This document shows, one piece after another, positions 1 to 64,000 of a stretch of DNA of 64,000 bases; positions within the stretch are counted from its first letter, which is position 1; each line of letters begins with the position of its first letter. A model generated the notes under the pieces. The model saw only the letters and a program-made list of their open reading frames with translations. It made no database searches and was not told where the DNA came from. Origin of the DNA: Escherichia phage RudolfBernhard_Bas96; the sequence record PQ850623.1; one strand, written 5' to 3'. The translations under genes were made by a program, and so were the position numbers.

Positions 1-690
1 ATGAGTGAGCTAACTAAGCAGCAGATCATTAATGCCTTACCTGCTAACTTCAAGAACAGTGTAAGCCAGGAGTTGGTAGACACGATTAACAACATAACCC
101 AAGACCAACTGGTTGCTGAAGCATTCCGTGAAAACTTCATCTCTTACTCTGGTGTTATGAAGGAAGGTAAGTTTAAGACACAGGACTACATGAATGCAGT
201 TCAGTATGTGACTTACAAACATATGGGCTATTCAAATAAAGAAGCCTACTTCAAAACATTCCCTAACCGACAAGCAGAACTTATAGCACGGGGAACCAGT
301 GAGAAAGATATAAGTGCTTATGTATCTGCTTATCACAGGGGTAAGTTAGTTAATCTCATCATGGAACAAAGTTTGGTTCCAGTGTGGATTGTGAACCAAG
401 ACAATTATCAGAAGGCAATCAATGTTCAGGTTGAACTGATGACTACAGCAGCAAGTGAGAAAGTAAGATGTGATGCAGCTAACTCTATCCTTACTCATTT
501 AGCTAAACCAAAAGACCAGGTAACGAATATCAATCTGGATTTGAGGGAGAACTCTGGGTTGACTGACCTCAAGGCAACGCTTGCTGCATTAGCTGAACAG
601 CAAATTAATGCAATCAATAGTGGTGTACCTACTAAAGAGATTGCTGGTTCTAAACTAGTACGTGCAGATGAGGACATTACAGATGTCTGA
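1..690 (+). CDS. Hypothetical protein immediately upstream of large terminase; possible small terminase subunit; may be 5'-truncated by the window edge
   Basis: 229-aa ORF from the track; position directly 5' of terL and 8-nt overlap with it; no diagnostic motif seen. Confidence 0.4.
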   Translation: MSELTKQQIINALPANFKNSVSQELVDTINNITQDQLVAEAFRENFISYSGVMKEGKFKTQDYMNAVQYVTYKHMGYSNKEAYFKTFPNRQAELIARGTSEKDISAYVSAYHRGKLVNLIMEQSLVPVWIVNQDNYQKAINVQVELMTTAASEKVRCDAANSILTHLAKPKDQVTNINLDLRENSGLTDLKATLAALAEQQINAINSGVPTKEIAGSKLVRADEDITDV

Positions 691-2272
691 GTTAATTAAA
701 CAGGAACTAGATGAATGGCTAGACCAGGTGGATTACTCCCACCTTAATTCATCCAATTATGTTCCTAGTCAGTTTGCTCTTACCTTTGCCAACTTTATTA
801 AGTTGGTTAATGGCAAAGAAGGAGAATCCAACAAAACACCCCCTGTTCACCTGAAGATGTTGGATAAGATGATTACCCCGAACCAGTATGTAGTTAACCT
901 GTGTTTCCGTGGTGCAGGTAAGACTGCTGTGTTCATGGAATACTTTACTTTGTTCCTAGCAGTGTTTGGACACTTACCAAGCCTGGGTAAAGTAGAGGGA
1001 ATGATTTACGTATCTGACTCAATGGATAACGGTGCTAAGTCTGCACGTAAGAACATTGAGTTCCGTTACAAGAATAGTGAGTTCCTTCAACAGTGGATAC
1101 CTGAAGCTACCTTTACGGATAACCTATTAGAGTTTCGTAATGCAGAAGGGCATCGACTGGGTGTTAAGTTATTTGGTGCTAAGACAGGTCTTCGTGGTAC
1201 GAAGATATATGGTAAACGTCCAACACTCTGTGTACTGGATGACCTGATTAGCGATGGTGATGCTAACTCTAAGACGAGCATGGAAGCTATTAAGGATACT
1301 GTCTATAAAGGTGTGAACCATGCTCTTGACCCGACACGTCGTAAAGTAATCTTCAATGGTACTCCCTTTAATAAGGAAGACATTATCATTGAAGCAGTTG
1401 AGTCCGGTGCATGGGATGTCAACGTATGGCCTGTGTGTGAGAAGTTTCCTTGTAGTAGAGAAGAGTTTCAGGGTGCATGGGATGACCGTTTCTCATATGA
1501 CTACATCAAAGCCCAATACGACATGGCAGTTAAGACCGGTAAGCTGGCTGGTTTCTACCAGGAACTTATGCTTCGTATTAGTTCAGAAGATGAACGTCTT
1601 GTTCAGGATAGTGAGATTAAGTGGTACAGCAGGCAACAACTGTTAAGGATGAAGTCCTGCTACAACTATTACATTACGACCGACTTCGCTACTTCGGAGA
1701 AACAAACAAGTGACTACAGTGTCATATCAGTTTGGGCTTATAGTTCTAATGGAGATTGGTTCTGGGTTGATGGTGTGGCTAATCGCCAGCTTATGGATAA
1801 AAACTTCGACGACTTGTTCCGTCTGGTTCAGGAATACCAGCCACAAAACGTTGGTGTCGAAATTACAGGACAACAAAATGGATTTATCTCACTCCTTCAG
1901 AAAGAAATGATTAACCGTAATGTCTTCTTTAACTTTGCATCCTCTGAGGGTGGTAAGCCAGGCATCCGTCCTGTAACCTCTAAGCTGTCACGTTTTAACC
2001 TGGTAGTTCCTTGGTTCAAGGCTGGTAAGATGTACTTCCCGGAAGAGTTGAGAGATACAACTATTATGGGTCTGTTCATGGGCCAGATTAAACTAGCTAC
2101 CATTAATGGGATCAAAGGTAAGGATGACTGTATTGATACTATCTCCATGTTGGGATATCTCAATCCTTGGAAACCACAAGCAGGTATGACTTTGGTGGAT
2201 AACAAGGGTGACCCGATGTGGGATGAGGAAGAAGAAGATAGTGTTAACCCACTACGTTCATACATTGTGTGA
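683..2272 (+). CDS. terL: Terminase large subunit (ATPase + nuclease)
   Basis: Walker A-like CFRGAGKT, Walker B-like LCVLDDLISDGD, C-terminal nuclease region (ITTDFATSEK...); start moved from track GTG at 662 to ATG at 683, which has a GAGGA RBS 8 nt upstream. Confidence 0.8.
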   Translation: MSELIKQELDEWLDQVDYSHLNSSNYVPSQFALTFANFIKLVNGKEGESNKTPPVHLKMLDKMITPNQYVVNLCFRGAGKTAVFMEYFTLFLAVFGHLPSLGKVEGMIYVSDSMDNGAKSARKNIEFRYKNSEFLQQWIPEATFTDNLLEFRNAEGHRLGVKLFGAKTGLRGTKIYGKRPTLCVLDDLISDGDANSKTSMEAIKDTVYKGVNHALDPTRRKVIFNGTPFNKEDIIIEAVESGAWDVNVWPVCEKFPCSREEFQGAWDDRFSYDYIKAQYDMAVKTGKLAGFYQELMLRISSEDERLVQDSEIKWYSRQQLLRMKSCYNYYITTDFATSEKQTSDYSVISVWAYSSNGDWFWVDGVANRQLMDKNFDDLFRLVQEYQPQNVGVEITGQQNGFISLLQKEMINRNVFFNFASSEGGKPGIRPVTSKLSRFNLVVPWFKAGKMYFPEELRDTTIMGLFMGQIKLATINGIKGKDDCIDTISMLGYLNPWKPQAGMTLVDNKGDPMWDEEEEDSVNPLRSYIV

Positions 2273-2278
2273 GGAACC

Positions 2279-2989
2279 ATGCAGAAATTATCGGAAGTAT
2301 ACCGTGGCTTGGCACTAAGTACCTTGAAGGGTACTGGTTCAGTTACGGATGACAGACTGGGTATTGAGCCAGATAGTAAGCCGGAGATATTAGCAGCTAT
2401 TAATGAAGGGCTGGTACGACTGCATAGTCGTTTTCCTCTTAAGACAAATAGCTGCATTGTGGAGATGAAGGAAGGGCGTACTGATTATCCTCTTCAATCC
2501 AAGTATGCTTACTCCAAATTTACTAAGCCTACTCTTGAGGTTCAGTATCCTTATATCATGGATGGGTTCATGAAGCCTTTCCAGGATGATGTTATTAAAA
2601 TCTTAAATGTGTTTGATAACTCTGGGAATAGACGTAGACTGAACGACGATTCAGATCCCCGAGCTATTTTCACCCCACGGCCTGATACTATTCAGTGTAT
2701 GCGACCTCGACACTTCGAGGCACTTAACGTAACGTATCAAGCTAAGCACCCAGTACTTACGGGTGATGAAGAACAGGAAGTTGATTTAGCTGATACGCTA
2801 ATGACGGCACTTCATAACTGGGTGGGTTATCGTTACCACACTGGTTTGAATACTCCTGAAGCTAACGCTAAAGCAGCAGAGTATCTGCAAACGTATGAAA
2901 GCATCTGTGGTGAGGTTGTTGATTACGACCTGGCTAATGGAAGTATTTCAATTACCGAAACTAAATTTGAACAACGAGGATGGCGATGA
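2279..2989 (+). CDS. Hypothetical virion/tail-associated protein (N4 gp67-like by position)
   Basis: 236-aa ORF with GAGGAA RBS; synteny between terminase and tailspike genes. Confidence 0.4.
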   Translation: MQKLSEVYRGLALSTLKGTGSVTDDRLGIEPDSKPEILAAINEGLVRLHSRFPLKTNSCIVEMKEGRTDYPLQSKYAYSKFTKPTLEVQYPYIMDGFMKPFQDDVIKILNVFDNSGNRRRLNDDSDPRAIFTPRPDTIQCMRPRHFEALNVTYQAKHPVLTGDEEQEVDLADTLMTALHNWVGYRYHTGLNTPEANAKAAEYLQTYESICGEVVDYDLANGSISITETKFEQRGWR

Positions 2990-5922
2990 ACGCACATACC
3001 CCCTTCGATGCAAAACAGGATTGGACCAATCCTTACTGCCAGAACAGTTCCAATGACCCAATGGTAGATGCACTACTAGGTAATGCTTATCATGTGGTTC
3101 GTACTGTCTACTGTAACTTGGGTAACCTGAAGCTTATCTACGACTTCCTGAACCAGTATGGGATGGTTCTTGGTGTACAGTCTGAAGCAGAACTTAAGGC
3201 GTTAACTACTGAAGCTAAGTATGCACGCATCTATGGTTTCTCCCGTGTAGGTGACCGTCAGGTTACAGACTACCTGTACGTGGAAGGTGATCGTACAGGC
3301 ATTCTACCCAACGACACCACTGCAACAGGCTCATGGATTACTGTTGCTACTTCTGGTGCAGGTGATGGCAGTGGTGGTATTTCCTCTGGGGGAGGTGCAT
3401 ACATTCCTTGGGTATACAGCAACGGTTCTGCTACTGGTGGGGAAACTTCCATTAACGTACCGGATGGGACAGTAGGTGTACCATTCATTATTGTTAATGG
3501 TGATATGCAGTATGTAGGACGAGGCTTTGAGTTTAACGTAGACGATCTGTCCGTAACTCTGGCTCAACCTCTGGAAGAAGGTGATGAAGTAGTATTCCTA
3601 CTGACTGGGGTTCCTGCTGTACCGGACAACCCTAATGTTAATGACTGGATTCAGATTAATTGGTTATATAACAATGGTGTTGCTGTAGGTGGTGAGCAGG
3701 TTATTGCTATTCCATACACTTTCCAGTCTATTCCAGCCGTGTATAAGAATGGGCTTCGTTTGTATAAAGGATTAACCACTGAATCATATACTGCTGACCC
3801 GGATAACCAGCGTATCCTTCTTACTGAGACACTGGCAACCAATGACCGATTGATTGTACAGCTTGGTGGTGAAGCACGGGTATTGGAAGCAGCAGACCAT
3901 ACTCTTCAGGAAGTTGCTCGTGCAGCTAACGTTAAGGATAGTGAGGTAATTCTTAGTACAGATAGTACCCAGTTCCTGAATGACAAGAGGGTTGTTTATT
4001 CTGTTAGTGAACAGAAGGCATATGGTTTGCCTGTATTACCAACAAATGTATACATTCAGTCCGTTAGTGACGGTAAGTTAACATACTCCCCCGGTAACAT
4101 TACGGTTGATTTACTTCCGTTACCAGAATCTGCTACTAGTTTAAAAAATAAATTTGCAGAAGAAAATGGTGCAGGGCTAGTTGGTACAACATCCGGCAGG
4201 ACCGTACAGGAAGAGTTTGACTACCGCAAAACTCAAGCGGAAAAAACAGAGATAAACATACTTGACTACCTTCCGGATAACGTGATCGCGGCGCTAAACG
4301 ATGTTAATGCATCAATGGCTCTAGGAAGCGTAAGGACATACATCGAACAGGCTTTGGCGGTAGCAACGAGCGAGAATATCGGTACTGGGGTTACTTTACG
4401 TTTCCCGGCTGGGTTCTTTTGGCTTGATTCTACTCTTAACCTTCCTAAAAGGACGCGTATTGTTGGAGTCTACCCAGAAACATACTTTATGGCACTCCCC
4501 AACTTTACCGGCACTAACGTAATTGCTGGCTCCACGGGACCAGCTATAGTCGCTATTGATAACTCAGGGCAAGACCCATTTTATATCGAAGGTTTTCAGA
4601 TAAACGCAGATGGTTCCCAGCCGAATGTGGTTGGGCTGCACATTGGCGGCTGCCGTAATTCCGTCGTCCGTCGGATATCTGTATCGGGGACCTTCGATGC
4701 TGCTGTTGTTATCCACCCTAAAAACGCAACATCTGGGGACGTGGAGAACCTGGAATTAAGCCACGTATGGACATTAGGTGGTGGGCTTGTGCTCAGGACT
4801 AATACAGATATCGACCGTGGAAATTTAACAGGTCTGTCATTCCGGGATTGTATGTTTTTCAGCACAATCGACAACAACCCTTCATGGGCGACGTCCGGTA
4901 ACCCATCCATCAGATTCTCATGTCATACTGACAGACAGATTTTTTCATGTACATTCGACCGCGTTGGTTGGGCTAGTCGTGCGACATACGCTATTTACTC
5001 AGAAAGTCTTGCAGGAAATAGCGAGGCAGATGTAAAAGGTTTCCGTGATATCCATTTCTCTGATTTCGCCGGAGAATCTCACAACGCTGACGGCTCGCTA
5101 ACATCAGACTGTACGTATGCCCTACTTACGAAGATGCGGAATAGCACATTTACTAACATCCAACGCTCTGGCGCCGTGACCCGTGGGGGTATCATTATGG
5201 ATGGGTGCGAATATGTGACCTTCAACTCAGTGTCTTTTGCAGATCCCAATATTAGCACTGGAACAACTGCCCCACGGTGCGTATATCAAAACTCTACTAA
5301 TAGATTTAACCGTTTTATCAATTGTGACTTAACAGATGCTACTGGTAGTATGTTTGATTTAGATGGTTGGACCATAGCTAACAGTGTGATGTACTACTTT
5401 AAGGGCCTGTTCTGGGATGACAGTGGGACTAGTATCTGGGAATGTGAACAAATGTCTAGCACTCCTGGCGTTATGTTCGCAAGAAGTACATTAAACCAAA
5501 ATAACGGGTCGGCCTTCCCTCAACAGTCTGGGGTTACAATGCTAACTTCAGGCGACGACCTTCAAGTTACTTTTGCAAGAGACACCACTACTAAAACCTT
5601 TACAATACCTATTACTACATCTTCTGGTGTATTTAATAACCATGACAGGGTGTATGTGGCATTTAGACATCAGTTCCTTAGCTATGGAACCAATACTGTA
5701 GTGAAAATAGGGATTGGAGGTAAGTATGTTACAATCAGTCCTCAATCGGGAACTGATTATTTTGCGGTGGTTAGTAGAGCACGTTCTTTGGCAACATCAT
5801 TTGATATCCAAGTCACTTATAGTGGCGCTTCGGAAGATTGCATTATTCTTATTAGAGATTTAATTGTATCAAATAAAATGCCGTGGCTCCCTAACTTCAC
5901 CAAAGTCTTACTTTGCGATTAA
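2986..5922 (+). CDS. Tailspike/tail fibre protein with N-terminal particle-binding region and C-terminal beta-helix-like region
   Basis: 978 aa; ATGA start/stop overlap with upstream gene at 2986-2989; Gly/Ser/Thr/Asn-rich C-terminal half with repeated N-x-G / S-x-G turns typical of right-handed beta-helix tailspikes. Confidence 0.5.
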   Translation: MNAHTPFDAKQDWTNPYCQNSSNDPMVDALLGNAYHVVRTVYCNLGNLKLIYDFLNQYGMVLGVQSEAELKALTTEAKYARIYGFSRVGDRQVTDYLYVEGDRTGILPNDTTATGSWITVATSGAGDGSGGISSGGGAYIPWVYSNGSATGGETSINVPDGTVGVPFIIVNGDMQYVGRGFEFNVDDLSVTLAQPLEEGDEVVFLLTGVPAVPDNPNVNDWIQINWLYNNGVAVGGEQVIAIPYTFQSIPAVYKNGLRLYKGLTTESYTADPDNQRILLTETLATNDRLIVQLGGEARVLEAADHTLQEVARAANVKDSEVILSTDSTQFLNDKRVVYSVSEQKAYGLPVLPTNVYIQSVSDGKLTYSPGNITVDLLPLPESATSLKNKFAEENGAGLVGTTSGRTVQEEFDYRKTQAEKTEINILDYLPDNVIAALNDVNASMALGSVRTYIEQALAVATSENIGTGVTLRFPAGFFWLDSTLNLPKRTRIVGVYPETYFMALPNFTGTNVIAGSTGPAIVAIDNSGQDPFYIEGFQINADGSQPNVVGLHIGGCRNSVVRRISVSGTFDAAVVIHPKNATSGDVENLELSHVWTLGGGLVLRTNTDIDRGNLTGLSFRDCMFFSTIDNNPSWATSGNPSIRFSCHTDRQIFSCTFDRVGWASRATYAIYSESLAGNSEADVKGFRDIHFSDFAGESHNADGSLTSDCTYALLTKMRNSTFTNIQRSGAVTRGGIIMDGCEYVTFNSVSFADPNISTGTTAPRCVYQNSTNRFNRFINCDLTDATGSMFDLDGWTIANSVMYYFKGLFWDDSGTSIWECEQMSSTPGVMFARSTLNQNNGSAFPQQSGVTMLTSGDDLQVTFARDTTTKTFTIPITTSSGVFNNHDRVYVAFRHQFLSYGTNTVVKIGIGGKYVTISPQSGTDYFAVVSRARSLATSFDIQVTYSGASEDCIILIRDLIVSNKMPWLPNFTKVLLCD

Positions 5923-6000
5923 AACTAAGGCCCAATTATTTAATAAAATGCCCCTCCAATCATGGAGGGGTGGTATTCCTAGAAAAACAAAGAGGTTTAT

Positions 6001-7929
6001 ATGAACGAAATGTTCTCACAAGGTGGTAAAGGTTCAACTGGAATCTTAACCAACAAACAAACAATAGCCCGTCACTTTGGAGTTAAACAATCAGAGGTTG
6101 TTTACTTCTCAGTGGGTGCTCTACTTACTGGTTACAAAGTCATTTATGACAAAGCGTCACAGAGGGCTTACTCATTACCTGCTGATATTGGTTCTGGGGT
6201 TACTGCTGTAAGCCTTAGTCCTGCCGGAGTATTGGTACACTCTGCTGGTAATGTGGACTTAGGTGCACTAGCTGTTGCTCGTGAAGAATATGTAACCTTA
6301 CCTGGCTCATTTGATACCGGTGTAACAGTTAATACTAAGAACGAACTGGTTGTTTTTACTGATGGTAAGTACCGTTGGGATGGTGCATTACCTAAAGAAG
6401 TACCTGCTGGTTCCACCCCCGCATCCACCGGTGGTGTGGTTACTGGCGCCTGGCGCCCTGTGGGGGACTTATCTCTACGGCCAAGCTTGGCAACGGCCAA
6501 TAGTGGGTATCTTGTTGATGACTCAAACATTATGGTGCAGACACCGGCCAGTGGTGTCGTGCGGACGCAGCACCTAAGAAATGCAGACTATATCAGCGTA
6601 AAAGACTTCGGCGCTATTGGTGATGGCGTTACTGATGATTCGGCCTCTTTCAGCGCTGCGATTTCGTCGCTATTAGCTCGGGGGGGTTCAATATACGTGC
6701 CTGCCGGTGTCTATAATGTCAAGAACGCTAATATAGTGGTTAACACGACTGACTTTCACGGGAATAGAATTGGATTTTATGGTGATGGACCGGCGATATC
6801 CGTACTACGTACGGCAACTGCGTCTTCAAGTGATGTGGTTATGTCGGTAACAGCAAACACAGAATCAGCAATTAACTCAGTTATTGCTGGAGTTTCATTC
6901 CATGATATTGGGTTCGAAATACTTAACAACACTGGGACTGTTTTCCGCCTTGTCAACACTGCTTACGCCAAATTTGACAACTGTTATTTCAGAGGTGGGA
7001 GACTTGGATTTGAAAGCGCTGGATCGCTGAGTAGTTCATTCATAAACTGCAAGTTTACAGAGGCGGTTAACTACGGATTTTACGCTCACAACGGCTTCAG
7101 CTATCCAAATCAACTATCATTTTTCCAGTGCGTATTCGCTAGCAACCAAGTGGCTGGAATTTATGCAATTGACCCAGGCGGCCTACGTATTTACGGAGGA
7201 AGCATAGAAGGAAATGGGTTATCAAACACGGACATGACATTTGGTGGTGGCATCGCCATCGATACAAAACCAGGCGCCGCCGGCGTAACAATCCCGTTAG
7301 TGGTATCAGGAACATACTTTGAGTTCAATAAAGGGCTGGCCGACATATATATAGCTCACACGAATAACTTTGCAAACATTTCTTTCTCAGTTGATAGTTG
7401 CAGTTTTGGGCAAGGTGGGGAATTCACTACAGTAGACCGCGTAAAGGTTATTCATAGTACAACGTCTTCGCTTAGGGGTACGGTTTCAAACTGCAACTTC
7501 CATGAGTTATCCGGCTTTGTGCCAACTGCCAGCAACAAGTATATTAACGTCAGTGGTAGTGGCGCTGGTTATCGATCAGTTGTAAACGTTAACAACTATT
7601 ACAACTCAGTAGCCTCTTCCCCAGCAGACCAAACAGTTCGTAACTCTGTTACCTCTGGATTCTCAGAGCCTCGCATAGAGAAGTATACCGCCGTTACTGG
7701 CTCCGGAATAGCAACCGCGACTATAAATTTCAATGCCTTTTCTGCGCCCCCGGCTGTTTCAGTTATTGTATCTGACGGGACACCCGACAGCGTTTTTTCA
7801 ACTAGATTGGTGGCTTTGAGCGCAACAAGCTGTACCATAGAGGTCCTCAAAACAACAACCGCTGGTGGCGCTTGGACTCCAGCTACTTCAGTTGCACTTC
7901 ACGTAACTGCGGTTGGCGCATCAAAATAA
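6001..7929 (+). CDS. Tailspike with pectate-lyase-superfamily (depolymerase-type) beta-helix domain
   Basis: Motif YISVKDFGAIGDGVTDDSASFSAAISSLLARGGSIYVPAGVYNV (~nt 6589-6720) resembles the N-terminal signature of pectate-lyase-fold tailspikes; AGAGG RBS before ATG 6001. Confidence 0.6.
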   Translation: MNEMFSQGGKGSTGILTNKQTIARHFGVKQSEVVYFSVGALLTGYKVIYDKASQRAYSLPADIGSGVTAVSLSPAGVLVHSAGNVDLGALAVAREEYVTLPGSFDTGVTVNTKNELVVFTDGKYRWDGALPKEVPAGSTPASTGGVVTGAWRPVGDLSLRPSLATANSGYLVDDSNIMVQTPASGVVRTQHLRNADYISVKDFGAIGDGVTDDSASFSAAISSLLARGGSIYVPAGVYNVKNANIVVNTTDFHGNRIGFYGDGPAISVLRTATASSSDVVMSVTANTESAINSVIAGVSFHDIGFEILNNTGTVFRLVNTAYAKFDNCYFRGGRLGFESAGSLSSSFINCKFTEAVNYGFYAHNGFSYPNQLSFFQCVFASNQVAGIYAIDPGGLRIYGGSIEGNGLSNTDMTFGGGIAIDTKPGAAGVTIPLVVSGTYFEFNKGLADIYIAHTNNFANISFSVDSCSFGQGGEFTTVDRVKVIHSTTSSLRGTVSNCNFHELSGFVPTASNKYINVSGSGAGYRSVVNVNNYYNSVASSPADQTVRNSVTSGFSEPRIEKYTAVTGSGIATATINFNAFSAPPAVSVIVSDGTPDSVFSTRLVALSATSCTIEVLKTTTAGGAWTPATSVALHVTAVGASK

Positions 7930-7930
7930 C

Positions 7931-7945
7931 AAAAAAAAAAAAAAA
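7931..7945. repeat. A15 homopolymer tract immediately after the tailspike stop codon
   Basis: 15 consecutive A residues read directly at 7931-7945. Confidence 0.9.
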
Positions 7946-8001
7946 CATCAGCTTTTTGAAGCTGGAGTGATGTAGTACACATTGCTGGCACTATTGATAA
8001 G

Positions 8002-8028
8002 CACCCCTCTTCGGAGGGGTTATTTTTA
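8002..8028 (+). terminator. Rho-independent terminator (hairpin CCCCTC-TTCG-GAGGGG followed by T-run)
   Basis: Perfect 6-bp GC stem at 8004-8019 followed by TTATTTTTAT. Confidence 0.6.
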
Positions 8029-8054
8029 TCATTAGAAAAAGTATTTAATCTTTG

Positions 8055-8083
8055 AAGCCCATTAGGAGAGGGGCTTTTTTGTT
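8055..8083 (+). terminator. Second tandem rho-independent terminator
   Basis: GC-rich hairpin (AGCCC...GGGGCT) followed by TTTTTT at 8075-8080. Confidence 0.5.
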
Positions 8084-8152
8084 GTACCCCAAACTCACCT
8101 TTATGTAGACTGTTTCAGTCAATCACGACTTAACTAACCTGAGAAAGTCCCT

Positions 8153-8485
8153 ATGGGAAATGAACCAGATAACGTAACTCTAGCCAGACTCGAAGAGAGA
8201 CTGAGAAACATTTTCGAAAACCAAACTCGTGAAGCGAGGGAAAGGGAGAAAATGGAAGAGTCTATTAAAAAGCTAAGTGAGTCTATGGGCGACCTTAGTA
8301 CCCGACTTAAACGGGTAGAGGAAAGCATCACTAAGTCTGAACCTACCATCGAAGAGTTCATCACCATTAAACATAAAGTTGCTGGTGCTGGAATTTTTGG
8401 TAAGTGGGTATGGGCTGGAGCAGGTGCAATTATTGGTGTATTGGCTGCTGCAAGACGGGAGATATTCGCATGGTTCGCAAGCTAA
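8153..8485 (+). CDS. Holin-like small membrane protein
   Basis: 110 aa; charged/coiled N-terminal half, hydrophobic C-terminal segment GIFGKWVWAGAGAIIGVLAAA; sits immediately upstream of the endolysin. Confidence 0.4.
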   Translation: MGNEPDNVTLARLEERLRNIFENQTREAREREKMEESIKKLSESMGDLSTRLKRVEESITKSEPTIEEFITIKHKVAGAGIFGKWVWAGAGAIIGVLAAARREIFAWFAS

Positions 8486-8730
8486 AAAGAAAGATAGGGC
8501 TAGTTCCTAACTGGAAGAAGTCCTGGAAGTGGGCATCTGTTCAGATTAGTGCATTTGGATTAATTCTATTTTCTGCTGTAGATATTATCCAACCAATGCT
8601 AACAGGACTACCACGTCACATCCTTGAAGATATTCCACATGGTTCCAGTATTACAATCGCACTGTTTGCTTTAAACATTGTAGGCAGACTAATACGATTC
8701 CATCCAAAGGAAGATTCTCATGAAAGCTAA
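8470..8730 (+). CDS. Small two-TM membrane protein (holin/antiholin candidate)
   Basis: Basic N-terminus then hydrophobic segments ISAFGLILFSAV and SSITIALFALNIVG; start placed at ATG 8470 with GGGAGA RBS; 16-nt overlap with the upstream gene. Confidence 0.35.
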   Translation: MVRKLKRKIGLVPNWKKSWKWASVQISAFGLILFSAVDIIQPMLTGLPRHILEDIPHGSSITIALFALNIVGRLIRFHPKEDSHES

Positions 8731-9355
8731 ACAGAAACTTGCTGCAAAAGGTGGTGCAGTGGGAGGAGTTGTCGCTGCTATTCTGGGGGCAGTGTTCTAT
8801 ATGGAAGGAGGGTACGTAAACAATCCTCACGACCCAGGTGGGGAAACTAATCATGGTATTACTCAATCAGTAGCCAAGTCTCATAAAGAAGTTCTGGCTA
8901 CTGAGTATGGTTGGGATGGTTCCATGAAGGGTTTATCAAAAGAGATGGCTGCTGAGATATACATTGATGACTACGTACTTAAGCCTAACTTCGTAGCCTT
9001 CGCTGATATATCTCCTGCTGTAACACACAAACTGGTTGATGCTGGTGTTAACACTGGTGTAACCAGACCGGCTAAATGGTTGCAGCAATCCCTTAATGAA
9101 ATGTCCCGTAATGGCAAAGACTACCCTAAAGTACAAGTTGATGGTAAAGTCGGTGCAGGTACTGTTAATGCATATAAAGCGTTACAGAAAAAACGAGGCA
9201 AAGTTGCAGCATGTCAGGTAATGATTAAGTTGCTTGATGCTAAACAACTGAACCACTACACCTCATTGAACATGCCAGACTTTACGTATGGTTGGGTAGC
9301 TAACCGAATCGGCAATGTGCCACTGGAGGCATGTAATGAAGATGCTAATCTCTAA
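8720..9355 (+). CDS. Endolysin, GH108-type N-acetylmuramidase (N4 gp61-like) with hydrophobic N-terminal SAR-like segment
   Basis: Motif EGGYVNNPHDPGGETNHGIT (~nt 8802-8862) matches the GH108 signature; N-terminal GGAVGGVVAAILGAVFY is Gly/Ala-rich and hydrophobic; AGGAAG RBS. Confidence 0.75.
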   Translation: MKAKQKLAAKGGAVGGVVAAILGAVFYMEGGYVNNPHDPGGETNHGITQSVAKSHKEVLATEYGWDGSMKGLSKEMAAEIYIDDYVLKPNFVAFADISPAVTHKLVDAGVNTGVTRPAKWLQQSLNEMSRNGKDYPKVQVDGKVGAGTVNAYKALQKKRGKVAACQVMIKLLDAKQLNHYTSLNMPDFTYGWVANRIGNVPLEACNEDANL

Positions 9356-9836
9356 AGGTTGGCCTTATCTTCTGGTGGTGGTCCTCGGGGCCACCATTTA
9401 CTTTTGGGGTAATTCCAATGGACAGTCTACTGTTCAAAAGAAGTGGGATGCCCAAAAGGTTGAAGACCTGAAGGCAACACAAAAACTACAGGACAAATAC
9501 AATGCTCTCCAAAGAAACCATAGTTATGAAGTCGGGTTACTCACTTCCCGGTTGCAGACGGCTGAGAGTAATTACGCAAGCGAGCTTGCTCGCGTTAGCA
9601 GTGATTACGACAGCCGGATGCAACAGTCTGAAAGACGAGCATCGGTATATAAACGTCAAGCCGAAGCCGGAACCCTTGAGTGCAGAAGTCTTGCAAGCCA
9701 TGCAGCCAGACTCGACAACAGTCTTGAAGAAGGCAGACGTTTGGTTGAAGAACTCCGGGCAACTGTTAGACTCCGTGACAACCAACTAATTGGGTTGGGT
9801 AAGCAAATTCAGGCTGACCGTAAACTTTTTGAATAG
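9336..9836 (+). CDS. i-spanin (Rz-like): N-terminal TM anchor plus coiled-coil periplasmic domain
   Basis: TM segment [17 protein letters not shown] followed by a charged helical region; start at ATG 9336 with GGAGG RBS at 9325-9329. Confidence 0.6.
9526..9789 (+). CDS. o-spanin (Rz1-like outer-membrane lipoprotein) embedded in another frame inside the i-spanin gene
   Basis: Signal peptide plus lipobox [12 protein letters not shown] (Cys codon at 9619-9621); entirely nested within 9336-9836. Confidence 0.6.
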   Translation: MKSGYSLPGCRRLRVITQASLLALAVITTAGCNSLKDEHRYINVKPKPEPLSAEVLQAMQPDSTTVLKKADVWLKNSGQLLDSVTTN

Positions 9837-9844
9837 GATTAACT

Positions 9845-12115
9845 ATGGAACACCAAGACACTTTTAAGCCTTTACCAGACCCGGCTCAATCAGAGAAGCT
9901 AACGGACTGGAAGAAGGAACCAAGTATCCAATTACTGAAGGGTGATTTGGAATCAGCTAAACCTGCTCACGATGCAATTATGGCCCAGATTCGTGAGTGG
10001 AATGACCTAATGGAAGTCAAAGGTAAAGCTAAACCCCCAAAGGTTAAAGGTCGTTCACAAGTCCAACCTAGACTGGTTCGCCGTCAGGCAGAGTGGCGAT
10101 ATGCTCCATTGTCCGAGCCGTTCCTCTCATCTAATAAACTCTTTAAAGTAACTCCAGTTACTTTTGAAGATGAGTTAGCTGCACGTCAGAACGAATTAGT
10201 TCTTAACTACCAATTCCGTACACAGCTTAATAAAGTAAAACTAGTGGATGATTACGTACACAGTGTCGTAGATGACGGTACTGGTATTGCTCGTATTGGT
10301 TGGGAACGTAAGACTGTTAAGATTAAAACAGAAACACCAGTCTTCCAGTTGTATCCAATTGAGAATCAGGAACAGGCAGATGTTCTTCAACAGGCTTTAC
10401 AGCTCCAGGCTGAGAATCCTCGTGAGTATGATGAAACTATGCCGGAAGATATTAAAGAAGCTGTTAACTACTTTAATGAAACTGGAGAAGCTACCTATGC
10501 AATCCAGACAGGGGTTACTGAGGTAGAAGTAGAGAAGGCACTGGTTAACAGACCTACTGTTGAAATGCTTAACCCCAATAACGTAGTTATTGACCCAAGC
10601 TGTAATGGCGATTTGGAAAAGGCTCTGTACGCAGTTATCTCGTTTGAGACATGCAAAGCAGACCTCATGAAGAATAAAGACCGTTATCACAACTTAGATA
10701 AGATTGACTGGGAAAGTTCTAGTCCTATAACTGACCCAGACCATGAGAGTAAAACCCCTAGTGACTTCCAGTTTAAGGATGCACTTCGTAAGAAGGTTGT
10801 TGCTTACGAGTACTGGGGATTTTACGACATCAATGATGATGGTTCTCTGGAACCAATTGTTGCTACCTGGATTGGTTCTACTCTTATCCGTATGGAGAAG
10901 AACCCATTTCCAGATGGTAAATTACCCTTAGTAGTTGTTCCTTACATGCCTCGTAAACGCGAACTCTTTGGTGAAGCTGACGCTGAACTGCTGGGGGATA
11001 ACCAAGCAATTCTTGGTGCAACTATGCGTGGGATGATTGACCTGTTAGGTCGAAGTGCAAATGGACAACGTGGTTATCCTAAAGGGATGTTGGATACACT
11101 GAACCGACGTCGATATGACGATGGGCAAGACTATGAATATAACCCAATGCAGGGTAATCCTAGTCAGGCCATTATGGAGCATAAGTTCCCTGAGTTACCC
11201 CAGTCGGCAATAGTAATGACTCAGATGCAAAACCAGGAAGCTGAATCACTAACTGGTGTTAAAGCATTCTCAGGTGGTGTAACTGGTTCAGCTTATGGAG
11301 ATGTGGCTGCTGGTATTCGTGGTGCACTTGATGCAGCATCCAAACGTGAGATGGCAATCCTTCGTCGATTAGCTAAGGGTATGGCAGACATTGGTACTAA
11401 GATTTGTGCAATGAATGCTGTGTTCTTATCTGAGAAAGAAGTAGTACGTATTACTAACGAGCAGTATGTAGAGATTAACCGTGAAGACCTTAAAGGTAAC
11501 TTCGACATTGAGGTTGATATTAATACTGCTGAAATTGATAACCAGAAATCCCAGGACTTGAGCTTCATGGTTCAAACATTGGGTAATACGGTTGACCAAA
11601 CTATTACGTTATCTCTTGTAGCTAAGATTGCAGAACTTAAACGTATGCCTGACCTGGCTCATGAGTTACGTACTTGGCAACCACAACCGGACCCTATGGA
11701 AGAACAGCTTAAGCAACTGGCAATTCAGAAAGCACAGCTTGAGAATGAAGAGTTACAAAGCAAGATTGCACTCAATATGGCTAAGGCTAAAGAGGCTGCT
11801 TCTGCTGGTGACCTTAAAGACCTGGATTATCTGGAACAGGAATCTGGTACTAAACATGCCCGTGATATGGAAAAACAAAAAGCACAATCTCAAGGAAACC
11901 AGAACCTTCAAATAACTAAGGCATTGACAACACCTATTAAAGAAGGGGAAACTACCCCCAACATATCTGCAGCTGTTGGATATAATACTTTGACTAACGG
12001 GAACTCTATACCAGAACGTGATTTAGCTGCTCAGCAAGACCCGGCTTATTCACTTAGTTCCCAATACTATGACCCTCGCCAAGACCCAGCATCGGCTCTT
12101 GGCATGAACCTGTAA
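9845..12115 (+). CDS. Portal protein (N4 gp59-like)
   Basis: 756 aa, size and position between lysis cassette and scaffold/capsid genes; no single diagnostic motif asserted. Confidence 0.7.
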
Positions 12116-12128
12116 GGCAGACCTTCAC

Positions 12129-12473
12129 ATGAGTAAAGAATCAACAATCGCTGGACTGGAACATCGACTGGAAGCTGCTAAAGGTGCAGTTGCACATGCA
12201 GAAGATGTACGTAAACTTCTGGAGAACCCACTGTTCCGTAAAGTAATCCTTCGCCAGTTCTGTACTGAAGATTGTGCACGTTACGTGCAAGAGTCTGGTG
12301 ACCCACTGCTTGAAGCAAATAACCGTGCAGATGCATTGAACATGGCTCAAGCTGCTGGTCACTTACGTCGTTGGCTCGACCTCGCTATTCGTATGGGCGA
12401 AAACGAAGCTGATGTTATTCTACAGGTAGAAGAAGAACTCGACGCAGTTCGTGCTGAACCTGAAGACGAATAA
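12129..12473 (+). CDS. Hypothetical protein (head-morphogenesis region)
   Basis: 114-aa ORF, tight spacing in the operon. Confidence 0.4.
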   Translation: MSKESTIAGLEHRLEAAKGAVAHAEDVRKLLENPLFRKVILRQFCTEDCARYVQESGDPLLEANNRADALNMAQAAGHLRRWLDLAIRMGENEADVILQVEEELDAVRAEPEDE

Positions 12474-12492
12474 TTAACCGGAGATATTTCCT

Positions 12493-13713
12493 ATGACTAC
12501 GGAAGCTGCAACCACAGCTTCCGACATTCTCGCAATGTCGGATGATGAGATTCTGAATATGGAAGCCCCAGCAATTATCGCTGAGGAAGATACTTCCACT
12601 CAGAACAACCCAGAAACCAACGGCGTACAGACTCCTGATGAAGAAGTTGACACCCCTGCTGTTGAAGACCTACCAACCGAAGAAACCTCCCCTGAAGCCG
12701 AACCAGATGAAGAAGATTCAGCAAATACTTTAACTTCTGATAAAGTTGATGATAAAGTTGTTGACACAGAAGTTGATAGTAACGGTGAGCCGATTACTAA
12801 AGCTGAACCTTCTACTACTGAACCAGGCCAGGAACAGGAAGAAGAAGGCAAACAGTCTGAAGGTCTGCCTGCTGACTTCAACTATAAGGAAGGTTACGAA
12901 AAGTTGATGGCTCCTTTTAAAGCTAACGGCAAAGTGATTACTCCCCGTTCACCGGAGGAGGCCATTAGCCTGATGCAGATGGGTGCTAACTATACTCGTA
13001 AGATGCAAGAACTAAAGCCTTACCGTAAGGTAATGCTGATGTTACAGAACAACGGTTTAATGGATGAGGATAAACTTTCTTTCCTTATTGACCTGGATAA
13101 AAAGAATCCAGAAGCCATTAAGAAGTTGCTCAAAGACTCTGGTACAGATCCTCTGGACTTTAACCCAGATGAGGAAATTAACTACCAGGGTGGCAATCAC
13201 CGTGTTACCGACACCGAAGCAGATTTTGCAACCGAAATTGACGACTTAAAGTCTACTCAAGAAGGACAAGCTACATTAGGTGTTATCGGCTCGACATGGG
13301 ATGCTGCCAGTAAAGATGCTCTTTACCAGAATCGTGGCCTACTCCAGACTATTCACGAACAACGTGAGAATGGTATTTATGACACCATTGCAAACGAAGT
13401 GAACCGTCTTCAGATGTTAGGCCAGATTCCGGTAGGTACTCCGTTCATTCAGGCTTATAACCACGTCGGTAACCTCCTTGCACAACAAGGGGCATTTAAC
13501 CGAGTGGCTAAGCCAGAATCGGTACAAGCAGTCAAGCCAGTGGTTCAGCCGGTAGTGCGTGTAGCACAACCTAAGCAGACTCTGGCTAACAGTGAGCAAG
13601 CTAAAGCAGCTTCCCTTAATCGGGCTGCTACACGTAAAGCAACACCTATTGTAAACCCACTCGCTATGAGTGATGAAGATTTCGCTAAACTCCCAGTACC
13701 GGGTAGTCTTTAA
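12493..13713 (+). CDS. Scaffolding-like protein with highly acidic Pro/Glu/Thr-rich N-terminal region
   Basis: 406 aa directly upstream of the major capsid gene; acidic low-complexity N-terminus; GGAGA RBS. Confidence 0.4.
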   Translation: MTTEAATTASDILAMSDDEILNMEAPAIIAEEDTSTQNNPETNGVQTPDEEVDTPAVEDLPTEETSPEAEPDEEDSANTLTSDKVDDKVVDTEVDSNGEPITKAEPSTTEPGQEQEEEGKQSEGLPADFNYKEGYEKLMAPFKANGKVITPRSPEEAISLMQMGANYTRKMQELKPYRKVMLMLQNNGLMDEDKLSFLIDLDKKNPEAIKKLLKDSGTDPLDFNPDEEINYQGGNHRVTDTEADFATEIDDLKSTQEGQATLGVIGSTWDAASKDALYQNRGLLQTIHEQRENGIYDTIANEVNRLQMLGQIPVGTPFIQAYNHVGNLLAQQGAFNRVAKPESVQAVKPVVQPVVRVAQPKQTLANSEQAKAASLNRAATRKATPIVNPLAMSDEDFAKLPVPGSL

Positions 13714-13729
13714 ACAGGAATAAGATGAT

Positions 13730-14932
13730 ATGTTAAATTATAACGCCCCAATTGACGGTCAGAAATCTAGCATTGATGGTGCTGGTTCCGACCAGATGAA
13801 TACCTATTACTGGCTGAAGAAGGCTATTATTCAGTCTCGTAAAGACCAGTACTTCATGCCTCTGGCTAACACCATTAACATGCCGAAGAACTACGGTAAA
13901 ACTGTTAAGGTGTATGAGTACGTTCCACTGCTTGACGATAAGAACATTAACGACCAGGGTATTGATGCTAATGGCGCTACCATCGTTAATGGTAACCTGT
14001 ACGGTTCTTCCAGAGACGTTGGTAACATCACTTCTAAACTGCCTCTGCTGACAGAGAACGGTGGTCGTGTTAACCGTGTGGGCTTTACTCGTCTGTCTCG
14101 TGAAGGTTCCATCCATAAGTTCGGTTTCTTCTACGAATTTACTCAAGAGTCCTTGGACTTTGATTCTGATGATCAACTGAAAGAACACCTGTCTCGTGAA
14201 CTGATGAACGGTGCTGTACAGTTGACTGAAGCTGTTCTCCAGAAAGACCTGTTGGCTGCTGCTGGTACTGTATTGTATGCAGGTGCTGCTACCTCCGATG
14301 CCACCATCACTGGTGAAGGTTCTACCCCGTCCGTAGTTTCTTATAAGAACCTGATGCGTCTTGACCAGATTCTTACTGAGAACCGTACTCCGACTCAGAC
14401 TACTATCATCACTGGTTCTAAACTTACCGATACCAAAGTACTTGGTGGTACTCGTGTAATGTACGTTGGTTCTGAACTGGTTCCAGAACTGAAAGCGATG
14501 AAAGACCTGTTCGGTAACAAAGCATTCATCGAGGTTCAGCACTATGCTGATGCCGGTACTCTGATGAATGGTGAGATTGGTTGTATCGACAAGTTCCGTA
14601 TTATTCAGGTTCCTGAGATGCTGCATTGGGCAGGTGCTGGTGCTCAGGTTACTACTAACCCGGGTTATCGCTCTTCTATGGTTAGTGGGCAAGAACACTA
14701 CGACGTATTCCCGATGCTGGTAGTTGGTGATGACTCCTTCTCTACCATTGGCTTCCAGACTGATGGTAAGTCTGTTAAGTTCTCCATCATGACTAAGATG
14801 CCTGGTCGAGAAACTGCTGACCGTAATGACCCGTATGGTGAGACTGGCTTTAGTTCCATCAAGTGGTACTACGGTATTCTGGTTAAACGTCCAGAACGTC
14901 TGGCTCTGATTAAGACTGTTGCTCCTCTGTAA
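13730..14932 (+). CDS. Major capsid protein (N4 gp56-like)
   Basis: 400 aa; position after scaffold; followed by a strong hairpin terminator, typical of the highly expressed capsid gene. Confidence 0.7.
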
Positions 14933-14947
14933 TAGTCCTAAATAAAA

Positions 14948-14976
14948 CAAGGGGGACATAAGTCCCCCTCTTAATA
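14948..14976 (+). terminator. Hairpin terminator after the major capsid gene
   Basis: GGGGGAC-ATAA-GTCCCCC perfect 7-bp stem at 14951-14968, then TCTTAAT. Confidence 0.5.
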
Positions 14977-14999
14977 AAACTAGTTGAACCACAGGAAAT

Positions 15000-15641
15000 A
15001 TGAACATGAGCATTAACGATAAACCGACCACTGACGTAGAACTGGACGTACAGGGCAACGAAGATACCGTTAACGATATTGCAATGCCTAGCGAACTTGA
15101 AGTTCTTAAGCAACGTGCAACGTTGATGAATATTAAGTTCTCTAACAACATCTCCGTTGAGAAGCTCCGTGAGAAGATTGAAGCTGCACAAGCAAAAGAC
15201 GAACCAGAAGTAAAAGAATCTGCTGTTAACCCTTTGGGTGAAAAACAGGAAGCTGGTGTTAAGAAAATGACCCTGGGTCAGAAGATTCGTGCAGAACAGA
15301 CTCGACTGATTCGTGTACGTATCCAGAACCTTGATCCCAAGAAGAAAGACCTGCCGGGTGAGATTATCACCGTAGCTAACGAATATATGGGTACTGTACG
15401 TAAGTTTGTTCCATTCGGTGAAGTCACCGACAATGGTTATCATATTCCGTACTGTATTTACGAGTTCCTTAAAGAGCGTAAGTTCATCAACATTACGACT
15501 CGTAAAGGTAAGAATGGCTTACCGGATATCCGTGCAACAGAAGCACGAGAGTTCTCCATTGAAGTATTGCCTCCGCTGACTGAAGCAGAATTGGCTCAAC
15601 TGGCTCAAGCACAGATTGCTGCTGGTAGCCTGAACGATTAA
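15000..15641 (+). CDS. Hypothetical virion-associated protein
   Basis: 213-aa ORF with ACAGGAAA RBS; structural-module synteny. Confidence 0.4.
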   Translation: MNMSINDKPTTDVELDVQGNEDTVNDIAMPSELEVLKQRATLMNIKFSNNISVEKLREKIEAAQAKDEPEVKESAVNPLGEKQEAGVKKMTLGQKIRAEQTRLIRVRIQNLDPKKKDLPGEIITVANEYMGTVRKFVPFGEVTDNGYHIPYCIYEFLKERKFINITTRKGKNGLPDIRATEAREFSIEVLPPLTEAELAQLAQAQIAAGSLND

Positions 15642-15717
15642 CGTATAAGCTACAGTTCAACACGGCTCACTGGGGTAACTCCGTGGGCCGTTTCTTTTTG
15701 AACCAAGAGGAATGATT

Positions 15718-16554
15718 ATGTCTTGTTCTGCTGAGGTAGAAGCTAACCGACTCCTAGAAGAGTTAACTAAGGGTGATGACTTTACCCTCCCTGACATTGA
15801 TATGTCTGGTCCTGAATGGGATATCCCTGGTGGTGATAATTCCCCAATCTTTGATGCTATTACTAAAGTAACAAATGAATCACTTACTACCCGTGAAGTA
15901 GGTGGTAGTGGTACGTTTGATGCATTAATGGAATCTGCACACAATCACCTTAAAGCTGAGTTTAAAGCTAATCGTATTACTGGTGGTGAATATACCAAAG
16001 CATACATTGCTATGATGGAATCGTGCATGAGTAATGCTGTTCAGTTTTTACTTGGTCGTGACCAAGCATACTGGGCTGCTGCTATGGCACAGATTCAGGC
16101 AGTTACTGCACGTGTTCAATTGGCAACCTCTAAAGCACAGTTTGTACTGGCTAAGATTCAGGCACTGTCTGCTAAGAGTGAATATGCTCTCACTAAGATG
16201 AAGATTGCTACCGAGTCTGAAACATACTGTGCTGCATTGTTTAATGCTGACCAGATGTTACCTCAACAGCTTAAACTGATTACTGAGCAGACCGAAGCAC
16301 AACGTGCACAGACACTGGATACCCGAAGTGATGGGGCTACTGTTACTGGTTCCGTAGGTAAGCAGAAAGAGTTGTACTCTCAACAGATTACTTCTTATCA
16401 ACGTGATGCAGAAGTTAAAGCATCTAAGTTGTTTACCGATGCATGGATTACACAGAAGACTATTGATGAAGGCTTGAACCCACCTAATGGTTTCACTAAC
16501 GCAAGTATTGATACCATTCTGACCAAGCTGAAGTCTAACAACGGGCTGAACTAA
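15718..16554 (+). CDS. Virion structural protein (N4 gp54-like by position)
   Basis: ORF with AGAGGAA RBS 7 nt before ATG 15718; track start 15712 lies too close to the RBS. Confidence 0.4.
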
Positions 16555-16555
16555 T

Positions 16556-19210
16556 ATGGGCTTATTCAGTGGGAAGACCAAAGTATACGTAGCATCCTCT
16601 GTCTATAACATGGCAGGGGATATACACAAACGTCCAAACTATATGAAGACTGTAGTCATCGGTAAGATTGTTGCTGATACAGGATTCACTATGGCAGACA
16701 CTATCTCTGATAGTTATCTGAATGGACCGGGTATTCGTATGCGATTGTTCTCCAGCTGGAGTAAGAATCACTATGATTCAGAAGTTGGTATGGCTGGTTC
16801 TTCATTAGGTGTACTGGCTAAGATTGACCCTACTGTTATAGAGGGTCAAATTACTCCACCTGCTGGTGAATCAGTCTATGTTCAGGCAGCAGAGATTGGC
16901 TTTGCTGACTTTGAGCAATGGTGTGACCAATATCTTTATGAGAATGCCCCAAGTCGAATCATGGAACGATTCGACGTAGACATTGATGAAGATACCAATG
17001 AAATTACTATGACCTCCCTGGATGGGGGTTCTACCATTACATTCACACCTACTAACTTTGAACCAGGTGCTTTGTATCTCTATGCTGATTACACATTCTA
17101 TAAGTCTCCATCTACCAATCCACCGGTAGTAGGACCGACTACTGTCTATGATAGTGAAGGCGACTTACCGTCTACTTTGTTATGGACCACTATCTCAAGC
17201 GATACTACAGCTAATACAACCAATCTTACTAAGACTATACAGACCCATTCTGTTTACTCTGATGGTAGACCAGATGAAGACAATACTGTCACTGAACCAA
17301 GCGTAGATAACTGGAACTCTTACGTTAAGGTTTATCGTAGAGGGTTTACTGAGAAACCCGATGATGTGACTGTAGTTGTATCTGACAGGGTAATGACTCA
17401 TAAAAAGTTTGGTGAGGTTCAGTCCAGTACTACTGTAACTACTAATGTAGTTGATATAGGTGGTGGTGTTACTCGGACTGACACAATCACCACAACTACA
17501 GAGACACTGGTTCGTAAGTATTCATCCCAGACTACCCGTACTGATACAGAGATGACTGCTGTTGGTACACCTAAGATGCTTATCTATAAGCAGAACTCAG
17601 GCAACGTTGCACTCGATTCACTGTTTGAAACTGAGGCTACTGATAACCGATTCTATCCATTCATTCCAATCAGGAATGATAAACAATGGGTAGAGAATGA
17701 TCCAATCTACCCCCACTGTAAGAAGGCACTCTATAAAGCTACTGGTGGTAAGCTTGATAAAGTAGTAACCGAGCTTAAGAAGAACGACGACATAGGTGAT
17801 ATCCAGTACATCTATGGCACATTCGGTGTATCTCTTAATACTCCAGAAGATACTGCTAAGGAATACATCTACCGTTTCTTTCAGATGGCTACTGAAGCAT
17901 TCCCACCTGACCCAACCTACCCTACATTGGAAGCAGTGATTGCAGGTTATCAGGCAGCAAATGATGCAGTCGATGCATACGTAGAATGGTGGAACAGGCA
18001 GGAAGGTCAGATTGTTGGAACACCTCCTCCCTTGCCAGAATATCCTGTCATACCTAAGCGAGAGTTTAGGGTACATAGTAATAAGCAGTACAAGTATGAC
18101 ATGACTATTGGTTGGAACTATGTGTCTGAAACTGCTCATTCTGGTGAAGCATGGTCTGGTGCTAAGCAAGGACAACTTCGAGCCAGATATGCAGGGGATA
18201 TAACTCTTACTCGTAAGAACATACGTACTGCTAGTAACTCTGGTTCGACTAAGAAGCTGGAAGTTACCACTACGTTTTATTCCATGCAGGAGTATGAGTT
18301 GCTTTGGCAGGACGGTAACAACACCTACCGTAAACTTAGAGTACTGGGTCTGAACCATAACAATAGGGTATATAAAAATAAGTCAGTGAGTATTGATGTT
18401 GCTGAAGCAATGGGCGATGCAGAAGAGAGTGGGTTCATTATCCCACTACACACTAACATCTACCGTTCAATGTCACTGACTCGTAGTACCCAACTGTCTA
18501 CTGCCTGTTCCTACTTAGTTATGAACTCGTATAAGAAGGTTAAACAGAAGTGGTATCAAACCTCTGCCTTTAAGATTGTAGTTGTTGTGGTTGCTGTCGT
18601 TGTATCCGTATTCACTATGGGTACTGGTGGTGCAGGTATTCTTGGGGCATATGGTGCAGTTGGTGCATCGCTAGGTTTTGTTGGATTGGCTGCTGTAATA
18701 GTGGGTGCTGTAGCAAACGCCATTGCTGCAATGATTCTGATATCTATTATTACTAAAGTATCCACTTCACTGTTTGGTGATAAGCTAGGTTTTATCATTG
18801 CTGCTGTTGCTTCAATGGTAGCCATGAACGTTGGTACTGCTATGTCTACTGGTACATCCTTATCTACCTTAGCTAGTGAAATGATGAATGCTCAGAACAT
18901 CATGCAACTTACCAGTTCAGTAGGTAACGGCATTAGCCAGTATATTAATGCATCTACGGCTGCTACTATTCAGAAAGCAGAGAGTGTAATGCAGCAGTAC
19001 AATACTGATATGATGGCAATCAATAAGCAGTATGAAGAAATGTTTGGTACTGCTGGGCAGGGTGTAATTGACCCCATGCAATTCGTGTCAATGGAGTCGA
19101 TGGATTCTTTCCTCTCACGTACTCTCATGACTGGTTCGGATATAGCTGACATGTCTTTAAACATGGTTGGCAGCTACTCTGATATGACTCTTAATACTGA
19201 CCTTGTTTAA
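16556..19210 (+). CDS. Large internal virion/ejection protein with strongly hydrophobic C-terminal membrane segments
   Basis: 884 aa; ~100-aa stretch VVVVVAVVVSVFTMGTGGAGILGAYGAVGASLGFVGLAAVIVGAVANAIAAMILISII... (~nt 18570-18850) predicts several TM helices. Confidence 0.45.
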   Translation: MGLFSGKTKVYVASSVYNMAGDIHKRPNYMKTVVIGKIVADTGFTMADTISDSYLNGPGIRMRLFSSWSKNHYDSEVGMAGSSLGVLAKIDPTVIEGQITPPAGESVYVQAAEIGFADFEQWCDQYLYENAPSRIMERFDVDIDEDTNEITMTSLDGGSTITFTPTNFEPGALYLYADYTFYKSPSTNPPVVGPTTVYDSEGDLPSTLLWTTISSDTTANTTNLTKTIQTHSVYSDGRPDEDNTVTEPSVDNWNSYVKVYRRGFTEKPDDVTVVVSDRVMTHKKFGEVQSSTTVTTNVVDIGGGVTRTDTITTTTETLVRKYSSQTTRTDTEMTAVGTPKMLIYKQNSGNVALDSLFETEATDNRFYPFIPIRNDKQWVENDPIYPHCKKALYKATGGKLDKVVTELKKNDDIGDIQYIYGTFGVSLNTPEDTAKEYIYRFFQMATEAFPPDPTYPTLEAVIAGYQAANDAVDAYVEWWNRQEGQIVGTPPPLPEYPVIPKREFRVHSNKQYKYDMTIGWNYVSETAHSGEAWSGAKQGQLRARYAGDITLTRKNIRTASNSGSTKKLEVTTTFYSMQEYELLWQDGNNTYRKLRVLGLNHNNRVYKNKSVSIDVAEAMGDAEESGFIIPLHTNIYRSMSLTRSTQLSTACSYLVMNSYKKVKQKWYQTSAFKIVVVVVAVVVSVFTMGTGGAGILGAYGAVGASLGFVGLAAVIVGAVANAIAAMILISIITKVSTSLFGDKLGFIIAAVASMVAMNVGTAMSTGTSLSTLASEMMNAQNIMQLTSSVGNGISQYINASTAATIQKAESVMQQYNTDMMAINKQYEEMFGTAGQGVIDPMQFVSMESMDSFLSRTLMTGSDIADMSLNMVGSYSDMTLNTDLV

Positions 19211-19223
19211 CAGGAGAATCCCC

Positions 19224-19667
19224 ATGGATTTGTCATTCTTAACAGGCAACCAAACCCCACAGCCAGCTGCTATGTCTTGGATGTCTAATAACAATCAAAA
19301 CTTTAATACCCCAGCTATGAACTACAATCCGGGTGCAACTATTGGTATGAATGCAGGTACAGGGTTAGCTACCCCTGCATCTTTCTTATCTGGTTCAGCT
19401 AATCAGTTGGGTATGAACGTACCTACCTTTCAACTAGGACTTGGTGCACTTGGTTCCTTAGCTGGTATCTATAGTGGTTTCCAGGCCAACAAACTAGCCA
19501 AAGACCAGTTGAACTTCACTAAGAGTGTTACTAACACTAACCTGAATAATCAGATTAAGTCTTATAACACTGCACTGGAAGACCGTGCTCGTAGTCGTGC
19601 TACAGCAGAGAACCGTGACCAGTCTTCGGCTGATGCTTATATTGCAGCTAATAAACTAACCCGTTAA
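19224..19667 (+). CDS. Small virion protein (N4 gp52-like by position)
   Basis: Start at ATG 19224 with AGGAGA RBS; Asn/Gln/Gly-rich. Confidence 0.4.
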   Translation: MDLSFLTGNQTPQPAAMSWMSNNNQNFNTPAMNYNPGATIGMNAGTGLATPASFLSGSANQLGMNVPTFQLGLGALGSLAGIYSGFQANKLAKDQLNFTKSVTNTNLNNQIKSYNTALEDRARSRATAENRDQSSADAYIAANKLTR

Positions 19668-19679
19668 TAGGAAACCATC

Positions 19680-21644
19680 ATGGCTCAGATAACGTGGAGA
19701 AATGTTGATGCACCTAACTTCTCTGGAGTTGGTGACAGCATTCGCACATTTGGCAACATGATTGGTAACGCCACCTCCGGCTTAAGTGATGCACTGGGTA
19801 ATTTCCAGAACGCTGCCAAGCAGGAGGCTGGCAATGCCGTCATGATGAATGCTATGCAGTACCAAGACCCTAATGAGTACCGTAATGCTTTGGCATCTGG
19901 TGCACTGTTTCAGGGAGTTGACCCTTCACTGGTAAACCAGCGTACCCTCCAAAACCTGGATGAGCGAGCAGGTACACTACTGACTCAACAAGGTCAGCAG
20001 GGAACCAATGACTACAATTCTTATGTCTTTGACCGTTTACGGAATACTAATACTGCATTAGATAATGCCTCCCCTGCTATCCGTTTACTGTCTGAGGCAT
20101 ACCAGTCTGGTGACCAGAATCGTATCAATACTGCGTTGGAACAGACACGTGATACATTGTCTGCACTCCCTGCCGACCAACAGCTTGAGCTGATGACCAG
20201 TCTCCAAGGTCAGGGTGGTCAGGCTATTAATCAGGCACAGAACCGTTTTGATTTGGGTGTTGCTCAACGTAATGATGCTGATAGTCAGGCAGCTATGGGT
20301 GTAATGTCACAGATTACTCGCGGTGCTGAGAACCCCAATGATGCCCGTCTGTTAGCAGAAGCATATAGCAAGAACCTGTCTCCGGTTGCACAGGCACGTT
20401 TGCAGGAAATGCTTGCACGAGCATATCCGGGTGTTTACGGTAATAATGTTGGTGCTACGTCTGCTCCAGGTACTGCTGGTACACGTCAGGGTTCCCCTTA
20501 CGATGTTACTTACCAGTTTGCTGGTACATCTACTCCTATTACTCAAATGAGTATTGGTGATGTAATTAAACACCAGGATGGTATGAAGTCGAAGCAGGGT
20601 GCTTCTCCTGTTGGTGCATTCCAAATTAACCAAGCTACTCTGCTAGACTTCGCTCCCAAAGTTCTTGGTTCAGATTGGCAAAGCCAGCCTCTTTCTCCTG
20701 AGAACCAGGATAAGATTGGTAAGGCTATCTTCGAGGCCCGTAAGAACGGTAACCTTAAAGATACCTGGGCTGCTCTGCCTAACTCTACCCCAGGTGCTTA
20801 TAAGGATATGACTTGGGAACAGATTAAACCTGTTATTGCCCAAGCAGAAGTGGGGGCTGACCCTCTTGCTATGGTTCAGAATAATCAAGGTAATCAGGCA
20901 GTATCTACTCTGACTCAGGGTATGATTGGTACTCGTTCTATGCAGGATAATACCGGTAGTCTTAATACTGATTTCCTTGGTACTGTCACTGATAATACCC
21001 CGGTAGGTGAGATTGCTAACCGTCTGTTGGAGGGTGATTTTAAAGGTGCTGACCGTAACTGGGTACTGAACCGACTGAACGATATTTCTCAACGTGGGAA
21101 CATGTCACCAGCTATGGCTGCTGCTGTTATGCAACGTGCACAGACTGGCGTACCAGAAGGTTATATTAGCCGTGCTATTGATGCAGTTAACCCATTCATT
21201 ACTAATGAAGCCGGTAATGGTATGCGTCTTAATGACCGTCAGGTAGAACAGTTAATTGAGGGTGTGAAACGGGGAGAGCCACTGGAAGGTAGCGTTCGTA
21301 ACCTGGGTCGTGCTCAAGCTATGCAGAATATTCAGGCAGCACAGACTGCATATGATGCTGCTGTAGCTGCACTGGCAAATACCCAGAATAAGATTAACAC
21401 CGGACAAAGTGGTCTTACTGCACTGTTACCTGCACGTCAGGAGGCTGTTACTAAAGCTGCTGCAATGCTCCAAGCTGCACTGGCACAAGTACAAGCTGAC
21501 CCGGCTAACCTGGCTCCAAGAGGTTTCCAGTCACAGACTAGTGTGGACAGGGCACGAGCCAAGGAAGATGAAGAACGTGCTGCACGATACTTACGTCAGG
21601 CACAAGGATTGCCTGAGTATATGCAACCAAGACAAAATCGGTAA
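19680..21644 (+). CDS. Virion protein (N4 gp51-like by position), Gln/Asn/Ala-rich
   Basis: 654-aa ORF with TAGGAAA RBS, immediately upstream of the vRNAP gene. Confidence 0.4.
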   Translation: MAQITWRNVDAPNFSGVGDSIRTFGNMIGNATSGLSDALGNFQNAAKQEAGNAVMMNAMQYQDPNEYRNALASGALFQGVDPSLVNQRTLQNLDERAGTLLTQQGQQGTNDYNSYVFDRLRNTNTALDNASPAIRLLSEAYQSGDQNRINTALEQTRDTLSALPADQQLELMTSLQGQGGQAINQAQNRFDLGVAQRNDADSQAAMGVMSQITRGAENPNDARLLAEAYSKNLSPVAQARLQEMLARAYPGVYGNNVGATSAPGTAGTRQGSPYDVTYQFAGTSTPITQMSIGDVIKHQDGMKSKQGASPVGAFQINQATLLDFAPKVLGSDWQSQPLSPENQDKIGKAIFEARKNGNLKDTWAALPNSTPGAYKDMTWEQIKPVIAQAEVGADPLAMVQNNQGNQAVSTLTQGMIGTRSMQDNTGSLNTDFLGTVTDNTPVGEIANRLLEGDFKGADRNWVLNRLNDISQRGNMSPAMAAAVMQRAQTGVPEGYISRAIDAVNPFITNEAGNGMRLNDRQVEQLIEGVKRGEPLEGSVRNLGRAQAMQNIQAAQTAYDAAVAALANTQNKINTGQSGLTALLPARQEAVTKAAAMLQAALAQVQADPANLAPRGFQSQTSVDRARAKEDEERAARYLRQAQGLPEYMQPRQNR

Positions 21645-21653
21645 TACTAATAA

Positions 21654-21677
21654 AAGCCCTACGGGGCTTTTTTCTTT
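21654..21677 (+). terminator. Rho-independent terminator between gp51-like gene and the vRNAP gene
   Basis: AGCCC-TACG-GGGCT hairpin followed by TTTTTT (21668-21673). Confidence 0.55.
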
Positions 21678-21738
21678 AACTGGCTTACTGTAGAGTAAGT
21701 TACCTATATACGATATAAGTTTGAACAGGAAACATGCT

Positions 21739-32874: not shown

Positions 32875-33402
32875 CTATAGAATTATCCAGTCATCTGCTA
32901 ATACATCCGATTGGGATGGAACCCAAGGCATAAACTGGTCATCAGCAGTTTTGATGCCTAACCATGGGCGAGGCTTCAGTTCATCAGCAAATCTTGGACG
33001 TTCTAGACTACTGCTGTTCCATTCTTCAGCAGCAACGTACTCAATGTACATTCCCTTACCGTTCCAGCCTTTACGGGCTAGTTTGAAGCCTGCCTTAAGA
33101 ATCTCTATGGCATGACCAAACGTGCAGCCTTTGTCCACATCGTGGTATGCAGCTTCAAATGCAGCCCTCGGTGACCAGCTAATATAACCACGGAATTGCT
33201 CATGGTTAGGTTTAGAATCCGGGTATTCTACTAAGTAACCTACTTCTAATGGATCTTCATTAGCAGGCACATCCCATCCACGAAGTTTGCAATATGTTTC
33301 CTTGTTCATCCGGAATCCATTTACACACTTGGTTCCAATGTAGTTGGTGAAGTGAACTTTAATTTCTTCTGACGTAACTACCTCAAATGATAAAGCCCTC
33401 AC
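32875..33402 (-). CDS. DUF2829-like protein (Tad2-type candidate anti-Thoeris sponge) with N-terminal extension; start uncertain (track GTG 33402 or ATG 33308)
   Basis: C-terminal region FGHAIEILKAGFKLARKGWNGKGMYI...PWVPSQSDVLADDWII resembles the DUF2829 pattern as I remember it; family assignment is from memory only. Confidence 0.4.
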   Translation of the reverse strand: MRALSFEVVTSEEIKVHFTNYIGTKCVNGFRMNKETYCKLRGWDVPANEDPLEVGYLVEYPDSKPNHEQFRGYISWSPRAAFEAAYHDVDKGCTFGHAIEILKAGFKLARKGWNGKGMYIEYVAAEEWNSSSLERPRFADELKPRPWLGIKTADDQFMPWVPSQSDVLADDWIIL

Positions 33403-33416
33403 TAGGAGGGCTTATT
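33392..33416 (-). terminator. Hairpin (AGCCCTC / GAGGGCT) with flanking T-rich sequence, possible terminator after the upstream minus-strand gene
   Basis: 7-bp GC-rich stem at 33394-33412; overlaps the track start of the DUF2829-like ORF. Confidence 0.35.
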
Positions 33417-33493
33417 TTGTTTTGGCTTCGTGAGCCTTACCACATGTCGGGTAGTTCAGTACCTTTCGGTAAAAACTACCTTACACTTGTTTA

Positions 33494-33874
33494 TTAAATG
33501 GTGCAACCACCACCATCACAGGTATTGTTTTCTGCAAAGGAAGCCAGAGCCTTAGCAGTCTCCTCTTTCTCATGCAGTGCCTGACGTAGCAGGTAACCCT
33601 CTATTTCCCAAATCTTATCGAATGCATTTTCATATGCATACTGACGGCCTTTCTGCTCATCATAGATGGCCGGGTCAACACAGGCAGATTCGCCTGTAAC
33701 TTTGAAGCCGTTTTCCAGGATGATAACACAGTAGGTTGTCAGGCCCAGGTTAGCCAAATCGTCTGCCGGAAGTGCAGAAGGGTTAACGAAGGCAGACTTT
33801 ACTGCATCAGCACCGTTGAAATAGTAGACGCTCTTAATCTTAGCTTCGATTGATTCTTTACTTACTGTTGCCAT
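33494..33874 (-). CDS. Hypothetical protein with Cys/Gly-rich C-terminus
   Basis: 126-aa ORF; GAGG RBS 8 nt upstream of ATG; no confident family assignment. Confidence 0.4.
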   Translation of the reverse strand: MATVSKESIEAKIKSVYYFNGADAVKSAFVNPSALPADDLANLGLTTYCVIILENGFKVTGESACVDPAIYDEQKGRQYAYENAFDKIWEIEGYLLRQALHEKEETAKALASFAENNTCDGGGCTI

Positions 33875-34043
33875 TATTAGCCTCGTAGAGTGGTTTGAGT
33901 TTGTATTTAAACATGACTGCGTTGTTATAGGCTACGCTACCTGCAAACACCAAAGACTTACGTCCTCGGTTATCCGTTACCTCATAGGCATACGGGGTTA
34001 AAATTAGGTCAATCATATAAATCGTCCAATGAGTAGTTCTCAA

Positions 34044-34082
34044 ATAAAAAAGTCCCCCAGAGTGACGGCTCTGAGGGACTTA
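34044..34082 (-). terminator. Strong rho-independent terminator on the minus strand closing the tRNA-like island
   Basis: Minus-strand hairpin AGTCCCTCAGAG-CCGTCA-CTCTGGGGGACT followed by TTTTTTATTT. Confidence 0.6.
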
Positions 34083-34326
34083 GTACTATTTACCCATAGC
34101 TGGGAGGCTTGTATGAACTTTATGAGTACCAGGTTCAGGTACGCTTAACTGGTGTGCTACTTGGATTGATAGTCCACTCATATCGCTCAGGCTAGGATTT
34201 AAGGAGTTCCTATTCTCCAGCGAAATTCCCGTCGAGGGGAATAACAATACATTAGCAGCCACTGGACTGTCTTACCAGTGTTGTCTTTAGAGTGCTATGC
34301 AATCAGGACTATGTTACTGCTGAATG

Positions 34327-34413
34327 GGTGTCCACTACTGGATTTGAACCAGTGACCCCAGACACCTTGTTCTCTCGAAGCTTTCCTGTGCTCTACCACT
34401 GAGCTAAGTGGAC
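34327..34413 (-). tRNA. tRNA-like gene; canonical acceptor, D and T arms but non-canonical expanded anticodon region; anticodon not assigned
   Basis: Minus-strand read: acceptor GTCCACT / AGTGGAC (7 bp), D-arm GCTC-AGTGGTA-GAGC, T-arm ACTGG-TTCAAAT-CCAGT, discriminator A; the 36 nt between D and T arms contain no 5-7-5 anticodon hairpin. Confidence 0.45.
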
Positions 34414-34912
34414 ATAATAGAATGAGCTGGGGCAGGATACCTACCCCATCCAACCAAGTTACTCTGTATCTGAAGAACTATATTAAGTAGTTCATTTTAC
34501 AGCAATAAGTAATTAGCTACTGCTTAACCAGGATGATTAGACGTGCTCATATTGGGTGAGTCATGCCAGGCTCTAACTGGCTCCTTCTTCGCAATCCTTA
34601 CATACCCCTACATAATTATTGCGTTAAGCTTTTTTGTTTAAGTTTAAGTGAAGGCGTTCTTGCTGACTCATAATTGGGTGGGCGTTTGACGAATGACTAG
34701 TTCGTTACTACCCGTTTGCCATAAGTACCTGGCGACTATGGTTTGAGATGGGAGTCCGAGTCCTGTACAGCCTTACCGTCTCCACATTGGCAGCGTATCT
34801 AGAATAGCACTTCCGGGTACGGATTTAACTGTTACATCTCAAATATGGTAGGGGCGTCCAGAGGTTTCATCTGGTACTTACGCCGTCGTATTTACGACTT
34901 ACCCCCATTGTT

Positions 34913-34990
34913 TGGTTGCAGGTGGAGGAGTTGAACCTCACTTCACATACAGATTGGGAAACCTGTAGCATAACCGTATGCTCACCCACA
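34913..34990 (-). tRNA. tRNA-like gene with encoded CCA; anticodon loop appears to be 8 nt (TTTCCCAA); possibly Gly-type; needs software confirmation
   Basis: Acceptor TGTGGGT / ACCTGCA (two G-U pairs), D-arm GCAT-ACGGTT-ATGC, T-arm TGAGG-TTCAACT-CCTCC, discriminator A + CCA; anticodon stem ACAGG / TCTGT leaves an 8-nt loop. Confidence 0.45.
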
Positions 34991-35033
34991 ATAATTCTTC
35001 CAATTCAGAGTAGCACTGTTGCAGTCGTCACTG

Positions 35034-35108
35034 CCCATAGGTGAGGACTCGAACCTCACAATACCGTATGGCTAACGTCGCTGAACCTTTTCGCGTTCTA
35101 TGCAGTGC
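35034..35108 (-). tRNA. tRNA-like element (T-arm TGAGG-TTCGAGT-CCTCA); full cloverleaf not resolved by hand
   Basis: Canonical T-arm signature (plus-strand GGACTCGAACC); acceptor pairing only partial (CATAG / CTATG). Confidence 0.3.
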
Positions 35109-35118
35109 TACTTTGAAT

Positions 35119-35200
35119 TGGTTACCAGTGAAGGATTCGAACCTCCGGTTGGAGTCTATAGCTTACCGCAGCAGCCCTCCAATCTAGCGGTGTCACACTT
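35119..35200 (-). tRNA. tRNA-like element with T-arm GGAGG-TTCGAAT-CCTTC and encoded CCA; 5' half not resolved
   Basis: Plus-strand GGATTCGAACC at 35133-35143; minus-strand 3' tail ...ACTGGTA-A-CCA; no matching 5' acceptor strand found by hand. Confidence 0.3.
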
Positions 35201-35244
35201 AGTCCAAACTTGAACATGCCAAGCCATCTCGTGCAACTGGTAAT

Positions 35245-35320
35245 TGGTTCCGGCGTCTGGACTCGAACCAGAACACTCATGCCGGGCACGACACTAGTAC
35301 CTACACCGGAATAGTTGCCA
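35245..35320 (-). tRNA. tRNA-like element with T-arm TCTGG-TTCGAGT-CCAGA, acceptor TCCGGTG / CGCCGGA and encoded CCA; D/anticodon region unusually short
   Basis: 7-bp acceptor pairing (one G-U) plus discriminator A + CCA; only ~31 nt between acceptor and T-stem, too short for canonical D and anticodon arms. Confidence 0.3.
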
Positions 35321-35371
35321 GGGATTCCACCTGGCTCTATCTGTTTTTATAGTCACTCAGATATTGTCTGG

Positions 35372-35450
35372 ACTTTGACCATCTGGGGATTCGAACCCTC
35401 ATCTCGGTGGCCAACCGTGCATTTGCCTCATGCTACTCTGGTCATAGTTG
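35372..35450 (-). tRNA. tRNA-like element (T-arm GGG-TTCGAAT-CCC); D-arm-like GCAT-GAGGCAA-ATGC present; boundaries uncertain
   Basis: Plus-strand GGGGATTCGAACCC at 35385-35398; D-arm-like hairpin on the minus-strand read; acceptor pairing incomplete. Confidence 0.3.
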
Positions 35451-36128
35451 GCCCCCGTTTCTAATACATGGACGGGGGAACTCCACGGTCGTTTGATAAT
35501 CAGGACGACTCACTCCTGACTGAGGTTACGCTGTTAGGCGACCATCAGATACGCTTCTTCGTTTGCATTTATGTTATTGGTTCGTTTCTAAAAAACCGCA
35601 TAATCGCTACGAAAACTATCGGAGAGTGTACTAACTCTGGGCCACGCTTTTGTGGACATCGGCCTACCTTCCACAGCTAATCAGCTAATACACTCACCGA
35701 TAGCCCGTAATAGGGGGGAGGGGACGAATCCTCCCTTTATACCCTATATTGCATGTAAGACCTAACAATTCGATGTTGTAGACGGATAGGCTTATGCTTA
35801 CCGGCATTAAACTCCCGCCCCCTTAGTGGGCTGGGTTAATTAGTATACTCAACATTGAGCAGTTAGTTTGATAAGGGATCTGAAGCCTTATCCCAAAGAT
35901 ACCAACCTTTGGGATATAGCCTAAGATTCAGAAATGGCCCCTATAGGAGAGGCCATTGATTAACCCGAATGTTGCTTTACATTTTCTGTGATAACCGGTT
36001 CTTAAAATAGTCTGTCTGACGGATGGGGGGCCACCCCTAGCGTCAGTGCCATACGGCAAAGATTAAGTTAAGAAAGGTTATGATAGGAGTTCCTATCTCA
36101 AAGGATTCTGACAGAACCCTTCACGATA

Positions 36129-36395
36129 TTAACTACTCTTTTTCAATGCTTCAACTTCGCCATCTTTATACCAAGCATATGGTATTAAGATTTTGCAGCC
36201 TTCTGAATCAATGTGGAATGCTTTGTTTACTTCAGCAGGTTCTCCACCCATGAAAGAACTAACCTTTCCATTGAGCCAGTGAATAGTAAATTTGTTCATA
36301 TTAACCCCGGTTGAACCAATGGACTGGGGAGAGTATTCCAATCCACTGGTTCGGTTGTTGTTATTCTGGCGGCTTGTCACCACCGTGTTTACCAC
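36129..36395 (-). CDS. Hypothetical protein
   Basis: 88-aa ORF; first minus-strand gene downstream of the RNA island. Confidence 0.35.
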   Translation of the reverse strand: MVNTVVTSRQNNNNRTSGLEYSPQSIGSTGVNMNKFTIHWLNGKVSSFMGGEPAEVNKAFHIDSEGCKILIPYAWYKDGEVEALKKSS

Positions 36396-36530
36396 TGCAT
36401 TTCCACAGGATAATGACAGTGATGATAAAAGCTATGTATGGAGCCGACACGTCTATAATCCTGACCAGTAGTAGCATCAGGACTATAAACACTACCACAC
36501 CTAGCAGCAGCTTCTGAGCCACCTACCAGA

Positions 36531-36980
36531 TTAACTACGTTTTAGGCCAGCGAACAGTGAAGGCTTCGCAGCAGGTTTCTCTGCTGGTTCTTCAGCCTTA
36601 ACTTCTTCCTGCACAACTTCTTCTTGTGCTTCTGGTTCAGCTACTGCTTCTTCAGGTTCCGGCGTAGAACTCTCGTTCGGTCCACCAGTAGAGGTCTGGA
36701 TTTCTTCTTCCTTTGCCTCTTCTTCTGCTTCATCCTCAACAACCGGTTCTGGTTCTACCGGACGGTGTTTGGCTTCTTGTGGGTTCTTACGAGGACGGCG
36801 AGTCTTCTTCTCTACCACGGGGGGGGTGTCATCACTATGACCGACCTCTTCATTGATACCAATGGTGGCAGTACCGTCTGCATTCACCAGGATATTAATG
36901 TCCCCGGCAAGATTAACTTGTTCATTTACATAAGCTTCAATAGCAGCTTCTACTTCAGACTGGTTCAGAACGATTTGCAT
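36531..36980 (-). CDS. Acidic low-complexity protein (Glu/Pro/Ala-rich C-terminal two-thirds)
   Basis: 149 aa; ...PEPVVEDEAEEEAKEEEIQ...EPEEAVAEPEAQEEVVQEEVKAEEPAEKP...; strongly negative C-terminal region. Confidence 0.4.
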   Translation of the reverse strand: MQIVLNQSEVEAAIEAYVNEQVNLAGDINILVNADGTATIGINEEVGHSDDTPPVVEKKTRRPRKNPQEAKHRPVEPEPVVEDEAEEEAKEEEIQTSTGGPNESSTPEPEEAVAEPEAQEEVVQEEVKAEEPAEKPAAKPSLFAGLKRS

Positions 36981-36981
36981 A

Positions 36982-37536
36982 TTATGCCTTTATTAATTTA
37001 ATGAGATTCTGGAAAGCTGGTAGATTTACCCCAGCGTGGATTGCACCGATTGCATCAGCTAAGTGCTCATTCTTATTCAGAAGTTTACCTTTCTTATCCG
37101 TGAGCCAGTTGGCTTCAGGATAGATGGCATGAGCAGCACGAATCATCGTGTCTTTGGATGCTGTTTTATCACCGACCAGTGCAAGTTTGTTTTCAATTGG
37201 GGATACTTCAAAGATTGGACAATCCAATGCACGGAATGCACCGATTAGTCCTACGCATACACCATAGGACTTCATTCCGTTAGCAGACTGAGAGCCTACT
37301 GGTACTTCTACGAATACTGCTTTAGCAGACCGTAACCATTCCTCACAACCAAGAAACAAATCATGGGCAGCTTGTATATCTTTGGAGTTGGTTCGAACTT
37401 GTTTGTTATGGTCAACTTCAGTTTGAACCAGTTTAAGTTCGACCTGCTCGAAGACACCGGACTCAATGTCCAGCATCCCACGAGCTAATCCCCAATTGCG
37501 GAGGCTAATGTCTGCACCGACAATTGGGATTTTCAT
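36982..37536 (-). CDS. RuvC-like Holliday-junction resolvase (RNase H-fold endonuclease)
   Basis: N-terminal IVGADISLRNWGLA (catalytic Asp context) and C-terminal HLADAIGAIHAG resembling the RuvC C-terminal catalytic motif. Confidence 0.5.
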   Translation of the reverse strand: MKIPIVGADISLRNWGLARGMLDIESGVFEQVELKLVQTEVDHNKQVRTNSKDIQAAHDLFLGCEEWLRSAKAVFVEVPVGSQSANGMKSYGVCVGLIGAFRALDCPIFEVSPIENKLALVGDKTASKDTMIRAAHAIYPEANWLTDKKGKLLNKNEHLADAIGAIHAGVNLPAFQNLIKLIKA

Positions 37537-38339
37537 TAACGCTTACCGAACAGAGATTTACCACCAGCAGGAGTAGTACCTGTGCCAGCACCTGCACCAG
37601 GTTTAGGAGGCAAGCCACCTTTACCGTTACCACCAGTAGAACCCTTGGTCTTATCACGGGTTTTACCTTTGTTCTTTTCCAGCCATGCTGCATAGAATAC
37701 AGCCAGTTCTGGAGTCAGTTCTTTCTCAGCCTTCTCTGCTTCCTGAGCCTCGACGACTGTGACCAGCAGTTCCGGGTGAAACACTTTCTGAATCTCGTTT
37801 ACTTCTCGAGTTTCACCGGAGTCAACGTAACCGTTGTCACCTTTAACCTGCTTAGCTTCCAGAACCTTTTCCAGAGCGAAGGTAACAGTCTGACCAACCA
37901 GATCAACTGGAACCATGACAGACTTGTTGGTTTCTGCTTTCAGATCGAAGTCATAGACTTTAACAATCTTCTCTTCGAAGTCTGCATCTGGCAGTTCACA
38001 ACCAGTAGCCATAAGCATCATGTCATTAATGACAGTGTAACCAGGCAGGAAGTATTCTTTACCATTCTTCTCGTAAGTCGGCTTATTGCCTTTAGCATTA
38101 CCAGAAGTAAAGTACACCTGAGCACGGAACTCACCAGCATCATTGCCGTCAGAACCTTTCAGGTTTTCGATGATTAACTGCATCCAGTCTGCACCAGAGT
38201 CAGCTTTACCTACGTAAGCTACTTTTACAGTACCGGTGTAGATATCGGATTCTTTAGCACCGAAGCCACCCCCACCAAGAGTGTCTTTTGCAGCTTCAAC
38301 GTTTTTGGTCTTTTCTTTCAAGTTACCGAACAGTGACAT
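37536..38339 (-). CDS. Single-stranded DNA-binding protein, N4 gp45-like (by size and synteny)
   Basis: 267 aa (N4 SSB is ~265 aa as I recall), Gly/Lys-rich flexible C-terminus, located between resolvase and primase region. Confidence 0.45.
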   Translation of the reverse strand: MSLFGNLKEKTKNVEAAKDTLGGGGFGAKESDIYTGTVKVAYVGKADSGADWMQLIIENLKGSDGNDAGEFRAQVYFTSGNAKGNKPTYEKNGKEYFLPGYTVINDMMLMATGCELPDADFEEKIVKVYDFDLKAETNKSVMVPVDLVGQTVTFALEKVLEAKQVKGDNGYVDSGETREVNEIQKVFHPELLVTVVEAQEAEKAEKELTPELAVFYAAWLEKNKGKTRDKTKGSTGGNGKGGLPPKPGAGAGTGTTPAGGKSLFGKR

Positions 38340-38379
38340 AATATTTTTCCTAATAAGTGATTAACAACCAGGCAAACGC

Positions 38380-38823
38380 TTAAGCGTAGTATTCAGCCAG
38401 ATGGTCTAAGAGTTTTTGGGCATCATTGTCGATATAAGTCTGAGATTTATCGAACATACCCATCGGTGAACGAAGTCGTTTACCAACAGACTTCTTGGTT
38501 GGACGAGTCTGGAATACGTGCTTATAGCCTAAGTCACGTTCTTCTTCCGTAATATCAAGCATCTTGTTGCCATACTTTTCCAGTTCTTTGATGTCTACAC
38601 GTTCTGCGTAAACCACTGTAGAGAAGTAAGCCTCAAGGCCATTGTTCTTCAGTGAACCCTTAACTGGGATGAATGTTTTCATCACACCAGCAGCTTCGTC
38701 GAGTTCATCTTTGGCATGGGCAGTAATAATTACTGGCTTACCAAACTTAACGACTTTCTGTTGCAGCAGTATTTTAAAGAACTGCGCAAAGTCTCCCCAC
38801 GATACGTTCAAGAGTGTACGCAA
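38380..38823 (-). CDS. Hypothetical protein
   Basis: 147-aa ORF. Confidence 0.35.
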   Translation of the reverse strand: MRTLLNVSWGDFAQFFKILLQQKVVKFGKPVIITAHAKDELDEAAGVMKTFIPVKGSLKNNGLEAYFSTVVYAERVDIKELEKYGNKMLDITEEERDLGYKHVFQTRPTKKSVGKRLRSPMGMFDKSQTYIDNDAQKLLDHLAEYYA

Positions 38824-38968
38824 CTACACTCCCAGCAGCATTACCTGCATCTGCATGTTTCCATGCAGTCCAGACTATATCTTCATCCTCGTTAATTACG
38901 ATAGGATGCTGACCGCTTCGAGCAGCATTAGCTTCTGCCCTACTCCATTACTGGATAGTCGTTGCACC

Positions 38969-39460
38969 TTACTTAATCTTTTGTATAGCATGGGGTAAGC
39001 CATGCTCAATGATATAGGCATTTCTCGCTTCCAGAGCTTCAACCTCGGAATCAAAATTACCTACAAAGATTCTTTCATTACCATTGCAGATTCTTGCTGA
39101 CCATTTTTTCTTAGTGGTATTTAAACCTATTCCTAAGTAGGTAGCTTTACTGGTTATTCTTTTTCTGGAATTAATGGCCTGAGTTGTTCTAGTTGCCCAT
39201 CTCAGATTTCCTGGTACATACCCCAGTGAACCATCTATTCTGTCTAAAGTAAGACCCAGCCTTTCCCTGTCTGCATAACCATCTAATGACTCTAGATAGG
39301 CAGCAAACACTTTGAAGTCAGAGAACTCTTCTGCTCTAGTTATCCCCCTAGCCCCATAGTTTTTATAACTAGCGTGCTTAGGGTTGTCACATCTCTGTTT
39401 AATGGTTAACCATGTGTAATACAGAGGATGTAATTCATTACCGAATCTTTTCTTACTCAT
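38969..39460 (-). CDS. HNH-like endonuclease with AP2-like DNA-binding domain (possibly degenerate HNH: DRID in place of DHID)
   Basis: LTLDRIDGSLGYVPGNLRWATRTTQAINSR (HNH_3-like) followed by an AP2-like segment YLGIGLNTTKKKWSARI...FVGNFDSEVEA. Confidence 0.45.
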   Translation of the reverse strand: MSKKRFGNELHPLYYTWLTIKQRCDNPKHASYKNYGARGITRAEEFSDFKVFAAYLESLDGYADRERLGLTLDRIDGSLGYVPGNLRWATRTTQAINSRKRITSKATYLGIGLNTTKKKWSARICNGNERIFVGNFDSEVEALEARNAYIIEHGLPHAIQKIK

Positions 39461-39592
39461 GTTTGTAACTCCGTTAATAAAAACCGGAGAAAGATTAAGT
39501 CTTGGCTCAGGATTGCCCTCGTCTTTACGTTAGGGGTTTCCCTGAATTCAATCAGTTATCATTAATCATTACTGACTAACGGGCCTTAGTAG

Positions 39593-39928
39593 TTAAGCCT
39601 TTTGGGTATTAGCAGATGGCAATACATATTGGGATTCCAGCATGTCCATCATAAAGGTAGCAGAGTCGATAATGATACCATCAACATCATCTGCCATTTC
39701 ACCACCAGGTGATGCAACATCAAATGCTTCCCAAATCTGGTATGGGTCTTCAATGTTGTAAGTATTGAACTTGTTACGGAAAGGCAGACGTTTACCTGCT
39801 TCAGTATTCAGATAGAGCCAGCGTTCCTGGTTCCGGATATTACGCAGTGATGCTGATTTACCACTCGCTGAGAATCCTGCGATCAGGATTAGCTGAGTGT
39901 TCATATCATTGGAGATTTCTTCGGACAT
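39593..39928 (-). CDS. Small P-loop-containing protein
   Basis: Walker A-like AGFSASGKSAS in a 111-aa ORF. Confidence 0.3.
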   Translation of the reverse strand: MSEEISNDMNTQLILIAGFSASGKSASLRNIRNQERWLYLNTEAGKRLPFRNKFNTYNIEDPYQIWEAFDVASPGGEMADDVDGIIIDSATFMMDMLESQYVLPSANTQKA

Positions 39929-39984
39929 TATTTTTCCTCGTTTAGTTTAGGAGTCCTTCAAACCAAAGAAAGACTCCTGTTTAC

Positions 39985-42138
39985 TTACTTGCCAGCGAAG
40001 CGTTTAGCCACGGTGACCATTACGGTTGAATTCAATTCATCATCCGGCAATGGATTAGCCAGTTTCTTATTGAATGAGTAGACGGCTTGCTGTACTTGAG
40101 CAAAGTCCCAACCACTGTCTACTAATGCCAGTGCGTATTTAATCATTTGATTATTACGATTACCGGAGGCAATACGACCAGCGAACCAACGCTCCAGATT
40201 GTCTAACGACTGTACTTCCTTCATCTGGTTCTGGAACTGCTCGTTCTTACTGGTACGGGGAATAAAGTCACGTACATCCAACAGATTCGCATCAAGATTG
40301 TAATGATAGGAACCAGTCTCACAGGACATCCACTTCTTGGCTCGTTGGTTAGCAGACTCATCCGTTTCGAATGGTAGCCAAGCCATAACGTTATTCATGA
40401 ACTCTTTGTATTCCTCAGTGTCGAGGTGTAGCTCATAGTTCATTGGAATAATCAGACGGAAGCGGTTCTCTTCTTCAGTATGACGCTTAGTGGTATAGGT
40501 CATGAACTTATATTCCTTCATCAGTTCATGGCACGTATGCAGTGGTACTCCTCCATCACAGTCAATAACAATCATGTTAAATCCTGGGATAACGTTCTCT
40601 TCAGAACGATGCCCATTCTTCATGTGATGGTTAACCCAGTGCATACCGGGAGCTTGGGTTAATACATGTAATTGGTCAAACGGTACTCGTTCACCAACAT
40701 AGTCATAAGCAAAGCTATCACTATATGCCACTATCATCTCATTGGTGTCAGTCTCTTTCAGAGTCTCACCACGGAAGAATTCAATACCCTCATTGAAGGT
40801 CTTCTTAATAATGATGTGCTGTTTGTAACCCCATGCTGTAGCAAGAGTCATCATCTCATTACGAGCTGCATTACCACTCTTATAGAACGGTAATGACTCC
40901 AGCAAGTCAGCATGAGTCACTTCTTTACCTACGGAGGCAATGTACTTAGCCAGCTTCACATAGGCTTTCTCACGATTGAGAATACCCTGGAATGCTGCCC
41001 CGGATTCTTCTACGAGCAGGATCGCTTGTTTAAGGTGAGACATCTCAATGAATGAACTCTGGTCAACAAACGCTAGTGCACCTGCCAGCTTAAGAGCCTT
41101 AAAGTAACGGTGGGAGATTTCAGCCTTACGAATTTCTTCGTGGTCAGCCATAGCTTCTGCTTTCTTCTCACAATCAATTTTGTAAGTAATCAGAGCAATT
41201 CCCACTGCATCTTCCACAACCATCTTAAAACCAAACAGGTTTGGGTCAGCCAGACTATGGAAGTGGTTAGCCCATTTACCAAGGGACTGTACGTTATCCT
41301 GCTTAATCAGGTTACGGTAGATTTCTTCCGGGGTCAGCGTTGCATGTGCTCGCTTGTCTAAATGCCCGATGGCAAACAGACAACGACGTGCATACCCTGT
41401 ATCAAGGAAATCATAGAACTGATCTTCAGTTTGCCCACCATCCAACAGCTTACTCGGAGTACCGAACAGCAGCAGGTTAGCAGGAGTCTTACCATCCAGT
41501 TCTTCACCACGAATACTTTCAGCAGTGTTCTTGGTTAACTTCTGTTTTACTTTCCCCTGGTCATATAACTCAAGGAACAGGTTAAGCACTTCAACGTTGG
41601 CAATGAGGTTAGAACCAATCTCATCAATCTGTAAGTTAATAGCACCACAACCAGCCATAAGCAGCTTGTGACGAAGCTGTTTTACAGCAGGTGCTGTACC
41701 AGAGTCGAATGTGAATGGGAATGCCCCAGCACGTTTATACTCTGCTTCAACTTTATCGAACTCATCATTCTGGTCAGTACCTTGACGAGCAGCACGTTCG
41801 TTAGCAATCTTCCATAAACGGTCATTTGCAATGACGGGCATGGTGTCTTCCATAAAACGTTTACGGAAGCCAGTCATGAACCCGTCTTCAATAATATTTA
41901 CCGAGTGACCTTTACCGAAACCAGATGTAGCCAACGCCATAGCGTAGATGTTTACCGGCAGGTCACCACGGTCTTTAGTTACGATGGTTGCACCCATGCA
42001 GGATGCCATTTTAGCCAAGAAGTAGGCTACTTCGACACGGAAGAATCCCCGGTCGTTATTCTGGGTTTTATTGCAGAGCACATCTACGATTTCTTCAATC
42101 GCCGGATGGTGCACTACTCCGGTAAGGTCAATACTCAT
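39985..42138 (-). CDS. Primase-like replication protein (N4 gp43-like by position); possible AEP-type motif
   Basis: ~717 aa; NMIVIDCDGG resembles the primase-polymerase hhhDxD motif; start at ATG 42136-42138 forming an ATGA overlap with the upstream nuclease stop. Confidence 0.35.
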   Translation of the reverse strand: MSIDLTGVVHHPAIEEIVDVLCNKTQNNDRGFFRVEVAYFLAKMASCMGATIVTKDRGDLPVNIYAMALATSGFGKGHSVNIIEDGFMTGFRKRFMEDTMPVIANDRLWKIANERAARQGTDQNDEFDKVEAEYKRAGAFPFTFDSGTAPAVKQLRHKLLMAGCGAINLQIDEIGSNLIANVEVLNLFLELYDQGKVKQKLTKNTAESIRGEELDGKTPANLLLFGTPSKLLDGGQTEDQFYDFLDTGYARRCLFAIGHLDKRAHATLTPEEIYRNLIKQDNVQSLGKWANHFHSLADPNLFGFKMVVEDAVGIALITYKIDCEKKAEAMADHEEIRKAEISHRYFKALKLAGALAFVDQSSFIEMSHLKQAILLVEESGAAFQGILNREKAYVKLAKYIASVGKEVTHADLLESLPFYKSGNAARNEMMTLATAWGYKQHIIIKKTFNEGIEFFRGETLKETDTNEMIVAYSDSFAYDYVGERVPFDQLHVLTQAPGMHWVNHHMKNGHRSEENVIPGFNMIVIDCDGGVPLHTCHELMKEYKFMTYTTKRHTEEENRFRLIIPMNYELHLDTEEYKEFMNNVMAWLPFETDESANQRAKKWMSCETGSYHYNLDANLLDVRDFIPRTSKNEQFQNQMKEVQSLDNLERWFAGRIASGNRNNQMIKYALALVDSGWDFAQVQQAVYSFNKKLANPLPDDELNSTVMVTVAKRFAGK

Positions 42139-43115
42139 GATGGAAAATATCTCTCTCTTTGTTTGCAAATAGATGCGACAGGGCAGTAAAGACATCTTTT
42201 AACCTGTCCCTCCACGACCTTGATAGCACCCTTGCCACCTTTTTCAGCCATGAAGATACGAGCAGATGCCATATCGTCAAAGTTTTTGGTACTTCTGGCT
42301 CCAGGTACATCTACCTTAGAAGCATCAGAGAAGTATTTGAACTGTGGCTCTGTTCGCCACAACTCCTCGTCAGTACATTCCGGGATTTCCTCTTCCGGTG
42401 CATCCCAGTACTTTTCGATTAGGTGAATCTTCTCCTCTACCCAACGCTCAGTTTTCTCGACAGACAGCAACGGAATATCCTTATGCATAATGCGATTAGC
42501 AGGATAGTTCGGATTGCTATTAGCCATGTGTTTCATGAAGTCAGTGAAGATGTAGTTAATACGGATTACATCCTCAGTAATGATGTCGTTGTGAATCCAA
42601 CGGTACAAGCTGCCTTGCATCTTGTGTTCATCATCACGGGAACCAGCAACCCAGGAATAGGTTGAGGTAGACTTGAAGTCTTGTAACAGACCTTCTGTTA
42701 CGATGTCGAATTTACCACCAATAGTCCATCCCTTAACCTGCTTGGTTCCACGCTGTTCAATGTAGATTGGGATAAGGTCAGGATTAGCAGCAAAGTCTGC
42801 TTTGGTTGGGTTAATGACTACTGCATCAATTACTCGCTGAGGATAACCTAGCTTCTTCAATGCAGTCTTATGGCCTAGCTTCCAGGCTTTCTCGATAGAA
42901 TCATGTAAGCCAGTACCCATTGATGTGGAGACGAAATCCATGACATCAATTGACTGGTCACTAAAATCTACACGATGCTTCATGACGATTTGCTTAATAG
43001 GCTTAAGCAATGTAGTAGCAGACAGGTACTTAGGATTGTCTACGTAATCGTACTCATCATGTAATAGCCATACAGCCAGAGCCAGTGAGACATCATGATT
43101 GTTGGTTACCTTCAT
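42135..43115 (-). CDS. PD-(D/E)xK family nuclease with C-terminal Cys cluster (Cas4/RecB-exonuclease-like)
   Basis: GGKFDIVTEGLLQDFK core-like motif and C-terminal ...KRCLYCPVASICK Cys cluster. Confidence 0.4.
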   Translation of the reverse strand: MKVTNNHDVSLALAVWLLHDEYDYVDNPKYLSATTLLKPIKQIVMKHRVDFSDQSIDVMDFVSTSMGTGLHDSIEKAWKLGHKTALKKLGYPQRVIDAVVINPTKADFAANPDLIPIYIEQRGTKQVKGWTIGGKFDIVTEGLLQDFKSTSTYSWVAGSRDDEHKMQGSLYRWIHNDIITEDVIRINYIFTDFMKHMANSNPNYPANRIMHKDIPLLSVEKTERWVEEKIHLIEKYWDAPEEEIPECTDEELWRTEPQFKYFSDASKVDVPGARSTKNFDDMASARIFMAEKGGKGAIKVVEGQVKRCLYCPVASICKQRERYFPS

Positions 43116-43377
43116 TGTAAGCCTTTTTCAATATTCGATTAGCATAATGCACAATCTTCTCTGAGTCGTACACCGAAGAGTTACCTGGTTTACCATTACC
43201 CATACGGGCAGCAGCATTTCGCCATAGAGCTTTAAAGGCACAACCTTCATCGAAGGTCATGCCCAGTGCTTGGATAATATCCTCACACTCTGCTTGATAT
43301 GGCTCTTGCTCTTTCCGTTGGGGATTCTTAATTAAAACTACATAGTAGTTATTAAGACCACCGGAGAGCTTAGTCAT
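43093..43377 (-). CDS. Hypothetical protein
   Basis: 94-aa ORF in replication operon. Confidence 0.3.
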   Translation of the reverse strand: MTKLSGGLNNYYVVLIKNPQRKEQEPYQAECEDIIQALGMTFDEGCAFKALWRNAAARMGNGKPGNSSVYDSEKIVHYANRILKKAYNEGNQQS

Positions 43378-43682
43378 TATTCCCCCTTGGGAATCATGTT
43401 TGCCTGGAACTCTGGTTCAGACATCAGACCCAGGTTGCTAAGAGACAGATAAACAATATCTTTCAGGTCAACTGAGGTGTCGAAACGCTGGTCCAGACTA
43501 ATCTTCAGGGAGTGATTGACACGGGCCAAATCTTTATAAGTCACATGAGGTTCGTCAGTGAGCAGCATTGTATTCATGGTAAGCAGGGAACCATCATCTG
43601 CTTTAGGAAGCTGGAAGATTACCTGTGCTGCCACCATCCAATGATACTTTTTGACGACGGTTTCTTTAGTACTTTTAGTCAT
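43377..43682 (-). CDS. Hypothetical protein
   Basis: 101-aa ORF overlapping the DNA polymerase stop by 4 nt. Confidence 0.3.
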   Translation of the reverse strand: MTKSTKETVVKKYHWMVAAQVIFQLPKADDGSLLTMNTMLLTDEPHVTYKDLARVNHSLKISLDQRFDTSVDLKDIVYLSLSNLGLMSEPEFQANMIPKGE

Positions 43683-46258
43683 GCGAATGCCTTTTGAATT
43701 ATTTGATTAACTTCTTCTGGGGTAGCGTGATTTGGAATCTCAATCTCGTTAGCCCACGTTGGGTAAAACAAGGATAGTTCCCCACCCAAACCAACTTCTG
43801 GATGAGCAATATCAGGATGGTCTTGCCAGTTAACGGCTTTAACCAAGTGCTTGTTCGTGTACTGCAAGGTATCCATGTTGTCACGAATCATGAAGTACTG
43901 AGCATCATGAATGTGAATACTAGGACGTATATCTAATCTGAACTCACTGGCTCTGACTTTACGCATAAATTCTGAACCAGCACGGTTATTCAGTAGACAC
44001 CAGCTTTGTCCCAAGGCATTACCAGCAGTTCTACCTTCAGCCTCTGCTTCATATGGAGTCTTACATGTCCCACGTAAAACCTGAGCCAGTAAAGGAGTAC
44101 GCACTCTCAAACCAAATGCAGCAGTTATATATCCAGTCTTGGCAGCTTCGTCTAGCTTAGCCTGAACCCACATATCACTAACTACATAGAGGTCGTGATA
44201 ACGTTTCTCTGTTGTTTTAGCTTTCTCTTCTGAGAAGCCACAGTTTTTCATCAAGCCCATGTACGTGCCACCATAGGTAAGCAAGAATGTTGGGGCTTTA
44301 GAATCACTACGCAAGTGCTTGTACTTCGTCTGAATAGAATTAATTGACTCAACTGTATCTACAATATCTGGCATCTGCTCACCGAAGTAAGCATACGCAC
44401 GAAGACTATGCCCATCGTAACCATCGGTATACACCTTAAGTTTCTGAGGGTCTTTCGTAGTCAATGCAGATATTCTGTCTTCCAGTGAGGCGAAGTCCAA
44501 ACCGCAAAATATCCAGCCAGGAGGGGCTTCGAAGCATTTCTTAATCTTCTTGGCATATTTAGAACCGGATGGAATTGTTTGTAGATTTGGCTCTGAAGCC
44601 GATAGCCTACCGGAGACTGTGCCTCCCAGATTGAGGTTGCCGAACAGATAGTGCCAGCCATCCGGCCCCGGTTGGGCATTCCTGAAAGCTGGTATAAAAC
44701 TAGTGATAATCTTATCCACGAGTTTATAGTCGATAAGTGCATTGAGCAGTTCCTTAACATCTTCACTCTGCGTATGTGTACGCAGTGCTTTAATAGTGTC
44801 ACCGTCAGTAGCAGGTTGCTTGCTCTTAGTAAGACTAAGAACCGGTAAACCAATGTAATCAAATAACAGTTTCTGTAATTGTGGACCGGAGTTAGGATTA
44901 AACTCGATGTCACAATCAGCCAATGTTACCTGCTTCTTCTTAAGCTTAGCATTCTTATCGTCTACCCATTCCTGACGAAGCATCAGGGTGAAATTCTTCA
45001 TGAGCTTAGACTCACGAATAGTTTTCAAAGCCTGGTTCCTGTCAGTTTCCATTTCTTCAGCCACTTGGTTAACGGTTTCCATATTCATAGGCATACCGGT
45101 TAACTGCATCTGAATAATGTCTTCACAGGCTGGTTTAAAGATGTTGTTGTAAACATCCAGTTGATCGTCAGCAATGAGAGTATCCCAGTGCTTCTCGTAG
45201 GTGTACCACGTACACAAACCATCAATGAGGTTGTAGCGTAACAGTTGCTCATTAGGAATAAGACGTATGTCTTTAATATCATCCTGAGCGTAGTTACCTG
45301 CATACTCCTGAGCCTGGTCTTTCAGACTAAGGTGATTACCAGCACAACTGTTAGTAGCCAGGTAGGTGATTAACTTAGTACAGTCCCAATTACGTAGCAT
45401 GATTTCCATGCCATGCAGTAAGCCTTCTGTATCAATCAGGTTATCCATGAATAACTGATAGATAAGTATGTACACGTCATAGCTAATGTTGTGATACATC
45501 TGCCGTTGAGTGTATTTAATGAAGAACTCACGCAATAGGTTACGAACAACATCATTCCTGTTGATACGCCCATAAGGAGCTTCAGTAGCCCCCTTAATTG
45601 GCTCGTAGTCCACATTAAAAGCTATGCCTTGTGTCTTACTCCAACAGAATGTAATCGTTCCTATGCCTGCGTTATAGTGCTTTAAACCGAAGGATTCGAT
45701 GTCTATAGCCAGAGGCTTATTCATCTCAAGCAACTGGTCTAGCCAGGCTTTAATCTTTTCGGGTGTATCTGGGTAGGCCTCAAACTCAATGATTCCCTGA
45801 CCTGGTTCAGCATACTGTCCACGAATGTGGTTAAGTAATGCATCCATACCCTGAGCAATCTTAGCTTTTACTACGGGTGGGTCGTAAAAGACCTGTCTGT
45901 AGCTGGGTGTATAGATAACCTTCTGCTTACCCCATACTGAGTCACAAACATAGCCGAGGTTAGCCTCTGCTTTAGCTTCTTTAGTCAGTATTTTGAAATA
46001 GTCAGAATCGGTACAGATAATGTACTGAGTCTCTGCATCGTCCAGTACTTGTTGCAGTTCCTGCTGTATGAACTCCTTAATCTCCCTTGCAGGAGTCTTC
46101 TTCTTGCCTGGGGCAGAATGAAGTTCAAGGAAGATGAAATCTTCCATACTTAGGTCATAAGGCAGCAGGTAGGTTTTAATCATCTCCTCCCTTCGGATTT
46201 GATGACCGAGGATAGCAATAGGATACTTGCCAGTATCCTGAGAGGTGATGTAACGCAT
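43679..46258 (-). CDS. DNA polymerase, family A (Pol I/T7-like) with 3'-5' exonuclease domain
   Basis: Exo I motif LAIDIESFGL; Pol motif A GLDFASLEDRI, motif B RSDSKAPTFLLTYGG, motif C IHIHDAQYF; AAGG RBS. Confidence 0.8.
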   Translation of the reverse strand: MRYITSQDTGKYPIAILGHQIRREEMIKTYLLPYDLSMEDFIFLELHSAPGKKKTPAREIKEFIQQELQQVLDDAETQYIICTDSDYFKILTKEAKAEANLGYVCDSVWGKQKVIYTPSYRQVFYDPPVVKAKIAQGMDALLNHIRGQYAEPGQGIIEFEAYPDTPEKIKAWLDQLLEMNKPLAIDIESFGLKHYNAGIGTITFCWSKTQGIAFNVDYEPIKGATEAPYGRINRNDVVRNLLREFFIKYTQRQMYHNISYDVYILIYQLFMDNLIDTEGLLHGMEIMLRNWDCTKLITYLATNSCAGNHLSLKDQAQEYAGNYAQDDIKDIRLIPNEQLLRYNLIDGLCTWYTYEKHWDTLIADDQLDVYNNIFKPACEDIIQMQLTGMPMNMETVNQVAEEMETDRNQALKTIRESKLMKNFTLMLRQEWVDDKNAKLKKKQVTLADCDIEFNPNSGPQLQKLLFDYIGLPVLSLTKSKQPATDGDTIKALRTHTQSEDVKELLNALIDYKLVDKIITSFIPAFRNAQPGPDGWHYLFGNLNLGGTVSGRLSASEPNLQTIPSGSKYAKKIKKCFEAPPGWIFCGLDFASLEDRISALTTKDPQKLKVYTDGYDGHSLRAYAYFGEQMPDIVDTVESINSIQTKYKHLRSDSKAPTFLLTYGGTYMGLMKNCGFSEEKAKTTEKRYHDLYVVSDMWVQAKLDEAAKTGYITAAFGLRVRTPLLAQVLRGTCKTPYEAEAEGRTAGNALGQSWCLLNNRAGSEFMRKVRASEFRLDIRPSIHIHDAQYFMIRDNMDTLQYTNKHLVKAVNWQDHPDIAHPEVGLGGELSLFYPTWANEIEIPNHATPEEVNQIIQKAFA

Positions 46259-46267
46259 AGCTTTACC

Positions 46268-46798
46268 TTAGAAGATCAGATGTGAAGCTGCATAGTACTC
46301 AATAGAAGGTAGAATCTTCTCATACTGTTTGATTGCCATAGCATCACCAGCAAGAGTCCAAGCTGCTTCACGAGTACGTGGTAGCCCTTTGTACTGACCA
46401 GTCTGGTCTTGTGCTACCAGACATTCAGGTAGAGCATCACGTACATCCTGATAGGACATACAACCACGAACCAGACGATATACAGTCTGGTTTACAAGGT
46501 GTACTTCCATAATCAGACGACTGGAGGCTTTCAGATACTTGTCCATTGCAGGCCAAAGTTCTGGATTAAGTGTTAACCGCTCACCGTAGGTTGGAGGTCT
46601 GGTAGCATTAGAACGCTGATAGAACTCCCCTTGATGAAGAAATCCAGCCGATACATCTACACCATTGATACGGTCATTCTTATCAATGATGCCATTTAAC
46701 ACACCATCAAGGCGAACCAGTTCTGCTAAGAACAGGTGCTTGACTATCTCACTACTATTGGCAACCTGACCAATAGTTGCTGAACCAATCTGAGGCAT
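46268..46798 (-). CDS. Hypothetical protein
   Basis: 176-aa ORF between helicase and polymerase. Confidence 0.35.
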   Translation of the reverse strand: MPQIGSATIGQVANSSEIVKHLFLAELVRLDGVLNGIIDKNDRINGVDVSAGFLHQGEFYQRSNATRPPTYGERLTLNPELWPAMDKYLKASSRLIMEVHLVNQTVYRLVRGCMSYQDVRDALPECLVAQDQTGQYKGLPRTREAAWTLAGDAMAIKQYEKILPSIEYYAASHLIF

Positions 46799-46808
46799 AT
46801 ACCCTCCC

Positions 46809-48119
46809 TTAGAAAGTTAGACCACCGTACTTACTGGCAAGATTGCCATAGAACACTACACGCTTACGGGCACGTGACACAGCGACGTAAAGCAGACGGG
46901 CAACCATATCAGGTTGGCGACAGCTTGAGAGGTCATTTGCATCAATGAAGATTGTGTCGTAAGTAGAGCCTTGTGATTTATGAACAGTACATGCATGAGT
47001 AGCACGCAGGTCTGGAATGGTTTCTTTAAGACGGAAGTAAGGTTCCCAGTTCTTCTCTTTACCTAACCACTTAACCAAACGGTTGAAGTAGTCTGGGTCA
47101 GTAGGAATTGGAACTTCACTAACAATACCACCATAACCAAGGTCTAGAGTACTATCACGGACTTCCAGTTCCAGGTCACCTGTAACCTTAATCATGCGAG
47201 TACTGCTATCCTGGTCAATGAGTTTTACGTCCTGCTCGATAGACAGACGGTCTTCCACGCCCAAGCGAACAGCAGAGTTAGATACCAACTGTTCACCAAT
47301 GGAGTATTCACCTACGTAGCCATTAGCTTCACGAATGTAGTTATTGTAATTAATAACCTGGTCATTGGTGTAAGCAACAATACGGCTATTGGTGGGTTGG
47401 GTGAAGTGACTGAGAACCAGTTTCTCCATCTCTTCCCCTTGCACCCAGTCAATAATGCCTGGAATACATTTAATAGGTAGGAAGCCTGTCTTACCTTCCA
47501 CCGTATCACGCAATTGCTGGTGCAATGCTTTGAGTTCTGGTGTATCGGTACGCATCTGTTCAGTCAGATAGTGTGTTGGGATATTGCCAGCATACACTGG
47601 AGACTTACTCTCTTTAACAGGTAGAAGCTGAGAAGCATCACCTACGAATACCAGTTTACACTGGTGAGTACCTTCACGAGCATACTTAAGTAACTGACGG
47701 TCAATCATGGATGCTTCGTCTACGAAGATAATTTTGTTCTTCTTAATATTGAATGATTTAGACGGTACAACATTAGCCTCACCAGTCTTAAAGTCATTCT
47801 TAACAATCAGCCCCTGAAAGGAATGATAGGTAGAGGTTGGACGCCCAGTAGCTTGAGCCAGAACTTCAGCAGCTTTGTTCGTGGTCGCAGTCATGACAAC
47901 TTCGTTATACAGGGGCTTGGTTCCCATTAGAGAACAGGTTTCCATATATGCAGGCATAGTGTCATCAATAAGGTGCGACATCAGGAATGTCTTACCAGTT
48001 CCTCCAGGTCCACTGATTCCGAACTCTGTGGCATTAGGGTCGAGCAGGAAGTCGAAGAACTCCTTCGCAACCGCTTCTTGCCCCTGGTTCAATGGGGCTT
48101 TGGTAGGTTTGGAAAACAT
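46809..48119 (-). CDS. SF1 DNA helicase (Dda/RecD-like)
   Basis: Walker A GPGGTGKTF, Walker B IFVDEASMID, C-terminal TVHKSQGSTYDTIFID; GGAGA RBS. Confidence 0.75.
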   Translation of the reverse strand: MFSKPTKAPLNQGQEAVAKEFFDFLLDPNATEFGISGPGGTGKTFLMSHLIDDTMPAYMETCSLMGTKPLYNEVVMTATTNKAAEVLAQATGRPTSTYHSFQGLIVKNDFKTGEANVVPSKSFNIKKNKIIFVDEASMIDRQLLKYAREGTHQCKLVFVGDASQLLPVKESKSPVYAGNIPTHYLTEQMRTDTPELKALHQQLRDTVEGKTGFLPIKCIPGIIDWVQGEEMEKLVLSHFTQPTNSRIVAYTNDQVINYNNYIREANGYVGEYSIGEQLVSNSAVRLGVEDRLSIEQDVKLIDQDSSTRMIKVTGDLELEVRDSTLDLGYGGIVSEVPIPTDPDYFNRLVKWLGKEKNWEPYFRLKETIPDLRATHACTVHKSQGSTYDTIFIDANDLSSCRQPDMVARLLYVAVSRARKRVVFYGNLASKYGGLTF

Positions 48120-48130
48120 TTAAATCTCCA

Positions 48131-48156
48131 GTAAAAAACCCTCCGTAGAGGGTTAG
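48131..48156 (-). terminator. Hairpin terminator (AACCCTC-TACGG-AGGGTT + T-run on minus strand) upstream of the helicase gene
   Basis: Stem at 48138-48155; minus-strand TTTTT immediately 3'. Confidence 0.45.
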
Positions 48157-48611
48157 ATGTAAGGGGTTAAATCCGGGGGAGTGTAGTCTTTCCCCTTCAT
48201 GACTTTCTTGTTCTCGTTGAAGATAGGTTCCCCATCTTCGAACTTGGAATAGTTTGAGCGATTGACTTCAGCCAATGCTCCAGGGACATTCATCCCAAGG
48301 AAAGTACCGACGCCAGTTGCTGTAACAATCTGATCTGCCAGTGCATCCAGTAGTTCTACTGAGTCTTTGATAACAATATTGTTATCCTTTTTAAGCAGGT
48401 TGCCTACATGGTCAATTGCTGCACGTAGTGCCTCGATTTGTGAGGCACGTTCCAGGTTTTTACTGGTAATAGCGTTTAGCATTTCTGCTACTTCTTCCAG
48501 ATGGCAACCAATCTGTGTATTGATGTTCTTACTCGTCGGATTCGGTACGGCTTTTAGAAACCATTGCCGTGTGTTTTCCAGCGTACAAACGGATGAACTT
48601 GTCATGCTCAC
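48153..48611 (-). CDS. Possible MazG-like all-alpha NTP pyrophosphohydrolase
   Basis: HLEEVAEMLNAI resembles the MazG EExxE metal-binding helix; weak call. Confidence 0.3.
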   Translation of the reverse strand: MSMTSSSVCTLENTRQWFLKAVPNPTSKNINTQIGCHLEEVAEMLNAITSKNLERASQIEALRAAIDHVGNLLKKDNNIVIKDSVELLDALADQIVTATGVGTFLGMNVPGALAEVNRSNYSKFEDGEPIFNENKKVMKGKDYTPPDLTPYI

Positions 48612-48954
48612 TCTCTTGGTTAAGGTGGCGATTATTATATGCCTCCAGAATCAAGTCCCTTACGTATGAACGAATCTCATAAGCAGGGCCAACTTGCTCT
48701 GATAGCCAATATACCACATGGGTTGGTAATGGACGGAGTACATTCTCCATGAACGTCCGACGTGTGTCGGCTGGTTCAATGTTTAAAGAACGCAATCGCA
48801 AAGTAACCGTAGTGGGGTGAACCCCCAACGTCTTAGCGATAGTTGCGAGGGACAGACCAACAGCATTCATACGAATGATGTCTTCATCAGTTGCTTTGCG
48901 ATTAACTCTGTAAACTTTACTCATAGTACATTTCCTCTTCAAATTTACCCTCAC
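48529..48954 (-). CDS. Helix-turn-helix DNA-binding protein
   Basis: GLSLATIAKTLGVHPTTVTLRL HTH-like segment; overlaps the downstream ORF by ~80 nt so one of the two boundaries is probably wrong. Confidence 0.35.
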   Translation of the reverse strand: MRVNLKRKCTMSKVYRVNRKATDEDIIRMNAVGLSLATIAKTLGVHPTTVTLRLRSLNIEPADTRRTFMENVLRPLPTHVVYWLSEQVGPAYEIRSYVRDLILEAYNNRHLNQESEHDKFIRLYAGKHTAMVSKSRTESDE

Positions 48955-49150
48955 TTTATTATAAGTGAGGGCATTTGAACAGGCTAGGACTGGTTCTTAT
49001 ACCATTCCCCGAACTCTTTCATTGCATCTTCTAAGGATAAGCCTTCGAAGAATTGACCAAAGTGTCCGTTGTACTTCACACAAATCCTTGTAACGGTTTG
49101 CTTTTGGGGTGTGATTACTTCCCGTATATCCACCTTATCAATGCTAACCA

Positions 49151-51202
49151 TTACTTAGCAGCCTTGACCAGCTTAGTAGCTAACTTAGCTTCTTCTTCAG
49201 TCAGTCCCATTGCAGTGAATGACTTCTTGGCATGACGCTTATAGTCTTGCAGAGCATGGCCTTTCTGATAGTCAGAGTAGGACGTATCGTTCAGGATGCT
49301 ACGCAGGTTATCAACGTGTTTACCAGACGGTGCTACCTTAGTGGCAGTAGCCGAGCGGTGAACCTTAGCTTGCTTCACTGGTTTTGGTTTGCCGATAGGT
49401 TTAGCTGTGTAAGTTGTACGTACATCTGCAATCTTAGCCACCACATCAGAACTAACACCTAAAGCAGCCCATGGCTTACGAGCCTTACCTCGCATTTCCA
49501 CAAGTAAATCAGCAGCAGCTAATTTATCTTCCGGGGAAGTAGCGTTAAGGAACTCTTTGATCAGTTCCTGAATTTGTTCTTTCACAGTAGGAGCCTTATT
49601 AACAATAGGTTTAAGGTCAGTAGCCTTCACTGGTTCAGCAGCTACAGCTTCATTTAGTGACTCTTCCATATTCAGTGCTTCTTTATTAGCAACTGTACGG
49701 AATTGTTCTACGGAACCGGATGAGAGATTGGTGTATTTGAGGTTAGTACCACGATGCCCACCAACCATAACAAGTGTGGTAGGTGAACTATGGTTCCCAA
49801 CGATGGCATCGTTAAGTAACTTCTTACCCACTTCTGTCTTAGACAGGTAGATACCATTGTTAACGTTGCAACGTTCCTCTTCCGGTAGTTCAGCAATAAT
49901 GTGATACGCAGCTACACGCATCTTATTAGTGTTGTACTCAGGAACAGCAAATACATCTTCTGGTGCTACTTTACCAAGGATAGTTACGTTACCACCGAAG
50001 GTACGGATGTAACTCATGGATGCTACGTGCAGGCCGTTGGAGCAGTCCTGACGACGGTCAGGGTCTACCAGGTCTTCTCGCACCTGTACTTTACAACCTA
50101 CCCACTGACGAATGTTGCCTGAGTGACAGTCAACGAATACACGTTTACCATTTTCTTCACCACTGAACTTAAGGCGTTTCAGGAACAGGATGGAACCATC
50201 ATCAGCAATAGGCAGTTCAGCAGTTTCCATGAACTTCATCAGGTCTTCTACTGAGTGCAGACGGTCTTTAATAACCGGAGCCAGACGTTCAAGGAACTTA
50301 GTAAAGCCCTTATAGTCTTTTAGCTGGGCAGACTGACGCAGGTGACGTTGCAGGTTCTCAACTCCAGGGATAACCCCATTGTTGGTAACAGCAACAACCA
50401 CTTCATCTTCCTTCACATCAGTGTGAAAGTAAGCATCATCGGTACTGATAGCACCTAATGCAGCCAGCTTCTCAGAAGCAGCAGCCAACTTATCCTGGTT
50501 CGTAGTTTTAGCTACTTCCACATAAGGCAGTGGTGTTTCCTCACGGTTGGTAAATACAACATGTACACCTTTGATGTTCTGGGCTTGTTTAGCAAACTCA
50601 CCCATTTCATCGTCAGATACTGCACGAATTCCAATTGGCCATTCTTGTGAAAGAGTATGGTTGGTATGGTCATAACCCCAGCCTAGTACGTCGTTAATAA
50701 AACGAACCAGTGCAGGATGGTTATGGTCTTTGCCCCAGCCAGTAACCCACATCAGATTGTCACGTTTGTCATAGTAACCATCTGCTACCGTTACTTCTGG
50801 TTCATTAGCCTGGACAGCCAGAAAAGTATCCATAGCTTTAGACACTAGCGTCTTAGTAGGATTACCTAGCTTAATATCTGAGACGGTACGGGCTGGTGAA
50901 ACACCTGTACCATCTTCGAAGAACTCTTTAAGTTTAGCTTTAGCTATCTTGAAGAAACGGACGAATCCGTTGGTGTTCTTTTCTGCTTCCAGGTATTCAG
51001 TACGTAGTTCTACTTCTGGTGCAATGTTTACTTCTATTTGGTCTTGGGTAGTACCCAGACCTTTAGTCTGTGCTTCAGATACAATGCGAGCAACCCGTGG
51101 GTCGCTCTGAGGATATACAACCGTGGAGCCATCAGGCTTCCACAGTGTGAGGTTTCGACTGTCAACTGCCAGTGCGATGATAGAAATCAATTCGATTTTC
51201 AT
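49151..51202 (-). CDS. rIIB-like protein (assigned by synteny immediately downstream of the rIIA-like gene)
   Basis: 683-aa ORF with start 5 nt after the rIIA-like stop; no independent motif. Confidence 0.35.
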   Translation of the reverse strand: MKIELISIIALAVDSRNLTLWKPDGSTVVYPQSDPRVARIVSEAQTKGLGTTQDQIEVNIAPEVELRTEYLEAEKNTNGFVRFFKIAKAKLKEFFEDGTGVSPARTVSDIKLGNPTKTLVSKAMDTFLAVQANEPEVTVADGYYDKRDNLMWVTGWGKDHNHPALVRFINDVLGWGYDHTNHTLSQEWPIGIRAVSDDEMGEFAKQAQNIKGVHVVFTNREETPLPYVEVAKTTNQDKLAAASEKLAALGAISTDDAYFHTDVKEDEVVVAVTNNGVIPGVENLQRHLRQSAQLKDYKGFTKFLERLAPVIKDRLHSVEDLMKFMETAELPIADDGSILFLKRLKFSGEENGKRVFVDCHSGNIRQWVGCKVQVREDLVDPDRRQDCSNGLHVASMSYIRTFGGNVTILGKVAPEDVFAVPEYNTNKMRVAAYHIIAELPEEERCNVNNGIYLSKTEVGKKLLNDAIVGNHSSPTTLVMVGGHRGTNLKYTNLSSGSVEQFRTVANKEALNMEESLNEAVAAEPVKATDLKPIVNKAPTVKEQIQELIKEFLNATSPEDKLAAADLLVEMRGKARKPWAALGVSSDVVAKIADVRTTYTAKPIGKPKPVKQAKVHRSATATKVAPSGKHVDNLRSILNDTSYSDYQKGHALQDYKRHAKKSFTAMGLTEEEAKLATKLVKAAK

Positions 51203-51206
51203 CAGA

Positions 51207-53768
51207 TTATTTACCTTTCAGTTTATTTAGACGATTACGGTAGAGGGACTTAAACCCAGGAATATCCTCTGGATTCTTCTTGAGATGTTTAACTAAACTA
51301 CCTAAGTCTAGGCTCTGTAGGATGTCACCAGCACTCCAGCTGTAACTGAATAGTCCTTTGTACTCGTTAAGTACTTCGAAATGCTTGTGCATACGAGGAT
51401 TAACCATCCTTACATATGGCTCTAAGACATCTACTGACTTAATGAGGCCCAGCTCAACAAGTCTCTCTTTGTTACGTGGATGGTTTCTTAGGAAGTCACA
51501 TGCCCATTCATATTCTGGTTTAAAAGTCAGACTCTGTAATGGTTTAAATGTTAGACCCAGGATGTCGAGGATTTCCCAATATTCTCTGTCATCCAGACCT
51601 ACGTATTCCAGAACACCGATACGCTGTTCAGTGGCATACTTCTTAAATCCCTTGCTGGTAATAACAGACATCAATTCATTAAGACGAATATCGTCAATGT
51701 GAATAGCACCACGGCGTTTGGCCTTGTTAACTTCGATTTGATTACGACAGACAACAGTCTCTGCTTTCATCTCATCAGATAACTCCCACCATTTCCACAT
51801 GGTTCCAATCTTGGCAGTTTCTGGTCTACCAGAAACAACCTGATTGGCTAGCACGTAGTACTTTGGCAGTTCTACTTCAACGAACCCGTATTTCTCATGA
51901 TAGATTGGATCAGCAAATTCACTCCGAATAAGTGGCTTGGATTCCCAATCACCACTCGTATTTCGTTCACGAATAGTACCTAGTACAGCATTCAATGAAA
52001 CCAGTGCATTAGTTTTACCTCCTGCTTTGGTTTTATTGGCAGCTATTGTCTTAGCACGCTTCTCAGCAGCTATCTTAGCTTGTTCTCTGCGGAAGTTAGT
52101 TGGCTTGTCCCACTCATTATACTGAGTAAGGTCAATTACCCGATAACCCATAGCAGTGAACTTAGCTACAGCTTTTTCTGCTTCCCCTTTCTTAGGACTA
52201 ACAACGTGAACAAAAGCAGTACGCTCCAGGTCACCTCGGTTGTATTCTGGGAAGTATGAGAAAGAATCTGCACAGTCAGATAAACGACGAGTAACTACAA
52301 CGTTCTTAGTAGTGAATATGCCAATACTCTGGTGGGAGTTATTGTATATCCTAAAGTAATCAGTGAGTTTACCTTTTACTAAGTCAACACGGTTACCCTG
52401 GTTCATTATGTAACCAGACCACTTAATACCTGTAGCTTTTAAAGCAGCAAGCTGAGGTAGGTGCAGATGACGGTATACTAAATCCTGGAATAAGGATGTA
52501 CCGTCTGCACGGGTATCCTTAAGAGCACTCATAGCTTTACTATACAGTTTCTTAAGACCTGCATACTCAGGGCGAGCTAATAATGCCTTATTGGATAGAT
52601 TACGCCAGTGCTTAATATGATGCTTACGTTGCTTAGCCCACAAGCTAGAGGACATATAGCGTTGAACGATTCTGTCTGTAACAGCACCCAGGAAAGACGG
52701 ATATTCCCAATAGCGAGTAGAAGATTCGGAGGCATACTCTTCAACCTGCTTAATGGCTTCAGGAATCTTAGCCTTAATCTCTTTCTCCATACGGTCTACT
52801 AAATCTACACATAGAGCAGTAATACCATCGTCGGTTAACTTCTGGTTAGATAGAGTTTCACGACTAGGGGCAATAGCTAAGGTGTCTGGTGCAGCCTGAA
52901 CTACTAAAGTCTCAGCACCAATGATATTCATAAAGTTGAGAATAAGACCTACAGCCTCTTCACTAGCTGGACTATATACTATTGGGTACATTACGTTACC
53001 GTAGCGAACGAAGATGTTACTGCTACCCATATAGCTTTGATACCAGCTATCAGACATATCATAAGAACCAGGTTCAAATGACATACCTAGTGTTTTTAGT
53101 AGAGTGTAGTCACCTTGCTGAATACTATTGCCTGTTTCTTCACGAATTAATTTGGGAAGACTAAGCTCAGCCTTAATCTCTCCGTTAAATACAATTGATG
53201 TGATGTAATGCACAAAGGTATTTACATCATGCTTACCCAGTTGGAATTTAACTTCCAGACCAGATTCCTCAGTAGGAATACCAGTAATGATAGGAACAAT
53301 ACCCGGTTTACCATCATTCTCAATTGCAGCCTTAGCTACGTTATATACCGACATCTTTCCTTGGTTCCATGAAGTAACCTGGAAGCTATCTGTATAAGCA
53401 AATGGGGATTTACAACCCAGACCAAAGCCACCAGTAACACTACTGTTGGACTTCTTAGTAGATGCACCATATACACCATAAATGGAACCAATGAGTTCAT
53501 CCGGGATACCGTTACCAAAGTCACGGAAAGTAATAAAATTGTCAGTATCAATGGTGATACGGATAGGAGTATCAGTATTACCTGCTTCAATATGAGCATC
53601 CCAACTGTTACAGATAGTCTCACGGACTACTGCCAGAGTAGGGTTGTTATATAAGGAAGTACTTAATACGTGAAAGAATGCCGGGTCATCAGAGATGCCA
53701 AAGGCGATTGCTTCTTTGCCACCCAGTGTCGCTGAAGTGGCTGATTGATTGGTATCTGCAACTAACAT
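51207..53768 (-). CDS. rIIA-like protein with N-terminal GHKL (histidine-kinase-like) ATPase domain
   Basis: GHKL motifs: N-box ETICNSWDAH, G1 RDFGNGIP, G2 GGFGLGCK; GGAGAG RBS. Confidence 0.6.
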   Translation of the reverse strand: MLVADTNQSATSATLGGKEAIAFGISDDPAFFHVLSTSLYNNPTLAVVRETICNSWDAHIEAGNTDTPIRITIDTDNFITFRDFGNGIPDELIGSIYGVYGASTKKSNSSVTGGFGLGCKSPFAYTDSFQVTSWNQGKMSVYNVAKAAIENDGKPGIVPIITGIPTEESGLEVKFQLGKHDVNTFVHYITSIVFNGEIKAELSLPKLIREETGNSIQQGDYTLLKTLGMSFEPGSYDMSDSWYQSYMGSSNIFVRYGNVMYPIVYSPASEEAVGLILNFMNIIGAETLVVQAAPDTLAIAPSRETLSNQKLTDDGITALCVDLVDRMEKEIKAKIPEAIKQVEEYASESSTRYWEYPSFLGAVTDRIVQRYMSSSLWAKQRKHHIKHWRNLSNKALLARPEYAGLKKLYSKAMSALKDTRADGTSLFQDLVYRHLHLPQLAALKATGIKWSGYIMNQGNRVDLVKGKLTDYFRIYNNSHQSIGIFTTKNVVVTRRLSDCADSFSYFPEYNRGDLERTAFVHVVSPKKGEAEKAVAKFTAMGYRVIDLTQYNEWDKPTNFRREQAKIAAEKRAKTIAANKTKAGGKTNALVSLNAVLGTIRERNTSGDWESKPLIRSEFADPIYHEKYGFVEVELPKYYVLANQVVSGRPETAKIGTMWKWWELSDEMKAETVVCRNQIEVNKAKRRGAIHIDDIRLNELMSVITSKGFKKYATEQRIGVLEYVGLDDREYWEILDILGLTFKPLQSLTFKPEYEWACDFLRNHPRNKERLVELGLIKSVDVLEPYVRMVNPRMHKHFEVLNEYKGLFSYSWSAGDILQSLDLGSLVKHLKKNPEDIPGFKSLYRNRLNKLKGK

Positions 53769-53795
53769 TTATTTACTCTCCAGTTTAAATGTTGC

Positions 53796-53987
53796 TTATA
53801 GAAGTACTTGTTTACACTTATAAAAAATAGCTTTACGTAGTTCAGCTTCTTCCAGTGGTTCATCATTAGGATGATGACCTACTGGACTGTTTTGAAAAGC
53901 ACTCATTAGGAATAAGACCTGATATTCGGTTAAGCCATTAATCTGAATGCTATACGTTTTCTCTGAGGCGATGTTTACATTAGCCAT
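53796..53987 (-). CDS. Small hypothetical protein
   Basis: Internal ATG of track ORF 53796..54107 chosen to minimise overlap with the upstream gene. Confidence 0.25.
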   Translation of the reverse strand: MANVNIASEKTYSIQINGLTEYQVLFLMSAFQNSPVGHHPNDEPLEEAELRKAIFYKCKQVLL

Positions 53988-54354
53988 TGCGTTTACCCGC
54001 CATTGCTTGAAGAACGAATACAGCCATATCTGATGCCATATCGTCAGTAATGTCATTAACCGTACCGTAAGGTAACGGACCATTATCTTCCCAGTTATCG
54101 AGTACATTCTGCACTTCAGCTAATCCAGCCTGAATCATCTCTTTGTTTGGTTCTAGCCATAATTTACGTTCCTCTGCCAGTGCAGCAATGCACATACACA
54201 AGGAAGCGATATTAGCTGGGCAAGCAGCAATATCACCGGTAACTGCAATATCACTAAGTGGAACAGCCTTACCAGTTTTACTATGAATAACTTCAGGATT
54301 AATCACGGATTTGCTCCAGGTTGTGGGCAGGAATAGGGAAACATGGATAGTCAC
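53980..54354 (-). CDS. Hypothetical protein
   Basis: 124-aa ORF. Confidence 0.3.
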   Translation of the reverse strand: MTIHVSLFLPTTWSKSVINPEVIHSKTGKAVPLSDIAVTGDIAACPANIASLCMCIAALAEERKLWLEPNKEMIQAGLAEVQNVLDNWEDNGPLPYGTVNDITDDMASDMAVFVLQAMAGKRNG

Positions 54355-54520
54355 CGGTAGGATCCAGTGTTACTGATACATGCAGTGTATTTGTCATTTG
54401 GGTTAACATCAGAGCAGCATTGAAATCGTCTTGGATACAGGCATATACAATGTCACCCTTCTCACCCTCACACATTATAGGTGTGTCTTTGATACGGTAT
54501 TTAGCAGGCATATTATTTCC

Positions 54521-54775
54521 TTATTTTTTACTAACAATGGGGTTTCTGTAATTCCAGGCTTTACTAAGTTTTTCTAACTTAAATCCTGCATACCCATATT
54601 CTTTAGACAGGATTTCTTCTGCAATATCCAATGCATTAATTTTGCATAAACGCCCGTCTATGCAGATGTTTTTAAAACTACCGACGGATTCCCTGTATAG
54701 TCCATTGGAATCTTTCTCCAACATAGTTGCATACCAACTTGCCATAAATCCTCCTGGGACAGTAATTGAAACCAA
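54521..54775 (-). CDS. Hypothetical protein
   Basis: 84-aa ORF. Confidence 0.3.
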   Translation of the reverse strand: MVSITVPGGFMASWYATMLEKDSNGLYRESVGSFKNICIDGRLCKINALDIAEEILSKEYGYAGFKLEKLSKAWNYRNPIVSKK

Positions 54776-54800
54776 AAAAAGACCTCCCGGAGGAGGTCTT
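54771..54800 (-). terminator. Rho-independent terminator (GACCTCCTCC-GG-GAGGTC + T7 on minus strand)
   Basis: Hairpin at 54781-54799; plus-strand A-run 54774-54780 gives the minus-strand T-run. Confidence 0.55.
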
Positions 54801-54804
54801 AGGT

Positions 54805-55041
54805 TTACTTACGATTCCGTCCTACGAATTGTAATAGACGTTCCTTAGCATCATCCTGTTCCTTGATAGCTACATAGTCGCGTGCATAGTAATACACACA
54901 CCATAAGCCAATAGAACATGCAGAATATCGAGCCACTACGAAGAACATCTCTTCCAGGCTCTGTGCACCATGCAGTGTAAATACAAATTCCAGAACCAGG
55001 ATGATACTTATAAACATTGCTTGAATAGCTAAACGTTTCAT
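54805..55041 (-). CDS. Small two-TM membrane protein
   Basis: Hydrophobic segments AIQAMFISIILVLEFVF and CSIGLWCVYYYA. Confidence 0.35.
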   Translation of the reverse strand: MKRLAIQAMFISIILVLEFVFTLHGAQSLEEMFFVVARYSACSIGLWCVYYYARDYVAIKEQDDAKERLLQFVGRNRK

Positions 55042-55982
55042 TCTGTAATTGTTTCTCCGGGAATTAGTTTACGGAATTGGATGAAATCCAGTAAGTTGCC
55101 TGAATATAGCTTACCTTCACGGTCCATTGAAGTAACACCCTGTTCCCAGGTTAATGGGTTCTGGTTGTTAACAAACTTGGTACTGAAGTCCATCGGGGTA
55201 GCCTGATGTTCAGTAGGTGATGCATGAATTGGCTGTTTCTCTACCAACTTAGCAAACAGAACAAGATCATCACTGATAGTAGATGGCTTGCCTTCAAAGT
55301 TGTTATAGGAGGCACGAGCACAACGAGCAGCAGAGACTTTAAGCAGTAGACCTAAAATTTCTCCATCACTTGGTTCATCACGAGTAATTCGTTGATATTT
55401 GCAATGATTGTAAGCATTAGCACAATCAGTATTGCGAATATAAGGCAGATGCCAGTCACCTTTCTTGAGCTTTTGCGGAACAGATTCTTCATGAGCCTTC
55501 TTCATGGCCTGAGCCAGTAAACGGATTTCCGGTTGGGCATCTTCATGGTCACGTAAGCCATAGAAGTTAGCCCAGCTAGTTGAAGTTACCACTACACGGA
55601 TATGTGTGAATGGTTCCAGAATACGGTTAACAATCTGCTTATGTACTTGTCCACGACGCAGTTGTTCAGCATATACAGCAGCAGCAGATGCAGCGTTATC
55701 CCAGATAAACTTAGCATCCTCAATCTCCATAGGAGTGAGTTCTTCTTCTGCTTGCATACCTTTCTGATTCTTGCCCCAGTGACTTGGCATCACTGGTTCA
55801 TTACGAACCTGCTCGATGAACTTAGACGTAGGTATAGCACGACTGCTTGAAGCATTGCGGTTGAATACACGGTGAGTCATAAACTCACTGTGAATGAATC
55901 GGGGGTAGACCAATTCAAAGGTAGTAATACGAGTACCAGTTGCATGATGAACGGAATCTGCAATGACAGTTGCCTTAATCAT
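55038..55982 (-). CDS. thyX: Flavin-dependent thymidylate synthase (ThyX-like)
   Basis: ThyX signature-like HR-x7-S-xSR (MTHRVFNRNASSSRAIP). Confidence 0.55.
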   Translation of the reverse strand: MIKATVIADSVHHATGTRITTFELVYPRFIHSEFMTHRVFNRNASSSRAIPTSKFIEQVRNEPVMPSHWGKNQKGMQAEEELTPMEIEDAKFIWDNAASAAAVYAEQLRRGQVHKQIVNRILEPFTHIRVVVTSTSWANFYGLRDHEDAQPEIRLLAQAMKKAHEESVPQKLKKGDWHLPYIRNTDCANAYNHCKYQRITRDEPSDGEILGLLLKVSAARCARASYNNFEGKPSTISDDLVLFAKLVEKQPIHASPTEHQATPMDFSTKFVNNQNPLTWEQGVTSMDREGKLYSGNLLDFIQFRKLIPGETITE

Positions 55983-56425
55983 TAGAATGACCTTAGATAG
56001 TTGGTTATACCACTACGGCTTTCTGTAATCCTCTTGGCCTGAACATACACCAGCTTAAACTCACTACGAGGCAGTTCCTGTAATATTGCTATACCTTCAG
56101 TAAGAGCCACAGAACACGCTACAGCGGTTTCTTTTTTAAAGGAGTACAAGTCTTCATACATGAGGGCTTCATACTCTTTCCGGAGCATACAGAGAGCATC
56201 TCTTGCCTTATCACTTACTTCTTGTGAACCAGCAGACATAGCTAAGCTGTATATGATAAAGACTTGTTCGAAAACAAAGTCCAGTAATCTATCAGGGGTA
56301 TTAGTCCCCATAAATAATTTTGTTGCGTAGGAACGGGCCTTACGGTTGAGTTCATACTCATCCTCTATACCTTTATTATAAAGAACAGGATTCCGTTCCC
56401 TTTTTCTTAGAAATGGGATACGCAT
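55982..56425 (-). CDS. Hypothetical protein
   Basis: 147-aa ORF. Confidence 0.3.
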   Translation of the reverse strand: MRIPFLRKRERNPVLYNKGIEDEYELNRKARSYATKLFMGTNTPDRLLDFVFEQVFIIYSLAMSAGSQEVSDKARDALCMLRKEYEALMYEDLYSFKKETAVACSVALTEGIAILQELPRSEFKLVYVQAKRITESRSGITNYLRSF

Positions 56426-56910
56426 TAGTATTTACTACCTCTTCTATACCAAGGGTAATGATGGGTAGTGCTCTTACCTTTAAACACATCCTTAGTACGA
56501 GGATTCTTTTGTATTTGAGCCAGGTAAAGATGCATTTCGTCACACGGACTAAGCCAGAACTTATCTATGATTCGGTCTACCTTAGATTTTAGATGAGGCT
56601 CAGGAGGGATGTATGGGAAAACATTAAATGATCTACTAGTCCATCCTTTCTGAATAGCAGCTTGCATTGCTGCGTAAACATCAGGACCAATTCCATTTTC
56701 TTCTACTTGGTCATGTATAGTTTTGCCTAAAGTAAGCATTGCAGTTTGTTCCAGTTTACTTAAGTCCAGTCCATATAAGATAGACTTACCATTTTGTCTG
56801 TTTGACATAAGAGTACCTGTAATTAAAAAAGCCCACGGGTTAGGTGGGCTTGGATTAGGAGATGGATAAGCAATGAGCTGGAAGTAACTTCCACAAGCAC
56901 CACTATACAA
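56425..56910 (-). CDS. Hypothetical protein
   Basis: 161-aa ORF. Confidence 0.3.
   Translation of the reverse strand: MYSGACGSYFQLIAYPSPNPSPPNPWAFLITGTLMSNRQNGKSILYGLDLSKLEQTAMLTLGKTIHDQVEENGIGPDVYAAMQAAIQKGWTSRSFNVFPYIPPEPHLKSKVDRIIDKFWLSPCDEMHLYLAQIQKNPRTKDVFKGKSTTHHYPWYRRGSKY
56822..56850 (-). terminator. Rho-independent terminator (GCCCACCTAACCCGTGGGC + T-run on minus strand)
   Basis: Hairpin at 56831-56849; plus-strand A-run 56825-56830. Confidence 0.5.
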
Positions 56911-56925
56911 TGATGCTTAGGTTAG

Positions 56926-57222
56926 TTACTTATCAGACTGGCTCGTTTGAGACACGTTGTACTGGTTCCCACTACCAACGTTAACGATTGTAGTCTGAGA
57001 CTGTCCTTTATTAGACAGTGACCAAATCAGTGCTACTACCCAGAAGACTAAAGACCAGCCTAATACGATATTGAGTACACCAATGCCCCACTTAGAGACA
57101 TGGCCCCGTGCAAAAGCAATAATGGTAGGGATAAGGTATACAGCTAGTGCAAATAAAAGAACGAGGATTGCTGCTAAAGATTCCATGATGGTTCCTATGT
57201 GGGGTTGAGTTAGTTTCTTCAC
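56926..57222 (-). CDS. Superinfection-immunity (Imm)-like small membrane protein
   Basis: YLIPTIIAFARGHVSKWGIGVLNIVLGWSLVFWVVALIWSL resembles the Imm_superinfect family pattern as I remember it; two predicted TM helices. Confidence 0.45.
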   Translation of the reverse strand: MKKLTQPHIGTIMESLAAILVLLFALAVYLIPTIIAFARGHVSKWGIGVLNIVLGWSLVFWVVALIWSLSNKGQSQTTIVNVGSGNQYNVSQTSQSDK

Positions 57223-57259
57223 AAATAGCCCAACTATGCTGGGCTATTTAGGCAGCTAC

Positions 57260-57472
57260 TTACTCATCTAAAGCTTTACGAACGTAACCACGTACTGAAC
57301 GATAGCTTTCTTTTGCAGTTACAGTTCGTCCATCAATGAGATGAATTACAGCACCAGCCGGAGTTTCATCTACATCTACTACGTTAGTTGCAACAATAGT
57401 TTTACGCTGGGTACTGTCAACAGGAGTTACTTGAAATACAGACATGTTGTTTCCTTTAGGCATTTCTGCCAT
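57260..57472 (-). CDS. Small hypothetical protein
   Basis: 70-aa ORF. Confidence 0.3.
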   Translation of the reverse strand: MAEMPKGNNMSVFQVTPVDSTQRKTIVATNVVDVDETPAGAVIHLIDGRTVTAKESYRSVRGYVRKALDE

Positions 57473-58022
57473 GGTTGGGGTTATAACCGAAAAGTATTTC
57501 GGCTTCTTTTCTTGTGGCTACTGCGTCATCTAACTCAGCAAACCATCCCAGGTGGATTTTATTCCCATTATCATAAATGGAAACATTCCATAAATTATGA
57601 CGTTTACTATAGCTTACTCCGTGGTAACCACTTGTATTATTCGAGCTTAATGCCCTATTTTTTAAGTTATCTGACCTTGACCGGCTAAATAAATTAAAAT
57701 GCCTGTTATTAGTGCGTACACCATCATCATGGTCTATATCTTCTGGCTCAGTACCATGAAGCATTTTCCAGATAATACGGTGAGCATAGTAAAACTCACC
57801 ATTTAATGTTCCGCGCAAATAACCATTTTTAGATAATGAGGCTAGTGCAGGTTTCCCTGCCCATGCAGAATTCCATACATTAGCTACATGTTCTGGACTT
57901 CTTAGTGGGTTGCTGTTAAATGTCCACTCTGGTCTTACCTTCCAGGTTAATCCCCCAGTTAGTGGGTCATAATCTAAGCAAGCTAGTAACAACAAGCGAT
58001 TTGGTAAAACCTTTGCTTTCAT
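57456..58022 (-). CDS. HNH homing endonuclease with AP2 DNA-binding domain
   Basis: HNH_3-like YAHRIIWKMLHG...IDHDDGVRTNNRHFNL and AP2-like SGYHGVSYSKRHNLWNVSIYDNGNKIHLGWFAELDDAVATRKEAE. Confidence 0.6.
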   Translation of the reverse strand: MKAKVLPNRLLLLACLDYDPLTGGLTWKVRPEWTFNSNPLRSPEHVANVWNSAWAGKPALASLSKNGYLRGTLNGEFYYAHRIIWKMLHGTEPEDIDHDDGVRTNNRHFNLFSRSRSDNLKNRALSSNNTSGYHGVSYSKRHNLWNVSIYDNGNKIHLGWFAELDDAVATRKEAEILFGYNPNHGRNA

Positions 58023-58025
58023 TTT

Positions 58026-58532
58026 TTACTTACTTTCCCTAGCCTCTACCGGCATATTCGGTTGATTATTGTACTTGCCATTGTAATTAGCAGGCTCTTG
58101 AACCAGATGAAATAATACTTGAGCTATCCCAGCACCAGCCGGGATATGCAGTTTCTTGCGACCTTGATAGACCAGTTCGAGGGTAAGATACCCTTTCCAT
58201 CCTGGTTCTATTACGGTATTGAACACTGATAATGCACGCCTTGCCCAGGTAGATTTATCGTGAACGATTGCTACACAGGAAGGGGACATGTTGAACTTCT
58301 CAATTGCTGAAGCCAATGCGAATTTACCGAAGTGGCGTTTAACAACCCCAGCATCGACAGTCTTCACCATTGGAATCAACCCAAATAAGCGATAGAAGGT
58401 GATGTCTTGTTTGATACGAATATCATAACCGGCTTCACCTAATCCATAACTTACACCATGCTCGGATACCTTACGGTCTGGTACATCCAGCAATTGAGAT
58501 GAACGGTATAGAGAATTACCATTAACAACCAT
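58026..58532 (-). CDS. dCTP deaminase / dUTPase-superfamily protein
   Basis: IEPGWKGYLTLELVYQG and GAGIAQVLFH resemble Dcd/dUTPase-fold motifs. Confidence 0.5.
   Translation of the reverse strand: MVVNGNSLYRSSQLLDVPDRKVSEHGVSYGLGEAGYDIRIKQDITFYRLFGLIPMVKTVDAGVVKRHFGKFALASAIEKFNMSPSCVAIVHDKSTWARRALSVFNTVIEPGWKGYLTLELVYQGRKKLHIPAGAGIAQVLFHLVQEPANYNGKYNNQPNMPVEARESK

Positions 58533-64000: not shown

Follow-up and report, generated by a model that had tools for sequence, protein, structure and literature searches.

The acidic gp47-like protein of an N4-like Escherichia phage shares its terminal peptide with the phage SSB and may tether a Holliday-junction resolvase

The window analysed here is the whole stretch of 64,000 nucleotides from Escherichia phage RudolfBernhard_Bas96 (PQ850623.1), a Gamaleyavirus (N4-like, Schitoviridae). 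An ORF on the minus strand (36531..36980) started with ATG and encoded a protein of 149 aa followed by a stop. As shown in profile searches, the protein matched PHROG 7641 over its full length (E 5.1e-71; residues 1-149 against profile positions 1-151) and also phrog_18842 (E 8e-10). Judged by these matches, it represents, in the G7C group, the ortholog of gp47 of coliphage N4, which has been annotated as 'hypothetical' ever since the N4 genome was published. The gene was located directly downstream of a gp46-type, RuvC-like Holliday-junction resolvase gene (36982..37536, minus strand; PHROG 159, E 4.6e-42), within the gp43-gp44-gp45-gp46 operon, in which gp44 is Sak4-like. The gp45-like gene (37536..38339, minus strand) encoded an N4-type SSB of 267 aa (PHROG 743, E 7.9e-89). 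A first-pass annotation of this DNA had placed an acidic protein next to a RuvC-like resolvase and an SSB, and both neighbours were identified as such; the range that it gave, 36531-37536, also spans the resolvase gene. Between positions 33000 and 37000 no tRNA was found by ARAGORN, although tRNA was detected with Rfam.

The stop codon of the resolvase gene and the ATG of the gp47-like gene were separated by 1 nt, with AAAGG upstream of the ATG, and the two genes are translationally coupled. A gp47-like ORF was found in 68 phage records and in 648 database proteins, and it followed the resolvase in all Schitoviridae loci with enough downstream sequence. Matches to its N-terminal domain numbered 83 among the ORFs of 85 sources, and the only sources without one were L038 and L046. 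The ATG lying 1 nt past the resolvase stop, the wide occurrence of homologs and the purifying selection described below establish that the ORF is a real gene. The first-pass annotation had allowed for a spurious ORF, and the abundance of homologs in related phages disposed of that doubt.

The protein contained 31 E, 17 A, 15 V and 14 P, with 36 acidic residues (D+E) against 14 basic ones (K+R), a pI of 4.30 and a net charge of −22. Four segments were distinguished. The N-terminal folded domain (aa 1-47, beginning MQIVLNQSEVEAAIEAYV; 36840..36980, minus strand) was modelled by AF2 at pLDDT 83-90 as a strand, a helix at residues 7-21 and two strands at 28-32 and 38-42, a beta-alpha-beta-beta arrangement. 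It was followed by a basic patch of net charge +4 (aa 48-75, HSDDTPPVVEKKTRRPRKNPQEAKHRPV; 36756..36839, minus strand), which includes the basic island KKTRRPRKNPQEAKHRP. The next segment was a Glu/Pro/Ala-rich linker of net charge −21 (aa 76-137; 36570..36755, minus strand), which was predicted to be disordered (AF2 pLDDT 45-53). The protein ended in a tip of net charge +3 (aa 138-149, AKPSLFAGLKRS; 36534..36569, minus strand), in which AF2 pLDDT rose to 72 from about 45 in the linker and which carries an SLF motif, with L143 and F144, in common with the SSB. The charge and disorder predictions proposed by the first-pass annotation thus gave a pI of 4.3, a net charge of −22 and a low-confidence linker. 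Its description of a Glu/Pro/Ala-rich acidic protein of 149 aa was confirmed, and its acidic C-terminal two-thirds held for the linker but missed the two basic islands at residues 48-75 and 138-149.

The same architecture was present in about 80 related loci, in which the N-domain is folded and some 47 aa long, the linker is disordered with a net negative charge, and the tip is [ST]-L-F. The protein in the window fits the family pattern of N-domain, net-acidic linker and C-terminal [ST][LI]F tip. The linker was net negative in all 78 distinct homologs, with a median charge of −0.13 per residue, and homolog pI values ranged from 4.05 to 5.3; the acidity is therefore a property of the family and not a matter of chance. 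Linker length varied from 41 to 127 aa and the linker sequence was unconserved, the charge in many lineages being mildly acidic at −0.04 to −0.1 per residue. Values of dN/dS were 0.3-0.7 in the linker, 0.13-0.38 in the N-domain, which the alignment showed to be kept across the family, and 0.08-0.15 in the basic patch. In the tip, comparison with the distant relatives L015 and L003 gave 0 non-synonymous and 6-8 synonymous changes, so purifying selection on the tip is strict. A nucleotide-level constraint such as an RBS was ruled out as the cause, since the peptide is invariant although the synonymous sites are saturated. The selected and conserved parts are thus the N-domain and the C-terminal tip, and not the acidic array. 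In the structural model the acidic segment has the look of a flexible tether. The organisation of the protein is that of an SSB-type tail, a disordered linker and then a conserved hydrophobic terminal peptide. The basic patch was kept in enterobacterial relatives, and in certain further lineages it resembled an AT-hook with a GRP core. When a loose pattern for AT-hooks (GRP, RRPR, RGP[RK] and the like) was applied, it occurred in 8 of 78 linkers, three of them solely through the non-canonical RRPR of the window's group; the true GRP core was seen in the two roseophage fusions and L034. The protein in the window has TRRPRK and no GRP; it lacks the R-G-R-P core and was not assigned an AT-hook.

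These data bear on the proposal of the first-pass annotation that the protein is a DNA mimic with an anti-restriction or anti-defence role. A pI of 4.3 and a strong negative charge shared by the whole family are what such a mimic would show. However, the acidic part is disordered, unconserved in sequence and variable in length; it has no secondary structure at pLDDT 45-53 and therefore lacks the folded acidic scaffold of Ocr and ArdA. The gene lies in a replication and recombination operon of phages infecting many hosts, it is fused to resolvases in some of them, and no mimic family was matched in Pfam, NCBIfam, PDB sequences or Foldseek searches of PDB and BFVD. We therefore consider DNA mimicry very unlikely.

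Searches for a known family or fold gave little. Pfam and NCBIfam returned nothing meaningful; matches to Menin and BID (E about 0.3) were low-complexity noise. Foldseek with the AF2 model found nothing in PDB below E 1, the top matches being small eL22-like alpha/beta units (best 1.2), and against BFVD its matches were limited to the ortholog from KP8 (E 2e-5) and, at E 0.04, a weak one to RusA of a roseophage. No enzymatic fold was thus recovered from Pfam, NCBIfam, PDB or BFVD, and the unrelated enzyme that the first-pass annotation had named as a possible refutation did not appear. An exhaustive phmmer search with residues 1-75 recovered 15 representatives only, among which P0130 and P0132 were repeat or low-complexity false positives. 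A tblastn search with a short-tip member of the family did not reach the roseophages. The N-domain might also be a truncated HPF/YfiA-like module that acts on translation. In a profile search of PDB sequences, 22 residues weakly matched YfiA/RaiA, in its N-terminal half, at E 0.006-0.01, and hhalign, run with an approximate YfiA query sequence, gave 86.9% probability over 55 columns against E. coli YfiA. On the other side, the AF2 model lacks half of the beta-alpha-beta-beta-beta-alpha fold, YfiA is not among the Foldseek matches (best PDB E 1.2), Pfam gives no match, and the N-domain is acidic and sits in a context of DNA metabolism. A role in translation is given hardly any weight, and the likeness to HPF/YfiA is retained as a lead but not adopted.

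The phage SSB consisted of a divergent OB-like core, with weak matches to OB-fold SSBs (E 0.003-0.1), and a disordered basic C-terminal tail (AF2 pLDDT <45). Its tail ended in AGGKSLFGKR (37539..37568, minus strand), and S262, L263 and F264 were invariant in SSB alignments. 'SLF' was found within the last 14 aa of 44 of 60 gp47 tails and 45 of 52 SSB tails, compared with 2 of 475 other ORFs. The two tips also varied together. Tip similarity within the same genome was 13.05, against 5.1 ± 1.15 for shuffled pairs, and was exceeded in 0 of 10000 shuffles, and the number of residues after the tip Phe was correlated between gp47 and SSB (rho 0.75). Most of this covariation reflects two big clades with long and short tips, so that the shuffle test overstates the number of independent events, of which we counted about five clear joint changes. 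Joint tips included SLFAKPQS(N) in L042, IF in L041, AGLF in Piffle and [LI]FD(V)D in the roseophages, and TTSLF was also seen in both proteins. Identical gp47 and SSB tips were encoded by different codons, which excludes gene conversion as the source of their identity. The earlier suggestion of an SSB-interaction partner therefore stands in part: the co-varying SLF tip points to a link with the SSB system, though for a reason different from the one given there.

The two linkers carry opposite charges, acidic in gp47 and basic in the SSB, in which the last 40 aa were net positive in 63 of 63 proteins (median +7). The acidic C-terminal tail found in E. coli SSB, T4 gp32 and T7 gp2.5 is absent from N4-type SSBs. 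It is possible that gp47 supplies such a tail in trans, binding the basic tail or the DNA-binding groove of the SSB and modulating its loading and unloading; this would be mimicry of ssDNA in a regulatory sense. The opposite charges, uniform over 78 gp47 linkers and 63 SSB tails, are in favour of it. So is the likeness of the gp47 tip to the N-terminal arm of the SSB, MSLFGNLK (38316..38339, minus strand), which AF2 predicted with higher confidence than the neighbouring residues (pLDDT 78 for residues 1-10 and about 60 for residues 11-30). Nevertheless, the sequence of the linker is free to vary and its acidity is mild in many lineages, the putative binding of gp47 to SSB would leave the resolvase fusions unexplained, and we regard this role as unlikely. 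The general role of acidic SSB tails has been reviewed (PMC9917605).

The weak roseophage RusA match in BFVD led to RusA-gp47 fusions. In relatives with RusA in place of RuvC, the gp47 module was fused to the resolvase, and in-frame fusions were present in R7L, RD-1410W1-01, RHph_I1_6, Vibrio phi 1 and ZC08. The RusA PHROGs covered approximately residues 19-134 of the ZC08 and RHph_I1_6 proteins, and the gp47 PHROGs matched from residue 134/135 on; in Pollock, RusA and gp47 were separate genes. The fusions may derive from one ancestral event, and the five together are therefore weighted as a minimum of one independent line of support. The gp47 N-domain was kept within the fusion proteins, which indicates that its role goes beyond holding the resolvase; dimerisation, junction contact and partner contact are candidates. 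Three phages outside Schitoviridae with a gp46-like RuvC had no gp47-like gene within 3 kb and no N4-type SSB nearby. This suggests that gp47 goes with the N4-type SSB and not with RuvC in itself.

Because gp47 and the SSB end in the same short peptide, gp47 probably docks the neighbouring resolvase at the site used by the SSB tail. We infer, with a probability of roughly 0.5, that gp47 acts as a tether of the resolvase and occupies the docking site of the SSB tail. As a tethering adaptor for the Holliday-junction resolvase, gp47 would place its SLF tip in that site; the acidic linker would serve as a flexible spacer and also hold the tether off DNA, and through docking, junctions would be resolved where the SSB is at work.

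N4 is the textbook case of a phage whose late genes are switched on by the SSB and not by a sigma factor or a DNA-bound activator. According to section 2.3 of one published account (PMC4496689), N4 SSB activates host RNA polymerase by way of the beta' C-terminus, and the C-terminal residues of the SSB are essential for this. From this work the host RNA polymerase is the sole receptor that is experimentally indicated, with the DNA polymerase of N4, the core of the SSB and the beta clamp of the host as alternative candidates. It is conceivable, though we would not expect it, that the gp47 tip is the beta'-contact peptide of the SSB and that host RNA polymerase thereby receives the resolvase or else an SSB competitor. 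If so, recombination-dependent replication and junction resolution would be physically coupled to the late-transcription switch, and two proteins of one operon would share, in their SLF tips, a new and portable peptide for docking on RNA polymerase.

The same peptide allows gp47 to be a decoy or regulator, which would compete with the SSB tail for a receptor such as the beta' subunit of RNA polymerase and deliver no resolvase. It would thereby adjust when, or to what level, SSB-dependent late transcription or replisome contacts take place. Such a role fits the data, behind the tether: the tip is the same as that of the SSB and co-varies with it, the SSB tail is the determinant of activation in N4 as described in that section of PMC4496689, gp47 is co-expressed from the operon of the SSB, and some homologs have two tips, as would suit a competitor. 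It does not explain the tight coupling to and fusion with two unrelated resolvase families, nor the conserved N-domain, and for these reasons we judge it unlikely, while favouring the tether.

The tips were also compared with clamp-binding motifs, since S-L-F agrees with the final three residues of QL[SD]LF, the consensus in bacteria. If they were non-canonical motifs of this kind, the SSB with its N- and C-terminal motifs and gp47 with its resolvase would both ride the host beta sliding clamp, in the manner of MuC of phage Mu and of T4 gp33, gp55 and gp43, which bind gp45. At positions 3-5, S was present at −1 in 50 of 63 gp47 tips and 44 of 50 SSB tips, L or I at 0, and F was invariant; the motifs lie at the extreme termini, past flexible linkers. 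Positions 1 and 2 were unconserved in both tip sets, mostly K, T, P or R. In gp47 they were K, T, P, A, S, R or V, with Q in at most 1 of 63 (position 2), and in the SSB Q was present in 2-4 of 50. Assignment to the canonical clamp-binding motif was ruled out because Q1 and L2 are missing. In work of 1995, N4 SSB reportedly activated purified RNA polymerase without a clamp; no requirement for the host clamp is known in N4 replication, nor is any clamp involvement known for N4. A shared ride on the clamp is thus improbable. The resemblance to known clamp clients is in the terminal LF peptide past a flexible segment and in the presence of several clients (MuC/Mor, T4 gp43/gp33/gp55), and the difference is in the consensus Q and L, absent from the gp47 and SSB tips. 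MuC of phage Mu has an N-terminal and a C-terminal clamp motif, QHDLF and QPDLF, and Mor works with DLF alone (PMC12867686); the tail of T4 gp43 is EKASLDFLFG (PMC6212786). Clamp motifs couple late transcription to replication in both Mu and T4 (PMC12867686, PMC6212786).

Two further systems have a comparable organisation. E. coli SSB, like gp47, has a disordered linker and a conserved hydrophobic tip past its core, DDDIPF, which recruits partners (PMC9917605). The tip is acidic in E. coli and basic or neutral in N4-like phages, and where many partners recognise one tip in E. coli, a second protein bears the same tip in N4-like phages. The C-terminal tails of T7 gp2.5 and gp4, which end in Phe, reportedly dock, in work of the Richardson laboratory, at the same sites of T7 DNA polymerase. 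T7 likewise has a phage SSB and a second replisome protein with similar flexible C-terminal tails. The T7 tails are acidic and end exactly at Phe, whereas the gp47 and SSB tips are neutral to basic and acidity is found only in the gp47 linker; the second carrier is a helicase in T7 and a resolvase partner in N4-like phages.

The tail peptide of N4 SSB is thus a family-wide SLF motif, and a second protein, gp47, bears this motif, co-evolves with the SSB tip and is coupled or fused to a resolvase. The sharing of SLF provides a concrete and cheap hypothesis for a 'hypothetical' protein and suggests a possible route by which replication, recombination and late transcription are wired together in Schitoviridae. 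Should the adaptor idea be wrong, gp47 would still stand as a clearly delimited, modular family whose short linear motif can be tested.

N4 itself provides the closest named comparisons. N4 SSB (gp45) shares with gp47 a disordered linker and then a terminal K/T-S-L-F, and its tips co-vary with those of gp47; it differs in that its linker is basic and Ala/Gly/Lys-rich, where that of gp47 is acidic, and in its OB-like core, which gp47 lacks. Data on N4 gp47 were absent from the CRISPRi-ART paper and from a transposon-mutagenesis preprint, and the 'gp47' of a Migulavirinae preprint is a tail-fibre chaperone under another numbering scheme. N4 gp47 (PHROG 7641; sisters 18842, 27655 and 7564) resembles the protein in the window in its position after gp46 and in its N-domain, and differs in its linker sequence. 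Its tail in the N4 reference genome is changed by a one-base frameshift in an A-run, which removes the tip from the frame of that record and so hides the SLF motif; if the frameshift is genuine, N4 can do without the tip under laboratory conditions. The protein at the gp47 position of VEc25, a phage of the N4 species, has the same N-terminus and KHRPV motif as the protein in the window and an identical AKPSLFAGLKR tip.

The window region was 92-96% identical to the G7C-group coliphages PhAPEC7, PhAPEC5 and G7C, which places the phage, on its sequence, in the genus Gamaleyavirus (Schitoviridae, N4-like phages). A 3605-aa ORF (21721-32538) was the counterpart of the virion RNA polymerase annotated beside the same region in PhAPEC7. 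The minus-strand genes followed the N4 order: gp43-like primase (39985-42195), gp44-like Sak4-like ATPase (interrupted in the window, between the primase and SSB genes at 38380-39928), gp45-like N4-type SSB (37536-38339; PHROG 743, E 7.9e-89), gp46-like RuvC-like resolvase (36982-37536; PHROG 159, E 4.6e-42) and the gp47-like 149-aa ORF (36531-36980), beyond which lay several small ORFs. The resolvase and SSB named as neighbours in the first-pass annotation were thus confirmed.

The 149-aa protein was as acidic as had been described (E 31, A 17, V 15, P 14; pI 4.30). The claim of an acidic C-terminal two-thirds held for residues 76-137, with a net charge of -21, but two basic islands lay inside that part, namely KKTRRPRKNPQEAKHRP within residues 48-75 and the last twelve residues, AKPSLFAGLKRS. 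The ATG was located one base past the resolvase stop and was preceded by AAAGG. A spurious ORF, with homologs absent from related phages, could be dismissed, as tblastn detected the ORF in 68 phage records and a protein search returned 648 relatives. Codon comparisons gave dN/dS of 0.08-0.38 in the N-domain (residues 1-47) and basic patch (48-75) and 0.3-0.7 in the acidic linker (76-137). At the C-terminal peptide, or tip, 0 non-synonymous against 6-8 synonymous changes were counted in relatives with saturated synonymous sites. The ORF is a real gene and, judged by these comparisons, is under purifying selection.

PHROG 7641, a family without assigned function, was matched end to end (E 5e-71). 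The ORF at the gp47 position in VEc25 (species Enquatrovirus N4) and the window protein shared the start MQVILTQPEIEAAL..YVN, the KHRPV motif and the identical end AKPSLFAGLKR. On the PHROG match, the position and these shared segments, we identify the window ORF as the N4 gp47 ortholog. No publication on gp47 function was found, and all database copies are named 'hypothetical protein'. The N4-type genome L016 (70153-bp contig IMGVR_UViG_641201066_000001) is presumably the N4 reference. Its run GAAGAAG(A)AAAAG (about 3920-3995) had one A fewer than that of VEc25 (L003 3061-3492), so that gp47 ended ...KKYRKKRLKNQYKPNLLCLQV and the SLF tip was hidden in the reading frame. In the +2 frame, EEAKEPVQAKPSLFAGLKR followed by a stop was still readable, with synonymous differences from VEc25. 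The missing A reflects either an error in sequencing or a frameshift acquired recently in the laboratory.

We compared 80 loci around gp46-like genes from viral contigs, together with several GenBank phages. Wherever a locus extended far enough downstream, a 99-193-aa protein of the same plan followed the resolvase. Its N-terminal ~50 aa were conserved (consensus MQIxLxQxEIExAIxxYI with a hairpin after it; alignment A2), a linker 41-127 aa long without conserved sequence came next, and the C-terminal peptide was built around [ST]-[LI]-F. In an AlphaFold2 model built on a 34-sequence alignment, the N-domain was small and confidently folded (pLDDT 83-90), with a helix at 7-21 and strands at 28-32 and 38-42; the linker was predicted to be disordered (pLDDT 45-53), and confidence climbed again in the basic patch (69-78) and the tip (72). 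The linker was net negative in all 78 distinct homologs (median -0.13 per residue; whole-protein pI 4.05-5.3) while its sequence varied freely, which indicates that acidity is conserved as a property. This pattern is the signature expected of a charged flexible spacer, not of a shaped surface. The DNA-mimic role suggested in the first-pass annotation was not borne out, since the folded acidic scaffold that defines such proteins was missing, and no likeness to known DNA mimics was found in Pfam, NCBIfam, PDB sequences or Foldseek searches of PDB and BFVD. For HPF/YfiA, a PDB-sequence profile search gave a match over the first 22 residues (E 0.006-0.01) and hhalign gave 86.9% over 55 columns; on the other side, there was no Pfam match, Foldseek did not recover YfiA, and no more than half of the fold was present in the N-domain. 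The TRRPRK sequence of the window protein does not fit the canonical AT-hook, and a GRP core occurred past the N-domain in roseophage fusion proteins and in one further locus (L034).

The window SSB ended ...AGGKSLFGKR, the same type of tip as that of gp47. The last 14 residues contained 'SLF' in 44/60 distinct tails of gp47 and 45/52 of the SSB, against 2/475 of the remaining ORFs (80 aa or longer) from the same loci, and no other window ORF of at least 100 aa had an SLF-type C-terminus. S, L and F were invariant columns in two SSB alignments. The two tips were most alike within one genome (mean similarity 13.05; shuffled pairings gave 5.1 +/- 1.15, and 0/10000 shuffles exceeded the observed mean), a comparison that overstates independence because much of the signal came from two large clades. 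In one of these the SSB ended SLFGKK and gp47 SLF[AG]xLKR(P..); in the other both proteins stopped just past the motif (TTSLFA and TTSLFN). The number of residues past the Phe was correlated between the proteins (rho 0.75). Judged from the peptides, lineage-specific joint changes were clear in locus L042 (gp47 SLFAKPQSN, SSB SLFAKPQS), locus L041 (PIFGNLKK, SIFGKKA), Piffle (AGLF in both) and roseophages (SSIFDVD, SLFDD). Identical peptides were encoded by different codons, as in L042 (AGC CTG TTC GCT AAA CCT CAG TCG versus TCG CTG TTC GCC AAG CCT CAG TCG). DNA copying was thus ruled out as the cause of identity, which is therefore kept by selection on the peptide.

Some members carried two tips. 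The roseophage fusions L088 (1525-2430) and L089 (1669-2415) had an internal GNLFGDE or SSSIFESE besides the terminal KKSSIFDVD, and the homolog P0134 had KTSIFAGMK mid-chain and a terminal KSIFSLG..., which suggests bivalent docking. The SSB itself began with a conserved motif, M-S-x(0-2)-[LFMI]-[FL]-x-x-[LM] (MSLFGNLK in the window, 38316-38339 (-)), that resembled long gp47 tips, as in the N4 SSB start MSNLFGNLAG and the L024 gp47 tip KNLFGNLKR. The placing of one motif at each terminus of a late-gene activator has a parallel in the clamp-binding motifs of MuC of phage Mu (PMC12867686). In an AF2 model the SSB core, which weakly resembled OB-fold SSBs (E 0.003-0.1), had pLDDT of about 90 and the C-tail (233-267) was disordered; residues 1-10 reached 78 and residues 11-30 about 60, a hint that the N-terminal arm docks on the core.

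The gp47 module was also linked to the resolvase. PHROG 14238, a 'RusA-like resolvase' family, matched gp47 via its C-terminal half, and Foldseek gave a weak match of the gp47 model to a roseophage RusA. In Schitoviridae with RusA in place of the RuvC-like enzyme, RusA and the gp47 module formed one polypeptide, as in Dinoroseobacter phage R7L, Roseobacter phage RD-1410W1-01, Rhizobium phage RHph_I1_6, Vibrio phage phi 1 and Pseudomonas phage ZC08. The order was RusA, then ...MRILLDQ.. or MQITINQTQIEKAI.., linker and tip (KKSSIFDVD, KKSIFGNAAS, SKSLFG or AKSIFGN...). RusA profiles covered residues ~19-134 of the ZC08 and RHph_I1_6 proteins, and gp47 profiles matched from residue 134/135 on. 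RusA and gp47 were separate adjoining genes in Escherichia phage Pollock. Together with the one-base junction in the window, these arrangements indicate that the module adjoins, or joins into, whichever resolvase a phage uses. In roseophage DSS3phi2 (L087, 13428-14367) the annotated RusA ORF ended with the module start (...ENMRILLDQDDIH) and the remainder lay in another frame (154-aa ORF, 13903-14367); since the two parts are one fused ORF in close relatives, this split is a frameshift or sequencing error. In three larger non-Schitoviridae phages with a gp46-like RuvC, no gp47-like gene and no N4-type SSB lay within 3 kb, which connects gp47 with the N4-type SSB system and not with RuvC as such. 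Just upstream of the gp46-like RuvC in these larger phages (ZY21, RHph_Y2_17_1 and CMS-2020a; L094-L096), ORFs ended in their own aromatic tips (..TDFGGWA, ..YEIGGWS, ..NPNFGRF, ..NPIWGTW), possibly an analogous terminal-motif system.

These observations are solid and open to easy testing. From the modular architecture, the shared co-varying tip, the opposite linker charges and the resolvase coupling and fusion, we infer a mechanism, with a probability of about one in two, in which gp47 would tether the resolvase. Its acidic linker would be a flexible spacer holding the tether off DNA, and its SLF tip would take the receptor used by the SSB tail, so that junction resolution would be placed at the site of SSB action. 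Since the N-domain is kept in fused proteins, it must do more than hold the resolvase. A decoy or regulatory role of gp47 in SSB-tail interactions, the main alternative reading of these facts, is unlikely. The SSB tail was net positive in 63/63 cases (median +7, last 40 residues), opposite to the gp47 linker, which would suit gp47 as a trans-acting acidic partner for the basic SSB tail; we rank this after the decoy and consider it improbable. For the tether, RNA polymerase beta' is the sole receptor candidate with experimental backing, and for the SSB alone, whose C-terminal residues are reported to be needed in N4 for activation of host RNA polymerase (PMC4496689). N4 SSB specifically stimulates the N4 DNA polymerase, and in T7 a tail common to gp2.5 and gp4 docks on the polymerase; on this precedent, N4 DNA polymerase is a candidate receptor. 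Other candidates are the SSB core and the host beta clamp.

That flexible tails share a docking peptide is an established principle (SSB tips, clamp motifs, T7 tails), and SSB C-tails in general are partner-docking elements (PMC9917605). Both tip sets have S-L-F in common with the clamp-binding consensus QL[SD]LF but lack Q and L of its first two positions, so we did not assign them to that class. The T4 gp43 tail EKASLDFLFG looks similar (PMC6212786). In the literature searched and the annotations consulted we found no description of the N4 SSB tail peptide as a family-wide SLF motif, of a second SLF carrier that is present in every locus examined and co-evolves with the SSB peptide, of its alternate coupling or fusion to two unrelated resolvases, or of opposite-charge linkers in two SLF carriers.

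An 884-aa protein of unassigned function (16556-19210 (+), PHROG 2220) began MGLFSGKTK, a superficial likeness to the SLF motif that may be chance. The gp44 gene was split into an N-terminal part (39593-39928) and a C-terminal part (38380-38823) with an HNH endonuclease ORF (38969-39460) in between. Rfam group I intron models matched 38851-39086 (48.4 bits, E 8e-11, slightly below the gathering score of 50) and 39261-39605 (32.3 bits), and the equivalent arrangement in PhAPEC7 is annotated as an intron. Between gp47 and a downstream hairpin, two small conserved ORFs (36129-36522 (-)) matched PHROG 19025 (53 aa, with a weak match to a membrane-protein family) and PHROG 14773. The 34000-36100 stretch was without an ORF of at least 100 aa. 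At 34329-34413 (-) and 34916-34991 (-), Rfam matched a tRNA (54.4 bits, 85 nt), missed by ARAGORN, and a weaker tRNA-like element (31.7 bits, below threshold); tRNA-Ile/Xle is annotated at the corresponding place in relatives. The strong intrinsic-terminator-like hairpin at 34081..34050 on the minus strand, a 13-bp stem followed by a T-run, is probably the end of the leftward replication/recombination operon.

Follow-up and report, generated by a model that had tools for sequence, protein, structure and literature searches.

An intron-borne gene of a G7C-like coliphage belongs to an HNH-AP2-like family with arginine at the apparent position of the catalytic histidine

Escherichia phage RudolfBernhard_Bas96 (PQ850623.1) carries an open reading frame of 163 aa with an ATG start (39460..38969, minus strand) in the 64,000-nt stretch analyzed here, referred to as the window. 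The predicted protein combines an atypical HNH-like N-terminal domain with an AP2 domain, begins with MSKKRFGNELHPLYYTW and contains the stretch LTLDRIDGSLGYVPGNLRWATRTTQAINSR, within which the motif LTLDRID…NLRWAT…Q..N is found. An earlier note on this DNA read the motif as DRID instead of DHID, and this reading is correct: Arg74 is encoded by AGA at 39241..39239. The note took the gene for an inactivated homing endonuclease or one repurposed as a DNA-binding protein. The locus raises the question of whether the arginine marks damage to a nuclease gene, a protein that only binds DNA, or a family of nucleases in which the histidine is regularly missing.

Among the profile sets searched, only PHROG recognized the ORF (phrog_374 'HNH endonuclease', E 3.8e-39). 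A Pfam scan of the single ORF sequence returned no family at E <= 0.1, neither HNH_3 (PF13392) nor AP2 (PF00847), and an NCBIfam scan of the ORF gave no match; some relatives of the protein do match PF00847. A single-sequence PDB search produced a marginal AP2 match alone. No second DR-motif gene was found in the window by a regular-expression and phmmer scan. The other HNH/AP2 gene of the window, counted as the first by the earlier note, encodes 188 aa (58022..57456, minus strand) and is a canonical Pfam HNH_3 member (E 1.7e-12, 47.2 bits) with the motif IDHDDG...NNRHFNL and a tail weakly similar to AP2. Database searching gave 113 relatives, many of them from contigs of 70-80 kb, and the gene is presumably a free-standing homing endonuclease gene. 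The window belongs to a G7C-like Gamaleyavirus (N4-like) coliphage, the region being 97.3% identical to SP5M, 96.3% to PhAPEC7 and 94.5% to PW8. An ORF of 3605 aa (21721-32538, plus strand) is as long as an N4-type virion RNA polymerase should be and lies where one would be expected, which confirms that the window is N4-like; a tRNA gene is present at 34329-34413 (minus strand; Rfam RF00005, 54.4 bits).

The 163-aa ORF is located, as the earlier note did not recognize, within a group I intron of 796 nt (39595..38800, minus strand), which is of IA type with P7.1/P7.2 and is delimited by its exact insertion relative to phage G7C, by Rfam matches and by covariation. The intron interrupts a gene for an AAA_24/Sak4-like ATPase resembling N4 gp44. 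Exon 1 (39596..39928, minus strand) encodes aa 1-111, which tblastn shows to be 100% identical to the same residues of G7C gp44, and has a weak Pfam AAA_16 match. Exon 2 (38380..38799, minus strand) begins UGG GGA GAC (W G D) and encodes aa 112-250 plus the stop codon; it is 99.3% identical to G7C gp44 aa 111-250 and matches Pfam AAA_24 at E 2.8e-4. The gene is split between Ala111 and Trp112, and the joined exons encode 250 aa that are 99-100% identical to G7C gp44. At the junction G7C reads ...CAGAAAGCC|TGGGGAGAC, whereas the window reads ...CAAAAGGCU|UAAC...UAUCG|UGGGGAGAC; its spliced-exon sequence would be CAAAAGGCT|TGGGGAGAC. The splice borders are ...GGCU|UAAC...AAGGCC and ...UAUCG|UGG. 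Splicing after transcription would restore the 250-aa ATPase.

The ribozyme is divided by the ORF into two parts. The 5' half (39493..39595, minus strand), assigned by manual folding and pair counts, contains the P1 guide, P2, the 5' strand of P3 (CUGAUUG), P4-P5-P5a, and the 5' strands of P6 and P6a. The intron starts with UAACUACUAAGGCC, in which P1 is formed between GGCC of the internal guide and GGCU of the exon, and the U that ends exon 1 forms the U·G pair at the splice site. P2 (UUAGUCA-GUAA-UGAUUAA) is followed by P3 (CUGAUUG/CGGUCAG), P4 (UCAGGG/UCCUGA), P5 and P5a. The 3' half (38800..38968, minus strand), placed by the Rfam alignment and our own covariance model, contains the 3' strand of P6, P7, P7.1, P7.2, the 3' strand of P3, P8, J8/7 (GAAGAUAUAGUC), P9, P9.1, P9.2 and the terminal G at 38800. 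P6 pairs GCC with GGU, P6a CUUAAUC with GAUUAAG, and P7 GACUA with UAGUC. The ORF lies in the P6a loop, and its last codons (38978..38972, GAUUAAG) double as the 3' strand of P6a. This arrangement resembles that of the T4 td intron, also of subgroup IA, in which the I-TevI ORF is looped from a peripheral helix, the ORF end overlaps the ribozyme structure, and the ribosome-binding site is in a hairpin; I-TevI, however, is a GIY-YIG enzyme, unlike the HNH-like protein of the window. A minimum free energy fold places the Shine-Dalgarno sequence of the ORF (GGAG, 39472..39469, 8 nt upstream of the ATG) in a hairpin, CUCCG-N11-CGGAG (39469..39489, minus strand), which is statistically unremarkable (z = -1.18), and the fold gives only a faint hint that translation of the ORF may be controlled through it.

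The proposed intron structure was evaluated on an alignment of eight ORF-deleted ribozymes from eight loci, comprising 73 proposed pairs. Paired nucleotides occupied 93.4% of cells, as compared with 34-41% when the partners were slid by 1-3 columns, and two-sided changes were present in 36 of the 73 pairs versus 4-11 in the slid controls; none of 500 shuffles attained these figures. Compensatory changes were seen in P1, P2, P3, P6, P7, P7.1, P7.2, P8, P9, P9.1 and P9.2, those in P1 being AGCU/GGCU in the L003 locus and GCGU/GCGC in the L091 locus. In E-value mode, Rfam RF00028 (Intron_gpI) matched the 3' half at 48.4 bits (E 5.7e-11) and the 5' half at 32.3 bits (E 3.9e-6). A scan at the gathering threshold (50 bits) missed the intron, the better half reaching 48.4, because the 492-nt ORF splits the model. 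Our covariance model of the 3' half scored 131.5 bits at 38850..38968 and 64.9 bits on an ORF-free intron of the metagenomic contig L014 that Rfam scores at 86.5 bits. Over 30-60 nt, the P4-P6 core is 88-100% identical to introns of several other groups of phages, among them Twort-like Staphylococcus phages and Bacillus, Ralstonia, Rhizobium and Vibrio phages.

Five records, representing three G7C-like phages, carry the intron at one exact site. G7C and about 60 related records are exactly without it, with contiguous flanks and a single gene for a 250-aa AAA family ATPase, the homologue of N4 gp44. The same layout of primase, exon 1, ORF, exon 2 and SSB was found in six metagenomic N4-like contigs, in which gp44 is only 46-70% identical and the ORF 43-73% identical to those of the window. 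Five of these six have the intron between the same two codons. In the sixth, L091 (1831/2651), it is displaced downstream by one nucleotide and interrupts the Trp codon (exon GCG U | GG GGU); P1 is now GCGU/GCGC, with compensatory changes in P3 and P7. Three of the last seven nucleotides of exon 1 in the window differ synonymously from G7C (CAA AAG GCU vs CAG AAA GCC), and two of these differences create P1 pairing. Comparison around the insertion site with G7C alone (39577-39596 and 38785-38799) also gave GCG vs GCA at +15. Such clustered synonymous differences are consistent with co-conversion, or with selection for P1 pairing and target immunity.

The intron is already flagged in one GenBank record, that of PhAPEC7 (NC_024790), but is not annotated in the SP5M and PW8 records. 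At 96.3% nucleotide identity, PhAPEC7 has the same intron at the same site; gp48, the ATPase, is given as a joined CDS and gp49 as 'encoded in putative intron', annotated as a 'restriction endonuclease' and with no RNA structure. The two copies differ in that the PhAPEC7 ORF (970-1461 of locus L093, minus strand) is ended by W88stop (TGG to TAG), whereas that of the window is intact. The PhAPEC7 copy also has D76G and four other replacements, with A95T and E144K among the changes, and the ribozyme is kept. It reads as a decaying homing endonuclease gene in a retained intron, an expected stage of the life cycle of such elements. Between the window and SP5M the ORF has 17 nucleotide changes and 2 amino acid changes, between the window and PW8 22 and 2, and about 90% of the changes among the three are synonymous, a pattern indicating purifying selection on the ORF. 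Two other insertions of about 800 bp with homing-nuclease ORFs in essential genes have been described in the same phage group, in g16 (spliced) and in g39 of a related G7C-like phage (not spliced) (bioRxiv 10.1101/542787). They reside in other host genes and no Rfam match was reported for them, in contrast to the E 5.7e-11 match and covariation found here; the gp44 intron is not mentioned in that report (bioRxiv 10.1101/542787).

Relatives of the ORF occur in settings other than this intron. In Vibrio phage 1.097.O (MG592470; 2283-3474 of locus L005) a 45% identical homologue of 157 aa is free-standing and shares 14 nt with the 3' end of an AAA_24 gene that is intact and encodes 243 aa. Elsewhere the intron resides in this same gene, which suggests either homing without an intron or a precursor state. 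The idea that the wider family is generally intron-borne was rejected: our ribozyme model of the 3' half matched only L014 among 80 IMG/VR loci, and at the gathering threshold Rfam found group I introns in 1 of 40 of these loci (again L014), beside the ORF and not around it, at a threshold below which ORF-split introns can fall. Most family members appear to be free-standing, and the N4-like clade is the intron-borne branch. On L014, a 42.8-kb IMG/VR contig, ORF-less group I introns at 1445-1694 and 4967-5202 (86.5 and 56.7 bits) flank a free-standing member at 2501-2914, which may be an endonuclease that serves nearby introns.

The position of Arg74 relative to known HNH enzymes was located with a family profile built from 95 homologues and searched against PDB sequences. 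The profile aligned with I-HmuI, the nickase of phage SPO1 (1u3e), with a weak E-value of 0.19. In this alignment DxxD..N..NLRW.T...N..N faces TLDRID..Y..NLRWAT...Q..N, such that D73-R74 correspond to D74-H75, N85 to N87, Q94 to the metal ligand N96, and N97 to N99. Both proteins are encoded by phage group I introns. They differ at His75 (here Arg74) and ligand Asn96 (here Gln94), in the N-terminal domain, which is a β-sheet in I-HmuI and helical here, and at the C-terminus, which is helix-turn-helix in I-HmuI and AP2 here. A full-length family profile aligned by hhalign with the HNH_3 protein of the window was mainly AP2-driven and shifted the HNH register; it was discarded and the alignment was redone with N-domain-only profiles. 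With the 113 homologues of gene 58022..57456 as the HNH_3 target, the N-domain profile-profile alignment gave the same register as I-HmuI, TLDRID..Y...NLRWAT...Q..N against IDHing..N...NLr..t...N..N, albeit weakly (E 0.013, probability only 3%). The two alignments are short and weak but agree in placing Arg74 at the position equivalent to the catalytic His, as the earlier note had supposed.

In the AlphaFold2 model (pLDDT 93.1), helices within aa 14-68 are followed by β 71-74, β 86-89 and helix 91-96/97, and then by the three-strand-plus-helix AP2 fold. DSSP assigns a β-β-α unit, at pLDDT >90, to the very segment containing the motif (aa 71-99, TLDRIDGSLGYVPGNLRWATRTTQAINSR, 39164..39250, minus strand), in which D73, R74, Y81, N85, Q94 and N97 are located. 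The HNH_3-like scaffold proposed earlier holds for this 29-residue motif; it does not extend to the 70 N-terminal residues, which are helical and unlike I-HmuI, and Pfam HNH_3 does not match. In a Foldseek search with a separate N-domain model, HNH nucleases ranked first at non-significant values (PacI best at E 0.46, then Gme HNH and colicins E9/E7; E 0.46-9.5). The AP2-like region noted earlier is borne out by both profile and structure: the AP2/ERF-type DNA-binding domain, three strands and a helix by DSSP, spans aa ~100-156 (38993..39163, minus strand). The family profile matched WRI1 (7wq5, E 4.8e-9) and TEM1 (E 3.4e-4) over aa 99-156, and Foldseek matched 7et5, 7wq5 and 1gcc with probability 1.00, the full model returning AP2 structures only.

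The arginine is not peculiar to the window. The ORF has 348 database matches, at least 590 IMG/VR stretches match the family, and tblastn matches, some of them confined to the AP2 domain, occur in 1199 phage records. Two alignments, of 95 and 115 homologues (34-95% identity), show R23, Y35, G36, G39, R74, Y81, N85, Q94 and N97 as invariant columns, with Arg74 present in 115/115 sequences; D73 is present in 94/95. Among the best 120 matches the motif reads DRID in 79, DRIN in 24, DRKD in 2, DRVD in 2 and ERKD in 1, and the regular expression missed the other 12. In 83 ORFs sampled independently from 80 IMG/VR loci, which were found with patterns that did not include R74, N97 or R23, the residues R74, Y81, N85, N97 and R23 are each present in 83/83, D73 in 80/83, and Q94 in 71/83 with Asn in the remaining 12. 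Relative to the HNH metal and structural positions, and as judged by alignment, D73 and the structural Asn (N85) are kept, Gln94 stands in for the ligand Asn, which is itself present in 12/83, and N97 does not vary. Since the arginine is invariant both across homologues and across independent metagenomic ORFs, it does not represent a one-off inactivating mutation. The missing histidine is instead what defines this very abundant family of phage genes, and not damage.

The closest described relatives are the IPA-HNH genes of Vibrio phage ICP1 (gp59, gp115/116 and gp209), which join AP2 to an HNH-like domain so divergent that Pfam HNH_3 does not detect it, lie near essential genes (Barth et al. 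2023, PMC10448857), and are reported to be mostly free-standing (PMC10448857). The window protein shares with them an HNH-like N-terminal domain missed by Pfam, a C-terminal AP2 domain and a location in or beside essential replication genes. An hhalign comparison of the family profile with gp59, the sole founder compared, gave a probability of 97% and E 9.7e-11 over 118 columns. ICP1 gp59 differs in having LDKD (Lys), 272 aa and a free-standing position after the DNA polymerase gene, as opposed to LDRID, 163 aa and an intron location in the window. PhAPEC7, G7C and N4-like phages are absent from the supplements of that study (PMC10448857). The gene is an intron-encoded member of this known, biochemically uncharacterized class of atypical HNH-AP2 homing endonuclease genes.

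Presence or absence at a fixed site in a conserved gene, spread over diverged hosts, and decaying copies, the marks by which homing endonuclease genes are recognized, were all found for this element. The reading that we favor, with reasonable though not high confidence, is that the ORF is the homing endonuclease gene of a mobile group I intron in the gp44-like AAA_24/Sak4-like ATPase gene of a G7C-like phage, and belongs to an atypical HNH-AP2 family, related to the ICP1 IPA-HNH genes, in which the canonical His is always Arg. From the pattern of conserved residues, the protein is most likely an active metal-dependent homing nuclease or nickase, with a Tyr/Arg pair in place of the histidine. 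The AP2 domain and the helical N-terminal region would bind the conserved intron-less gp44 sequence (the G7C junction given above), and the β-β-α unit would hold one divalent metal through D73 and Q94, together with N97. A break or nick near the insertion site would then be repaired from an intron-bearing genome, copying in the intron and its ORF.

HNH enzymes coordinate a single metal through Asp and Asn and use a His to activate water, a role that falls to a Tyr in PacI (PMC4081073, PMC3384342). Because the histidine is absent here, activation of water by a tyrosine is proposed: the invariant Y81 or Y35 would probably act, helped by Arg74 or Arg23, comparable to proposals for PacI and GIY-YIG enzymes. 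R.PacI (3ldy) resembles the window protein in being a β-β-α-metal nuclease without a His base, with a Tyr and with its metal on Asp and Asn (PMC4081073), and it is the best N-domain Foldseek match (TM 0.45) at the non-significant E-value given above. It differs in being a Zn-bound homodimeric restriction enzyme with no AP2 domain, and the resemblance is without evidence of common descent. Somewhat more speculative, and to our minds slightly less than an even bet, is the extension to the DR-motif family as a whole: these thousands of phage genes may encode a distinct His-less variant of the His-Me finger, in which Tyr81 or Tyr35 is activated by Arg74 or Arg23 and the metal is carried on Asp73 and Gln94, which would amount to GIY-YIG- or PacI-like chemistry on an HNH scaffold. 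In the papers searched, no nuclease assay was found for any DR-motif member.

The main rival to an active nuclease is a family of catalytically dead His-Me fingers that serve only as sequence-specific DNA binders, be it as a repressor, as a helper in splicing or targeting, or as a partner directing another nuclease, with the intron spread by recombination or by a nuclease supplied in trans. We regard this as unlikely, at perhaps the level of a serious minority view. The general-base histidine is missing in every member, and the same genome contains a canonical HNH_3 gene. There are also precedents: on repeated occasions AP2 domains derived from homing endonucleases have been recruited for DNA binding (PMC10448857; bioRxiv 10.64898/2026.02.23.707548), and the SMAD MH1 domain is a devolved β-β-α fold that has lost catalysis and kept DNA binding (PMC3384342). 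The acidic and amide residues nevertheless disfavor such a binder, as D73, N85, Q94 (or Asn) and N97 are conserved and coincide exactly with the residues of HNH enzymes that bind metal or have a structural role, and a conserved Asp facing DNA would be unexpected in a protein that does nothing but bind. Site-specific presence and absence together with horizontal spread is moreover typical of homing endonuclease genes, and the His is dispensable in PacI.

A second alternative is that the register adopted here is wrong and the protein is a standard HNH enzyme with its catalytic His elsewhere. Both motif alignments are statistically weak, and histidines are fairly common at two positions, H11 (62/95) and H29 (49/95). 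No His column in the family alignments, however, reaches 90% conservation; the earlier note had named a catalytic His elsewhere in the motif as the finding that would overturn its reading, and no conserved family His was found. In addition, two independent profile alignments give the same register, and the β-β-α unit assigned by DSSP coincides with the motif. We consider a displaced histidine very improbable. Least probable of all, and scarcely credible, is that the window copy is a canonical HNH homing endonuclease recently inactivated by a His to Arg mutation and now decaying: the motif is otherwise HNH_3-like and a decaying copy is known in PhAPEC7, but this reading is contradicted by an arginine shared with all aligned relatives down to about 33% identity, by the largely synonymous changes among the window, SP5M and PW8, and by an N-terminal domain unlike that of HNH_3 proteins. 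The earlier suggestion that the gene may be inactivated is accordingly rejected, given the family-wide arginine, the purifying selection on the ORF and an element that behaves as a live mobile intron.

The results correct the annotation of this locus in related phages. In SP5M both ATPase halves are unjoined and labeled 'hypothetical protein', and in PW8 exon 1 is labeled 'Sak4-like ssDNA annealing protein' and exon 2 is unannotated. Together the two halves make up a single gp44 gene split by the intron, whose mobility gene is the intervening 'HNH endonuclease'. The missing histidine poses the concrete biochemical question of whether members of the family cleave DNA at all and, if so, by what mechanism. 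Among G7C-like phages, matched genomes with and without the intron are available, the insertion site is exactly defined and PhAPEC7 provides a natural nonsense mutant, so that homing and catalysis are directly testable. If the family does represent a His-less catalytic variant, the intron copy of the window would offer a convenient natural system for testing it, one whose target site is known.

What the first reader, a model, noticed from the sequence alone, without database searches (positions are those of the whole stretch)
56926..57222. Imm-like superinfection-immunity membrane protein
The 98-aa two-TM protein has a motif (AFARGH...NIVLGWSLVFWVVALIWSL) resembling the T4 Imm superinfection-immunity family, implying this phage blocks DNA injection by secondary infecting phages. 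It is flanked by strong terminators, so it may be an independently expressed moron-like gene.
Basis: inference. Interest (0 to 1): 0.4.

Follow-up and report, generated by a model that had tools for sequence, protein, structure and literature searches.

The report
Imm-family gene in N4-like podophage
This small membrane-protein gene is a true relative of the phage T4 'immunity to superinfection' protein, sits in a G7C-like (N4-like) coliphage, and is already annotated that way in the phage's close relatives, so it is ordinary, although its target in a phage with no tape measure protein is unknown.

Summary
The protein matches Pfam PF14373 (Imm_superinfect) at 59.7 bits against a cutoff of 27.9, over the whole profile. 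T4 Imm itself scores 58.2 bits. The two proteins share 32% identity (E 4e-10), including the two residues (T4 R33 and W50) whose mutation weakens T4 exclusion.

The window is a Gamaleyavirus, a G7C-like, N4-like podovirus. The type phage G7C already annotates this gene as gp27.1, "immunity to superinfection", so the finding is already known.

- The likely start is ATG 57186 (86 aa), not GTG 57222 (98 aa).
- The AlphaFold2 model shows four short helices plus a disordered tail, not a plain two-TM protein.
- Only the downstream hairpin is a canonical terminator. The upstream one has a weak U-tract.
- The downstream terminator belongs to the N4-type backbone, and N4 has a different hairpin at the upstream position. 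The gene is an insertion between them relative to N4.
- No promoter of its own was found, and its GC content equals the background.

Function is inferred, not shown. T4 Imm acts by binding the T4 tape measure protein, which podoviruses lack. PF14373 homologs are also widespread next to bacterial housekeeping genes.

The parts
56926..57186 (-). Imm-family CDS: 86 aa plus stop, equivalent to G7C gp27.1
   Evidence: PF14373 at 59.7 bits against a 27.9 cutoff, full profile. PHROG 1039 at E 7e-34. 32% identity to T4 Imm, E 4e-10. dN/dS 0.03-0.19. AlphaFold2 mean pLDDT 82, four helices. Relatives annotate their products from the homologous ATG: 86 aa in E20, F22, Mimir124 and G7C, 80 aa in PhAPEC7.
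57187..57222 (-). 5' leader, which is the in-frame extension of the 98-aa ORF from GTG 57222. AGGA Shine-Dalgarno sequence at 57193-57196.
   Evidence: Read from the sequence. Only 3 of 37 columns vary among 8 phages. The leader motif is unique in the window.
57223..57249 (-). Upstream hairpin AAATAGCCCAGC-ATA-GTTGGGCTATTT, directly after the stop of the gp27-like gene
   Evidence: Centroid fold -17.4 kcal/mol, z -3.8. It contains a G.U pair, so it folds better on the minus-strand RNA. The 10-bp base of the stem is invariant in 8 phages. G7C annotates a stem_loop here. N4 has a different hairpin at the same position. The terminator scan did not call it.
56883..56930 (-). Long hairpin overlapping the imm stop codon, with no U-tract
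   Evidence: Part of the -34.8 kcal/mol fold of the 116-nt 3' region, z -4.35. 6 of 48 columns vary among 8 phages, and some of the changes keep pairing (G.U to A-U, U-A to U.G).
56823..56851 (-). Intrinsic-terminator-like hairpin AAGCCCAC-CTAACCC-GTGGGCTT followed by TTTTTT
   Evidence: Called by the scan. -12.5 kcal/mol, z -4.9. 1 of 29 columns varies. Annotated by ARNold in PhAPEC7. N4 has the homologous element (GCCCAC..GTGGGCTTTTTTAATTA) between gp27 and gp28.
57260..57445 (-). Upstream backbone gene, homolog of N4 gp27 (61 aa from MSVFQ...)
   Evidence: BLASTP against N4 gp27: 41% identity, E 6e-9. PHROG 7594 at E 1.5e-29, aligned from residue 10 of the 70-aa ORF.
56425..56808 (-). Downstream backbone gene, homolog of N4 gp28 (127 aa)
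   Evidence: PHROG 12812 at E 2e-71, aligned from residue 35 of the 161-aa ORF. PhAPEC7_27 is noted as similar to N4 gp28.

Best explanation
The gene encodes an 86-aa inner-membrane protein of the Imm (PF14373) family, carried as an accessory gene by a virulent G7C-like (Gamaleyavirus, N4-like) coliphage.

It most likely is transcribed with the neighbouring middle (DNA-metabolism) genes and inserts into the cytoplasmic membrane of the infected cell. There it most likely prevents phages that adsorb later from moving their DNA across the inner membrane, by binding the periplasm-exposed, membrane-inserting part of the incoming phage's ejection machinery. This is what T4 Imm is reported to do with the T4 tape measure protein.

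Shown here: homology, fold, purifying selection, accessory status, and constrained flanking hairpins.

Inferred: membrane location, timing of expression, the exclusion phenotype and the target.

This phage has no tape measure protein. The target would therefore have to be one of two things. It could be the N4-type ejectosome (gp51, gp50 N-terminal domain, gp52) of sibling phages. Or it could be the tape measure proteins of competing myoviruses or siphoviruses.
For: - Family membership: PF14373 at 59.7 bits, full profile, equal to T4 Imm's own 58.2 bits. BLASTP against T4 Imm gives 32% identity over 69 aa, E 4e-10, aligned from Met1 of both proteins, with similar lengths of 86 and 83 aa.
- T4 residues R33 and W50, whose mutation lowers exclusion, align with R27 and W44 here.
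- The AlphaFold2 model has an N-terminal helix plus a compact hydrophobic helical core and a disordered tail. This matches the description of T4 Imm. The only Foldseek hits are phage 'superinfection immunity' proteins.
- Strong purifying selection, dN/dS 0.03-0.19.
- The gene appears to be kept across the genus: 53 phage records carry a copy at 80% identity or more, and 60 records match the surrounding 2.7-kb locus.
- It lies in the pre-replicative nucleotide-metabolism block between dCTP deaminase and ThyX. T4 imm similarly lies next to gene 42.
- N4 shows superinfection-triggered lysis inhibition, so superinfection is biologically relevant in this phage group.
Against: - No exclusion phenotype has been tested for any N4-like Imm homolog.
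- The T4 mechanism needs a tape measure protein. The window has no gp29-like sequence and no Spackle homolog, and N4-type phages deliver DNA through gp50, gp51 and gp52.
- By a crude hydropathy scan, the gp51-like protein here has no strongly hydrophobic segment.
- PF14373 is a huge family. In all six bacterial loci sampled, the identifiable neighbours were housekeeping or ordinary cellular genes (gyrB/plsY, nusG, rpiA/dnaK), with no phage genes among them. The family name therefore rests on one characterised member.
- The Bp4 copy carries a frameshift that truncates the tail.
Confidence: 0.55

Rival explanations
1. The protein is an Imm-family member, but its role is in lysis timing or protection of the infected cell's envelope rather than in blocking DNA entry. 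It might tolerate or signal secondary adsorption, or support lysis inhibition.
For: T4 imm mutants show partly defective lysis inhibition and reduced resistance to lysis from without, and Imm has been said to resemble a holin (PMC6832632). N4 shows superinfection-triggered lysis inhibition that works through membrane proteins.
Against: The gene lies in the middle-gene DNA-metabolism block on the opposite strand from the late structural genes, not beside any identifiable lysis gene. N4 itself shows lysis inhibition yet has no Imm homolog. The direct T4 evidence points to blocked genome translocation.
Confidence: 0.12
2. It is a generic small membrane protein whose activity is unrelated to other phages, for example membrane homeostasis as in the many bacterial chromosomal PF14373 genes. 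On this view the 'superinfection immunity' label is annotation carry-over.
For: 7801 clusters at 50% identity. 317 bacterial and archaeal loci were found from two narrow peptide patterns, spanning Alphaproteobacteria, Actinomycetes, Chloroflexota, Bacteroidota, candidate phyla radiation bacteria and an archaeon. In six of six sampled loci the identifiable neighbours were housekeeping or ordinary cellular genes. There was no PADLOC or NCBIfam hit.
Against: Unrelated virulent phages carry the family in early or accessory positions: T-even-like phages, AP22-like Acinetobacter myoviruses and Bas79-like siphoviruses, the last in an islet next to the tape measure gene. The residues needed for T4 exclusion are conserved.
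Confidence: 0.2
3. It is a self-contained moron, that is, a cassette with its own promoter and terminator, expressed independently of the neighbouring operon. The upstream hairpin would then act as a hairpin-type promoter rather than a terminator.
For: The gene is inserted relative to N4. Its flanks are more conserved (12% variable columns) than third codon positions (38%). In the N4-like phage LUZ7, middle promoters are GC-rich hairpins with 3-4 nt loops about 15 bp upstream of the start site (PMC9163698). The upstream hairpin here has a 3-nt loop and ends 36 nt before the ATG.
Against: N4 has a hairpin at the same position and the same downstream terminator without any imm gene, so these elements belong to the backbone. 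N4-type RNAPII promoters are reported as AT-rich linear motifs, not hairpins. The G.U pair favours an RNA-level hairpin. The leader motif is not repeated elsewhere in the window. Sigma-70-like sites are not above chance. GC content equals the background.
Confidence: 0.2

Closest known systems
Phage T4 Imm (immunity to superinfection; Pfam PF14373, PHROG 1039)
   Same: Same Pfam family at an equal score. 32% identity, aligned from Met1. Similar lengths (86 and 83 aa). N-terminal hydrophobic helix, then a P-x3-A-x2-R-G motif, then a W-rich hydrophobic core, then a short polar tail with a TIVNV/VIIIR-like stretch. T4 R33 and W50 are conserved. Both genes have an in-frame upstream alternative start (98 aa here, 94 aa in T4). 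Both lie in a pre-replicative nucleotide-metabolism region of a virulent coliphage.
   Different: The host phage is a podovirus with no tape measure protein, which is T4 Imm's reported binding partner, and with no Spackle homolog. The exclusion phenotype is untested. The position-29 His that is near-invariant in the family is Ser in T4.
G7C gp27.1 and the orthologs in about 50 Gamaleyavirus genomes (E20_32, PhAPEC7_26, Bp4 orf62, Moo19, St11Ph5)
   Same: Orthologous gene at the same locus. 98% amino-acid identity to E20 and 88% to ShWW44 over the full length; 85-92% to other genus members over the aligned 71-86% of the protein. Same flanking hairpins. Already annotated as 'immunity to superinfection' or 'membrane immunity protein'.
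   Different: This copy has V30 where seven relatives have A30. It carries the long (86-aa) tail allele. An extra HNH endonuclease gene lies two genes upstream.
HK97 gp15 and colicin pore-former immunity proteins (functional analogues)
   Same: Small inner-membrane proteins proposed to block membrane insertion of an incoming pore-forming protein.
   Different: No sequence relationship was tested or claimed. HK97 gp15 is expressed from a prophage, whereas this phage is virulent.

Membership tests
Pfam PF14373 Imm_superinfect (T4 Imm family) | Profile HMM score above the curated gathering threshold, over the full domain | tested here: met
   59.7 bits against a 27.9 cutoff, profile positions 1-42 of 42. 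T4 Imm scores 58.2 bits in the same scan.
Pfam PF14373 Imm_superinfect (T4 Imm family) | Conserved core residues (P20, A24, R27, H29, I35, N39, G43, W49, W55 in this protein's numbering) | tested here: met
   All are present. They are invariant or at least 90% conserved in a 40-sequence alignment that includes T4, AP22 and Bas79 homologs.
Pfam PF14373 Imm_superinfect (T4 Imm family) | Small protein (about 60-100 aa) with an N-terminal hydrophobic helix, a compact hydrophobic helical core and a short polar tail | tested here: met
   Hydropathy blocks at residues 1-28 and 33-59. AlphaFold2 helices at 2-17, 19-26, 32-42 and 46-57, with a low-confidence tail. Foldseek hits only phage Imm-like proteins.
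T4 Imm mechanism (exclusion by binding the tape measure protein) | Residues required for T4 exclusion (R33, W50) are present | tested here: met
   They align with R27 and W44. The mutant data come from bioRxiv 10.64898/2026.03.06.709160.
T4 Imm mechanism (exclusion by binding the tape measure protein) | A cognate tape measure protein in the same phage type to serve as the target | tested here: not met
   T4 gp29 gave no tblastn hit in the window even at E 10. The phage is an N4-like podovirus whose ejection proteins are gp50, gp51 and gp52.
T4 Imm mechanism (exclusion by binding the tape measure protein) | Inner-membrane location with the N-terminus in the periplasm | not testable with these tools
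   Only hydropathy and the AlphaFold2 model are available.
T4 Imm mechanism (exclusion by binding the tape measure protein) | Exclusion phenotype: normal adsorption with blocked DNA entry | not testable with these tools
   This needs plating and DNA-entry assays. No published test for N4-like phages was found.
Moron (independently transcribed accessory cassette) | Inserted between genes that are adjacent in related phages | tested here: met
   N4 has gp27, a hairpin, a terminator and gp28 with no gene in between. Here imm lies between the hairpin and the conserved CATTGCTTA-plus-terminator element. PhAPEC7 notes no N4 counterpart.
Moron (independently transcribed accessory cassette) | Own promoter | tested here: inconclusive
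   There are only 36 nt between the hairpin and the ATG, with no sigma-70-like site there. Sigma-70-like sites in the region are at or below chance. The promoter rules for G7C-type RNAPII are unknown.
Moron (independently transcribed accessory cassette) | Own terminator | tested here: inconclusive
   A canonical terminator follows the gene. It is homologous to the N4 gp27-gp28 terminator, so it belongs to the backbone and not to the cassette.
Moron (independently transcribed accessory cassette) | Base composition different from the surrounding genome | tested here: not met
   GC is 0.429 for imm against a mean of 0.431 (sd 0.029) for 261-nt windows of 46000-64000.

The most novel reading that the evidence does not exclude
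T4 Imm is now reported to work by binding a tape measure protein, and this phage has none. The Gamaleyavirus Imm may therefore recognise a different kind of target. One candidate is the inner-membrane end of the N4-type ejectosome (gp51 C-terminus or gp50 N-terminal domain) of sibling phages. The other is the tape measure proteins of unrelated competitor phages, in which case it would be a cross-morphotype exclusion weapon. Either result would show that the PF14373 fold is a general adaptor for blocking inner-membrane genome translocation, not a partner specific to tape measure proteins.
Probability: 0.3. Interest if true: 0.5.

Novelty: already known. Interest (0 to 1): 0.15.

Why it matters
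As an annotation it adds nothing new. The type phage G7C and dozens of GenBank relatives already carry the same label.

Its residual value is as a test case. An Imm homolog that is kept under purifying selection in a podovirus without a tape measure protein offers a simple way to find out how general the newly proposed T4 Imm-tape measure mechanism is. The experiment is plasmid expression, a plating panel and mapping of escape mutants. The same experiment would show whether exclusion proteins of this family act within or across phage morphotypes, which matters when designing phage cocktails.

Tried and rejected
- Sequence search of the PDB found no meaningful hit. The one hit, a designed helical-repeat protein, is compositional. 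Foldseek against the PDB found nothing.
- NCBIfam and PADLOC gave no family for Imm or either neighbour.
- T4 gp29 (tape measure protein) and T4 Spackle gave nothing significant by tblastn against the window.
- tblastn of the window Imm and T4 Imm against the 8-kb N4 locus gave nothing significant.
- A genome scan with the 40-sequence alignment failed because no stretch was conserved enough. It was repeated with a narrower alignment.
- The word-indexed protein search returned almost only genus members and few names.
- Lu et al. 1993 on Imm topology (PMC237878) is not held in the library.
- The leader sequence was tested as a repeated promoter-like motif. It is unique in the window.
- Sigma-70-like promoters are not enriched.
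- Covariation could not test the hairpins. Among 8 genomes at about 90-95% identity, the stems are nearly invariant.
- 'Not a real gene' was rejected on the HMM score, conservation and dN/dS.
- 'Holin' was rejected on genomic position and homology.

Full report
**Observation**

The minus strand carries an ORF at 56926..57222 (98 aa from GTG) that contains the quoted motif. PF14373 Imm_superinfect gives E 3.5e-16 and 59.3 bits against a gathering cutoff of 27.9, covering profile positions 1-42 of 42. PHROG 1039, 'immunity to superinfection', matches at E 7e-34.

I fetched T4 imm from NC_000866. It scores 58.2 bits in the same scan, against 59.7 bits for the window protein read from its ATG. The two proteins align from Met1 with 32% identity over 69 residues, E 4e-10. 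The observation and the family assignment are therefore confirmed.

**Gene model**

The likely start is ATG 57186, giving 86 aa.
- An AGGA Shine-Dalgarno sequence lies 6 nt upstream (57193-57196).
- GTG 57222 abuts the foot of a hairpin and has no Shine-Dalgarno sequence.
- Relatives annotate their products from the homologous ATG: 86 aa in E20, F22, Mimir124 and G7C, 80 aa in PhAPEC7.

Over codons 1-61, dN/dS among eight Gamaleyavirus copies is 0.03-0.19, so this is a real gene under selection.

Hydropathy gives two hydrophobic blocks, residues 1-28 and 33-59. An AlphaFold2 model built on 36 homologs (mean pLDDT 82) splits them into helices 2-17, 19-26, 32-42 and 46-57, followed by a low-confidence polar tail. 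This agrees with the published description of T4 Imm as an N-terminal helix plus a conserved hydrophobic helical core. Foldseek finds nothing in the PDB. In BFVD it finds only phage 'superinfection immunity' proteins.

**Which phage, and is this new?**

The window is a Gamaleyavirus, that is, a G7C-like, N4-like podovirus of the Schitoviridae. It is about 94-96% identical to phages E20, F22 and PhAPEC7.

The type phage G7C annotates the ortholog as gp27.1, 'immunity to superinfection; similar to Imm of phage JS98'. PhAPEC7, E20, Bp4, Mimir124 and F22 carry equivalent labels. In the phage collection, 53 records have a copy at 80% identity or more, and 60 records match the surrounding 2.7-kb locus. 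The finding is therefore already known at the annotation level. I found no functional test of the gene in any N4-like phage.

**Locus anatomy**

N4 has, in order: gp26 (dCTP deaminase), gp27, a hairpin, the motif CATTGCTTA, a terminator (GCCCAC..GTGGGCTTTTTTAATTA) and gp28.

- The window's 57260..57445 product is the N4 gp27 homolog (41% identity, E 6e-9).
- The gene at 56425..56808 is the gp28 homolog.
- The CATTGCTTA-plus-terminator element is recognisably conserved at 56823-56870.
- The imm gene, its 36-nt leader and a long hairpin over its stop codon (56883-56930) lie between the position of the backbone hairpin and that conserved element.
- The N4 locus has no Imm homolog, and PhAPEC7's annotators noted none anywhere in N4.

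So the gene is an accessory insertion in the genus. The downstream terminator is backbone, not part of a mobile cassette, and N4 has its own, different hairpin at the upstream position.

Only the downstream hairpin (56829-56851, 8 bp followed by T6) meets terminator criteria. It is one of about six such hairpins that punctuate the minus-strand early and middle genes.

The upstream hairpin (57223-57249) is strong, at -17.4 kcal/mol and z -3.8. It contains a G.U pair, which favours an RNA-level role. It is followed by only UUUGUG.

The flanks are constrained. Twelve percent of non-coding columns vary among eight phages, against 38% of third codon positions in imm.

I found no promoter between the hairpin and the ATG. 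Sigma-70-like sites are at or below chance. The leader motif is unique in the window. GC content equals the background, 0.429 against 0.431.

One caveat applies. In the N4-like phage LUZ7, middle promoters are GC-rich hairpins about 15 bp upstream of the start site, so a promoter role for the upstream hairpin cannot be excluded. N4 RNAPII promoters, in contrast, are described as AT-rich linear motifs.

**Mechanism**

A 2026 preprint (10.64898/2026.03.06.709160) reports that T4 Imm co-purifies with, and binds, the helical-bundle domain of the T4 tape measure protein gp29. It also reports that R33A and W50A reduce exclusion. Both residues are conserved here, as R27 and W44. Across a 40-sequence alignment, P20, I35, W49 and W55 are invariant, and A24, R27, H29, N39 and G43 are at least 90% conserved.

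The best-supported reading is an inner-membrane protein, made before replication, that blocks genome translocation by later-arriving phages.

This phage, however, has no tape measure protein, and neither T4 gp29 nor T4 Spackle has a homolog in the window. N4-type phages deliver DNA through gp52 (outer-membrane channel), gp51 (periplasmic tunnel) and the gp50 N-terminal domain (inner-membrane complex) (PMC13434306). The target is therefore unknown. It could be the sibling ejectosome or the tape measure proteins of competitors.

**Caution on transferring function**

PF14373 is a very large family.
- 7801 clusters at 50% identity reach E 1e-3 or better among 1.84 billion representatives.
- Two narrow peptide patterns alone recover 317 loci in bacterial and archaeal genomes across many phyla.
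- In six of six bacterial loci examined, the identifiable neighbours were housekeeping or ordinary cellular genes, with no phage genes: dnaN-gyrB and plsY, nusG, rpiA and dnaK, and gerAC with a sigma factor.

The family name thus rests on one characterised member.

In the other direction, unrelated phages carry the family in accessory positions. AP22-like Acinetobacter myoviruses are the closest homologs outside the genus, at about 62% identity in the core. The siphovirus Bas79 carries a copy in an opposite-strand islet next to its tape measure gene.

**Verdict**

The family assignment is correct and the gene is real, but it is already annotated in relatives. The exclusion function is plausible (about 0.55) but untested. 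The independent-moron idea is only partly supported. Interest is low. The one open question is what an Imm protein targets in a phage type that has no tape measure protein.

Noticed in passing
window 57456-58022 (-): A free-standing HNH endonuclease gene (PF13392, PHROG 99) lies between the dCTP deaminase and the gp27-like gene. It is absent at this position from E20, PhAPEC7, F22, Mimir124, UE-S5a, Bp4 and G7C. It has no DNA match in 50,697 phage records, and its best protein match is only 46% identical (Sulfitobacter phages). It is probably a recently acquired homing endonuclease.
   Followed up: partly
window 57250-57300 (-) and loci L001, L002, L008-L012: The C-terminal end of the gp27-like gene exists in three unrelated variants among Gamaleyaviruses. 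Similarity resumes exactly at the stop codon and upstream hairpin, which suggests a recombination breakpoint there.
   Followed up: partly
window 56929-57003 (-); L001, L010, L011: The polar C-terminal tail of Imm has two alleles: 86 aa (...SQTTIVNVGSGNQYNVSQTSQSDK) and 80 aa (...NQVTNVTVVQTNGGSKAE). Phage Bp4 has a 1-nt deletion that truncates the protein to 67 aa. The tail is therefore variable and possibly dispensable.
   Followed up: partly
window 56830-56850 and 57227-57245: The only two AGCCCA-N(3-12)-TGGGCT hairpins in the 64-kb window are the two that flank imm (0.09 expected by chance). This could be a duplicated terminator stem left by the insertion, or it could be coincidence.
   Followed up: no
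window 56883-56930 (-): A long, conserved hairpin with no U-tract begins on the imm stop codon. Its role is unknown. It could affect RNA stability, processing or translational coupling.
   Followed up: no
L012 (G7C) 3120-3243: G7C lacks the gp28-like gene that follows the terminator in the window and in six other relatives.
   Followed up: no
L007 (Escherichia phage Bas79) 2618-3541: A siphovirus carries an Imm-like gene in a small opposite-strand islet between the major tail protein gene and the tape measure protein gene. This placement is suggestive, given the reported interaction between T4 Imm and the tape measure protein.
   Followed up: no
L016, L017, L022, L063, L086, L091 (bacterial genomes): PF14373 homologs sit next to housekeeping or ordinary cellular genes: dnaN-gyrB and plsY in Helicobacter cholecystus, nusG in Devosia, rpiA, a LysR regulator and dnaK in an Orbaceae genome, and gerAC with a sigma factor in Alteribacter. 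None of the identifiable neighbours is a phage gene.
   Followed up: partly
window 57098-57100 (-), codon 30 of Imm: This copy has Val30 (GHVSKW), whereas all seven compared relatives have Ala30 (GHASKW).
   Followed up: no
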